A DNA stretch of 64,000 nucleotides from positions 31,868,001-31,932,000 of the forward strand of contig OZ024741.1 in NCBI GenBank assembly GCA_964016885.1. The letters run 5' to 3'. The notes under the pieces are model-generated. The model was not told the DNA's origin and searched no databases. It saw nothing but the letters and a program-made list of their open reading frames with translations. The number at the start of each line of letters is the position of its first letter. The stretch's first letter is position 1. The DNA is from Eledone cirrhosa (Eukaryota). This document shows positions 1-64,000 of the stretch, piece after piece. Made by a program: the position numbers and the translations under genes.

Positions 1-96
1 AGAGTGGGATTGGTTCAGTGCACAGTCTTTCCTCACTTTAAAAATATTCGTCACGCACAGGCATTGCACGAGTGCATTAATAATTATTAATAGTGT

Positions 97-131
<35 letters not shown>

Positions 132-149
132 TATTATTACTTTTTTTTT

Positions 150-194
<45 letters not shown>

Positions 195-202
195 CCAATT
201 CA

Positions 203-1921
203 ATGATGTTCCAGAACAATGTAAACGAGATAATTGCCAATTTGGGTTCTGGAACAAAAAAGATCATTGGCAATAAGGGCAGGGGCCCCAAGTTATCACA
301 ACCTGGGCCCGCCCGTCATCGTGCCATTGTAATAGAGCCAAACAGGGCATTTAGTCTTGGCTGCTGGAACGTACGGACGCTGCTTGACAGGGATTCTTTG
401 GAGCGTCCTGAACGAAGGACCGCTCTTGTTGCGAAGGAGCTTCGACGTTACGATCTTGACATCGTGGCTTTGTCTGAGACGAGGTTAGCTGGAGATGGTC
501 ATCTTACGGAATTTTGTGGAGAATATACATTCTTCTGGAAAGGAAGAGATGAAGGAACCAGAAGAGAGGCTGGGGTAGGATTTGCTGTTAAGACTGTACT
601 GGTGAATAAATTAGAAGAATTCCCAGTGGGGATTAGTGAGCGTCTTATGTCCATGAGAGTTCCGCTGGACAAGGGAAGATATGCTACCCTGGTGAGTGTG
701 TATGCTCCAACTATGAATTCTGTCGATGAAGAAAAACTGTCCTTTTACCATGCCTTGAAAGGTGTTTTAAGAAATATCCCTCAGGCAGACAAAGTCATCG
801 TGCTTGGTGACTTTAATGCTAGAGTGGGTAGGGATTTTAACACATGGAATGTAATCGGAAGGCATGGGGTGGGAAAGTGTAACAGCAATGGTATGCTCTT
901 GCTGCAGATGTGTGAGGAGCTGGATCTGTGTGTTACCAACACCATGTTCCAACAAAAGAACAAATTCAAGACCACATGGATGCATCCTGCATCTAAGGAA
1001 TGGCATCTTTTGGACTACGTCCTAGTCAGGATGCGTGACAGACAGGATGTGCGGTGTGTTCGTGTTCTTCGTGGAGCTGAGTGCTGGACGGACCACCGCC
1101 TGGTACGCGCAAAAGTGAATCTAATCACCAAACGTAAAATCCGGGCTCCTGGTGTTACCCTGCCCAAAAGATTGAATGCTGCTCGTCTTAAGGATAAAAA
1201 TGTGAAGAGGACATTGGAAGAAGAGATGCAGGCTGCAGATCTTGGTGAGGATTGGCCGACCCTTAAAAAGTCGGTTTATGATGTAGGCAGACGTGTTCTG
1301 GGATTGGTGCAGAGAAAACATCAGGACTGGTTTAATGAGAAAGATGTGCATATAGATGACTTGTTGGCTGATAAGAGGCGCGCTCTGTCACGCTACTTGA
1401 CGGCAAAACCACAGGAGAGGAATACGTTGCATGAGGAGCTCAGGGATGTAAAATCACGTGTTAGGCGGAGTCTTTCTCAGATGAAGGATCAGTGGTGGAG
1501 TGAGAAGGCTGGTGAGATACAAACTGCGTCTGATTGCAATAACACAAAGCTGTTGTACAGTCTCTTGCGTGAGGTTTATGGACCGTCTTCTTCTCTGGTG
1601 ACACCGATTCGCAGCAGGGATGGCAAAGAACTTCTTCGTGACTCACAGGGAATTCTACGAAGGTGGCGAGAGCACTTTGATGATCTTTTGAATCAGCCGT
1701 CTGTCGTCAGTGAAGATTTCCTCAATCTCATTCCGGAAAGTCCTGTGAAAGTAGCTCTCGCAGAACCTCCGACACTTGTGGAGGTTGCAGTGGCTATTTC
1801 GAAGCTGAACAGTGGAAGATCTCCAGGTATGGATGGCATACATGCTGAGCTCCTACAATATGAGCTGTTGGAAGGATATGGGCTAATGAATCCGTGCCTG
1901 AGGACTGGAGACATGCAGTAA
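203..1921 (+). pseudogene. RTE ORF 5' part: apurinic-like endonuclease and linker
   Basis: Endonuclease motifs present. Homology continues in another frame after ELLQY (IWANESVPEDW), indicating a frameshift and probably a short deletion. Confidence 0.85.
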
Positions 1922-3717
1922 TGGTGGTCTTGTACAAGGGAAAGGGTAACAGGAATGATTGTGGGAACTACAGAGGTATATCATTGCTTTCTGTCGTGGG
2001 GAAAGTTTTATGTAGGGTGCTTCTGGACCGTCTGCTGACACACATTGCAGATTGTGTCCTTCCTGAAAGTCAATCTGGTTTTCGTGTTGGACGCGGCACT
2101 ACTGATATGATCTTCTCAGCTAGACAGCTCCAGGAGAAGTGCATTGAACAGGGCTTGGATCTGTATCAGGTTTTTGTCGATCTGACAAAGGCTTTCGATA
2201 CTGTCAACAGAGATGCATTATGGAAGGTTCTCCAGAAACTTGGTTGCCCTGATAAGTTCCTTGCTTTAGTTAGGTCTTTCCATGACGACATGAAGGCTTG
2301 GGTTAATGTCGGAGGTAACATGTCGGAGCCTATCTCAGTAAAAAATGGAGTGAAACAGGGGGATATTCCAGCACCGACCCTGTTTGCCATATACTTTGCA
2401 ATGGTTTTCTGTATTGCATTCAGGAATTGCGAGCATGGTGTTTACATCCGATATCGAACCTCAGGCAGCATATTTAACATCAGGCGCTTTGCTGCGAAGA
2501 CAAAAGTATTTACATCAGTCATAAGAGACCTCTTGTATGCAGATGATTGCGATCTTGTAGCGCACACAGAGAGTGATATGCAGCACATTTTGAATGTATT
2601 TTCTGACGCTTGCACTACCCTGGGTTTGACTGTCAGTCTCAAGAAAACCGTCGTCATGTACCAACCTGCACCTGGTAGGCAGTACACTGAACCAAACATC
2701 TATGTGTATGGCAAACGACTTGGAGTGGTTGATCAGTTTGTCTACCTGGGAAGCACTGTCAATCGATACGGCAACCTTGACAGTGAAATCTCACTTAGGA
2801 TTAGGAAAGCAAGTGATGCTTTCGGAAAGCTAGAAAGGCGACTCTGGGGTCGGCGAGACATATGCAGGAGGACAAAGGTAAAGGTGTACAGGGCATGTGT
2901 ACTCTCTTGCCTTCTTTATGCCTGCGAGACCTGGGTCACATATCGACGCCACCTTAAGCAATTGGAGCGTTTCCATCAGATGTGTCTCAGACGGATACAT
3001 GGCGTTCGCTGGAGGGACCACATCAGTGATGTCGAGATTTTGGAAAGCTCTATGTGTGACAGTATAGAAGCTCTTGTGCTTAAGCAGCGACTCCGTTGGA
3101 GTGGTCACCTTGCCAGGATGAAGGATTCTAGAATACCAAAACAACTCTTCTATGGAGAGTTGGTTAAAGGAAAACGACCGCCACATAAACCAAAAAAGAG
3201 GTATAAGGATTCCTTGAAGGCCTCTCTGAAAGACGCTAACATCTCTGCTGATACATGGGAAAATATTGCTGCTGATCGTAATAAATGGAGAAAGACTGTA
3301 TATGAGGGAAAAGTTGCCTTTGAGGCATCTCGAATCGCACACGAGAAAGTAAAGCGGGACGTGAGGAAGGGTATTGCTGTTGCACTTCCAGACGGCGAGG
3401 GTCCTCCTATGTTTCTGACATGCAGCGTCTGTGCGAGACTCTGCCTAAGCAAAGCTGGACTCGAAAGTCATCTTCGCAGTCATAAAGTAAGACCAGTGGT
3501 TGACTACCAGGCTGCTGTTGGAGATGCTACTCATCATACTTGCCAAACATGTGGTAGAGAATGTAAATCAGCAGGAGGACTCAAGCGACATGCAAAAGTA
3601 CACGAACTCCAACCACAGCCGACTATTCCCAGTAAATGTTTTGGTTGCCGACTCTGTGCAAGACATTTTAGATCATTGGCTGGGCTAAAAAGCCACATTC
3701 GATCGCAGCACTGTTAG
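1894..3717 (+). pseudogene. RTE ORF 3' part: reverse transcriptase with C-terminal C2H2 zinc fingers
   Basis: YADD catalytic motif; fingers CSVCARLCLSKAGLESHLRSH, CQTCGRECKSAGGLKRHAKVH and CRLCARHFRSLAGLKSHIRSQH. Confidence 0.88.
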
Positions 3718-3725
3718 TTGCTATC

Positions 3726-3726
<1 letters not shown>

Positions 3727-3763
<37 letters not shown>

Positions 3764-3842
3764 GCTTATGTGCGTGCGTGTGTGTGTATATATATATGAA
3801 TATGTATATTATTATTGTTGTTGTCGTTATTATTATTATTGC

Positions 3843-3894
<52 letters not shown>

Positions 3895-4016
3895 GTTATT
3901 AATGTATGTGTGTATATATGTGTGAGTGTATGTGTATGTATGTGTGTGTGTATATATGTATGTATGTATATGTATGTGTGTGTGTATATATATGTGTATA
4001 TATATATATATGTATA

Positions 4017-4053
<37 letters not shown>

Positions 4054-4080
4054 TTTCCCTTTTTTTTTTTTTTTTTTTTT

Positions 4081-4131
<51 letters not shown>
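3727..4131. repeat. Compound microsatellite (TG)n/(ATT)n/(TA)n/poly-T
   Basis: Directly visible. The overlapping low-complexity ORFs are artefacts. Confidence 0.95.
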
Positions 4132-4340
4132 GACGAAAGTGGATGTACGTTTTTTGAAGCTCCGTGAGTAAGCAATTTTTGAGGATTAATTGTAGAGAAT
4201 TGTTTATTTTTTGTACCGCTGAAGCATTATAAGACATTAATTTGTATCCTGTGAAGGAATAACTCATAATATTTGGGCCTTTTGGCCCAAATATTTGAAC
4301 TTTATTTTGAAAAAAATAATAATTTTTTTCTCAAAAAAAC

Positions 4341-6251
4341 ATGGCGGAGCCACGCCCCCTAGAGGCGGGTCTGCTGTCGTGCAACGGCGACTTGAGCGTT
4401 GAGAGGAGAGGTGAGGCGAGGAGCGCCACCAGCACGAATGTGAGCAGCGACAGTGCCAGCACCAACGGGCCGAGCGGCGCGGAAGGTGGTAACAGCGACA
4501 ACACCAACACCAACAAGCCGAACAGCGCAGAAGGTGGTAATAGCGAGAGCACCAACAAAACGAACAGCACAGAGAGTAATAGTAGCGACAGCAGCAGCAC
4601 CAACAAGGCCAACAGCACAGAAGGTAACCACGACACAGGGGAGAACAACAACAGCAATAGCAGCAGCAACACCAACAAGAACAACAACAGTGACAACACC
4701 AACAAGAACACTTTCGCTGCTGTGGCAGCGGCTAAAAGGAGACCATGCTACAGCATCGACTTAACCAACAGAGAGGAAAAGTTGGCCCAGGCCTGGAAAA
4801 TCATAAATCAAGAGCAGACCTGGGCAAACTTAACTGTCCCGGCAGAAGCCATTGAGGCAGTGGAAAAAAGAACGGTGCATTTCAGATGCATCTCAGTAGA
4901 GACAAAGAGGGCAGCGATAATCGCCCAAGCTGACATAGAAGCCGCACTGAAATACATCAGAGAGGACACAGACTTCATAGAGAGGGGCAGGCAATACGGC
5001 ACCGTTTCGGTGCTGTTCAAGTCTGAAGCCCTCGCTGTGAAGCATTCAATGACCCCTTGCAAAACCAGCAAGGTCATAATGTACCCCTCCCACATGGGAA
5101 AACGAATAGCACGTGTGCGCATTCCCAGGATTCCACCAGGACTTGATATGTGGTGGCTCCTGGGTTGCGTAATCGTGGAAGGAACGGATACAGTCCCGGT
5201 AGAGGCAACGAGAACTGCCAGGGACGACTGGTCCGGGGTTGATCTGGAGATACTGCTCCAAATCAGACCCGAAAACGTAAAAACAATCCCGGACCACATC
5301 CGCCTCCAAAACGGGAGGGTGTTGCATATAATGACTGAGGGAAAAAGGCCGCATTGTTTCCTTTGTGGGGAAACGACACACTTGCGAGCCTTCTGCCCTC
5401 AACTGCCGAAAAGCGCAAGGGGTCGAAAGATTCCACTGCTGGCGACGCCGGGACAAGGACCACCAGCAACACCGTCAACAATGGAACCACCAAAATTGCA
5501 CACCCAGGGGGGAAACGAGGAAAGCTCTCCCATTCCCCCTCCCCCCCAAAATACACACACGAACAAGAACATAAACACTCACTCAGACACAAACACGCTC
5601 ACAGCCACAGACCCCTCATCCTCCAGCAGTGAAGATGAGGGAAAACCAAAGTCCCCCAAAATACAAAAAACAAAACACAAAAAAAAAAGAAATCCACAAA
5701 GCACAAACACCCCCACAAAAGAAAATACACACACCACCCACACAAACATTTTCCCCACAGCATCACCAACACAACCACCAAAATCCCCCAAACGCAAACA
5801 AGCTAAACAGACACAAGAACAAATAGACACACAAACATCAGAAACTACAGACACCCCACCCACAACAAACGCAGACACAATAGAAACAACACTAACAAAG
5901 CTATCACCACCACAATCACACGAACAAATAAAACCCGAGCAACAAAACATTAAAAACTTCGTGCTTGCCAGAAGGGCCAACAAGGAATTGATGGCCCATG
6001 TAGCACGAAGCACAAACATCGAAAAAGACGGGGAAACATTTGAAGCGAGCACATTTCGCGTACCAGATAATTTGCTTCTGATGCGAATGTCGCTCGCTTC
6101 ATACAAAGAAATTCGAAAGAGCTTTCCTCGGGATGTGGGAACCCCGAACGTAAAACCCACGTCAAGACTATTAAAGGGGTTCCCAAAAGAAACCCCACAA
6201 ACCATGGAGGTCGAACCACCCGACCTTCACAAGACCCCGGAAGGTAAGTAA
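4341..6251 (+). CDS. Tx1 ORF1: gag-like nucleic-acid-binding protein with CCHC zinc knuckle
   Basis: 636 aa open frame; CFLCGETTHLRAFC = C-X2-C-X4-H-X4-C; N/S/T-rich N-terminus and P/T/K-rich linker; lies directly upstream of ORF2. Confidence 0.88.
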   Translation: MAEPRPLEAGLLSCNGDLSVERRGEARSATSTNVSSDSASTNGPSGAEGGNSDNTNTNKPNSAEGGNSESTNKTNSTESNSSDSSSTNKANSTEGNHDTGENNNSNSSSNTNKNNNSDNTNKNTFAAVAAAKRRPCYSIDLTNREEKLAQAWKIINQEQTWANLTVPAEAIEAVEKRTVHFRCISVETKRAAIIAQADIEAALKYIREDTDFIERGRQYGTVSVLFKSEALAVKHSMTPCKTSKVIMYPSHMGKRIARVRIPRIPPGLDMWWLLGCVIVEGTDTVPVEATRTARDDWSGVDLEILLQIRPENVKTIPDHIRLQNGRVLHIMTEGKRPHCFLCGETTHLRAFCPQLPKSARGRKIPLLATPGQGPPATPSTMEPPKLHTQGGNEESSPIPPPPQNTHTNKNINTHSDTNTLTATDPSSSSSEDEGKPKSPKIQKTKHKKKRNPQSTNTPTKENTHTTHTNIFPTASPTQPPKSPKRKQAKQTQEQIDTQTSETTDTPPTTNADTIETTLTKLSPPQSHEQIKPEQQNIKNFVLARRANKELMAHVARSTNIEKDGETFEASTFRVPDNLLLMRMSLASYKEIRKSFPRDVGTPNVKPTSRLLKGFPKETPQTMEVEPPDLHKTPEGK

Positions 6252-6280
6252 ACCTTTCCTCTCCCATTCATCCTGCCAGC

Positions 6281-9200
6281 ATGGCCATAAGAGTAGGAAG
6301 TTTAAATGTTCGTGGCCTGGGGTCGCCCTGGAAGCAAGGTCACTTGCTCAACGACCTCAGGTCACTAGGAATGGATGTAATTGCCATCAGCGAGACCAGA
6401 ATTTCCGACACACGCGCACTGGCGCCGATTTTCGACGATTATCAGATCTTTGCATCTGTTAGTCGGCCGGGAATGGGAGGTGGAGTGGCTGTGCTGTTTA
6501 GGAAATGTCTGGATCTCGAGGTAAGGTCAATCTTCCGGGATCCTGACGGAAAGTTGGTGGTCCTGGACGTGAGCAATAGCGAAGGTGGTGCCTTTAGACT
6601 GGTGGCCGTCTACGCCCCTACTGGGGCCGGTCGGCCGGACTTCTTTAGGCGCCTGGAAAACTTTCTGCTTACGTCTCGCCCTTTACTGTTAATAGGGGAT
6701 TGGAATGGCATCTTAGAAGCACGCTGGGATTGTGTGGGAGTATCTGATAGGAGCGGGGGGTGCAAAAGCCTCAAGTACCTGATCAGCCAGTTTCAACTGT
6801 CTGACAGGTACCGACTAGATTTCCCTAATGCGCCAGTATGGACCTGGACCAATCGCATAGGGTCATCTAGATCGTACATAGATAGGATTTTCATTAGGAA
6901 AAGAGATAGAAATAGTGTAGGATGTCCACATTTTAAAACGGTTGCCTATTCAGATCACAAGCTTGTGATCTGTATGGTCGACCTAGATAAGACACGTAGG
7001 TTAGGACCTAGCTACTGGAAGCTAAACATGTCGTTTCCGGCACGTAAAGCTTACAGGGACCGGGTCAACAACTTAGTTAAGCAAAAGTTGACAGGGGGGG
7101 TTGTCAACAACAGGTGGTGGGGGGCACTCAAAAGAGAGATTAGAGCAACCTCGATAGGATTTAGCAAAGAAGTAGCAATAGAGAAAAATAGAAAGGAGGA
7201 GGGGCTGATAGCTAAGTTAGACGAGGCTATTTGTAGTGGCATTGCAACAGACGTGCTAGCGGCGAGAATGGCACTAGACCATTTCTTCAATGCGAAACAC
7301 GAAGGTTGCATTGTCAGAGCTAAGGCGCGTGCTCTGAGGAACGAGGGAACCAAAGCTGCCCGATGGGCTCGCTTTGCAGAGACGCAGCGTGGAAATAAAA
7401 CCACAATTCGGTCTTTGACGGATCGAGATGGACACGAACTGAGCGATTCCAAGCGGATGTGTGAGGCCTTTCGCCAGCACTTTGCTCGATTGTTCGGGAG
7501 GATGGGTGAGTCGGAGACGGCGGCGGACTTCAGTCCCTACCTCGACGGCTTGCCACGCCTCTCGACGGCCGACGCTGAGCGCTGCGAAGAGCCGATAACA
7601 TCAGCCGAAATTCAGGACGCCCTTGTCGGCTGCTCGAGTCGCAAGTCACCCGGTTTGGATGGTCTGCCCTACGAGCTTTACGTAAATATGCCAGACTTGT
7701 TCTCCGATCTCCTCGAAGCGCTCTACTGCAACTGGCAGCAGAACGGGAGCATTCCCAGTTCTGTGAGCCGTGGCGTAGTGACGCTGATAAGGAAAGACGA
7801 GAACAAGAGGGACACACTAGATAATTTCAGGCCCATAACCCTGCTCAACACAGAGTTTAAGATTTTGGCCAAGGTGTTAGCGAAAAGGTTGGCGCTTGTC
7901 GTCAAAGATTTGGTTGGGGAGGCGCAAACTTGCGCAATCCCGACCAGGTCCATACACGACAACCTCCACCTCATGCGATACATCATAGAGAGGGTTGGGT
8001 GCAAACCTGGCTTCGGTGGGGCTCTGATCAATTTAGATCAATCGAAAGCATTCGATAGGGTCGACCATCGGTACTTGGAGGCTGTCCTCGAGGCGGCTGG
8101 CTTCGGCCCCGTCTTCAGAAGCTGGATCGCTGCAATGTACAGCGGCATCCGCTCGGTGGTCAAAGTTAATGGCCACCTCTCGGAACCGTTTCAGATCTCT
8201 CGATCGGTCCGTCAAGGGTGCCCTCTCTCCTCACTTCTGTACGTATTGACTCTTGAGCCTCTACTGCGGAAGCTGGAGTTGTTGCAGGGCATCCCGCTCG
8301 AACCGGGACGTAGAAAGGCTGCGTCCGCTTATGCGGACGACATCACCGTGATGGTGTCGGACACCTCGGAAATCGAGGTGATCCGCACCCATTTGGAGGA
8401 ATATGAAAGGTTGACGGGAGCAAAACTTAACCCGGAAAAGTCGGTGGGCTTGCAGCTCGGCACCTGGAGAGGCAAGTCCATGCCGTCCAACAGCGTCGTT
8501 GGGCGCTGGACAGACGGACCGGTAAAGTTGCTCGGGGTTTGGTTCGGACCAGACCTCCAGGTGGATAAGAATTGGGACGAGGTGACGAGCAGGATAGCCA
8601 ACCTCACCCAGAAATGGGCTGAGAGAAAGCTATCACTGAAAGGGCGGGCGGAGGTGGCGAACGCGTACATCGCGTCCGTCATCTACTACCGCCTGACCGT
8701 CGTGCCTTGCCCCCGTCCACGCCTCGCCAATTTGGAACGGCTCCTTTTCAAATTTTTGTGGAGGGGACGGGTCCCGTTGGTGAGGCGGTCCATCTGCTGC
8801 CAGCACCCTCTTCGTGGAGGGCTGGGCATGCCGTGGCTAATGATGCGCAGACATGCGCTGAGGCTGCGACATCTCCAGATATTTTGCCTAAACGGTGAAC
8901 AGGTGTGGTCGCCGTTTGTTAGACGGGCCTTTCCGCAGCTCATCTCTTTGACTGAGCTGCAGTCCTGGGTCAAGAAGAGACCGAGACTGGGCGACTGGCA
9001 TCTGGAATGTTGCCAGGCGCTCACTGCACTCTGCAAGGTGGGCAATGCGGTCAGTGGAACTTCCACTCAAGATTTCTATAGAGGATTAGTGGAGGGCAAG
9101 TGCGATGACGTACTAGGAGAGGCTCTGGGCGTCAACGAAGTAGAACTGACCAGTATGTTCCGGAGGACTTTCGAGCCGGGGACGATGGATAACTTCCAGA

Positions 9201-9700
9201 AATCCCTCGCTTGGCAGTGCTACCGGGGGGCGCTGCCGGTTCGGGATAAACTCTACAGGCACGGAAGTGCTGTCAGACGAACCTGCCCGAGATGCGCGCA
9301 GAGCGACGAAACCGTTCTGCACGCACTCGTCCAGTGTCCGTGCATTGCTGACTTGTGGGGTTATGTCGAACAGCTATTGTCGCGTGTAGAACGGATCCGG
9401 CTATCGTCCGAGTCCATAGTGAAGATTGACCCGCCGCCTTCTTTTGGTCAGGAAGGGCAGGCAATTTTCCTCTGCCTGGTGGCAGTAGCGAAAGAGGTTG
9501 CATGGTGGACCAGGTTGAAAGGACTGAAGACAGACACTTTTCTCTTCGGCCAATCCCTCATCAACTTCTTCAAGTTTCACTTGGAAAGGAAGGTGAGGGT
9601 GGAGAGAGAAGTGCTGCCCCCCAGTACATTTACTGAAAGGTGGGTGAATGTGGCGAGAATGGCCCGCGTGAGTGGGCCTACTCTGATCATGCGCCTGTAG
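6281..9700 (+). CDS. Tx1 ORF2: APE endonuclease, reverse transcriptase and C-terminal zinc motif
   Basis: 1139 aa intact. SLNVRGL, SETR, VYAP, GDWN, SYIDRIF, SDH, PSYWKLN, KSPGLDGL, NFRPITLLN, DQSKAFDRV, RQGCPLS, AYADD, CPRC..DETVLHALVQC. Confidence 0.95.
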   Translation: MAIRVGSLNVRGLGSPWKQGHLLNDLRSLGMDVIAISETRISDTRALAPIFDDYQIFASVSRPGMGGGVAVLFRKCLDLEVRSIFRDPDGKLVVLDVSNSEGGAFRLVAVYAPTGAGRPDFFRRLENFLLTSRPLLLIGDWNGILEARWDCVGVSDRSGGCKSLKYLISQFQLSDRYRLDFPNAPVWTWTNRIGSSRSYIDRIFIRKRDRNSVGCPHFKTVAYSDHKLVICMVDLDKTRRLGPSYWKLNMSFPARKAYRDRVNNLVKQKLTGGVVNNRWWGALKREIRATSIGFSKEVAIEKNRKEEGLIAKLDEAICSGIATDVLAARMALDHFFNAKHEGCIVRAKARALRNEGTKAARWARFAETQRGNKTTIRSLTDRDGHELSDSKRMCEAFRQHFARLFGRMGESETAADFSPYLDGLPRLSTADAERCEEPITSAEIQDALVGCSSRKSPGLDGLPYELYVNMPDLFSDLLEALYCNWQQNGSIPSSVSRGVVTLIRKDENKRDTLDNFRPITLLNTEFKILAKVLAKRLALVVKDLVGEAQTCAIPTRSIHDNLHLMRYIIERVGCKPGFGGALINLDQSKAFDRVDHRYLEAVLEAAGFGPVFRSWIAAMYSGIRSVVKVNGHLSEPFQISRSVRQGCPLSSLLYVLTLEPLLRKLELLQGIPLEPGRRKAASAYADDITVMVSDTSEIEVIRTHLEEYERLTGAKLNPEKSVGLQLGTWRGKSMPSNSVVGRWTDGPVKLLGVWFGPDLQVDKNWDEVTSRIANLTQKWAERKLSLKGRAEVANAYIASVIYYRLTVVPCPRPRLANLERLLFKFLWRGRVPLVRRSICCQHPLRGGLGMPWLMMRRHALRLRHLQIFCLNGEQVWSPFVRRAFPQLISLTELQSWVKKRPRLGDWHLECCQALTALCKVGNAVSGTSTQDFYRGLVEGKCDDVLGEALGVNEVELTSMFRRTFEPGTMDNFQKSLAWQCYRGALPVRDKLYRHGSAVRRTCPRCAQSDETVLHALVQCPCIADLWGYVEQLLSRVERIRLSSESIVKIDPPPSFGQEGQAIFLCLVAVAKEVAWWTRLKGLKTDTFLFGQSLINFFKFHLERKVRVEREVLPPSTFTERWVNVARMARVSGPTLIMRL

Positions 9701-9957
9701 GCTGGTGAATTCGAGAAGGAGAGGGGTGCCCTTCCCGGGTGCCCTAGGAGCGTCGGGTGGCTCAGGACTGGTGGGGTGCTTGAGTCAACCCTGGGTGGTG
9801 ATCCCTCTTATTGGGGAACTTTCATTGTTGTATTTTTATTGTTATTTTGTTTTTGTTTTTTTGTTATTTATACTTACTCGATCTCTATGTAAACCCCCAC
9901 TGTCCCTGTCTATTGTGTTGTCCCCTATATGTCGGCCCTTGTGGCCAATAAATGAAA

Positions 9958-9992
<35 letters not shown>

Positions 9993-10210
9993 TTTTTTTT
10001 TATTTTTTTTATTTATTTTTTTTTTTTATTGTGCAATGGCCATACTCGATAACGAGGGGGCAGCTATCATGTATGTATGTATACAGGGAGAGATGACCCC
10101 TTAACCTTTGTCCAGGCAGAATTCTAGGAGAAAGAAAACTCTGATATAACACCTGCAACCCTGATGGTATCCAATGATGTTGACTTGTTCTTCTTTTTGG
10201 TAAATATTAT

Positions 10211-10395
10211 GTGGATTGGCAGTATCAGTAGAGGGTCGGACGCCATGCTTTCCAGCATAGTTACGTCCCTTTACGATCTGAGTTAAAATCCCGCCGAGGT
10301 TGACTTTGCCTTTCATCCTTACGGGGTCGATAAAATAAAGTACCAGTAATGCACTGGGTAATTGCTGGCCTTGTGCCTAAAGTAGAAACAATTAT
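10211..10395 (+). mobile_element. tRNA-derived SINE, family A
   Basis: A-box-like ttggcagtatc and B-box-like gagttaaaatccc; body ctttgcctttcatccttacggggtcgataaaataaagtaccagt is shared with at least 8 other copies in the window. Confidence 0.8.
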
Positions 10396-10942
10396 CTTAG
10401 TTAAGAGAGTGGGACTGGCTTTGTGCAGTGCCTTTGCTCACTATAGAAGCTTCATGGCACAGGCGTTGCTTTATATTTGGAGATCTCTCTGCACTTGTCG
10501 TCACGTGGTACAATGGGCCCAGCACTATGTGTCAATAATTGTCACAAGTGTAGTGTTTGTACCAGAGTTTTCAAGTCGCTGGCTGGACGAAAAGTAGTGG
10601 CCGTACTCGAAAACGAGTTGGCAGCCACCATATATATATATATATATATATAAAGATAACGAAGGAAATGTGGTAAGGAACCAGGTGGACCACAACGCAC
10701 CAAAGTACTCAATACTCAGGGTAGTAGTGTGGGTAATAGGAACGAGTAGGACCTCGACGGCTGTATATATACAATAATGAGAAATACACAGATACATGCG
10801 AATACATACATATACATTCATATACACACATATATCTCTCACAAGTATGTGAAATTGTGTGGTGCCAACCTTAACCGTTGTTGCTCTATGATTAAGAAGG
10901 ACGAAATAATCCGAATGAATTAAATTGACTCTATATCAGAGC

Positions 10943-11436
10943 TACATAATACATTATAAAGAAAGAAGAAACATTAGACATAAATAAATAAATAAATACC
11001 TATTATTTCTCCACATTCTCGACTGTACAGTTTCGCGGCTACTTTGCAAAAATCCTATATCATAGAGATGTAGTATTCTTGTGAGGTTTGCCAGCTTATC
11101 AAGAGAATACCTCATTTAAAGTTTCAAAACACGTCCGCAACGCGTGAGAGAGAATCCCGTTAAGGCGGAGGGGGAATTTATCACGTGATACAGCAGTCAA
11201 GTGATAAATTCCCCTGCGCCTTCCCGGGATTCTCTCTCACGCGTTGCGGACGTGTTTTGAAACTTTAAATGAGGTATTCTCTTGATAAGCTGGCAAACCT
11301 CACAAGAATACTACATCTCTATCATACAGGATTTTTGCAAAGTAGCCGCGAACTGTACTATCGAGAATGTGGAGAAATAATAGGTATATATTTATTTATG
11401 TCTAATGTTTCTTCTTTCTTTATAATGTATTATGTA
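10943..11436. repeat. Fold-back element: about 240-bp inverted arms (10943-11184 and 11201-11436), PLE pseudo-LTR-like
   Basis: Arms are near-perfect reverse complements around a 16-nt spacer, and each arm contains a hammerhead-like motif. Confidence 0.85.
11015..11108 (-). ncRNA. Type I hammerhead ribozyme, U3-A8 core variant, long stem II
   Basis: Minus strand reads ATTCTC-TTGATAA-GC...GC-GAAA-CTGTACA-GTC-GAGAAT. Stem I ATTCTC/GAGAAT, palindromic stem III ACTGTACAGT, GUC site. Confidence 0.65.
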
Positions 11437-11442
11437 TATATA

Positions 11443-11748
11443 TGGAGGCACATGGCTTAGTGGTTAGAGCATTGGCCCTGCAATCGAAAGGTTGTGAGTT
11501 CAATTCTCAGACCGGGTGATGTGTTGTTTCCTTGAGCAAGACACTTTATTTCACATTGCACCAGTTTACTCAGCTGTAGAAATGAGATGATAGGGACTGC
11601 AAAAAAGCATCCAGCACTCACTGTAAATGAGGTTGGTGTTAGCCAGGGCATCCAGCTGTAGAAATCAAGCCAGAATCAGTTCCCGTCCCACCCTTACAAG
11701 CAGGGAAAAAGCGAACGTAAAATGATGATGATGATGATGATAATGATG
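11443..11748 (+). mobile_element. tRNA-derived SINE, family B, with CORE/V-like central segment and (GAT)n tail
   Basis: A box tggcttagtggttagagc, B box gagttcaattctc, central ccttgagcaagacactt, simple-repeat tail. Confidence 0.75.
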
Positions 11749-11863
11749 GCATATATATATATATATAAGATGTCAACATGAATGGGCCTGTTATTTTTAT
11801 CTAAATATATTTTTTCTAATTCCAACCCACCCGTCCCTTCAATCTATCTCATTTCTCATTCTT

Positions 11864-11899
11864 TCTTCTGATGAAGGACTAGCGTCCGAAACTTTAAGA
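11864..11899 (+). ncRNA. Minimal type I hammerhead motif, probably decayed
   Basis: TCTT-CTGATGA-A-GGAC(tagc)GTCC-GAAAC-TTT-AAGA. Stems I and II are intact; stem III lacks the expected G. Confidence 0.55.
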
Positions 11900-11978
11900 C
11901 CCTTTTGTTGCCATATCAAGTGTTTAACTAATATATTCCTTCCATATACTGTACCGATTGTGTTGTTACTTCTGTTTA

Positions 11979-12017
<39 letters not shown>

Positions 12018-14748
12018 GGGGGGGGGGGGGCTGTACGTGCGTGTCTGCGTGTGTCTCTGTGTGTGCGTGCGCATGCGCGTGTGTATGTTTGTGTATACGT
12101 ATCTTACATATCCAAACTGCTCCAAATAAATACATATAATTGGAACGTGGGTTTGCTAATGAATCTATATTTAGAAACACTTGTAAATTCAAATAATACA
12201 GAGTTATTTGGACACCACTTTATGATACAACGAGAAGACATGATACTGAAACTAACTTTACTCTACGAAACATTAGACTTATGATATTTTATAGGTGAAA
12301 GCAATTTCTTTTTGTTTTGAACACTTTATACCAACAAATAGCTGCTGAAGCCCTTTACTGATTGCAGAGGATCCTACTGTTTCAAAAACATGACACGTCA
12401 GGAGTGGAAGTTTCTGTCGGTGATATATATTTGACGCAATAACAGTTTATCCTCGGATCTCGAATAATCGACCCCCTCACCCGCGTATTAATTTTTCAGA
12501 TGTTTTCCACCACTCCTCTTCATAAATTTTACCAATCTATCTTCGTCGAATTGTTTTTTAAGTGGTAGCATTCCTGCGACAATTTATTTTCTTTAGACAT
12601 TAAAAAAATATTATACATGACAAAAAAGGTCATTGCTAGAAATTTCATATGTTATAAAATAAATAGGATGGGTTGGGTTGTCAATATGTAAACTAAACGA
12701 CTAATTTTGAATTTCTAAAAACATCAAGGAGACAACCTAGGAAAAATACCGATTTTCCACCGACTCCGCGCTTATTCCACCCGTGCTTATTCCAATTTAC
12801 CCGTTTATTCCAATCCCACTGATTGTACCACCCCTCTAGTTTTTTGGACCCGTGAGTACATGAAACACCGGTGCTGTTATATTCAATATTTCCACACTAG
12901 TGTCTCTTTGTGAAGGAAAAGTGACAAATATATCTAAAGTTGGTGGATAAATCAATAGCAGCAGTTAGAAATATTTTATTGTGGAACTAATCCACGGCAG
13001 CTTGTTTACTTGAGAACTTTTCCTTGAGATGTAAATATATATTAGTTATTGAATACGTGATCGAATACAGAATCATAACATATTCTCTCAATAAATCCAC
13101 CATCTGGCAGAATACTGTATATGGAGATGTTTCTACCCCATTTTTCTTAGTTTTTTTTTCATATTTTAGTGCCCTTAGCTTCTATTTTCTACTCTCTGAT
13201 ATATATTTGGTCAAATATGTTCTTCCTGTCTTTATTTCATTTTAATGTTAATCATATTATAGTAATCAATCTACCGTACTTAATAGTAATACTTTATGAT
13301 TTATTATATATCAGTCCATTCCATCACTGTTGGTGAGAGAGTAGAGAAGCTATATATATCAATGTCGACATCAGGAAGATTAGCTTCAAATTCACTTCCT
13401 AGGTAACTGGGCTCCTTCTTTATTGCCTCTATTCACTTCACTTTCATTTTTTATTAAAATTGAAGTCATAATATCTCACTAGGATGAATAATGCAATCTA
13501 CTATATACAAATATGGCTGACATTCAATTCATTATATTTTCTGTAAATATTAATGTGATCTCTATGGTATTTCTTTCTAGTTTTCGACTTTCTATCTCTA
13601 TGTCCTTTGTTAACGGTTTCACCACAACTAAAACTACTTGAAACCTGCTTCGGATATTTTTCAATTTGTTCAGGGAAGAAGGACAATCACTTAAGATTCG
13701 TTGTGGTATTACTTAATAGTAGTACCTTATTTTATATCAGGCCTTTCCATCACTGTTTGTATGAGAGTAGAGACACTATAAATTATCTGTCGACAAAGCT
13801 TCCCAGGTTGTTATGAAGACGGAAATGAGGACGTTATCCTCAAACTGGAGAATTGGCTTGAGTGTTTGCTACTGAATAAATTTAACTAACCGTACCCAAG
13901 TGATATATGGTGTTTCTAAAGCGACCAATGGATACATCTCCCACACAACGCCAAAACCGGACTATATGCCAAGTCATGTCAACTGGCGGTCTCAAATTCT
14001 TGTCAATCCCCTGCATCTAATAAAAGGACACATTCACCATTGATCACATTGGTTTAAATATAACATAGGTGGTGTAAAATGTCGGGCTTAGACGTTTAGT
14101 GTATATCTGTCTCGGTATATAGAACCATTTGTTGTGAGTATTATTCAGAAAAGGGCGTACTAATTTGGATATAATTAGCGCTCCTGTTAGTAGGTAATTA
14201 AGATATATAATAAGATATATACATACATATTTGCGTGTGTACGTGTTCTCGTGTATGTGTGCGTTCTCGTGAATGTTTGTGTCTTATTTGTGTGTTTATG
14301 TCTCTGTGTGTATCTGAATGTGTGTTTGTATGTGGGTGAGAGAGAGAAAAAGAGAGAATGTGTGTGTGTGTGAGTGTGTATAATATGGGAAGTTTGCGGC
14401 TGGAATACTTCGAACCCTAATTCTCATTGATCAGGGTTGACCTGCAGCTAAACAGCAACAACAGCAACAGCATCAACCGAGCTAGAACGGTCCATATTAT
14501 CTGAGTTATTGTCTAAAACTTACGTAGTATTTTGATTTGAATTTCACTTATATCTTCTGTGTTTAGAATTCCCATATTTAGCTTCTTCATTAGTCTTGTT
14601 TACAACATTGTTGAAGTCATACATGGTTTTAGGGAGTACTCTAAGTAGCGGATGTACTTGCTTGCAGATAATTTTACATTTTTCATATAAAATAATGTAT
14701 ATTTTTTCGACACTATGTGTAAAAATAGTTTGAAAATGCCTTGAAGTA

Positions 14749-14966
14749 TACAAAGGTCGGGTGAAAAGATCATAGACTAAAATGTTCATTGAATGATTAA
14801 GATACTCTCAAGGAATGATCAAATGGGGTTTATTTTTCTACATAGCACCTGGAAAGCTACAATGCAGCGATTGGTAAGAAGAGTTGAAATTAATGCCAGC
14901 AAGATTTAAGAAATTTAGTATCAAACCTTCATTGTCAACCTATGAACGTTTGAACCGATCCTCGTA
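14749..14966. mobile_element. Old Tc1/mariner-type MITE
   Basis: TA-bounded imperfect terminal inverted repeats: TACAAAGGTCGGGTGAAAAGATCATAG versus the reverse complement of the right end, TACGAGGATCGGTTCAAACGTTCATAG. Confidence 0.55.
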
Positions 14967-14989
14967 TATTCTGAAAGTTTACATTGTGC

Positions 14990-15950
14990 GTTCAATCCCC
15001 GCCTGAATAACATGTCCCCCTTCCCCTTCCATGGTCAACAACATAATCTCCTAGTAATGTTTCCTCTCCCTCAAAATTAATGGCAATGTGCGTAAAGTAG
15101 AAATCATTATTATTACGATGATGATGATAAAGATGTACAGAGCCGACATAAGCATATATGGAGGTCGCCACCGTGGCGGTATCGGACACAACAGAAATCG
15201 AGATGTTTGGCACATTCTTGAAGTAGTAAGAAATGTCGCAATGATTGACACATATAAATCGGTGGAGAGGCGAGTCTATGTCGTTGAACAGCGTCACTGG
15301 ACAGAAATACTGGTTAAGTTGCATGGTGTTTGGTTTGGTCCGGACATCAAGGTAGATGGGGAGGTAGATAGGCAGTAGAGAGAGGTAATATACACGGAGG
15401 ACCTTTGGCCCGAGATGTATGGATAATTTCCAGAGATACCTGACCTAGCAGTATTATGGAGGCGGGGGAGGGGGCTCTGCTGAATTAAGAAAACATTGTA
15501 CAGGCGTGAAAATGCTGACAGGTGTGTCAGATATGCGAGTAGATGAAACCATTAGGTTTTCACTCATCCAATGACTGTGCCTCGTGGAAGTTGTTATGTT
15601 ACCTTATATTGGCCAGAAAAGGCAGGTACCTCTCCTGTTTGGTAGCTATGACTAAACGAGCTGTGTGGGGGACAAGACTGAAAGTACTGAAGACAAATAT
15701 ATTCATCTTTGGCTAAGCCGACATCGGTTCTTTTAATTTCTACTTGGAAAAGAAAGTGATGGTGGAGAGGGTCTCACAGTAACTTTGTAAAAATGTGCCT
15801 GAATGGAGAAGGAATGCTGCACGTGAATGGGTCCACTCTAAGCAAGCATACACCTGTATACTGGAGAGAAGAGAGAGGAGACAGGGACTTGCCTCTGGTG
15901 CTTTTCGTGATCTGGGTGATCGTAGAACTCTTAGGATCCTAAATTACTCT
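14990..15950 (-). pseudogene. Heavily decayed LINE endonuclease fragment, possibly Tx1-related
   Basis: Minus-strand peptides TRISDT and LLGDY resemble ETRISDT and LIGDW of the Tx1 ORF2; many stops. Confidence 0.35.
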
Positions 15951-16125
15951 TGGTTCGTGCTCGACTCTGTTTGAGAACTCTGTTGTTACATACATTTGTT
16001 ATTTTCTACTTGTCTTTTGTTCTTCTTTGATAAAACGTCCTTAAATAAATCCCAACTTCTCCAGTTTATTGTATTTCCTAAAGGTGTTCAACAAAGAAAT
16101 TATTTTTATTATTTTGCATATCATT

Positions 16126-16555
16126 AGGGCAGCGGATTGGCAGTATCGATAGGGCGACGGACAACATACTTTACAGCAGAGAGTTACGGCCCTTTATGAT
16201 CTGAGTTCAAATCTCATCTAGGTTAACTTTGCCTTTCATCCTTAAGGGGTCGATACAATAAAGTACCAGTAACGTACTGGGGTCCATTTAATCGACTTTC
16301 GCCTTCTCGAAAATTGTTGGCATTGTGCCTATATAAGAAACCATTAATTTACATATCATAGGGTTGTGGATATCATACGACGGAGGTATAGAGTTACGGC
16401 CATATATGTTCTGAGTTTAAATCCCGCTGAGGCTTGCTTTCCCTTTAATCGTTACAGGGTCGATAAAATAAAGTACCAGTAACGTACTGCGGTCGATTTA
16501 ATCGACTCTTCCCTCCCTCCAAATCGTTGGCCTTGTGCTTAAATCAGACACAATT
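16126..16555 (+). mobile_element. Two tandem SINE family A copies (about 16126-16346 and 16360-16555)
   Basis: Both carry ctgagtt(c/t)aaatc...gggtcgata(a/c)aataaagtaccagtaacgtactg. Confidence 0.8.
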
Positions 16556-17123
16556 ACCCTCAGCTCATCAACAACACAAACAACATCGCTGTCTTCATCA
16601 TCGACACTAGCACCACCATGATGATCATCATCATTATATTCATCCTTTTTAAACACGTGTATCATAAATATGTTTCAGGTTGTTTGTTTTATAAACAAAA
16701 CAAACATAACGCATGCGGGACAATTTATACTAGAGCATTATAAATGTGTGTTGTCAGTTAACAATATTTAACCGGCGCCATAATAGAACTAACATCGTTC
16801 TTCTTCCAATAATTGTTCGTCTCCAGAGCTGTTATTTTTTAAGGGAGTTTCTTTCTATAGCAAAATATTTTTGTCTGTATATATCCGGCAATTGTTGGAC
16901 TTTCCTCATTCATAAATATTAAACTGTGCAGAAAAATAAGCAAACAAAGGCAAATCAAACAGATATACAAGTCAATAACTGCAATTAGGACATATTACAA
17001 TACACAACAATACACAATGTTGCATTCTTATAATTTATAAAATAATGTTTTGAAATTGTAAGCCTTGTCAATGCTGTTGCGTTATTTTTGTTGTTGTTGC
17101 TGTTGCATTATTTTTGTTGTTGC

Positions 17124-17159
<36 letters not shown>

Positions 17160-17350
17160 TGTTACTAGGGTTACTATGTTTTTTTTTTTCACAATTTACT
17201 TTCGTATGTTGCCTGTCGATTATTATAATTTAGTTGCTATTGTTTAGAGTCAATAAAAATATCCATTAAAAGAGTAGTAGACTAGAAGTAGTATTTGTAA
17301 CAAATACGATATTATGAATTATTATCCTCCTCCTCCTCCTCCTCCTACCC

Positions 17351-17500
17351 CTCTGAGTTCAAATCCCACCGAGATTAGATTTGCCTTTCATCCATACGGG
17401 GTCGATAAAATCAAGTACCAGTTACGTACTGGAGTTGATTTAATCGATTTTTCCATTTGCTTCAAATTACTGGCCTTGTGCCAAATGTGGAAACAATTAT
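17351..17500 (+). mobile_element. 5'-truncated SINE family A
   Basis: ctgagttcaaatcccaccgag...gggtcgataaaatcaagtaccag. Confidence 0.75.
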
Positions 17501-17716
17501 TTCACATCGTCACATTATATATATATATAATGTATATTTCTATACACACCCACAAACATGTATATATATATATATTGTATATATATATATTAAATAATAT
17601 GATTCCAGTTCCTCGGAGGACTAGCAACACACCAATGAGCTGGACATATCGATGAATTGACAGAGTGGAACACATTTCAACAACATGTTTACCTGTTTTT
17701 TCTACGTTAATTCGTA

Positions 17717-17769
17717 CTGCCTGATGAGGTCACAGCCAATAATAGCTGTCACTGAAATATATATAGCAG
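17717..17769 (+). ncRNA. Type I hammerhead ribozyme
   Basis: CTGC-CTGATGA-GGTcACAGC(caataata)GCTGTcACT-GAAA-TATATATA-GCAG. Canonical core, stems I and II, AUA cleavage triplet. Confidence 0.8.
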
Positions 17770-17916
17770 AGAATTTATAATAAACGAAGCCAAATTTCAC
17801 ATGTTTGGACTTACCCATGTTACATTACTCCGGTGTAAACCAACCAATCTGCGTACTTCGTGGAGTGCTCCAACCTGCATACTGACTGAGGTGTCGGTAA
17901 ACAATCAACACATACT

Positions 17917-17920
<4 letters not shown>

Positions 17921-18003
<83 letters not shown>
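17921..18003. repeat. (AT)n microsatellite
   Basis: About 40 perfect AT units. Confidence 0.97.
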
Positions 18004-18007
<4 letters not shown>

Positions 18008-18048
18008 CGAAACATAAGTCAATTGCATGAACTCATAATCCTTTATTT

Positions 18049-18104
18049 ACTGCCATATATATTTCGATGATAGCCTTTGAATGGCTATGACCTCATCAGG
18101 CAGT
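18049..18104 (-). ncRNA. Type I hammerhead motif related to the 17717 copy; cleavage triplet AUG, so likely inactive
   Basis: Minus strand reads ACTGC-CTGATGA-GGTcATAGCC(attcaaa)GGCTATcATC-GAAA-TATATATG-GCAGT. Confidence 0.7.
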
Positions 18105-18190
18105 TAGTCAGTTCTTAGATATGCCAGCTCTATGTTTATAGTGTTGATGGTATCAGAGCCTTCGGACATATGAGGTTGTTAGGAATAATT

Positions 18191-18249
<59 letters not shown>

Positions 18250-18252
<3 letters not shown>

Positions 18253-21200
18253 AAAATAACAGATTAAAGTTTAAGCAAAGAATCGCTGCTTTCACCCTTA
18301 ACGGGATCTTCTGAAACTAACAAAGTCAATCTGTAAACGCAGAAGTGGATATTTCAAAAAACGTTGCAACCGGAGGAGTGGAAACGTTCGCTGGCAAAGA
18401 ACGGGAAAAAACGAATAAGATACGTCATAAATAGGAGCGGTGAAAAACAATTACGCGCAAAGACAGAACCACGATTATGGTATAAAAGAAGTCGTAGACT
18501 AATGTTCCCTTAGGTGGTTCATAGAGACGTTCTCTGGCAATGAACGAAATAAACGAAGATAATGCGTCATATGTGGAGCGTGGAGAACAATAGCACGCAA
18601 AGAGAAAACCACGTAAATGGTATAGCTGAAGTCGTAGACTAAAATTCTAACTAGGAGACCGAATGAATCGCCGCTTCAGAGTTAAGAACAAAGTAAATAA
18701 ATACAGAAGTAATAGAAATAAATAAATACATACACGCAAACAAATACGTACATAGACAAGCATACGCAAAACACTTACCATAGGTATACAAAACCACGCA
18801 CATAAAAATATGTGTGTGTATGCGTGTATACAAATAAATAAATAATTAAATAAACGTATATAAATAAATAAATACGTATATAACAAGCACACACACATAC
18901 CTACATGTAAATACACGAATGTTCGGAGACGTATGTCAACCAAAACATGAAGTACACATATACACACACCCTACATACGTACGAACCTGCATACTCACAC
19001 AGACGCAAAACTCCCGTATACACATAGCCAAACCATATGTACCAGAATAAAAAAAATTATACGCCATAACATAAACAATCAAATATACGTACGAGAAGGT
19101 ATACGTACCTTCACGAATCATACGGGTATTATATACTTACCTATGCAAATAAGTAATGGTATAAACAAAACATATACTTAGCTCCCACATCAAGACGTAA
19201 ATATCCACGTATAGATCGTACTATCCGTTAGGCTATAACGTGGGGCTGTAATACAGGAAAGTTTTGTGCAAAATATGTTTACAAGCCAAAATTGCCTCAG
19301 ATTTTTGTTTAAGATGTGGTCTGTAGAGTATTTACAGGGCTTCAGCGGCGCAGAGGTCACATGGTCTTTTATTTCCGTTATACGATCTAGCCGTAGCTAG
19401 GATCTCCCAGTGTAACTTATATTGGGTGTGGTTGTCTTTTAGACTCCAAATATAAGCTGAAAGTGACGTCATATTCCTTCTTAGAGGGTAACGAAAAGAA
19501 TGAGTATGCGTGTAAAGACGATGCTTGAATCTATTGGCGGTTAACCCTATGTAGGCCCTACGGGACGTAGGTGTTACAACCTTACATTTGTAGACAATGT
19601 TACTAGAGAGGCATTTCCCGGATAGGGGGCAATCAACCCGATTCCTACAATTACAGTTAGTACTAACTACAGGGTTGCACGTGTTCCTACGGCTAGGTAG
19701 TTTAGCTAAATTTGAAGCTGTGATGTTATGTGGAAGGTTAGGAGTCGTAGAGTATGAAATTTTAATAGTATTTCTATTAAAAATGTTACTATATTTATGT
19801 GTAGGGGGAAAATGCCTTGTAATAAGGGAAAGAAAGATCTTAGCTAATGGTGTGGCTACCTCCATATTATATGGTGGGTTATACCAACAAATGCGAAGGG
19901 ATCTATTTCTTCTAGGTCTATGTTCGTACTCTGTATATGCTACCTTATCGACAAATCCACTTCGAGCAAGAGCTTCATTGTAATAAGTGGAATGGTCGTT
20001 GAAAATAGGCTCGTTGGTGGAAAGACGGGAAAGCCTCAACGAAACGTTTCTTACCAGGTTCTTGGTTATGCTGGCAGGATGGTTGGAATGCTTACTTATG
20101 TAATTAAGGGTATCATTCGGCTTTCTATACGGGTAATACAACCCATTCAGTAAATTGAGGGTAACGTCAAGGTAATTAACGACCGAGAGATTGGCCTCAA
20201 CCTGTATAGAGAGATTGAAGCCTTTAAAGAAGGCTGTGAGTTCTTTTCTGAACCTGTCGCAAGCACGAGGTCCGCACTTAGTCATGGTCAAAAGACCATC
20301 GTCACCGTACAAACCACCGCCCGCGTTGGGGAATTCGTCCTTGATAGAGAAAAGAAGGAAAAGGTCGATGAGATCAGTAACCTCCGCAGAATGACTGGCG
20401 CCCATACTCACGTCGAATGGGGTAATATTAGATTTTGTTATCCAAATAGAGTCGTCGAAATTAATCACCGACTTTCGGGCATTGAGGATGACATCAACTT
20501 CGAAATCCTTAACCACTGTGAGTGTTTTAGCGAAATTAATAGCTCTAAGGAAAAGTGGTAAAGTGATGGAGGAGTAGTAATTGTTGATGTCGAATTGGAT
20601 AAAACGGCAATGTTCCTTGTTACATATGCCGTTGAACCAATCAATCACCGCGAAAGAATTGTTCCACAGTGCAAGAGGGGCCAAACTTCTAATTTCAGGT
20701 ATAATTCTATCAAGAATCGTTTTACTAAGTCTACCTAAATCGGACTTCGTAGGGCTAATAAGCCGAATAGAGGGGTTGTTCGAAAAATTGGATTTGTGAT
20801 CCTTCAGGGTAAAGTGGGGAGAAATAGGATCCAGAGGTTCGGTCCGGTCCAGGATGTTGAGATCAGATGTGATTTTAAACCCAGCATCGTTGATTTCATT
20901 GATGACGCACCGATTAGTTTTACGGTAATCCATAGTTACAGCATTATGTAGTAGTTGATGGTAAGTACTGCGCTTTACTTGATATAGGTTGACAGTTTTG
21001 TCGGAATGGACGTGCACGGCATTAGAATCCTTCATAAAATGAATTCTATTCTTCAGGTCTTGCTGGAAGGAATTGCTTCTATTCCAAAACTTGATACTCC
21101 GAATGAGTTCCAAGACATCATTTTCGAAGGGTAGCACTGCTGGGTTACACGGGGGGTTATTATAGGTTTTAAATCCAAATTTATCCTGTTTGTTGTCTGC

Positions 21201-21411
21201 TTTTCGCGGGTTATCGAAATAAAAGGCACGCCAACGTAACCTTTTAATAAACGCGTCTGTTTTCTGTATCAGGAGTTTTAGGTATGTTTTCCTGCTTGGT
21301 ACGGGTATGTTCTTTGTAGAAATATTCAGATGTTGTTTCTGCATGATGAATATAAGTCAGTAGAGTGCTCAATCTTTGGATTTTAGTCTTGAAATTTATT
21401 ATTATTACTAT
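18250..21411 (-). mobile_element. Penelope-like element 1 (Naiad-type), near full-length, bounded by (AT)n tracts
   Basis: RT plus GIY-YIG ORF and about 1 kb of 3' non-coding region containing a duplication of about 145 bp (18380-18640). Boundaries are inferred from the (AT)n tracts. Confidence 0.75.
19233..21344 (-). pseudogene. PLE reverse transcriptase and GIY-YIG endonuclease; one in-frame TAA at 19332-19334
   Basis: NIPVPS..KRLRWRA, FIQFDINNYY, MGASHSAE, LYGDDGL, YLDVTLNL, CNCR....CPLSGKCL, NIVY..AYIG, RPCDLC. The frame continues past the TAA as ILYRPHLKQKSEAILACKH to a TAG ending at 19233. Confidence 0.88.
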
Positions 21412-21430
21412 AAATATATATATATATATA

Positions 21431-23690
21431 TTGAAAGGATAACAAGGACGATTGATTACTCCTTCATTGAATTTATTGTTAGGTGACGCGCGTTTCGCCA
21501 CTGATCAGCTCAAGGTTCGATCTGTATCGATCCTGCCCGACTCAATAAACGGCGGCTCGACGGACCCTTTAAAATGCTATAAGAAAATGAAATACATGCT
21601 ATGTGGTAAACCCAGAATTTCAAGAGTTTGACAATATGAGTTGTTTTGATTGGTGGGAAGGATCAAAGGGGTGTACTGGCCTGTAGTGTATGTGGGGGTG
21701 GATGTGATGATAAGATGTTGGTGACGGTCGCTGGCTGCGATGGGCTGTGGTGTGGTGGTGCCGGGATGGATTTGGCCTGTAGTGTATGTGGGGGGAGGAT
21801 GTGATGATGAGCTTTTGGTGACGGTCACTGGGTGTTATGGGCTGTAGTGTGGTGGTGGCGGGTTGGCCTTGGCCTGTAATGTATGTGGAGGTGGATGTGA
21901 TGATAAGATGGTGGTTATGGTCGCTTACTGGAATGGACTGTGGTGTGAGGTTAGAGGGTTGTCGGTAGATCGGCTGTCGCGTGTGGGGAGTGGTTGTGGT
22001 GTTGTTATTTATGGTAGTGGCGTTTGTGGTGGTGTGGTGGATGGGTTGGTGGTATCGAGTCCTTGGGGAGATACATACCTAAACACTCTTAGTCTGACAA
22101 AAACGTTGTATATATATATACATATATGTATACATGCGCATATATACTGATTATATATACACACGAATACACCTACATACACACACACATACCCAAGTCC
22201 ACACATATCCACACGCACATATATATCCATATGCGTATATAAACACATGTATGTGCATGCGCGCGTGTGGATATATATATAGGGAGAGTGGGGGAGTATC
22301 TCTGGGGGTGGCGTAGGACAAAGATGAGGGAAGGTGAGAGCCAATGGAGATGGTGTTATACATATAGACATACACATACCTACACACATACACACATACG
22401 GATATGCGCACATACACGTACATACACGTATACATAAACATACACACACACACGTATACACACACATACACACACACACACACGTATACCCACACATACA
22501 CATACACATACACACACACATACATGTATATATACACATACATATATATATATACATATATATATGCATACACGCCCGCATATGTATACGCACGTATATG
22601 TAAAAAATACTTACATACAGACACACACACTTGCGTTGGTTCGACTTGTGTCTGGTGGTGGAGTTGTGAGCGACAAAAATATACAGGATCGAATAGTACG
22701 GTGGGTTACAGGTTAAAAGGGGACACAGGGAACGCGGGGGAAAAGAGTTTATGGACGTATAGCGATGTGTGTTGTGGTCATGGTGGTGGTGGTGGTGCTG
22801 GGGTGATATGTTCGACAAAATGATTACATGATCAGAAGTTACGGTGGGTTACAGGGTAAGGCAGACGGGGGGCGGCTATAACACAGTCGATCTGGGAGTG
22901 AGGGATGATATGTGTTGATGATGTTAATGATGTTAATGATTGTTGAAGTATGTGGATGTATTTAGTGGTGGCGGTGGTTGTGTGTGCGACAGTACATTTA
23001 CAGGGTCGAATTTAGCGTCGGGTTGTAGGTTAGGGTTGACAGAGGGAACATGGGAGGATAAGGTTGCGGGTGTGGATGGTAGACATATGACGATGTGTGG
23101 TGGTGGTGGCGATGTTGTGATATGATCGACATTGCATTTACAGGATCAGATGTTACTATGGTTTGCAAGGTAAAACCTGTCAGAGAGGACAGATAGAACA
23201 CAATGTTGCAAGGATGAGGGGTGTATAACGATGTGATTTTTGGTGGGGGTGATGTATGCGGCATGATATACGAAATACGGGCTTACAAATGGTTAGATGC
23301 AATACAATAAAATAAATTCAATAAATAAATTCGCTGAGATGGGCGATGGTGAGACGGGGCAGAGCTGGTTATTATTATGCTGGGTCATGTTTAGTGCGCG
23401 GTCCTCCCCCGAATGTTTCTGCGGAAAATGTGTTCAGCCTGGTGTGTTTGCAATTGACAATTATGACCGACCTATAGTTTATGGCAGATTTTAATTTAAT
23501 TATTTCTGCCGCCTCAGCCAGGCATAATCTGCAGTGGATTCTGTCACTTGGGACTTGTACCACGCGTCTTTTCACTGACCACGAGATCTGGGGTTCGATA
23601 TTCCTGTCCTTGAGGTCCCATATCAAATCGGCCAGTCTGGTTTGGGATCATTTCAGCCTATGTTTAAAGGAGCTTCTGTGGTTATACATA
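21431..23690 (-). mobile_element. 5'-truncated Penelope-like element: GIY-YIG C-terminus plus long 3' region
   Basis: ORF 23375..23626 (IWDLKD..ISWSV..CRLCLAE..CKH) matches the C-termini of the other two PLEs. (AT)n at both ends; decayed hammerhead half-motif GGC-GAAACGCGCGTC near 21484-21500 on the minus strand. Confidence 0.7.
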
Positions 23691-23694
23691 TGGT

Positions 23695-23727
<33 letters not shown>

Positions 23728-23925
23728 TAGGTATAGGATTATCCTAGATGCAGTAATGGTTAATTACTACACTGGATAGAGTTGACGTACGGTGAGAGGT
23801 TACTCAACGAGTTATGGAAGAATTGTTGAAGAAACTTAGTCCCTGATCCTTCTGTATTCCGGAGTGTAGATAAAGAATGAATAATAATAACAGGTAGACA
23901 TAATAAAAAGGTAATTTATTCTGTG

Positions 23926-24037
23926 TGCTTACAAATGTTTCCACTGTGGTTATACAGCCTAGTTATGCTATGTGCAAAGTTATAACTATTTGCAAAACTC
24001 AATTATCAAATGCTTCGACCACTGTATCATCAGAGCA
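23926..24037 (-). ncRNA. Type I hammerhead ribozyme in PLE pseudo-LTR, long stem II
   Basis: TGCT-CTGATGA-TACaGTGGT...ACCACaGTG-GAAAC-ATTT-GTA-AGCA; GUA site. Confidence 0.75.
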
Positions 24038-24554
24038 GAATGGTTAAAATGTACAATGTAAATACCCTTAAGTCCCCTAAGTGAGGTTATTGGGGAATAT
24101 AGAGTAGAAAAGGAAGAGAGAAAAGAAGGGGAGAGGAAGAGAGAGAGAAAGATATGCAGTGGTTGGAAAAATGTGAGAGAGTGGTTTGTAGATATCTTAA
24201 TCAAAATGTTGTAGTAGGGGTTTTATTATACTGGTTACTCTTAAAGCGACCACCTTAAGCGGTACGTTGATAGTCAAGGTTGGAATTATTTATTGCCCCA
24301 GAGGGCAGGTTCATAGATGTAAAGAGGGAGGGAGGTAGGCCTAGGGCGAGAGATAGAGAGTGGAATGGATAGAGAGGGAGAGATAGAGAGGGGACAGACG
24401 AAAGCTATGGGGTGGGTGAAAATTGGGTTCATAGTAGTAATCTACGAATTGCACTAAGTTCCCATTTATAGTGATAAGCAGGGTATTGTCTTGTAGTGTG
24501 GGGGGAGAGAAAGTGGTTAGCTAGAAAGCAATGTTATAGTTACGGGTTCGAATG

Positions 24555-26480
24555 TTAAGTTATTTTATAGTGAGAGAATTTAGCTTTCAGTTTGTGGTTG
24601 CAGTATAATGATCGTTCGATTCTATCATTTAGTAATTTATTTTTGGATTTTAAGATGTAAAAGAGTTCAAGGTTACATAACCTACAGTACTTCAATCCAT
24701 TCCGATATGCACTTGCGCTGGAAAATATATCCCATTTCAAGGTGAACTGTTGGTTGCGTTCACGGAGTTGTCAGGTCTTTTTGGCGAGCATGGTCACAAA
24801 ACGGTGATCAGGATGTTTAATTGAGAATCGATGACGGTACCAGCGAGATTTAAACGAGGTAGTGGTAGATCCGATGTAATACCATTTCTGGTCGTTCGAT
24901 TCAACCGTGCATTGGGAAACAATGTTGGACTTTAGGCATTTATCCCTTAATGGACATCTTTCAGGTAGGTGGCAGTTGCAGTTTTTGTTGTGGGTAGCGG
25001 TCTACCATGGATAGGTTGTGATAGCAGTACAGGTGGGTTGTGTAATACCCGTCTCCCATTTAGTGGTTGGGAGGCCGATATTACGTTATACTCATCTGTT
25101 ATTAAAATATTTTGTTTTGTAGTGTTGTTTAATTGCTTTAAGTTAAGTTTTTTTTATGTATGCTTCAAGGTTTGGTGCCGTGGAGTATGATAGTCTAATA
25201 GTTTTAGAGTTCAGAATTTTACTGTATTTATGGGAACTAGGGAAATGCTTGTTGATTAACTTAAAGAATGAAAGAGATAGTTTTGTACTAATCGAAGCAT
25301 TAAAAATAGGATTATACCAGATATGCTTTCAACAACGTGATTTATTTGGTGATGATTTTCTATTATCAGAATGTCTGGTGGTACTACGTGTGTGCGCTTG
25401 TATTTCAGTACCCCGGTTACGCATTCCTTGATTTCGTGTAGAGCTATGTGTGTTATGGAGATTCTTATCAATGTATTCTATTGTATCCCGGTGGTCGGCA
25501 TTCCTTAATGCATTATTATAGTATTCAGCGTGTTCACTAAAAATCTCAGAGTCAGAAGATAGGCGAGAGATTCTAAGAGAAATACTACGGGGAACCGATT
25601 TGATCATGGAAAGTGGGTGGTTTGAGTTAAAATTGATATAAGTAAGGTTCTCATTTATCTTGTGGAAGGGTCGTATCAGTCCGGTATTTAAATTAAGAGT
25701 TACGTCTAGAAAATTTACTACTTTAAGATTGTATTCGTACGTTATTTTTAGACCCAGTTCACTAAAAGATTTTCTAATATTTTTCCGTAGCCTTTTAAGA
25801 TTTTGGTTATTTAAGTTATTAACTAATAAGAGCCCGTCATTTCTGTATATTCCCCCCTGTAGATTACTAAATTTACTATGTAGTATGTAGGCTATGTAAA
25901 TTCCCGCAAGATCCGTGACCTCCGCTGAGTCGTTGGAACCCATGGTAATGTCGAAGTTTGTGGGTCTGTCCTTACGTTCCCAGTAGCAGTTATCAAACTT
26001 GATAATAGTTTTTCTAGCCTCGAGAATAATATTAATCTCGTCCTCCGTTAGGTCGCAATTGACTTTAGCAAATGATAGGGCCTTACGTAAAGTGCCGGGT
26101 GAGATTGAAGAGTAGTATTCGTCTATGTCAAATTGTATAAACTTAGATTTATTCTTGTTCTTAACGTTATTAAACCAGCGAATTGCTTCGCTAGTGTTGC
26201 TCCATAGTTTAATTTGAATTATCTTTTTCACTTGAGTTATTACTCTGTCAAGTATATGTTTGCTAATTTTTCCTATGTCTGATTTAGAAGGGCATATAAG
26301 TCTAATCTTAGGGTTAGAGTCAACATTTACCTTATGGTCCTTCAGGTTAAAGGTGGGGGTTGCGGGTATAATCGGCTCGGTTCTATCGTTTATCTTGAGA
26401 TTCTTCACCACTTTGTATGCCTCCTTGTTAATATTTGCTAGCGTAGTTTCACTTGTTTTCCTATATTTTTTGTGTAGTTC
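24555..26480 (-). pseudogene. Disrupted PLE RT and GIY-YIG coding region
   Basis: FIQFDIDEYY, MGSNDSAE, IYRNDGL (catalytic D mutated), FLDVTLNL; downstream CNCHLPERCPLRDKCL, WYYIGST, CRLCNLE; frameshifts present. Confidence 0.85.
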
Positions 26481-27114
26481 ATTGAACTCTTTTACATCTT
26501 AAAATCCAAAAATAAATTATTTAATGATAGAATCGAACGATCATTATACTGCAACCACAAACTGAAAGCTAAATTCTCTCACTATAAAATAACTTAACAT
26601 TCGAACCCGTAACTATAACATTGCTTTCTAGCTAACCACTTTCTCTCCCCCCACACTACAAGACAATACCCTGCTTATCACTATAAATGGGAACTTAGTG
26701 CAATTCGTAGATTACTACTATGAATCCAATGTTCACCCACCCCATAGCTTTCGTCTGTCCCCTCTCTATCTCTCCCTCTCTATCCATTCCACTCTCTATC
26801 TCTCGCCCTAGGCCTACCTTCCTCCCTCTCCACATCTATGAACCTGCTCTCTGGGGCAATAAATAATTCCAACCTTGACTATCAACGTACCGCTTAAGGT
26901 GGTCGCTTTGAGAGCAACCAGTAAAATAAAACCCCTACTACAACATTTTGATTAAGATATCTACAAACCACTCTCTCACATTTCTCCATCCCCTGCATAT
27001 CTTTCTCTCTCTCTTCCTCTCCCCTTCTTTTCTCTCTTCCTTTTCTAATCTATCTTCCCCAATAACCTCACTTAAGGGACTTAAGGGTATTTACATTGTA
27101 CATTTTAACCATTC

Positions 27115-27226
27115 TGCTCTGATGATACAGTGGTCGAAGCATTTGATAATTGAGTTTTGCAAATAGTTATAACTTTGCACATATCATAACTAGGCTGTAT
27201 AACCACCGTGGAAACATTTGTAAGCA
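27115..27226 (+). ncRNA. Type I hammerhead ribozyme, inverted pseudo-LTR copy
   Basis: TGCT-CTGATGA-TACaGTGGT...ACCACcGTG-GAAAC-ATTT-GTA-AGCA. Confidence 0.75.
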
Positions 27227-27319
27227 CACAGAATAAATTACCTTTTTATGATGTCTATCTGTTATTATTATTCATTCTTTATATATTATATATATATGTC
27301 AAAGTCCTTTATTGATCAT

Positions 27320-27385
27320 GCTGTGATACATATTTCAATGATGACAGTGGCCACACGATTCTGTGCCATGACATCATCAGACAGC
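27320..27385 (-). ncRNA. Type I hammerhead motif in a small non-coding module
   Basis: Minus strand reads GCTGT-CTGATGA-tgtca..TGGC..GCCA..tcatt-GAAA-TATGT-ATC-ACAGC. Its 3' half recurs inverted at about 27422-27461. Confidence 0.6.
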
Positions 27386-27585
27386 TTCTTATATAATAAG
27401 GTTACGTTCCCAATTAGGATACATTGAAATATGTATCACAGCATTATCAATAAAGGACTTTAACATCTGAAACTACTTCGTATTTTTTCATTCTAAATAT
27501 ACTCCGTTTTCCTATGTGGAAAAAATACGCCTAGTGCTTGAATTGAATTGCATCAATGTTTACCGTTAGTATATATATATATAAT

Positions 27586-27743
27586 AAATTATTTAACCTG
27601 ATAGTGGGGTTAAGAACCCTCGGAGAAATGGTAAAAGATGAGTATTGACGTACAAAGATGAATATTGACGTACATGTATGTCAATACTCATCTTTTTCCA
27701 TTTCTCCGAGGGTTCTTAACCCCACTATCAGGCTAAATAATTT
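27586..27743. repeat. Short fold-back inverted repeat with arms of about 68 bp
   Basis: cctgatagtggggttaagaaccctcggagaaatgg / ccatttctccgagggttcttaaccccactatcagg. Confidence 0.8.
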
Positions 27744-28124
27744 CTTTAATTTCTTTAGTCAAAATACGGCGATAGCTTACAATTATAATAATTTAAAACC
27801 CGCTCGCTGTTTCGAAAAATATTCTTACATATATATTTAAGTTTCTACGTAGGTTTTTATTTATAAATAATATACCCGTGGGTGCTCCAGAAATTCTGCT
27901 CTGCAGGAAGAGTTACAGCTACGTCTGCAAATTGAGGATACGATTCTTCTTTTTACAAACAGTTTCATCGGCTTTAAAAAGGGTCTGGGCCGCAACTATT
28001 CAAACATTGACTAAGAAAAATAAGATGTAGAACAATGAGATAAAGTTGATATTAAATTAATGCGAATAACAGTCTTGCTGTTTTTAAGCATTTTATTGGC
28101 ATCATCAGAAATAAAAAAAATCTA

Positions 28125-28164
28125 GTGATGATGATAATGATGATGATGATGATGATGATGGTGG

Positions 28165-28232
<68 letters not shown>

Positions 28233-28239
28233 GTGATGG

Positions 28240-28271
<32 letters not shown>

Positions 28272-28790
28272 ATGATGATGATTATGGTGGTGGTGGTGGT
28301 GATGATGATGGTGGTGGTGATAACAACAGTAGCAACAACTATGACAAGGACGATGAAAATATTGATGCACATGATGATGACGATGTTGATGATGATGATG
28401 ATGATGTTGATGATGAAGATGAAGATGATGATGATGAAGATGATGATGATGTGATAATGATGACGATGACGATGATGATGATGATGTTGATGATGAAGAT
28501 GAAGATGATGATGATGAAGATGATGATGATGTGATAATGATGACGATGACGATGATGATGATGATGATGATGATGAAAATGATGATGATGATGATGTGAT
28601 AATGATGATGATGATGATGATGATGTGATGATGATGGTGATGATGATGATGATGTGATAATGATGATGATGATGATGATGATGTGATGATGGTGATGATG
28701 ATGATGATGTGATGATGATGGTGATGATGATGATGATGTGATAATGATGATGATGATGATGATGATGTGATGATGGTGATGATGATGATC
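28125..28790. repeat. (GAT)n-based compound microsatellite
   Basis: Directly visible. Confidence 0.95.
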
Positions 28791-28879
28791 CTTTTGATAA
28801 TTGTCAATAACAATTCCTATTATTATAGCCCGCGCTTTAAATTCATACATGTACAGACAAAAATATATCAGTGTTTTCT

Positions 28880-29370
28880 ATAGGGGGAGGAGGGGGAGGA
28901 GCAGAAGGAGGGAAAGGGGTGGAGAATGACGGGGAGGGAGAGAAGGGGGCGGAGGAGGAGAAGGAATTGGAGAGCTGTGAAGAGAAGATGGAGAAGGAGA
29001 AAGAGTAGGATGAAGAGGAGGGGGGGGGATGAAAAGAGGAGGGAAATAGAAGAAAGAGAAGAAGGAGATGGATGAGGAGGGAGAGAAGCAGGCGGAGGAG
29101 GAGAAGGAATTGGAGAGCTGTGAAGAGAAGAAGGTGGAGAAGAAGAAAGAGTAGGCTGAAGAGGAGCGGTGGGGGGGGGTGAGGAGAGTAGGGAAATAGA
29201 AGTAAGAGAAGAAGGAGAAGGATGAGGAGGGAGAGAAGGAGGCGGAGGAGGAGAGGGAATTGGAGAGCTGTGAAGAGAAGAAGGTGGAGAAGGAGTAAGA
29301 GTAGGCTAAAAAGGAGGTGGGAGAGGATGAAGATGAGGAGAGTAGGGAAATAGAAGAAAGAGAAGAAGAA
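28880..29370. repeat. Polypurine tandem repeat, about 145-150-bp unit, three copies
   Basis: ggcggaggaggagaaggaattggagagctgtgaagagaag recurs at about 28948, 29091 and 29241. Confidence 0.8.
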
Positions 29371-29579
29371 AAACAACAACAATAGTAACAACAATGGCAA
29401 CAGCAACAACAACAACAAAGACAAGAAACAAACAACAAAAACTGCAACAGAAAAAACAAAACAACTATCTGTAATAAAACAATAGAAAGTACAAGAGGAG
29501 AAATGATGGAGTATAACTATTTTTATAACAGACAAATGCCACGGATTCCACAAATAGAATTCAAAACACATCGAATACT

Positions 29580-29642
29580 CATCATCATCATCATCATCGT
29601 CGTCGTCATTATCATCCATATTCTGCTCCTCCTCCTCCTCCC

Positions 29643-29693
<51 letters not shown>

Positions 29694-30440
29694 TATCGTC
29701 GTCATTATCATCACCATCATCATCACCATCACCATCACCATCATCATCATCATCATAATTATCATCATCAACATCAGTATTTTAGTAAGTTTAAACAGAA
29801 TAACAAGTATAACAATACAAACGTATATATATATATTATATATATATATACATATATTTCTTCCTAATGAAAGGCCACATATAATACAGAAACATTGATA
29901 ATACCACTAAGTACAAATATGAATAATAACCAAAACAATAACAACTACAACAAGAATAAGAAGACCCGCCACAGCTATTATATCAATAGCGACTAATATA
30001 AAGATAATAAACAATAATAGCATCACCACCACCACCAACACCACTGCCACCACCACCAATACCACAGCCACTATCACCACCACAGTCACCATTATCACTT
30101 CCACCCCCACCACCAACACCACTGCCATCACCACCTCCACCACCACCACCACGACTACAACTACCACCGCCACCACCGCTACCACCACCCCAACAACCAC
30201 CACCACCAACTACAACAACAGCAACAGCAAAACTAACAGCGACAATAACAATAACAACAGCAAAAGCAACGTTAACAACAACAATAACAAAACCTGCCAC
30301 CACAATTTTATTAATAGCGACCAATATAATGATAATAAACAACAATATCATCACCACAAACAACAACAACGACAACGACAGCAACGACGACAACAACAAC
30401 ATCAACATCAACATCAACAACAACAACAACAACAACAAAA
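29580..30440. repeat. (CAT)n, (CAC)n and (CAA)n simple repeats
   Basis: Directly visible. Confidence 0.9.
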
Positions 30441-30689
30441 TTAACAAAGATAATACCAATAACAACAGCAAAAACGTCTGCAACAATCAAAATATAATGA
30501 AAAGGATAATAATTGTTATAATTACAAAATCAATGCTGAATATATCAGCAATTGAAATAATAGAGAACTACTACAAACATACAACACATGTATGGCAAAT
30601 AATAGACAATGTAAACGGGGAAAATACATTAAAGCAAACACAACCAGACGACAACAACAACTACAACGGTCAGAGTATCACTGGACAAC

Positions 30690-32120
30690 AATAACAACAA
30701 TAACAATAGTAACAGCAACAACAACAACGGCCAGTTTAGCAGAGGACTACAACAGCAACAACAACAATAGTAACAACAGCAACAGTAACAACAACAATAA
30801 TAGTAACAATAGCAACAGTAAAACCAACAATAGTAACACTAGCAACAGTAACAACAACAATAGTAACAACAGCAACAACAACAATAGTAACAATAGCAAC
30901 AGTAACAACAACAATAGTAACAATAGCAACAGTAACAATAACAATAGTAACAATAGCAACAGTAACAACAACAACAGTAACAACAACAATAATAGTAACA
31001 ATATCAACAGTAACAACAACAACAACAGTAACAACAACAATGATAGTAACACTAGCAACAGTAACAACAACAATAGTAACAATAAAAACAGTAACAATAA
31101 CAATAGTAACAATAGCAACAGTAACAACAACAATAGTAACAATAGCAACAGTAACAATAACAACAATAATAGTAACAATAGCAACAGTAACAATAACAAC
31201 AATAATAGTAACAATAGCAACATTAACAACAATAATAGCAACAATAGCAACAGTAACAACAACAATAGTAACATTAGCAACAGTAGCAACAATAACTATA
31301 GTAACAATTGCAACAGTAACAACAACAATAACTATAGTAACAATAGCAACAGTAACAACAACAACAACAACAACAACAACAATAGTAACAATAGCAACAG
31401 TAACAACAACAACAATAGTAACAATAGCAACAGTAACACCAACAATAGTAACAATAGCAACAGTATGAACAACAACAATAGTAATAATAGCAACAGTAAC
31501 AACAACAATAGTAACAATAGCAACAGTAACACCAACAATAGCAACAATAGCAACAGTAACACCAACAATAGTAACAATAGCAACAGTAACACCAACAATA
31601 GTAACAATAGCAACAGTAACACCAACAATAGTAACACTAACAACAGTAACACCAACAATAGTAACAATAGCAACAGTAACACCAATAATAGTAACACTAG
31701 CAACAGTAACACCAACAATAGTAACAATAGCAACAGTAACACCAACAATAGTAACAATAGCAACAGTAACACCAACAATAGTAACACTAGCAACAGTAAC
31801 ACCAACAATAGTAACAATAGCAACAGTAACACCAACAATAGTAACAATAGCAACATTATGAACAACAACAATAGTAATAATAGCAACAGTAACAACAATA
31901 ATAGTAACAATAGCAACAGTAACAACAACAACAACAACAACAACAATAGTAACAATAGCAACAGTAACAATAACAACAATAGTAACAATAGCAACATTAA
32001 CAACAATAACTATAGTAACAATAACAAGAACAACAGCAATAGTAAAAAGACCGATAGATGCAACAGTGACAACAGCAACAATAACAACATCATAAGAATA
32101 ATGACAACAATAACAACTAC
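30690..32120. repeat. (AAC)-derived minisatellite with a 30-bp unit accaacaatagtaacaatagcaacagtaac in its core
   Basis: 30-nt periodicity is clear at 31530-31860. The poly-N and poly-L ORFs are artefacts. Confidence 0.9.
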
Positions 32121-32149
32121 GCCAACAACATCTACAAATACAACAATAA

Positions 32150-32335
32150 CAGTTTCTACTTTTGGCACAAGGCCAGCAATTACCCAGTACATTACTGGTA
32201 CTTTACTTTATCGACCCCGTAAGGATGAAAGGCAAAGTGAACCTCGGTGGGATTTGAACTCAGAATGGCAAGGACCGTAACTCTATGCGTCAAAGCATGA
32301 CGTCTGTCTCTCTACCGATACTGCCAATCCACCGC
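32150..32335 (-). mobile_element. SINE family A
   Basis: Reverse complement of the 10211 copy. Confidence 0.8.
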
Positions 32336-32399
32336 AACGATAATGTTGCCACAGCAGCACTGGGCAAAAGCAACAAAACTATCTATTGGATAAAACTGT

Positions 32400-34260
32400 A
32401 GATGTCTACAATGTCTCCAACATTTCACACATAGCTGCCTATTGGCCTATTTCTTGAGGTGAATCAGTAGGCTGGTTGATACTTCGTCAACATTTCAATC
32501 TTCGCACCGGTCACCGTCGAGATCTCAGGCGTTCTCGGTCACCCTACTGCTGAGCTCATCCGCAGGATCGGAACGTTAGCAATCCGCCTGAGGAAGGAGC
32601 CTCGCGAGGCGGGGTAGCTGTTGCAGCGGGTGTCACTGGCCAATGTCTGCTGAAATGCTTCTGCAGACTTGTCCACGTGGCGCAATACCAACTTCCTGCG
32701 CCCTAGGCCCAGAGACCACCACTCCGTCCCTTCTCTTTCTTCTGCGGCCCTATAGTCCTTGCTTTTCCACTCCTTTCCCTCTCATTTATGGTTTTCATAA
32801 TTCTTTCCTTTTCTTTCTCATACAGCCTGATCTGCTCTTCCTTACCTCTTCCCCATTGTCTCATTGCTTCATTTTGCTTATGTCTTTCTTTCTCATATCT
32901 ATTTATTTTTTGAAAATAAAATTTCTATCTCTCTGAAGTTCCGCGCCAAACATGAACCCCGAGCAACTTAACCCCTCTTAGAGTTGTCATGTTAGCTCGA
33001 AAGAAGGAGAAGAAAAGATGATGGGGATATTTACCGTCCTGTAGCTTTTGGTTTTCTAGGTTCTTTGATCTCAATGTGGTTTCCTTCTGGAAACTCTTCA
33101 GAAACAAACTGGTGGTTTCGATATTTAGGTCCCCGATGCCATAAAAAATCTCTGCATCAGGTTTTAGTATTTCTATTTCGATGATTAGTGGTACTTTGAA
33201 GGGCTGGTGTTGAAAATATCTCTATCTGTTTGGATTTCCTCCGTCTTTGATAGGGAAGAGACATCAGTTCTTTGTTTGTCTTTCTATGAGCACAATTATC
33301 GGTGTACGTGGATTTCCTCTCATTTTGTGCTTGCGCATGTTTCCATTTTCTTGTGGGTAGTTGAGTTGATCGTGGTGGTGGTGAAAGGGTTTGTTGTTGT
33401 AGCAAATGTGTCTGTGTGTGATGTGGGTGTGGGTTTCTGCGAGAGTAAGACAATTTTATTTTTTAAAGAATTTTTGTGTCTTTAGTTTTTGATTTCAATT
33501 ATTTTATTTATTTCTTCACATCGAAGAGTTTTCATTGTCTGCAAAAACATACTCAGATCGTGGCGTAAATCCATTTGCGTGCGAGTGTGTGTCTATGTGT
33601 GAATCTCGCTGTTGTTTGATGATATTGATTTCGATGTTGGATCCTTGCTGTTGCAACCAGGGGACCCTGCGATCGCTTGTCTTTCGGTGAAGTCAGAAAA
33701 CACTTACATGGTTGACATCACAGAAAATGTCTGAGTGAGCTTTTCTGCCCTCAACCATGGCATGAAGCTCGAATACATTCCTCAAGCAAATGACGCCTGT
33801 GTTCCTATTTAAATTTTCCTTTTTTTATGAGCAGCACAACCTCCGAACTGCTTTCAGATCTGTTTTCTAACTGTATAGATCTAAAGGAGGTTGATGCTCC
33901 CATTCAGGAACAGGAAATGTCTAGCATTAGTGGAACACTTGTAAATCTGAATCTTAGAATTTTAAAGAAGGTATTCGTCGCTACCCCAGGAGACCACAGG
34001 ATTCGGTTTTGCTGAACGCTTCTTCGCCTTCAAATACCTTTCACTTGCAATGATATTCAAAGAGGTTTCATATTTCCTCTAAAAACCTCACAATCTGAAC
34101 ATTTGGTGTTGCTTCTGGGTGAGTGTTTTCATTGACAGGCAGTGATACACAGATGTTTTTGGTAGTTACTGCCAACTCCTCGAAGGCTAATTGGGCTCTT
34201 CTCTCCTCACATTTGACCAATATTGCCACTTGTATTAGACATGAAAAATGCGCCACAGCA
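32400..34260 (-). pseudogene. Decayed, internally deleted relative of the Tx1 element
   Basis: LHAMVEGRKAH matches LHIMTEGKRPH; RKTNKELM matches RRANKELM; LFLKSFQKETT matches LLKGFPKETP; VKLLGV matches ORF2 VKLLGVWFG. Confidence 0.65.
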
Positions 34261-34269
34261 ACATTTAAG

Positions 34270-34700
34270 AAATGAAGAATGACAAACGCAAATTCAATGG
34301 AAATAGATGTGAATACAATTATTAAGGAACTAGAACAGAAAGAAACCTACTGATATCTAGGGATCAATGAAGGCCAATCGGGATGGAATGCTACCGGAGG
34401 GGACATGCTGTCTTAACTCAAAGAATAAAATATCTTCTCTAAATGCTCTTAATATCCCAGTTGTCACCTATAATGTCAACAACATAAATTGGAACATTAA
34501 TGAAATGAAGAAAATAGACACCAACAACAAGAAACGTCTGACCTGTAATAAACTACAGAATTAGATGTGGATCGCCTCTAGCTCCCTAGGCATAGCGTAG
34601 ATAGAGGAATGATCTAGCTTGAGCTGTCATGCAAAATATCAACTACAGGACTCGAGCAATAGCTTGAATCCACAGACGACTGATTGCTAAAACTGGCTGT
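34270..34700 (+). pseudogene. R4/Dong-like LINE RT C-terminal fragment
   Basis: IKELEQKETY*YLGI, LNSKNKISSLN...IPVVTY...INW, DVDRL*LPR...RGMI. Confidence 0.55.
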
Positions 34701-35849
34701 AGTAATTTCAGGAGGAAGGACTCTCCGATATGTCCTGAATATCTGGGGCTGCAGGTAGCGGCTTGATATTTATTTGAGCAAATTTTCCCATTAATTAACA
34801 TCGATGACAGATATCAAATTCATTCTGATAGACATCTCTTAACCTTGATAATAAATTCTTTTCATATTCAGTCAACATCTTGATATTACCATTTACCATT
34901 ATAAATGTCTAACCTCTGGAGTTTCACCTCCAATTAGGCTGGATGAGATAGCATGTAATTTCGTACTTCATCAACTCCAATGATGTTTTCTCTAAAAGTA
35001 AGTTCCTTAGACTTGTCAATTGAATCCTCCTCTTCTAGATGTTTATTCACATCATTATTCAAAACCTCAGCGCATACTTCTGCATAGACTATGCGACAAA
35101 TCTATACTTGGGATAATACGATCTTGGTTCTGATGTTTCTAACCTGAACACTCAGCCTTTGAGATGAAATTCCCCTCATCCAACCGAAATTTGTGCACCC
35201 TTTTCCTGTATTCTTTTTCCGATGAATCACACCTCACATAACATTCCCATGATAACTTATTCTCAGCCTGAATCCACTAGATTTAGATTGTCCGATTCAA
35301 CATTGTCTTTTGGTCAACTTCTCTACCTCAGCATCAGGATTGTTACTTTGTGCCGTAAGGCTCGAACTGCTTACCATTTTCTGTGCCTCAATCTCCAGTC
35401 TGCAATTATTGTTTTGTCTCCATATTTTTGAAATAGGAAAAAGGATATTCTTCCTGGTGTCTGGTATGTTTAGGCAATTTGTCATTTCTCGGTGTTTCTA
35501 ATGTGACACGATGTCAAGGCTAGTGGCTTGGGAACTCCTGTAGGATGTAATTTTGTTCAAATATATGCGACAAATCATCACACCATAGTCATTTATTTGT
35601 ATCACTAATAATAGGGGCCGCCTTACCAAGCTATTGGGCCTTCCTTCCACGCTATTTCACCCATAGTTAAGATGGGTGGCCGTTGACTCTGAAGAGTTCA
35701 CCCGCCCTTAAATAGCTCATGATTTGTGTGCTGTTGGGGTTCTACTTAACCCCCCACCGGATTAGTCTCTGTTGGAGGAGCCGGTGTAGTCACCGTCCAC
35801 ATTATCATGAAACAAGTTGTACTAGATTACAACAACAACAACAACAATA

Positions 35850-36292
35850 ATAGTTTCTGGTTTAGGAAAAAGGCCAACCATTTTGGGGGAAAGGAAAAAC
35901 CGACATTAAATAGACCCAGTGTATCACTGGTAATACGATTTGTCGACCCGTAAGGATGAACGGCAAAGCTAACTTCGGTGGGATATAAATTCAAAAGAGA
36001 AAGGGCCATACTTCTATGCTTCAAAGCATGTTGTCCCTCGCTCTACTGATACTGCCAACCAACCATCCCCCTTGCTTCTGCAATAATGGTTTCTGATTGA
36101 AGATTTTTTGGGGAGGGGCTAGTTAATTAAATCGACCCCAGTGTGTAACTGGTACCTTAGTTTATCGACCCTCGTAAGGATGAAAGGCAAAGCTAACCGC
36201 GGCGGAATTTGAAATCAGAAAATAAATGGCCGTAATTCTATGCTGCCAAGCTTCGTGTCCGAGGCTCTTCCGATATTGCCAACCCACCACCC
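35850..36292 (-). mobile_element. Two tandem SINE family A copies
   Basis: tcgaccc..gtaaggatgaa.ggcaaagctaac occurs twice. Confidence 0.75.
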
Positions 36293-36585
36293 TTATCCAG
36301 TAATAATGATATATAACAATGGTGGAGCTACTCTAAAAAGGGGAAAATTAATTAAAGCTAAGATCATTAACTTAGATCCCAAACGCTGAAATCAGATAAA
36401 TAGAAGAGATTATTTCAGCCACCTCAGTAATTATTTCCAGTTTCAACATACTAAATTGAAAGTCATCTGGATTAGAGACACCGGGCAAGATGACTAGAAA
36501 CCTACAGAGAATGTTCGTACGTCATTATCCTAAAGCCGATATAAATATCATATACCTAACACACACACACACACACACACACACC

Positions 36586-36616
<31 letters not shown>

Positions 36617-37139
36617 TTACATACACATATACATTCACACACAAAGGCGACTAGGTTGAATACAATTATAGTGTTATTGGAAATGAAATATAGTAGGTCA
36701 AAAAATTATTAGAAGGAAGCAAATGAAGGATGATTAATGTAATAAAGGAATATGAAGAAAACTAAATACAATTTCTTTCGCTGTACATAACGAAACAATA
36801 ACTAGAAGCTAATTACACAGAGTGGAAGCTAATTAATTATACAAAACTAGAAGCTAATTACGCCGAATAAAAAAGGTTTAAAAGGGGATAAAAACAACAG
36901 AAATGATATACAACTAAAATTAATTGCAAAATCAAAATGGAAATCTAAAATATACCAAACAAAATATATTTGGAAACCATTCCACGACCAATACCTTTAA
37001 TACTTGAAAGAGAGCAATGAAATCACTGCTAAAACCAACCATAGCTCAAACATCTGATCTTTCGATGAAAGCCAAATAACAAACACAAAAGATACTTGAA
37101 ACATTATAACATCACAAAATGCTAACACACAATGCTGCA

Positions 37140-37512
37140 TTGAATTGGCAGTATCGGTAGAGTGTCGGGCATGCTTTCCAGCATAGTTACGTCCCTTTAC
37201 GGTCTGAGTTCAAATCCCGCCGAGGTTAACTTTGCCTTTCATCCTTACGGGGTCGATAAAATAAAGTACCAGTAATGCACTGGGGTAATTACTGGCCCTG
37301 TGCCAAAAGTAGAAACAATTATCTCATAATAATTGTTTCTACTTTTGGCACAGGGCCATCAATTACCCAGTACATTACTGGTAGTTTATTTTATCGACCC
37401 CGTAAGGATGAAAGGCAAAGTTAACTTCGGCGGGATTTGAACTCAGACCGTAAAGGGACGTAACTATGCTGGAAAGCATGGCGTCCCTATCAATACTGCC
37501 AATCCACCGCCC
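37140..37512. mobile_element. Tail-to-tail inverted pair of SINE family A copies
   Basis: 37140-37322 (+) and 37330-37512 (-) are near-perfect reverse complements. Confidence 0.85.
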
Positions 37513-39061
37513 TATGAGATAATGATTTGTGACTAGCTCTTGAAAAGTTAAAACTGAGCAATATGCCGATAATTTGACAATTGAGCTGTAGTGTGTAAAA
37601 CTCGGCGTATGGCCATGTTCTGGCGAAGAAAATAAGCCTGGTGTAATAAGTTAGAATTAAATACACATTCACTTTGCTAGGACAAATATCAAGATATTAA
37701 ATGACATAATTCTAAACCTAAACTACTCTACTATTTCTCCAGTTGCAGGGCATGCCTGGAATATTCATGTATGGTTATTAAAAACATTAGATAGAAGGAG
37801 AAAAATAGCACCTATGATTTTTCTTTCAGTGCCCCCGATACTTTTGGAGGAGAGGAGGTATTTTCAGAACACATATATAAGTGAACATTATGGGAACAAG
37901 CATGTCTGTTTATGTCGGAATTCCACATCGCATCTCGGTGGATTTATGCATAAATCCGGTATCCATCATTTTGAGAAAGTATCTTTTACCAAACATTTAT
38001 CATTCAAGAGAGAGTTGATGTTAAACTGGTTTAAGACGGATTAAGACAATCAACAAGAAAAGTAATGAATTATCCCCCAAATAGTACTAAGAATTAAACA
38101 TCAAAATAGAAAGACAAACATTAGACATATACAGAATAATGAATGGGATTTTCAAACCTTCTCACAGAGAATGTCAGATCATATATGAAACAATAGCTAT
38201 AAATATGAATTGAAATTGTGTTAGAGACACTTGTCTTTTGAACTTGCTACCTATGTTATGGTGCTTATCATACGAAGTTTTCACTCTGTTAGTTTGATCT
38301 GCTAGAAATATAGGCAAATAGCTCGAGAGACTTGAAATACTATCACATTGTCGAATAATGCATTTCTAGACACATTCATTCTATCTAAAACACAATAGAA
38401 GTCAGGATGGTCATGTTTGGAATGCTTTCAATTCATATGTCTGCCTAATCAGAGCAGCGCTATAGTTAAACAATAACGAAACGTTGACGCATAGTTGCTT
38501 GGCCTCCCCCAAATTACATTGAAACAATATCAAAACGAGTATGAGAGATTGTTAGTAATGATTTTAATCATAAGTCCTACTCAATAATAAAAGAGGTAAA
38601 AGTGTCTAGACATAGATATAAACGAAGTAGCTATTGTTGTTGTTTGAAGAGGAATTTTAGCAGTTGTTGTCGTTGCTGTTGTTGTTGGTTTTTATTGTTG
38701 CTGTTTTTATTGTGTTGATTGTTGCTGTTATTGTTGCTGTAGTGTTAAATGATCGATAAATTTACACGCATTAAACTCAATCCAGAATCAATTCAGACTT
38801 AAATTCTAAAATTAGATTGATATTCTTATTGAAGTGACCACCACTGTCAATATGCAGCACAACAAAGATGAACCAATAAAAAGAAAGAAATGGTACATCC
38901 TGTATTTCTATAATACCACCATCCCTATAATATAACCACTGCAATTAACATCATCATAGAAAGCACTATCAACACCATCACAACTAACACCACCACTATC
39001 ACCATGACCAATACACGTCAGAAGTATTATTGTTATATGAACAAAAATAGCTCACCATTTT

Positions 39062-42000
39062 TAACCCTGACACCAACACCAGTATCGTCAAGATACCTCA
39101 CTCTGACACCAACCCCAGTATCGTCAAGATACCTCACTCTGACACCAACCCCAGTATCGTCAAGATACCTCACCCTGACACCAACACCAGTATCGTCAAG
39201 ACACCTCACTCTGACACCAACACCAGTATCATCAAGATACCTCACCCTGACACCAACACCAGTATCGTCAAGATACCTCACCCTGACACCAACACCAGTA
39301 TCGTCAAGACACCTCACTCTGACACCAACACCAGTATCGTCAAGATACCTCACTCTGACAACATCACCAGTATCGTAAAGATACCTCACTCTGACACCAA
39401 CACCAGTATCGTCAAGATACCTCACTCTGACACCAACACCAGTATCGTCAAGATACCTCACTCTGACACCAACACCAGTATCGTCAAGACACCTCACTCT
39501 GACACCAACACCAGTATCGTCAAGATACCTCACTCTGACAACATCACCAGTATCGTAAAGATACCTCACTCTGACACCAACACCAGTATCGTCAAGATAC
39601 CTCACTCTGACACCAACCCCAGTATCGTCAAGATACCTCACCCTGACACCAACACCAGTATCGTCAAGACACCTCACTCTGACACCAACACCAGTATCAT
39701 CAAGATACCTCACCCTGACACCAACACCAGTATCGTAAAGATACCTCACTCTGACACCAACACCAGTATCGTCAAGATACCTCACTCTGACACCAACACC
39801 AGTATCATCAAGATACCTCACTCTGACAACATCACCAGTATCGTCAAGATACCTCACTCTGACACCAACACCAGTATCGTCAAGATACCTCACTCTGACA
39901 CCAACACCAGTATCGTCAAGACACCTCACTTTGACAACATCACCAGTATCGTCAAGATACCTCACCCTGACACCAACACCAGTATCGTCCAGATACCACA
40001 CTTTGACAACATCACCAGTATCGTCAATATACCTCACTCTGACACCAACACCAGTATCGTCAAGATACCTCACCCTGACACCAACACCAGTATCGTCCAG
40101 ATACCTCACTTTGACAACATCACCAGTATCGTCAAGATACCTCACTCTGACAACATCACCAATATCTTCAAGATACCTCACTCTGACACCAACACCAGTA
40201 TCGTCAAGATACCTCACCCTGACACCAACACCAGTATCGTCCAGATACCTCACTTTGACAACATCACCAGTATCGTCAAGATACCTCACTCTGACAACAT
40301 CACCAATATCTTCAAGATACCTCATTCTGACACCAACACCAGTATCGTCAAGATACCTCACTCTGACACCAACACCAGTATCGTCAAGATACCTCATTCT
40401 GACACCAACACCAGTATCGTCAAGATACCTCACTCTGACAACATCACCAGTAACGTAAAGATACCTCACTCTGACACCAACACCAGTATCGTCAAGATAC
40501 CTCACTCTGACACCAACACCAGTATCGTCAAGATACCTCACTCTGACACCAACACCAGTATCGTCAAGATACCTTACTCTGACACCAACACCAGTATCGT
40601 CAAGATACCTCACTCTGACACCAACACCAGTATCGTCAAGATACCTCACCCTGACACCAACACCAGTATCGTCAAGATACCTCACCCTGACACCAACACC
40701 AGTATCGTCAAGATACCTCACTCTGACACCAACACCAGTATCGTCAAGATACCTCACTCTGACAACATCACCAATATCGTCAAGATACCTCACTCTGACA
40801 ACATCACCAATATCGTCAAGATACCTCACTCTGACAACATCACCAGTATCGTCAAGATATCTCACTCTGACACCAACACCAGTATCGTCAAGATACCTCA
40901 CTCTGACAACATCACCAGTATCGTCAGGATACCTCACTCTGACACCAACACTAGTATCGTCAAGATACATCACCCTGACAACATCACCAGTAACGTCAAG
41001 ATACCTCACTCTGACACCAACACCAGTATCGTCAAGATACCTCACTCTGACACCAACACTAGTATCGTCAAGATACATCACCCTGACACCAACACCAGTA
41101 TCGTCAAGATACCTCACCCTGACACCAACACCAGTATCGTCAAGATACCTCACTCTGACAACATCACCAGTATAATCAGGATACCTCACCCTGACACCAA
41201 CACCAGTATCGTCAAGATACCTCACTCTGACAACATCACCAGTATCATCAGGATACCTCACCCTGACACCAACACCAGTATCGTCAAGATACCTCACCCT
41301 GACACCAACACCAGTATCGTCAAGATACCTCACTCTGACAACATCACCAGTATCGTCAAGATACCTCACTCTGACAACATCACCAGTATCGTCAAGATAC
41401 CTCACCCTGACACCAACACCAGTATCGTCAAGATACCTCACCCTGACACCAACCCCAGTATCGTCAAGATACCTCACTCTGACACCAACACCAGTATCGT
41501 CAAGATACCTCACTCTGACACCAACACCAGTATCGTCAAGATATCTCACTCTGACACCATCACCAGTATCGTCAAGATACCTCACCCTGACACCAACACC
41601 AGTATCGTCAGGATACCTCACTCTGACACCAACCCCAGTATCGTCAGGATACCTCACTCTGACACCAAAACCAGTATCGTCAAGATACCTTACTCTGACA
41701 CCAACACCAGTATCGTCAAGATACCTCAGTCTGACACCAACACCAGTATCGTCAAGATACCTCACCCTGACACCAACACCAGTATCGTCAAGATACCTCA
41801 CCCTGACACTAACACCAGTATCGTCAAGATACCTCACTCTGACACCAACACCAGTATCGTCAAGATATCTCACTCTGACAACATCACCAATATCGTCAAG
41901 ATACCTCACTCTGACAACATCACCAATATCGTCAAGATACCTCACTCTGACAACATCACCAGTATCGTCAAGATATCTCACTCTGACACCAACACCAGTA

Positions 42001-45000
42001 TCGTCAAGATACCTCACTCTGACAACATCACCAGTATCGTCAGGATACCTCACTCTGACACCAACACCAGTATCGTCAAGATACCTCACTCTGACAACAT
42101 CACCAGTAACGTCAAGATACCTCACTCTGACACCAACACCAGTATCGTCAAGATACCTCACTCTGACAACATCACCAATATCGTCAAGATACCTCACTCT
42201 GACAACATCACCAGTATCGTCAAGATACCTCACTCTGACACCAACACCAGTATCGTCAAGATACCTCACTCTGACACCAACACCAGTATCGTCAAGATAC
42301 CTCACTCTGACACCAACACCAGTATCGTCAAGATACCTCACTCTGACACCAACACCAGTATCGTCAAGACACCTCACTCTGACACCAACCCCAGTATCGT
42401 CAAGATACCTCACTCTGACAACATCACCAATATCGTCAAGATACCTCACTCTGACACCAACACCAGTATCGTCAAGATACCTCACTCTGATAACATCACC
42501 AGTATCGTCAAGATACCTCACTCTGACACCAACACCAGTATCGTCAAGATACCTCACTCTGACACCAACACCAGTATCGTCAAGATACCTCACTCTGACA
42601 ACATCACCAATATCGTCAAGATACCTCACTCTGACACCAACACCAGTATCGTCAAGATACCTCACTCTGACACCAACACCAGTATCGTCAAGATACCTCA
42701 CTCTGACAACATCACCAATATCGTCAAGATACCTCACTCTGACACCAACACCAGTATCGTCAAGATACCTCACTCTGACAACATCACCAGTATCGTCAAG
42801 ATACCTCACTCTGACACCAACACCAGTATCGTCAAGATACCTCACTCTGACACCAACACCAGTATCGTCAAGATACCTCACTCTGACACCAACACCAGTA
42901 TCGTCAAGATACCTCACTCTGACACCAACCCCAGTATCGTCAAGATACCTCACTCTGACACCAACACCAGTATCGTCAAGATACCTCACTCTGACACCAA
43001 CACCAGTATCGTCAAGATACCTCACTCTGACACCAACACCAGTATCGTCAAGATACCTCACCCTGACACCAACACCAGTATCGTCAAGATACCTCACTCT
43101 GACACCAACACCAGTATCGTCAAGATACCTCACTCTGACACCAACCCCAGTATCGTCAAAATAACTCACTGTGACACCAACCCCAGTATCGTCAAGATAC
43201 CTCACCCTGACACCAACACCAGTATCGTCAAGACACCTCACTCAGACACCAACACCAGTATCATCAAGATACCTCACCCTGATACCAACACCAGTATCGT
43301 CAAGATACCTCACTCTGACACCAACACCAGTATCGTAAAGATACCTCACTCTGACACCAACACCAGTATCGTCAAGATACCTCACTCTGACACCAACACC
43401 AGTATCGTAAAGATACCTCACCCTGACACCAACACCAGTATCGTCAAGACACCTCACTCTGACACCAACACCAGTATCGTCAAGATACCTCACTCTGACA
43501 CCAACACCAGTATCGTCAAGATACCTCACTCTGACAACATCACCAGTATCGTAAAGATACCTCACTCTGACACCAACACCAGTATCGTCAAGATACCTCA
43601 CTCTGACACCAACACCAGTATCGTCAAGATACCTCACTCTGACACCAACCCCAGTATCGTCAAGATACCTCACCCTGACACCAACACCAGTATCGTCAAG
43701 ACACCTCACTCTGACACCAACACCAGTATCATCAAGATACCTCACCCTGACACCAACACCAGTATCGTAAAGATACCTCACTCTGACACCAACACCAGTA
43801 TCATCAAGATACCTCACTCTGACAACATCACCAGTATCGTCAAGATACCTCACTCTGACACCAACACCAGTATCGTCAAGACACCTCACTCTGACACCAA
43901 CACCAGTATCGTCAAGACAGCTCACTCTGACACCAACACCAGTATCATCAAGATACCTCACCCTGACACCAACACCAGTATCATCAAGATACCTCACCCT
44001 GACACCAACACCAGTATCGTAAAGATACCTCACTCTGACACCAACACCAGTATCGTCAAGACACCTCACTCTGACACCAACACCAGTATCATCAAGATAC
44101 CTCACCCTGACACCAACACCAGTATCGTCAAGACACCTCACTCTGACACCAACACCAGTATCGTCAAGATACCTCACTCTGACAACATCACCAATATCGT
44201 CAAGATACATCACCCTGACACCAACACCAGTATCGTCAAGATACCTCACTCTGACACCAACACCAGTATCGTCAAGATACCTCACTCTGACAACATCACC
44301 AATATCGTCAAGATACCTCACTCTGACAACATCACCAGTATCGTCAAGATATCTCACTCTGACACCAACACCAGTATCGTCAAGATACCTCACTCTGACA
44401 CCAACACCAGTATCGTCAAGATACCTCACTCTGACAACATCACCAATATCGTCAAGATACCTCACTCTGACAACATCACCAATATCGTCAAGATACCTCA
44501 CTCTGACACCAACACCAGTATCGTCAAGATACCTCACTCTGACACCAACCCCAGTATCATCAAGATACCTCACTCTGACACCAACACCAGTATCGGCAAG
44601 ATACCTCACTCTGACACCAACACCAGTATCGTCAAGATACCTCACCCTGACACCAACACCAGTATCGTCAAGATACCTCACTCTGACACCAACACCAGTA
44701 TCGTTAAGATACCTCACTCTGACACCAACACCAGTATCGTCAAGTTACCTCACTCTGACACCAACACCAGTATCGTCAAGATACCTCACTCTGACACCAA
44801 CCCCAGTATCGTCAAGATACCTCACCCTGACACCAACACCAGTATCGTCAAGACACCTCACTCTGACACCAACACCAGTATCATCAAGATACCTCACCCT
44901 GACACCAACACCAGTATCGTAAAGATACCTCACTCTGACACCAACACCAGTATCGTCAAGATACCTCACTCTGACACCAACACCAGTATCATCAAGATAC

Positions 45001-48000
45001 CTCACTCTGACAACATCACCAGTATCGTCAAGATACCTCACTCTGACACCAACACCAGTATCGTCAAGACACCTCACTCTGACACCAACACCAGTATCGT
45101 CAAGACACCTCACTCTGACACCAACACCAGTATCATCAAGATACCTCACCCTGACACCAACACCAGTATCATCAAGATACCTCACCCTGACACCAAGACC
45201 AGTATCGTAAAGATACCTCACTCTGACACCAACACCAGTATCGTCAAGACACCTCACTCTGACACCAACACCAGTATCATCAAGATACCTCACCCTGACA
45301 CCAACACCAATATCGTCAAGACACCTCACTCTGACACCAACACCAGTATCGTCAAGATACCTCACTCTGACAACATCACCAATATCGTCAAGATACCTCA
45401 CCCTGACACCAACACCAGTATCGTCAAGATACCTCACTCTGACACCAACACCAGTATCGTCAAGATACCTCACTCTGACAACATCACCAATATCGTCAAG
45501 ATACCTCACTCTGACAACATCACCAGTATCGTCAAGATATCTCACTCTGACACCAACACCAGTATCGTCAAGATACCTCACTCTGACAACATCATCAGTA
45601 TCGTCAGGATACCTCACTCTGAGACCAACACCAGTATCGTCAAGATACATCACTCTGACAACATCACCAGTATCGTCAAGATACCTCACTCTGACACCAA
45701 CACCAGTATCGTCAAGATACCTCCCTCTGACACCAACACCAGTATCGTCAAGATACCTCACTCTGACACCAACCCCAGTATCGTCAAGATACCTCACTCT
45801 GACACCAACACCAGTATCGTCAAGATACCTTACTCTGACACCAACACCAGTATCGTCAAGATATCTCACTCTGACACCAACACCAGTATCGTCAAGATAC
45901 CTCACCCTGACACCAACACCAGTATCGTCAAGATACCTCACCCTGACACCAACACCAGTATCGTCAAGATACCTCACTCTGACACCAACACCAGTATCGT
46001 CAAGATACCTCACTCTGACAACATCACCAATATCGTCAAGATACCTCACTCTGACAACATCACCAATATCGTCAAGATACATCACTCTGACACCAGCACC
46101 AGTATCGTCAAGATACCTCACTCTGACACCAACCCCAGTATCGTCAAGATACCTCACTCTGACACCAACTCCAGTATCGTCAAGATACCTCACTCTGACA
46201 CCAACACCAGTATCGTCAAGATACCTCACCCTGACACCAACACCAGTATCGTCAAGATACCTCACTCTGACACCAACACCAGTATCGTCAAGATACCTCA
46301 CTCTGACAACATCACCAATATAGTCAAGATACCTCAGTCTGACAACATCACCAGTATCGTCAAGATATCTCACTCTGACACCAACACCAGTATCGTCAAG
46401 ATACCTCACTCTGACACCAACACCAGTATCGTTAAGATACCTCACTCTGACACCAACACCAGTATCGTCAAGATACCTCACCCTGACACCAACACCAGTA
46501 TCGTAAAGATACCTCACTCTGACACCAACACCAGTATCGTCAAGACACCTCACTCTGACACCAACACCAGTATCATCAAGATACCTCACCCTGACACCAA
46601 CACCAGTATCGTCAAGACACCTCACTCTGACACCAACACCAGCATCGTCAAGATACCTCACTCTGACAACATCACCAATATCGTCAAGATACCTCACCCT
46701 GACACCAACACCAGTATCGTCAAGATACCTCACTCTGACACCAACACCAGTATCGTCAAGATACCTCACTCTGACAACATCACCAATATCGTCAAGATAC
46801 CTCACTCTGACAACATCACCAGTATCGTCAAGATATCTCACTCTGACACCAACACCAGTATCGTCAAGATACCTCACTCTGACAACATCATCAGTATCGT
46901 CAGGATACCTCACTCTGAGACCAACACCAGTATCGTCAAGATACATCACTCTGACAACATCACCAGTAACGTCAAGATACCTCACTCTGACACCAACACC
47001 AGTATCGTCAAGATACCTCCCTCTGACACCAACACCAGTATCGTCAAGATACCTCACTCTGACACCAACCCCAGTATCGTCAAGATACCTCACTCTGACA
47101 CCAACACCAGTATCGTCAAGATACCTCACTCTGACACCAACACCAGTATCGTCAATATATCTCACTCTGACACCAACACCAGTATCGTCAAGATACCTCA
47201 CCCTGACACCAACACCAATATCGTCAAGATACCTCACCCTGACACCAACACCAGTATCGTCAAGATACCTCACTCTGACACCAACACCAGTATCGTCAAG
47301 ATACCTCACTCTGACAACATCACCAATATCGTCAAGATACCTCACTCTGACAACATCACCAATATCGTCAAGATACCTCACTCTGACACCAACACCAGTA
47401 TCGTCAAGATACCTCACTCTGACACCAACCCCAGTATCGTCAAGATACCTCACTCTGACACCAACACCAGTATCGTCAAGATACCTCACTCTGACACCAA
47501 CACCAGTATCGTCAAGATACCTCACCCTGACACCAACACCAGTATCGTCAAGATACCTCACTCTGACACCAACACCAGTATCGTTAAGATACCTCACTCT
47601 GACACCAACACCAGTATCGTCAAGTTACCTCACTCTGACACCAACACCAGTATCGTCAAGATACCTCACTCTGACACCAACCCCAGTATCGTCAAGATAC
47701 CTCACCCTGACACCAACACCAGTATCGTCAAGACACCTCACTCTGACACCAACACCAGTATCATCAAGATACCTCACTCTGACACCAACACCAGTATCGT
47801 CAAGATACCTCACTCTGACACCAACACCAGTATCATCAAGATACCTCACTCTGACAACATCACCAGTATCGTCAAGATACCTCACTCTGACACCAACACC
47901 AGTATCGTCAAGACACCTCACTCTGACACCAACACCAGTATCGTCAAGACACCTCACTCTGACACCAACACCAGTATCATCAAGATACCTCACCCTGACA

Positions 48001-51000
48001 CCAACACCAGTATCATCAAGATACCTCACCCTGACACCAAGACCAGTATCGTAAAGATACCTCACTCTGACACCAACACCAGTATCGTCAAGACACCTCA
48101 CTCTGACACCAACACCAGTATCATCAAGATACCTCACCCTGACACCAACACCAATATCGTCAAGACACCTCACTCTGACACCAACACCAGTATCGTCAAG
48201 ATACCTCACTCTGACAACATCACCAATATCGTCAAGATACCTCACCCTGACACCAACACCAGTATCGTCAAGATACCTCACGCTGACACCAACACCAGTA
48301 TCGTCAAGATACCTCACTCTGACAACATCACCAATATCGTCAAGATACCTCACTCTGACAACATCACCAGTATCGTCAAGATATCTCACTCTGACACCAA
48401 CACCAGTATCGTCAAGATACCTCACTCTGACAACATCATCAGTATCGTCAGGATACCTCACTCTGAGACCAACACCAGTATCGTCAAGATACATCACTCT
48501 GACAACATCACCAGTAACGTCAAGATACCTCACTCTGACACCAACACCAGTATCGTCAAGATACCTCACTCTGACACCAACCCCAGTATCGTCAAGATAC
48601 CTCACTCTGACACCAACACCAGTATCGTCAAGATACCTTACTCTGACACCAACACCAGTATCGTCAAGATATCTCACTCTGACACCAACACCAGTATCGT
48701 CAAGATACCTCACCCTGACACCAACACCAGTATCGTCAAGATACCTCACCCTGACACCAACACCAGTATCGTCAAGATACCTCACTCTGACACCAACACC
48801 TGTATCGTCAAGATACCTCACTCTGACAACATCACCAATATCGTCAAGATACCTCACTCTGACAACATCACCAATATCGTCAAGATACCTCACTCTGACA
48901 CCAACACCAGTATCGTCAAGATACCTCACTCTGACACCAACCCCAGTATCGTCAAGATACCTCACTCTGACACCAACACCAGTATCGTCAAGATACCTCA
49001 CTCTGACACCAACACCAGTATCGTCAAGATACCTCACCCTGACACCAACACCAGTATCGTCAAGATACCTCACTCTGACACCAACACCAGTATCGTCAAG
49101 ATACCTCACTCTGACAACATCACCAATATAGTCAAGATACCTCAGTCTGACAACATCACCAGTATCGTCAAGATATCTCACTCTGACACCAACACCAGTA
49201 TCGTCAAGATACCTCACTCTGACACCAACACCAGTATCGTTAAGATACCTCACTCTGACACCAACACCAGTATCGTCAAGATACCTCACTCTGACACCAA
49301 CACCAGTATCGTCAAGATACCTCACTCTGACACCAACACCAGTATCGTTAAGATACCTCACTCTGACACCAACACCAGTATCGTCAAGATACCTCACTCT
49401 GACACCAACACCAGTATCGTCAAGATACCTCACTCTGACAACATCACCAGTATCGTCAAGATACCTCACCCTGACACCAACACCAGTATCGTCAAGATAC
49501 CTCACCCTGACACCAACACCAGTATCGTCAAGATACCTCACCCTGACACCAACACCAGTATCGTCAAGATACCTCACTCTGACAACATCACCAGTATCAT
49601 CAGGATACCTCACCCTGACACCAACACCAGTATCGTCAAGATACCTCACCCTGACACCAACACCAGTATCGTCAAGATACCTCACTCTGACACCAACACC
49701 AGTATCGTCAAGATATCTCACTCTGACACCAACACCAGTATCGTCAAGATACCTCACTCTGACACCATCACCAGTATCGTCAAGATACCTCACCCTGACA
49801 CCAACACCAGTATCGTCAAGATACCTCACTCTGACACCAACCCCAGTATCGTCAAGATACCTCACTCTGACACCAAAACCAGTATCGTCAAGATACCTTA
49901 CTCTGACACCAACACCAGTATCGTCAAGATACCTCAGTCTGACACCAACACCAGTATCGTCAAGATACCTCACCCTGACACCAACACCAGTATCGTCAAG
50001 ATACCTCACCCTGACACCAACACCAGTATCGTCAAGATACCTCACTCTGACACCAACACCAGTATCGTCAAGATACCTCACTCTGACAACATCACCAATA
50101 TCGTCAAGATACCTCACTCTGACAACATCACCAATATCGTCAAAATACCTCACTCTGACAACATCACCAGTATCGTCAAGATATCTCACTCTGACAACAT
50201 CACCAATATCGTCAAGATACCTCACTCTGACACCAACACCAGTATCGTCAAGATACCTCACTCTGACACCAACCCCAGTATCGTCAAGATACCTCACTCT
50301 GACACCAACACCAGTATCGTCAAGATACCTCACTCTGACACCAACACCAGTATCGTCAAGATACCTCACCCTGACACCAACACCAGTATCGTCAAGATAC
50401 CTCACTCTGACACCAACACCAGTATCGTCAAGATACCTCACTCTGACAACATCACCAATATAGTCAAGATACCTCAGTCTGACAACATCACCAGTATCGT
50501 CAAGATATCTCACTCTGACACCAACACCAGTATCGTCAAGATACCTCACTCTGACACCAACACCAGTATCGTTAAGATACCTCACTCTGACACCAACACC
50601 AGTATCGTCAAGATACCTCACTCTGACACCAACACCAGTATCGTCAAGATACCTCACTCTGACACCAACACCAGTATCGTTAAGATACCTCACTCTGACA
50701 CCAACACCAGTATCGTCAAGATACCTCACTCTGACACCAACACCAGTATCGTCAAGATACCTCACTCTGACAACATCACCAGTATCGTCAAGATACCTCA
50801 CCCTGACACCAACACCAGTATCGTCAAGATACCTCACCCTGACACCAACACCAGTATCGTCAAGATACCTCACCCTGACACCAACACCAGTATCGTCAAG
50901 ATACCTCACTCTGACAACATCACCAGTATCATCAGGATACCTCACCCTGACACCAACACCAGTATCGTCAAGATACCTCACCCTGACACCAACACCAGTA

Positions 51001-54000
51001 TCGTCAAGATACCTCACTCTGACACCAACACCAGTATCGTCAAGATATCTCACTCTGACACCAACACCAGTATCGTCAAGATACCTCACTCTGACACCAT
51101 CACCAGTATCGTCAAGATACCTCACCCTGACACCAACACCAGTATCGTCAAGATACCTCACTCTGACACCAACCCCAGTATCGTCAAGATACCTCACTCT
51201 GACACCAAAACCAGTATCGTCAAGATACCTTACTCTGACACCAACACCAGTATCGTCAAGATACCTCAGTCTGACACCAACACCAGTATCGTCAAGATAC
51301 CTCACCCTGACACCAACACCAGTATCGTCAAGATACCTCACCCTGACACCAACACCAGTATCGTCAAGATACCTCACTCTGACACCAACACCAGTATCGT
51401 CAAGATACCTCACTCTGACAACATCACCAATATAGTCAAGATACCTCAGTCTGACAACATCACCAGTATCGTCAAGATATCTCACTCTGACACCAACACC
51501 AGTATCGTCAAGATACCTCACTCTGACACCAACACCAGTATCGTTAAGATACCTCACTCTGACACCAACACCAGTATCGTCAAGATACCTCACTCTGACA
51601 CCAACACCAGTATCGTCAAGATACCTCACTCTGACACCAACACCAGTATCGTTAAGATACCTCACTCTGACACCAACACCAGTATCGTCAAGATACCTCA
51701 CTCTGACACCAACACCAGTATCGTCAAGATACCTCACTCTGACAACATCACCAGTATCGTCAAGATACCTCACCCTGACACCAACACCAGTATCGTCAAG
51801 ATACCTCACCCTGACACCAACACCAGTATCGTCAAGATACCTCACCCTGACACCAACACCAGTATCGTCAAGATACCTCACTCTGACAACATCACCAGTA
51901 TCATCAGGATACCTCACCCTGACACCAACACCAGTATCGTCAAGATACCTCACCCTGACACCAACACCAGTATCGTCAAGATACCTCACTCTGACACCAA
52001 CACCAGTATCGTCAAGATATCTCACTCTGACACCAACACCAGTATCGTCAAGATACCTCACTCTGACACCATCACCAGTATCGTCAAGATACCTCACCCT
52101 GACACCAACACCAGTATCGTCAAGATACCTCACTCTGACACCAACCCCAGTATCGTCAAGATACCTCACTCTGACACCAAAACCAGTATCGTCAAGATAC
52201 CTTACTCTGACACCAACACCAGTATCGTCAAGATACCTCAGTCTGACACCAACACCAGTATCGTCAAGATACCTCACCCTGACACCAACACCAGTATCGT
52301 CAAGATACCTCACCCTGACACCAACACCAGTATCGTCAAGATACCTCACTCTGACACCAACACCAGTATCGTCAAGATACCTCACTCTGACAACATCACC
52401 AATATCGTCAAGATACCTCACTCTGACAACATCACCAATATCGTCAAAATACCTCACTCTGACAACATCACCAGTATCGTCAAGATATCTCACTCTGACA
52501 CCAACACCAGTATCGTCAAGATACCTCACTCTGACAACATCACCAGTATCGTCAGGATACCTCACTCTGACACCAACACCAGTATCGTCAAGATACCTCA
52601 CTCTGACAACACCACCAGTAACGTCAAGATACCTCACTCTGACACCAGCACCAGTATCGTCAAGATACCTCACTCTGACAAATTCACCAATATCGTCAAG
52701 ATACCTCACTCTGACACCAACACCAGTATCGTCAAGATACCTCACTCTGACAACATCACCAGTATCGTCAAGATACCTCACTCTGACACCAACACCAGTA
52801 TCGTCAAGATACCTCACTCTGACACCAACACCAGTATCGTCAAGATACCTCACTCTGACAACATCACCAATATCGTCAAGATACCTCACTCTGATACCAA
52901 CACCAGTATCGTCAAGATACCTCACTCTGACACCAACACCAGTATCGTCAAGATACCTCACTCTGACACCAACACCAGTATCGTCAAGATACCTCACTCT
53001 GACACCAACACCAGTATCGTCAAGATACCTCACCCTGACACCAACACCAGTATCGTCAAGATACCTCACTCTGACACCAACACCAGTATCGTCAAGATAC
53101 CTCACCCTGACACCAACACCAGTATCGTCAAGATACCTCACTCTGACACCAACACCAGTATCGTCAAGATACCTCACTCTGACAACATCACCAATATCGT
53201 CAAGATACCTCACTCTGACAACATCACCAGTATCGTCAAGATACCTCACTCTGACACCAACACCAGTATCGTCAAGATACCTCACTCTGACACCAACACC
53301 AGTATCGTCAAGATACCTCACTCTGACACCAACACCAGTATCGTCAAGATACCTCACTCTGACAACATCACCAATATCGTCAAGATACCTCACTCCGACA
53401 ACATCACCAATATCGTCAAGATACCTCACTCTGACAACATCACCAGTATGGTCAAGATACCTCACTCTGACACCAACACCAGTATCGTCAAGATACCTCA
53501 CTCTGACACCAACACCAGTATCGTCAAGATACCTCACTCTGACACCAACACCAGTATCGTCAAGATACCTCACTCTGACAACATCACCAATATCGTCAAG
53601 ATACCTCACTCTGACAACATCACCAATATCGTCAAGATACCTCACTACGACAACATCACCAATATCGTCAAGATACCTCACTCTGACAACATCACCAATA
53701 TCGTCAAGATACCTCACTCTGACACCAACACCAGTATCGTCAAGATACCTCACTCTAACAACATCACCAATATCGTCAAGATACCTCACTCTGACAACAT
53801 CACCAATATCGTCAAGATACCTCACTCTGACACCAACACCAGTATCGTCAAGATACCTCACTCTGACAACATCACCAATATCGTCAAGATACCTCACTCT
53901 GACAACATCACCAGTATCGTCAAGATACCTCACTCTGACACCAACACCAGTATCGTCAAGATATCTCACTCTGACAACAACACCAGTATCGTCAAGATAC

Positions 54001-57000
54001 CTCACTCTAACAACATCACCAGTATCGTCAGGATACCTCACTCTGACACCAACACCAGTATCGTCAGGTTACCTCACTCTGACACCAACACCAGTATCGT
54101 CAAGATACCTCACTCTGACACCAACACCAGTATCGTCAAGATACCTCATTCTGACACCAACACCAGTATCGTCAAGATACCTCACTCTGACAACATCACC
54201 AGTAACGTCAAGATACCTCACTCTGACACCAACACCAGTATCGTCAAGATACCTCACTCTGACAACATCACCAGTAACGTCAAGATACCTCACTCTGACA
54301 CCAACACCAGTATCGTCAAGATACCACACTCTGACACCAACACCAGTATCGTCAAGATACCTCACTCTGACACCAACACCAGTATCGTCAAGATACCTCA
54401 CTCTGACACCAACACCAGTATCGTCAAGATACCTCACTCTGACAACATCACCAGTATCGTCAAGATACCTCACCCTGACACCAACACCAGTATCGTCAAG
54501 ATACCTCACCCTGACACCAACACCAGTATCGTCAAGATACCTCACCCTGACACCAACACCAGTATCGTCAAGATACCTCACTCTGACAACATCACCAGTA
54601 TCATCAGGATACCTCACCCTGACACCAACACCAGTATCGTCAAGATACCTCACCCTGACACCAACACCAGTATCGTCAAGATACCTCACTCTGACACCAA
54701 CACCAGTATCGTCAAGATATCTCACTCTGACACCAACACCAGTATCGTCAAGATACCTCACTCTGACACCATCACCAGTATCGTCAAGATACCTCACCCT
54801 GACACCAACACCAGTATCGTCAAGATACCTCACTCTGACACCAACCCCAGTATCGTCAAGATACCTCACTCTGACACCAAAACCAGTATCGTCAAGATAC
54901 CTTACTCTGACACCAACACCAGTATCGTCAAGATACCTCAGTCTGACACCAACACCAGTATCGTCAAGATACCTCACCCTGACACCAACACCAGTATCGT
55001 CAAGATACCTCACCCTGACACCAACACCAGTATCGTCAAGATACCTCACTCTGACACCAACACCAGTATCGTCAAGATACCTCACTCTGACAACATCACC
55101 AATATCGTCAAGATACCTCACTCTGACAACATCACCAATATCGTCAAAATACCTCACTCTGACAACATCACCAGTATCGTCAAGATATCTCACTCTGACA
55201 CCAACACCAGTATCGTCAAGATACCTCACTCTGACAACATCACCAGTATCGTCAGGTTACCTCACTCTGACACCAACACCAGTATCGTCAAGATACCTCA
55301 CTCTGACACCAACACCAGTATCGTCAAGATACCTCATTCTGACACCAACACCAGTATCGTCAAGATACCTCACTCTGACAACATCACCAGTAACGTCAAG
55401 ATACCTCACTCTGACACCAACACCAGTATCGTCAAGATACCTCACTCTGACAACATCACCAGTAACGTCAAGATACCTCACTCTGACACCAACACCAGTA
55501 TCGTCAAGATACCACACTCTGACACCAACACCAGTATCGTCAAGATACCTCACTCTGACACCAACACCAGTATCGTCAAGATACCTCACTCTGACACCAA
55601 CACCAGTATCGTCAAGATACCTCACTCTGACAACATCACCAGTATCGTCAAGATACCTCACCCTGACACCAACACCAGTATCGTCAAGATACCTCACCCT
55701 GACACCAACACCAGTATCGTCAAGATACCTCACCCTGACACCAACACCAGTATCGTCAAGATACCTCACTCTGACAACATCACCAGTATCATCAGGATAC
55801 CTCACCCTGACACCAACACCAGTATCGTCAAGATACCTCACCCTGACACCAACACCAGTATCGTCAAGATACCTCACTCTGACACCAACACCAGTATCGT
55901 CAAGATATCTCACTCTGACACCAACACCAGTATCGTCAAGATACCTCACTCTGACACCATCACCAGTATCGTCAAGATACCTCACCCTGACACCAACACC
56001 AGTATCGTCAAGATACCTCACTCTGACACCAACCCCAGTATCGTCAAGATACCTCACTCTGACACCAAAACCAGTATCGTCAAGATACCTTACTCTGACA
56101 CCAACACCAGTATCGTCAAGATACCTCAGTCTGACACCAACACCAGTATCGTCAAGATACCTCACCCTGACACCAACACCAGTATCGTCAAGATACCTCA
56201 CCCTGACACCAACACCAGTATCGTCAAGATACCTCACTCTGACACCAACACCAGTATCGTCAAGATACCTCACTCTGACAACATCACCAATATCGTCAAG
56301 ATACCTCACTCTGACAACATCACCAATATCGTCAAAATACCTCACTCTGACAACATCACCAGTATCGTCAAGATATCTCACTCTGACACCAACACCAGTA
56401 TCGTCAAGATACCTCACTCTGACAACATCACCAGTATCGTCAGGATACCTCACTCTGACACCAACACCAGTATCGTCAAGATACCTCACTCTGACAACAC
56501 CACCAGTAACGTCAAGATACCTCACTCTGACACCAGCACCAGTATCGTCAAGATACCTCACTCTGACAAATTCACCAATATCGTCAAGATACCTCACTCT
56601 GACACCAACACCAGTATCGTCAAGATACCTCACTCTGACAACATCACCAGTATCGTCAAGATACCTCACTCTGACACCAACACCAGTATCGTCAAGATAC
56701 CTCACTCTGACACCAACACCAGTATCGTCAAGATACCTCACTCTGACAACATCACCAATATCGTCAAGATACCTCACTCTGATACCAACACCAGTATCGT
56801 CAAGATACCTCACTCTGACACCAACACCAGTATCGTCAAGATACCTCACTCTGACACCAACACCAGTATCGTCAAGATACCTCACTCTGACACCAACACC
56901 AGTATCGTCAAGATACCTCACCCTGACACCAACACCAGTATCGTCAAGATACCTCACTCTGACACCAACACCAGTATCGTCAAGATACCTCACCCTGACA

Positions 57001-60000
57001 CCAACACCAGTATCGTCAAGATACCTCACTCTGACACCAACACCAGTATCGTCAAGATACCTCACTCTGACAACATCACCAATATCGTCAAGATACCTCA
57101 CTCTGACAACATCACCAGTATCGTCAAGATACCTCACTCTGACACCAACACCAGTATCGTCAAGATACCTCACTCTGACACCAACACCAGTATCGTCAAG
57201 ATACCTCACTCTGACACCAACACCAGTATCGTCAAGATACCTCACTCTGACAACATCACCAATATCGTCAAGATACCTCACTCCGACAACATCACCAATA
57301 TCGTCAAGATACCTCACTCTGACAACATCACCAGTATGGTCAAGATACCTCACTCTGACACCAACACCAGTATCGTCAAGATACCTCACTCTGACACCAA
57401 CACCAGTATCGTCAAGATACCTCACTCTGACACCAACACCAGTATCGTCAAGATACCTCACTCTGACAACATCACCAATATCGTCAAGATACCTCACTCT
57501 GACAACATCACCAATATCGTCAAGATACCTCACTCCGACAACATCACCAATATCGTCAAGATACCTCACTCTGACAACATCACCAATATCGTCAAGATAC
57601 CTCACTCTGACACCAACACCAGTATCGTCAAGATACCTCACTCTAACAACATCACCAATATCGTCAAGATACCTCACTCTGACAACATCACCAATATCGT
57701 CAAGATACCTCACTCTGACACCAACACCAGTATCGTCAAGATACCTCACTCTGACAACATCACCAATATCGTCAAGATACCTCACTCTGACAACATCACC
57801 AGTATCGTCAAGATACCTCACTCTGACACCAACACCAGTATCGTCAAGATATCTCACTCTGACAACAACACCAGTATCGTCAAGATACCTCACTCTAACA
57901 ACATCACCAGTATCGTCAGGATACCTCACTCTGACACCAACACCAGTATCGTCAGGTTACCTCACTCTGACACCAACACCAGTATCGTCAAGATACCTCA
58001 CTCTGACACCAACACCAGTATCGTCAAGATACCTCATTCTGACACCAACACCAGTATCGTCAAGATACCTCACTCTGACAACATCACCAGTAACGTCAAG
58101 ATACCTCACTCTGACACCAACACCAGTATCGTCAAGATACCTCACTCTGACAACATCACCAGTAACGTCAAGATACCTCACTCTGACACCAACACCAGTA
58201 TCGTCAAGATACCTCACTCTGACACCAACACCAGTATCGTTAAGATACCTCACTCTGACACCAACACCAGTATCGTCAAGATACCTCACTCTGACACCAA
58301 CACCAGTATCGTCAAGATACCTCACTCTGACAACATCACCAGTAACGTCAAGATACCTCACTCTGACACCAACACCAGTATCGTCAAGATACCTCACTCT
58401 GATACCAACACCAGTATCGTCAAGATACCTCACTCTGACACCAACACCAGTATCGTCAAGATACCTCACTCTGACACCAACCCCAGTATCGTCAAGATAC
58501 CTCACTCTGACAACATCACCAATATCGTCAAGATACCTCACTCTGACACCAACACCAGTATCGTCAAGATACCTCGCTCTGACACCAACACCAGTATCGT
58601 CTGGATACCTCAGCCTGACACCAACACCAGTATCGTCAAATACCTCACTCTGACAACATCACCAGTATCATCAGGATACCTCACCCTGACACCAACACCA
58701 GTATCGTCAAGATACCTCACCCTGACACCAACACCAGTATCGTCAAGATACCTCACTTTGACAACATCACCAGTATCGTCAAGATACCTCACCCTGACAC
58801 CAACACCAGTATCGTCAAGATACCTCACTCTGACACCAATCCCAGTATCGTCAAGATACCTCACTCTGACAACATCACCAGTATCGTCAGGATACCTCAC
58901 TCTGACACCAACACCAGTATCGTCAAGATACCTAACTCTGACAACATCACCAGTAACGTCAAGATACCTCACTCTGACAACATCACCAATATCGTCAAGA
59001 TACCTCACTCTGACACCAACACCAGTATCGTCAAGATACCTCACTCTGACACCAACACCAGTATCGTCAAGATACCTCACTCTGACACCAACACCAGTAT
59101 CGTCAAGATACCTCACTCTGACACCAACACCAGTATCGTCAAGATACCTCACTCTGACAACATCACCAGTATCGTTAAGATACCTCACCCTGACACCAAC
59201 ACCAGTATCGTCAAGATACCTCACTCTGACACCAACACCAGTATCGTCAAGATACCTCACCCTGACACCAACACCAGTATCGTCAGCATACCTCACCCTG
59301 ACATCAACACCAGTATCGTCAGGATACCTCACTCTGACACCAACCCCAGTATCGTCAAGATACATAACTCTGACACCAACACCAGTATCGTCAAGATACC
59401 TCACTCTGACACCAACCCCAGTATCGTCAAGATACCTCACCCTGACACCAACACCAGTATCGTCAAGATACCTCACCCTGACACCAACACCAGTATCGTC
59501 AGGATACCTCACCCTGACATCAACACCAGTATCGTCAGGATACCTCACCCTGACATCAACACCAGTATCGTCAGGATACCTCACCCTGACATCAACACAA
59601 GTATCGTCAGGATACCTCACCCTGACATCAACACCAGTATCGTCAAGATACCTCACTCTGACACCAACACCAGTATCGTCAAGATACATAACTCTGACAC
59701 CAACACCAGTATCGTCAAGATACCTCACTCTGACACCAACACCAGTATCGTCAAGATACCTCACTCTGACACCAACACCAGTATCGTCAAGATACCTCAC
59801 TCTGACAACATCACCAATATCGTCAAGATACCTCACTCTGACACCAACACCAGTATCGTCAAGATACCTTACTCTGACACCAACACCAGTATCATCAAGA
59901 TACCTCACTCTGACAACATCACCAATATCGTCAAGATACCTCACTCTGACAACATCACCAATATCGTCAAGATACCTCACTCTGACAACATCACCAGTAT

Positions 60001-63000
60001 CGTCAAGATATCTCACTCTGACACCAACACCAGTATCGTCAAGATACCTCACTCTGACAACATCACCAGTATCGTCAGGATACCTCACTCTGACACCAAC
60101 ACCAGTATCGTCAAGATACCTCACTCTGACAACATCACCAGTAACGTCAAGATACCTCACTCTGACACCAACACCAGTATCGTCAAGATACCTCACTCTG
60201 ACAACATCACCAATATCGTCAAGATACCTCACTCTGACAACATCACCAGTATCGTCAAGATACCTCACTCTGACACCAACACCAGTATCGTCAAGATACC
60301 TCACTCTGACACCAACACCAGTATCGTCAAGATACCTCACTCTGACACCAACACCAGTATCGTCAAGATACCTCACCCTGACACCAACACCAGTACCGTC
60401 AAGATACCTCACCCTGACACCAACACCAGTATCGTCAAGGTACCTCACTCTGACACCAACACCAGTATCGTCAAGATACCTCACTCTGACACCAACAACA
60501 GTATCGTCAAGATACCTCACCCTGACACCAACACCAGTATCGTCAAGATACCTCACTCTGACACCAACACCAGTATCGTCAAGATACCTCACTCTGACAC
60601 CAACCCCAGTATCGTCAAGATACCTCACTCTGACAACATCACCAATATCGTCAAGATACCTCACTCTGACACCAACACCAGTATCGTCAAGATACCTCGC
60701 TCTGACACCAACACCAGTATCGTCTGGATACCTCAGCCTGACACCAACACCAGTATCGTCAAATACCTCACTCTGACAACATCACCAGTATCATCAGGAT
60801 ACCTCACCCTGACACCAACACCAGTATCGTCAAGATACCTCACCCTGACACCAACACCAGTATCGTCAAGATACCTCACTTTGACAACATCACCAGTATC
60901 GTCAAGATACCTCACCCTGACACCAACACCAGTATCGTCAAGATACCTCACTCTGACACCAATCCCAGTATCGTCAAGATACCTCACTCTGACAACATCA
61001 CCAGTATCGTCAGGATACCTCACTCTGACACCAACACCAGTATCGTCAAGATACCTCACTCTGACAACATCACCAGTAACGTCAAGATACCTCACTCTGA
61101 CAACATCACCAATATCGTCAAGATACCTCACTCTGACACCAACACCAGTATCGTCAAGATACCTCACTCTGACACCAACACCAGTATCGTCAAGATACCT
61201 CACTCTGACACCAACACCAGTATCGTCAAGATACCTCACTCTGACACCAACACCAGTATCGTCAAGATACCTCACTCTGACAACATCACCAGTATCGTTA
61301 AGATACCTCACCCTGACACCAACACCAGTATCGTCAAGATACCTCACTCTGACACCAACACCAGTATCGTCAAGATACCTCACCCTGACACCAACACCAG
61401 TATCGTCAGCATACCTCACCCTGACATCAACACCAGTATCGTCAGGATACCTCACTCTGACACCAACCCCAGTATCGTCAAGATACATAACTCTGACACC
61501 AACACCAGTATCGTCAAGATACCTCACTCTGACACCAACCCCAGTATCGTCAAGATACCTCACCCTGACACCAACACCAGTATCGTCAAGATACCTCACC
61601 CTGACACCAACACCAGTATCGTCAGGATACCTCACCCTGACATCAACACCAGTATCGTCAGGATACCTCACCCTGACATCAACACCAGTATCGTCAGGAT
61701 ACCTCACCCTGACATCAACACAAGTATCGTCAGGATACCTCACCCTGACATCAACACCAGTATCGTCAAGATACCTCACTCTGACACCAACACCAGTATC
61801 GTCAAGATACATAACTCTGACACCAACACCAGTATCGTCAAGATACCTCACTCTGATACCAACACCAGTATCGTCAAGATACCTCACTCTGACACCAACA
61901 CCAGTATCGTCAAGATACCTCACTCTGACACCAACACCAGTATCGTCAAGATACCTCACTCTGACACCAACACCAGTATCGTCAAGATACCTCACCCTGA
62001 CACCAACACCAGTATCGTCAAGATACCTCACTCTGACACCAACACCAGTATCGTCAAGATACCTCACCCTGACACCAACACCAGTATCGTCAAGATACCT
62101 CACTCTGACACCAACACCAGTATCGTCAAGATACCTCACTCTGACAACATCACCAATATCGTCAAGATACCTCACTCTGACAACATCACCAGTATCGTCA
62201 AGATACCTCACTCTGACACCAACACCAGTATCGTCAAGATACCTCACTCTGACACCAACACCAGTATCGTCAAGATACCTCACTCTGACACCAACACCAG
62301 TATCGTCAAGATACCTCACTCTGACACCAACACCAGTATCGTCAAGATACCTCACCCTGACACCAACACCAGTACCGTCAAGATACCTCACCCTGACACC
62401 AACACCAGTATCGTCAAGGTACCTCACTCTGACACCAACACCAGTATCGTCAAGATACCTCACTCTGACACCAACAACAGTATCGTCAAGATACCTCACC
62501 CTGACACCAACACCAGTATCGTCAAGATACCTCACTCTGACACCAACACCAGTATCGTCAAGATACCTCACTCTGACACCAACACCAGTATCGTCAAGAT
62601 ACCTCACTCTGACACCAACACCAGTATCGTCAAGATACCTCACTCTGACAACATCACCAATATCGTCAAGATACCTCACTCTGACACCAACACCAGTATC
62701 GTCAAGATACCTTACTCTGACACCAACACCAGTATCATCAAGATACCTCACTCTGACAACATCACCAATATCGTCAAGATACCTCACTCTGACAACATCA
62801 CCAATATCGTCAAGATACCTCACTCTGACAACATCACCAGTATCGTCAAGATATCTCACTCTGACACCAACACCAGTATCGTCAAGATACCTCACTCTGA
62901 CAACATCACCAGTATCGTCAGGATACCTCACTCTGACACCAACACCAGTATCGTCAAGATACCTCACTCTGACAACATCACCAGTAACGTCAAGATACCT

Positions 63001-64000
63001 CACTCTGACACCAACACCAGTATCGTCAAGATACCTCACTCTGACAACATCACCAATATCGTCAAGATACCTCACTCTGACAACATCACCAGTATCGTCA
63101 AGATACCTCACTCTGACACCAACACCAGTATCGTCAAGATACCTCACTCTGACACCAACACCAGTATCGTCAAGATACCTCACTCTGACACCAACACCAG
63201 TATCGTCAAGATACCTCACCCTGACACCAACACCAGTACCGTCAAGATACCTCACCCTGACACCAACACCAGTATCGTCAAGGTACCTCACTCTGACACC
63301 AACACCAGTATCGTCAAGATACCTCACTCTGACACCAACAACAGTATCGTCAAGATACCTCACCCTGACACCAACACCAGTATCGTCAAGATACCTCACT
63401 CTGACACCAACACCAGTATCGTCAAGATACCTCACTCTGACACCAACCCCAGTATCGTCAAGATACCTCACTCTGACAACATCACCAATATCGTCAAGAT
63501 ACCTCACTCTGACACCAACACCAGTATCGTCAAGATACCTCGCTCTGACACCAACACCAGTATCGTCTGGATACCTCAGCCTGACACCAACACCAGTATC
63601 GTCAAATACCTCACTCTGACAACATCACCAGTATCATCAGGATACCTCACCCTGACACCAACACCAGTATCGTCAAGATACCTCACCCTGACACCAACAC
63701 CAGTATCGTCAAGATACCTCACTTTGACAACATCACCAGTATCGTCAAGATACCTCACCCTGACACCAACACCAGTATCGTCAAGATACCTCACTCTGAC
63801 ACCAATCCCAGTATCGTCAAGATACCTCACTCTGACAACATCACCAGTATCGTCAGGATACCTCACTCTGACACCAACACCAGTATCGTCAAGATACCTC
63901 ACTCTGACAACATCACCAGTAACGTCAAGATACCTCACTCTGACAACATCACCAATATCGTCAAGATACCTCACTCTGACACCAACACCAGTATCGTCAA
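39062..64000. repeat. 36-bp tandem satellite, consensus CTGACACCAACACCAGTATCGTCAAGATACCTCACT, about 690 units, running off the window end
   Basis: Continuous 36-nt periodicity; internal inverted repeat GTATC-gtcaa-GATAC; two main monomer types (CACCAACACC and CAACATCACC). Confidence 0.98.

Follow-up and report, generated by a model that had tools for sequence, protein, structure and literature searches.

How did a dense series of short repeats and pieces of Penelope-like elements (PLEs), many with hammerhead-like motifs, come to lie between AT repeats, and which enzymes placed them there? The question is raised by the window analysed here, 64,000 nucleotides of Eledone cirrhosa DNA (contig OZ024741.1), in which nine mobile families (modules A, B, D, E, F, G, H, I and J) are located at AT repeats and positions 17597-27828 form one chain of seven insertions. 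The reading we favour, and consider probable, is that the chain arose by independent (AT)n insertions of Hydra-clade PLEs, one Neptune-like end and three repeats without genes, which likely depend on enzymes of Penelope elements, and that each insertion was likely copied by target-primed reverse transcription starting inside the RNA. Most modules would then be cut-short ends of Hydra-type PLEs with predicted hammerheads. The features, in window positions, are:

10772..11436, minus: family A fold-back insertion, long arm and tail on minus, short inverted arm on plus
10883..10942, minus: A tail hairpin 1 (GCTC..GAGC)
11015..11108, minus: A hammerhead, U3-A8 core, stem II of 61 nt
11276..11368, plus: A second-arm hammerhead, damaged in GAAA
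11768..11981, plus: module B, pLTR piece of a putative Neptune-like PLE, flanked by (AT)n at 11751 and 11982
17597..17920, plus: module D, long-tailed 3′ end of a probable Hydra family; hammerhead 17717-17769, tail hairpin 17827-17866
17921..18003, no strand: longest (AT)n spacer in the chain
18004..18190, minus: module E, 3′ end of a putative Hydra family, 5′-truncated and of the short type
18250..21413, minus: element F, near-full putative Hydra PLE
21432..23694, minus: element G, 5′-truncated putative Hydra copy
23728..27286, minus: element H, 5′-truncated, broken putative Hydra PLE
23802-23865: H tail hairpin
27298..27569, plus: family I fold-back insertion, gene-less; hammerhead 27320-27385 (minus), tail hairpin 27501-27535 (plus)
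27584..27828, plus: family J fold-back insertion, a copy without the head, covering unit positions 66-221
18191-18247, 21414-21431, 23695-23727, 27287-27297 and 27570-27583: other (AT)n spacers of the chain

The direct arms are of mixed orientation (D, I, J and B plus; A, E, F, G and H minus), and in all families the 3′ end is fixed at (AT)n, 5′ truncation is variable and an inverted arm is often present. Of 161 family ends read elsewhere in the genome, 147 lie directly next to (AT)n, the background being 14.8%; the copies are best matches to the window copy and not a random sample of each family. This enrichment agrees with the repeated (AT)n targeting proposed in the earlier note, and (AT)n tracts are found at every place it named; modules are present in the range it gave, 10900..27850, except that A begins to the left of it, at 10772. 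The three PLE coding remnants it had seen on the minus strand were recovered at 19332-21356, 24666-26483 and 23510-23689, the first two sharing 37.6% identity, and a Pfam search with the two PLE ORFs gave no match. A different candidate for the third remnant, 12030-14200, was rejected, being high-copy only at 12450-12780 and having no RT match. A second of these families lies directly across the (AT)n in 8 of 135 cases, and target regeneration alone therefore explains a chain of seven poorly, so that a local hot spot is also needed. No mutual clustering of the nine families was seen (50 matches in 651 kb near each other against 28 in 400 kb of evenly spaced sequence, the two being counted differently).

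Ten hammerhead-like motifs of at least six architectures occur here (two each in A and H, one each in B, D, E, F, G and I), where the earlier note had counted about nine of at least four architectures. These predicted self-cutting RNAs come from custom scans, and an Rfam search of the window found no hammerhead. A first strict scan gave 4 motifs, compared with 0.03-0.1 on average for 60 shuffles, and a scan permitting a palindromic stem III, U4A and U3-A8 gave 6 against 0 in each of 30 shuffles. The motifs outside the latter are those of B (minimal hammerhead 11864-11899), in which the stem III palindrome is broken in the window copy; of E (core at 18099), in which the window copy has G at the cleavage site while family cores are canonical; of the second arm of A, with a deletion in GAAA; and of G (21481-21567, A6U or G8C reading), whose core is non-canonical family-wide. 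Shuffled sequences fold as well as the long stems II do, with D (z −2.8) and, to a weak degree, A (z −1.9) as exceptions. Hammerhead density here is about 2.4 times that of a genome sample and not extreme, since the 40 evenly spaced 10-kb stretches sampled contain 58 motifs and three of them at least five. The sample suggests a genome total of roughly 3-6 x 10^5 motifs (1.45 per 10 kb, bootstrap 0.95-2.0), a rough figure drawn from evenly spaced stretches.

The coding elements appear to belong to the Hydra clade, a call that relies on motifs and on by-eye comparison with a published alignment. A single ORF whose GIY-YIG endonuclease is C-terminal is found in F and H, and via linked pieces in G, E and D. 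The CxCX5C linker reads CNCRNRVDC in F, CNCHLPERC in H and CNCRDPSLC in E; RWR at 37 and DKT at 115 are seen in F, the 5′ part of H being missing, and CCHH is absent from F, whose sole CxxC is the C-terminal CDLC. A pLTR hammerhead (non-canonical in G) and insertion at (TA)n are further Hydra characters present here. The F ORF begins with ATG at 21344 and has 670 codons, its stop falling before the C-terminus of the family. The F unit of about 3.25 kb is ordered hammerhead (18268-18318, U4A family-wide), short end, hairpin 1, long end, hairpin 2, 5′ UTR and ORF, and the full run from hammerhead to ATG is present in 12 of 19 copies obtained with a 5′ UTR query; at its 5′ end the window copy has one half of hairpin 2 (21365-21372), together with an inverted piece of tail, 39 nt long. 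G joins the endonuclease piece at 23510-23689 to a 2-kb 3′ UTR, and H has an inverted pLTR (804 nt, 97%) with hammerheads at 23926-24037 (minus) and 27115-27226 (plus), stem II being 85 nt.

Several of the small modules lead back to such coding families. All 19 other copies of E extend upstream, one of them (L180) spanning ORF residues 13-674, and an ORF is linked to G in all four long copies fetched; E and G are, judged by these copies, 5′-truncated ends of coding Hydra families. D, with an ORF link through copies L019 and L181, is probably a truncated 3′ end of the same kind. Its 5′ ends fall at one site in 14 of 29 cases, and its circular junction was found once only, the reading as a 320-nt circular unit resting on that junction. 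B would belong to a Neptune-like element: in copy L077 the sequence continues into a Neptune-like RT, the beginning of this read-through is also present in L075 and L079, and GVAMGT..YANLFVG, KPTD and SIPYSQF match the Neptune block of the published alignment (by eye, RT part only).

Ten ends, drawn from seven families, are each followed by a bulged RCTC..GAGY hairpin whose loop measures 6-54 nt. The pairs of this hairpin swap between families (A-T/G-C and others; chance rate 23/20000). Short and long ends both occur in J and in the seven families that carry the hairpin, mostly with one on either side; in E the short end alone was seen. The hairpin likely marks the start of reverse transcription. 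In the mechanism that we propose, an endonuclease would nick (AT)n, and the RT would bind the hairpin and start 1-10 nt upstream of it; two such starts would yield the short and long ends, and the (AT)n left on both sides of each insertion would offer new targets. Two internal RT starts bounding the tail have been shown in vitro for a Poseidon PLE, for which, in the accessible part of that report, insertion in vitro did not require the hammerhead and the start was located in a stem loop that is AC-rich and differs in sequence (PMC11167929). One may object that the hairpin is a by-product, namely a promoter, processing or endonuclease-docking element, and that the ends are set by e.g. AT-rich microhomology with the target: most ends do lie in AT-rich sequence, the 5′ hot spot of D begins ATAT, and the tail of Drosophila Penelope is, in the portion of the source available, reported necessary for endonuclease recognition. 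We regard this as unlikely, given the paired covariation around loops of such different length and the similar offset of the hairpin after both ends in A, F and I.

Family J is of a different make, with a 272-nt unit, a tRNA-like head (37.6 bits against Rfam tRNA, gathering score 29), at least 1145 matches in the genome, of which 30 were read, and no hammerhead. Neither J nor the shared tail hairpin figured in the earlier note, and in the published literature searched neither this hairpin nor tRNA-type passengers were found. J might be an ordinary LINE-mobilised tRNA SINE whose tandems and inversions stem from twin priming or later DNA rearrangement in (AT)n: motifs resembling A and B boxes are present in its head, about 8 of 24 5′ ends map no more than 12 nt from where the head begins, and both the hammerhead and the Hydra hairpin (0 matches after the J end) are missing. 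The 24 independent loci speak for PLE signatures instead: tandem or tail-to-head read-through in 11, an inverted arm in 19, a long end paired with a shorter one in 16 of 19, and short and long ends about 40-60 nt apart, where a tRNA SINE would be a monomeric head-body-tail with a LINE-related 3′ end and target duplications. Moreover, 19 of the 24 copies have a run of at least five T after the head, which would be expected to stop Pol III before the body. We hold the SINE explanation to be decidedly improbable, and J likely borrows Penelope enzymes. Because J lacks the tail hairpin, its partner is not assignable to Hydra; it has no sequence in common with the ends of the other families. PLE ORFs near J loci were rejected as parents, being neighbours only.

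In A, I and J the tail returns into the start of its own unit without an ORF, and the insertions display the Penelope hallmarks of partial tandems, inverted arms and one short plus one long end. A and I consist of tandem units that lack genes and contain a single type I hammerhead apiece, as in non-LTR retrozymes, the unit of A being 612 nt with a U3-A8 core and that of I 1229 nt on a single full (read-through) copy (L253), in loci reaching 1.5 kb upstream. The A tandem was seen directly, with 55 exact junction matches, and a Hydra ORF was reached from none of the 20 junction loci read. The Hydra ORF beside A in L247 was rejected as its parent, being a separate element. That every module, A, I and J included, represents the cut-short end of an autonomous PLE with an overlooked coding parent is true of B, E, G and probably D, and the reading covers just 20 of 55 A junction loci, 30 of the at least 1145 J matches and one copy of I. 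For the whole set we give it little chance, as A and J close on themselves in tandem without an ORF, and a sister 592-nt trimer lies in an evenly spaced genome stretch (L341). A can firmly be called a gene-less hammerhead passenger, and I on one full copy; since both carry the tail hairpin, they likely use Hydra enzymes. The modules had been taken for hammerhead-bearing, non-coding parasites, which is supported for A and, on that copy, for I, but not for E, G, B and probably D, the ends of coding families, and J is small and gene-less yet without a hammerhead.

That the autonomous partners are Naiads, as the earlier note supposed, is hardly credible: Naiads favour (TA)n and, according to the accessible text of PMC8557442, have an N-terminal endonuclease and no canonical hammerheads, whereas here the N-terminal endonuclease, CxC motif and DKA were not found, the endonuclease is C-terminal with CxCX5C, DKT and RWR, canonical hammerhead cores occur in H, D and the E family, and the domain order refutes the reading for F, G and H; a Naiad partner may apply to J alone.

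How a PLE RT chooses where to start internally, and the purpose of the hammerhead, are presented as open questions in the available parts of PMC8557442 and PMC11167929. A hairpin covarying across seven families and standing after both ends permits a direct mutational test of start-site choice. If true, a hammerhead-less, tRNA-headed passenger would mean that the ribozyme is dispensable or replaceable, and would extend SINE-type parasitism beyond LINEs. One may speculate, as a tentative extension, that a clade-wide bulged RNA hairpin sets PLE RT starts and supports a gene-less guild in which J swapped the hammerhead for a stalked tRNA-shaped fold, cut by host tRNA-processing enzymes into unit-length, possibly circular templates, a SINE-like class for PLEs.

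Among known systems, the Hydra clade, including Hydra-1_Obim, is the closest. As far as the accessible text of Craig et al. (2021, PMC8557442) goes, it shares RWK-like and DKT motifs, the CxCX5C linker, the C-terminal GIY-YIG, CxxC and CxH near the end, a hammerhead, (TA)n targets, inverted 5′ copies and a one-sided tail; it differs in tails of 30-40 nt against about 80-165 nt here, and in the long stem II or variant cores of several hammerheads and the F unit of about 3.25 kb in our elements, and that text was found to describe neither the tail hairpin nor gene-less Hydra dependents. The minimal PLE hammerheads (Cervera and de la Pena 2014, PMC4209133; Perreault et al. 2011, PMC3088659) likewise have a palindromic stem III predicted to act as dimers, U3-A8 covariation and opposite-strand pairs 100-700 bp apart, while neither the U4A of F, family-wide and with a full stem III, nor the reading of G as A6U or G8C was found in the accessible parts of these papers. 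Metazoan non-LTR retrozymes (PMC7229834; bioRxiv 10.64898/2026.07.22.740005) are, in the portions available, tandem repeats without genes, each unit bearing one type I hammerhead, and have a proposed PLE origin; in this they resemble A and I, which differ in forming mostly partial tandems and fold-backs at (AT)n, in the U3-A8 core of A and in being known here from DNA alone. The schistosome Sm-alpha SINE-like repeats, in the available text of PMC6765202, are units in tandem whose promoter is of the Pol III type, a feature that J may share, and carry a hammerhead in place of the PLE-type paired ends of J. The TRIMs Helenus, Ajax and Cassandra, as partly accessible in PMC10886601, are non-autonomous retroelements with tRNA- or 5S-like sequence inside the terminal repeat, comparable to J, but they are of the LTR kind, having a PBS, a PPT and target duplications of 4-5 bp, whereas the layout of J is that of a PLE. 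Finally, Poseidon PAc of Anolis (Frangieh et al. 2024), in the same accessible part of PMC11167929, belongs to another clade and starts in a stem loop inside the ORF rather than at a bulged hairpin just 3′ of each end, and it shares with the elements described here a tail bounded by two ends, an AT-rich target and structured RNA at the start.

The pile-up of Penelope-like elements (PLEs) is real, yet it can largely be explained as known Hydra-type PLE ends. All three PLE coding pieces of the earlier note are present, and so are its modules and (AT)n tracts. Nine families were defined from window positions 10000-29000 (A, 10772-11436; B, 11768-11981; D, 17597-17920; E, 18004-18190; F, 18250-21413; G, 21432-23694; H, 23728-27286; I, 27298-27569; J, 27584-27828), and each was then traced across the 3.0 Gb genome. 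From 17597 to 27828, D to J make up seven insertions of seven families separated solely by (AT)n. The proposed targeting of (AT)n is borne out, since a tract lies at most 25 nt from 147/161 family ends compared to 3211/21712 flank positions (eight families, I excluded; six duplicate loci removed; either end allowed for A, F and G). A different family was found directly across the same tract in 8/135 cases (14 minus 6 same-family matches).

Ten hammerhead-like motifs occur in the module region and six of them satisfy a strict scan; when the region was shuffled 30 times the scan gave no motif, and shuffled versions of 400 kb gave 1-3 each. Hammerhead density is only mildly above chance, the region having 6 motifs in 17 kb and evenly spaced genome stretches having 58 over a total of 400 kb; at least five occur in 3/40 of these stretches. 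Given this mild density and the 8/135 cross-tract neighbours, the chain of seven is an upper-tail case chosen post hoc. The hammerhead damage in B, E and the second A arm is specific to the window copy, and the G motif is non-canonical in 20/20 aligned copies. One reading is G8C with stem I absent; the other is U4C/A6U, in which stem I has 4 bp and stem II 60 nt. A change at A6 is reported to leave low activity, and G8C abolished cleavage of the Poseidon ribozyme (PMC11167929). Two tandem hammerhead arrays were also seen in the evenly spaced stretches, one of 311-nt period x4 (L337:8630-9700) and one of 592-nt period x3 with a U3-A8 core resembling family A (L341:636-2300).

The Naiad-type label given to the coding elements fails because in Naiads the endonuclease is N-terminal and canonical hammerheads are missing (PMC8557442). 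The reading frame of F ends prematurely close to its C-terminus, and H, 37.6% identical to F, is broken and carries an 804-nt inverted pseudo-LTR. Family F looks young from its sequences; it has 1448 candidate matches in the genome, the best 39 being at 99% across the 5′ end, and the CAGAAGA hammerhead core is present in 20/20 aligned copies.

The suggestion of hammerhead-bearing parasites holds for the gene-less A and, from a single read-through copy, I, but not for E, G and B, which are truncated ends of coding PLEs, nor probably for D. E is extended upstream in 19/19 other copies, one family copy (L180) covering ORF residues 13-674, and all four long G copies fetched continue into the endonuclease. 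B reads through past its internal AT run in three copies, and copy L077 extends into an RT of Neptune-like appearance. With a 3′-only query, 5/29 D copies extend upstream, one of them into a Hydra endonuclease. A short dependent form of D is nevertheless possible because 14/29 copies start within 4 nt of a single site. The A unit measures 612 nt and contains a predicted U3-A8 hammerhead; 55 exact matches to its tail-to-start junction occur in the genome. No Hydra ORF was continuous with this junction at 20 fetched loci; at three of these, Hydra matches lie apart from it, either 1.1 kb upstream or on the opposite strand. Read-through of I was found in L253 only, where the hammerhead-to-hammerhead span is 1229 nt and the unit has no Hydra or Neptune-like protein match.

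The order in 12/19 F copies is hammerhead, short end, hairpin, long end, second hairpin, 5′ UTR and ATG, the short and long ends being alternative 3′ ends that bound the tail; in E the tail passes directly into the ORF. A, D, E, F, G, H and I together have ten ends with the hairpin, RCTC-NN..NN-TN-GAGY, on their 3′ side at about +1 to +10. Its base pairs are swapped between families, and it is met by chance at 23/20000 positions. It was absent after 13 B ends seen and after J. A published coral Hydra sequence has a similar motif at its end. In a Poseidon PLE, two internal RT starts flank the tail (Frangieh et al., PMC11167929). We infer a candidate mechanism in which RT would likewise start at two internal RNA sites bounding the tail, the hairpin being the signal that sets them.

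Family J, which came to light through longer copies, has a unit of 272 nt that is headed by a tRNA-like sequence and lacks a hammerhead; a 30-mer from it has at least 1145 exact genome matches. The first 30 loci on contig 1, less 6 that were second arms, left 24 independent loci: 19 carry an inverted arm, 11 are tandem or read-through, and (AT)n borders the right side of 18 and the left side of 19; by our own count, 16/19 two-armed copies combine one long and one shorter end. Two subfamilies are 96% identical in the stalk strand following the head, 69% in the body and 92% in the head, where 30/76 positions match by selection. The predicted fold of both carries the head on a stalk. Abundant SINE-like repeats have copies in the window at 10212-10397, 16123-16556, 17352-17507 and 11440-11720, and one of them has a 14-nt word in common with the J head. 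Another PLE clade, whose endonuclease is C-terminal and which has a minimal hammerhead, a tail and ends at (AT)n (L178:5770-8000, minus strand; L401:2-1400), lies near 4/24 J loci.

The window further contains:
1864-3717, plus strand: RT ORF with C-terminal C2H2 zinc fingers
4323-9700, plus strand: two-ORF non-LTR element that looks intact (ORFs of 642 aa and 1150 aa, the second encoding endonuclease, RT and zf-RVT)
15263-15357 and 15602-15769: its decayed relatives
12450-12780: high-copy repeat, 2372 candidates at ~80% identity, no RT match
13277-13370 and 13710-13795: two copies of a 95-nt stretch, 78% identical
28126-28789 and 30749-32045: long (TGA)n and 15-nt AAC-rich arrays
39067-64000: 36-nt tandem array, ~693 copies, 94% matches

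Frames in the 36-nt array are open over thousands of codons. It also occupies most of the next stretches, in which the scan found no hammerhead.

A literature search returned nothing on a tail hairpin in Hydra elements, nor on a PLE passenger that has a tRNA head and lacks a hammerhead, an absence that is weak with most subscription papers and Repbase outside its coverage. Published work already covers truncated PLE ends, inverted copies, tails, (TA)n targeting and PLE-derived retrozymes; any novelty lies in the end hairpin common to the families and in the passengers without genes, J most of all.
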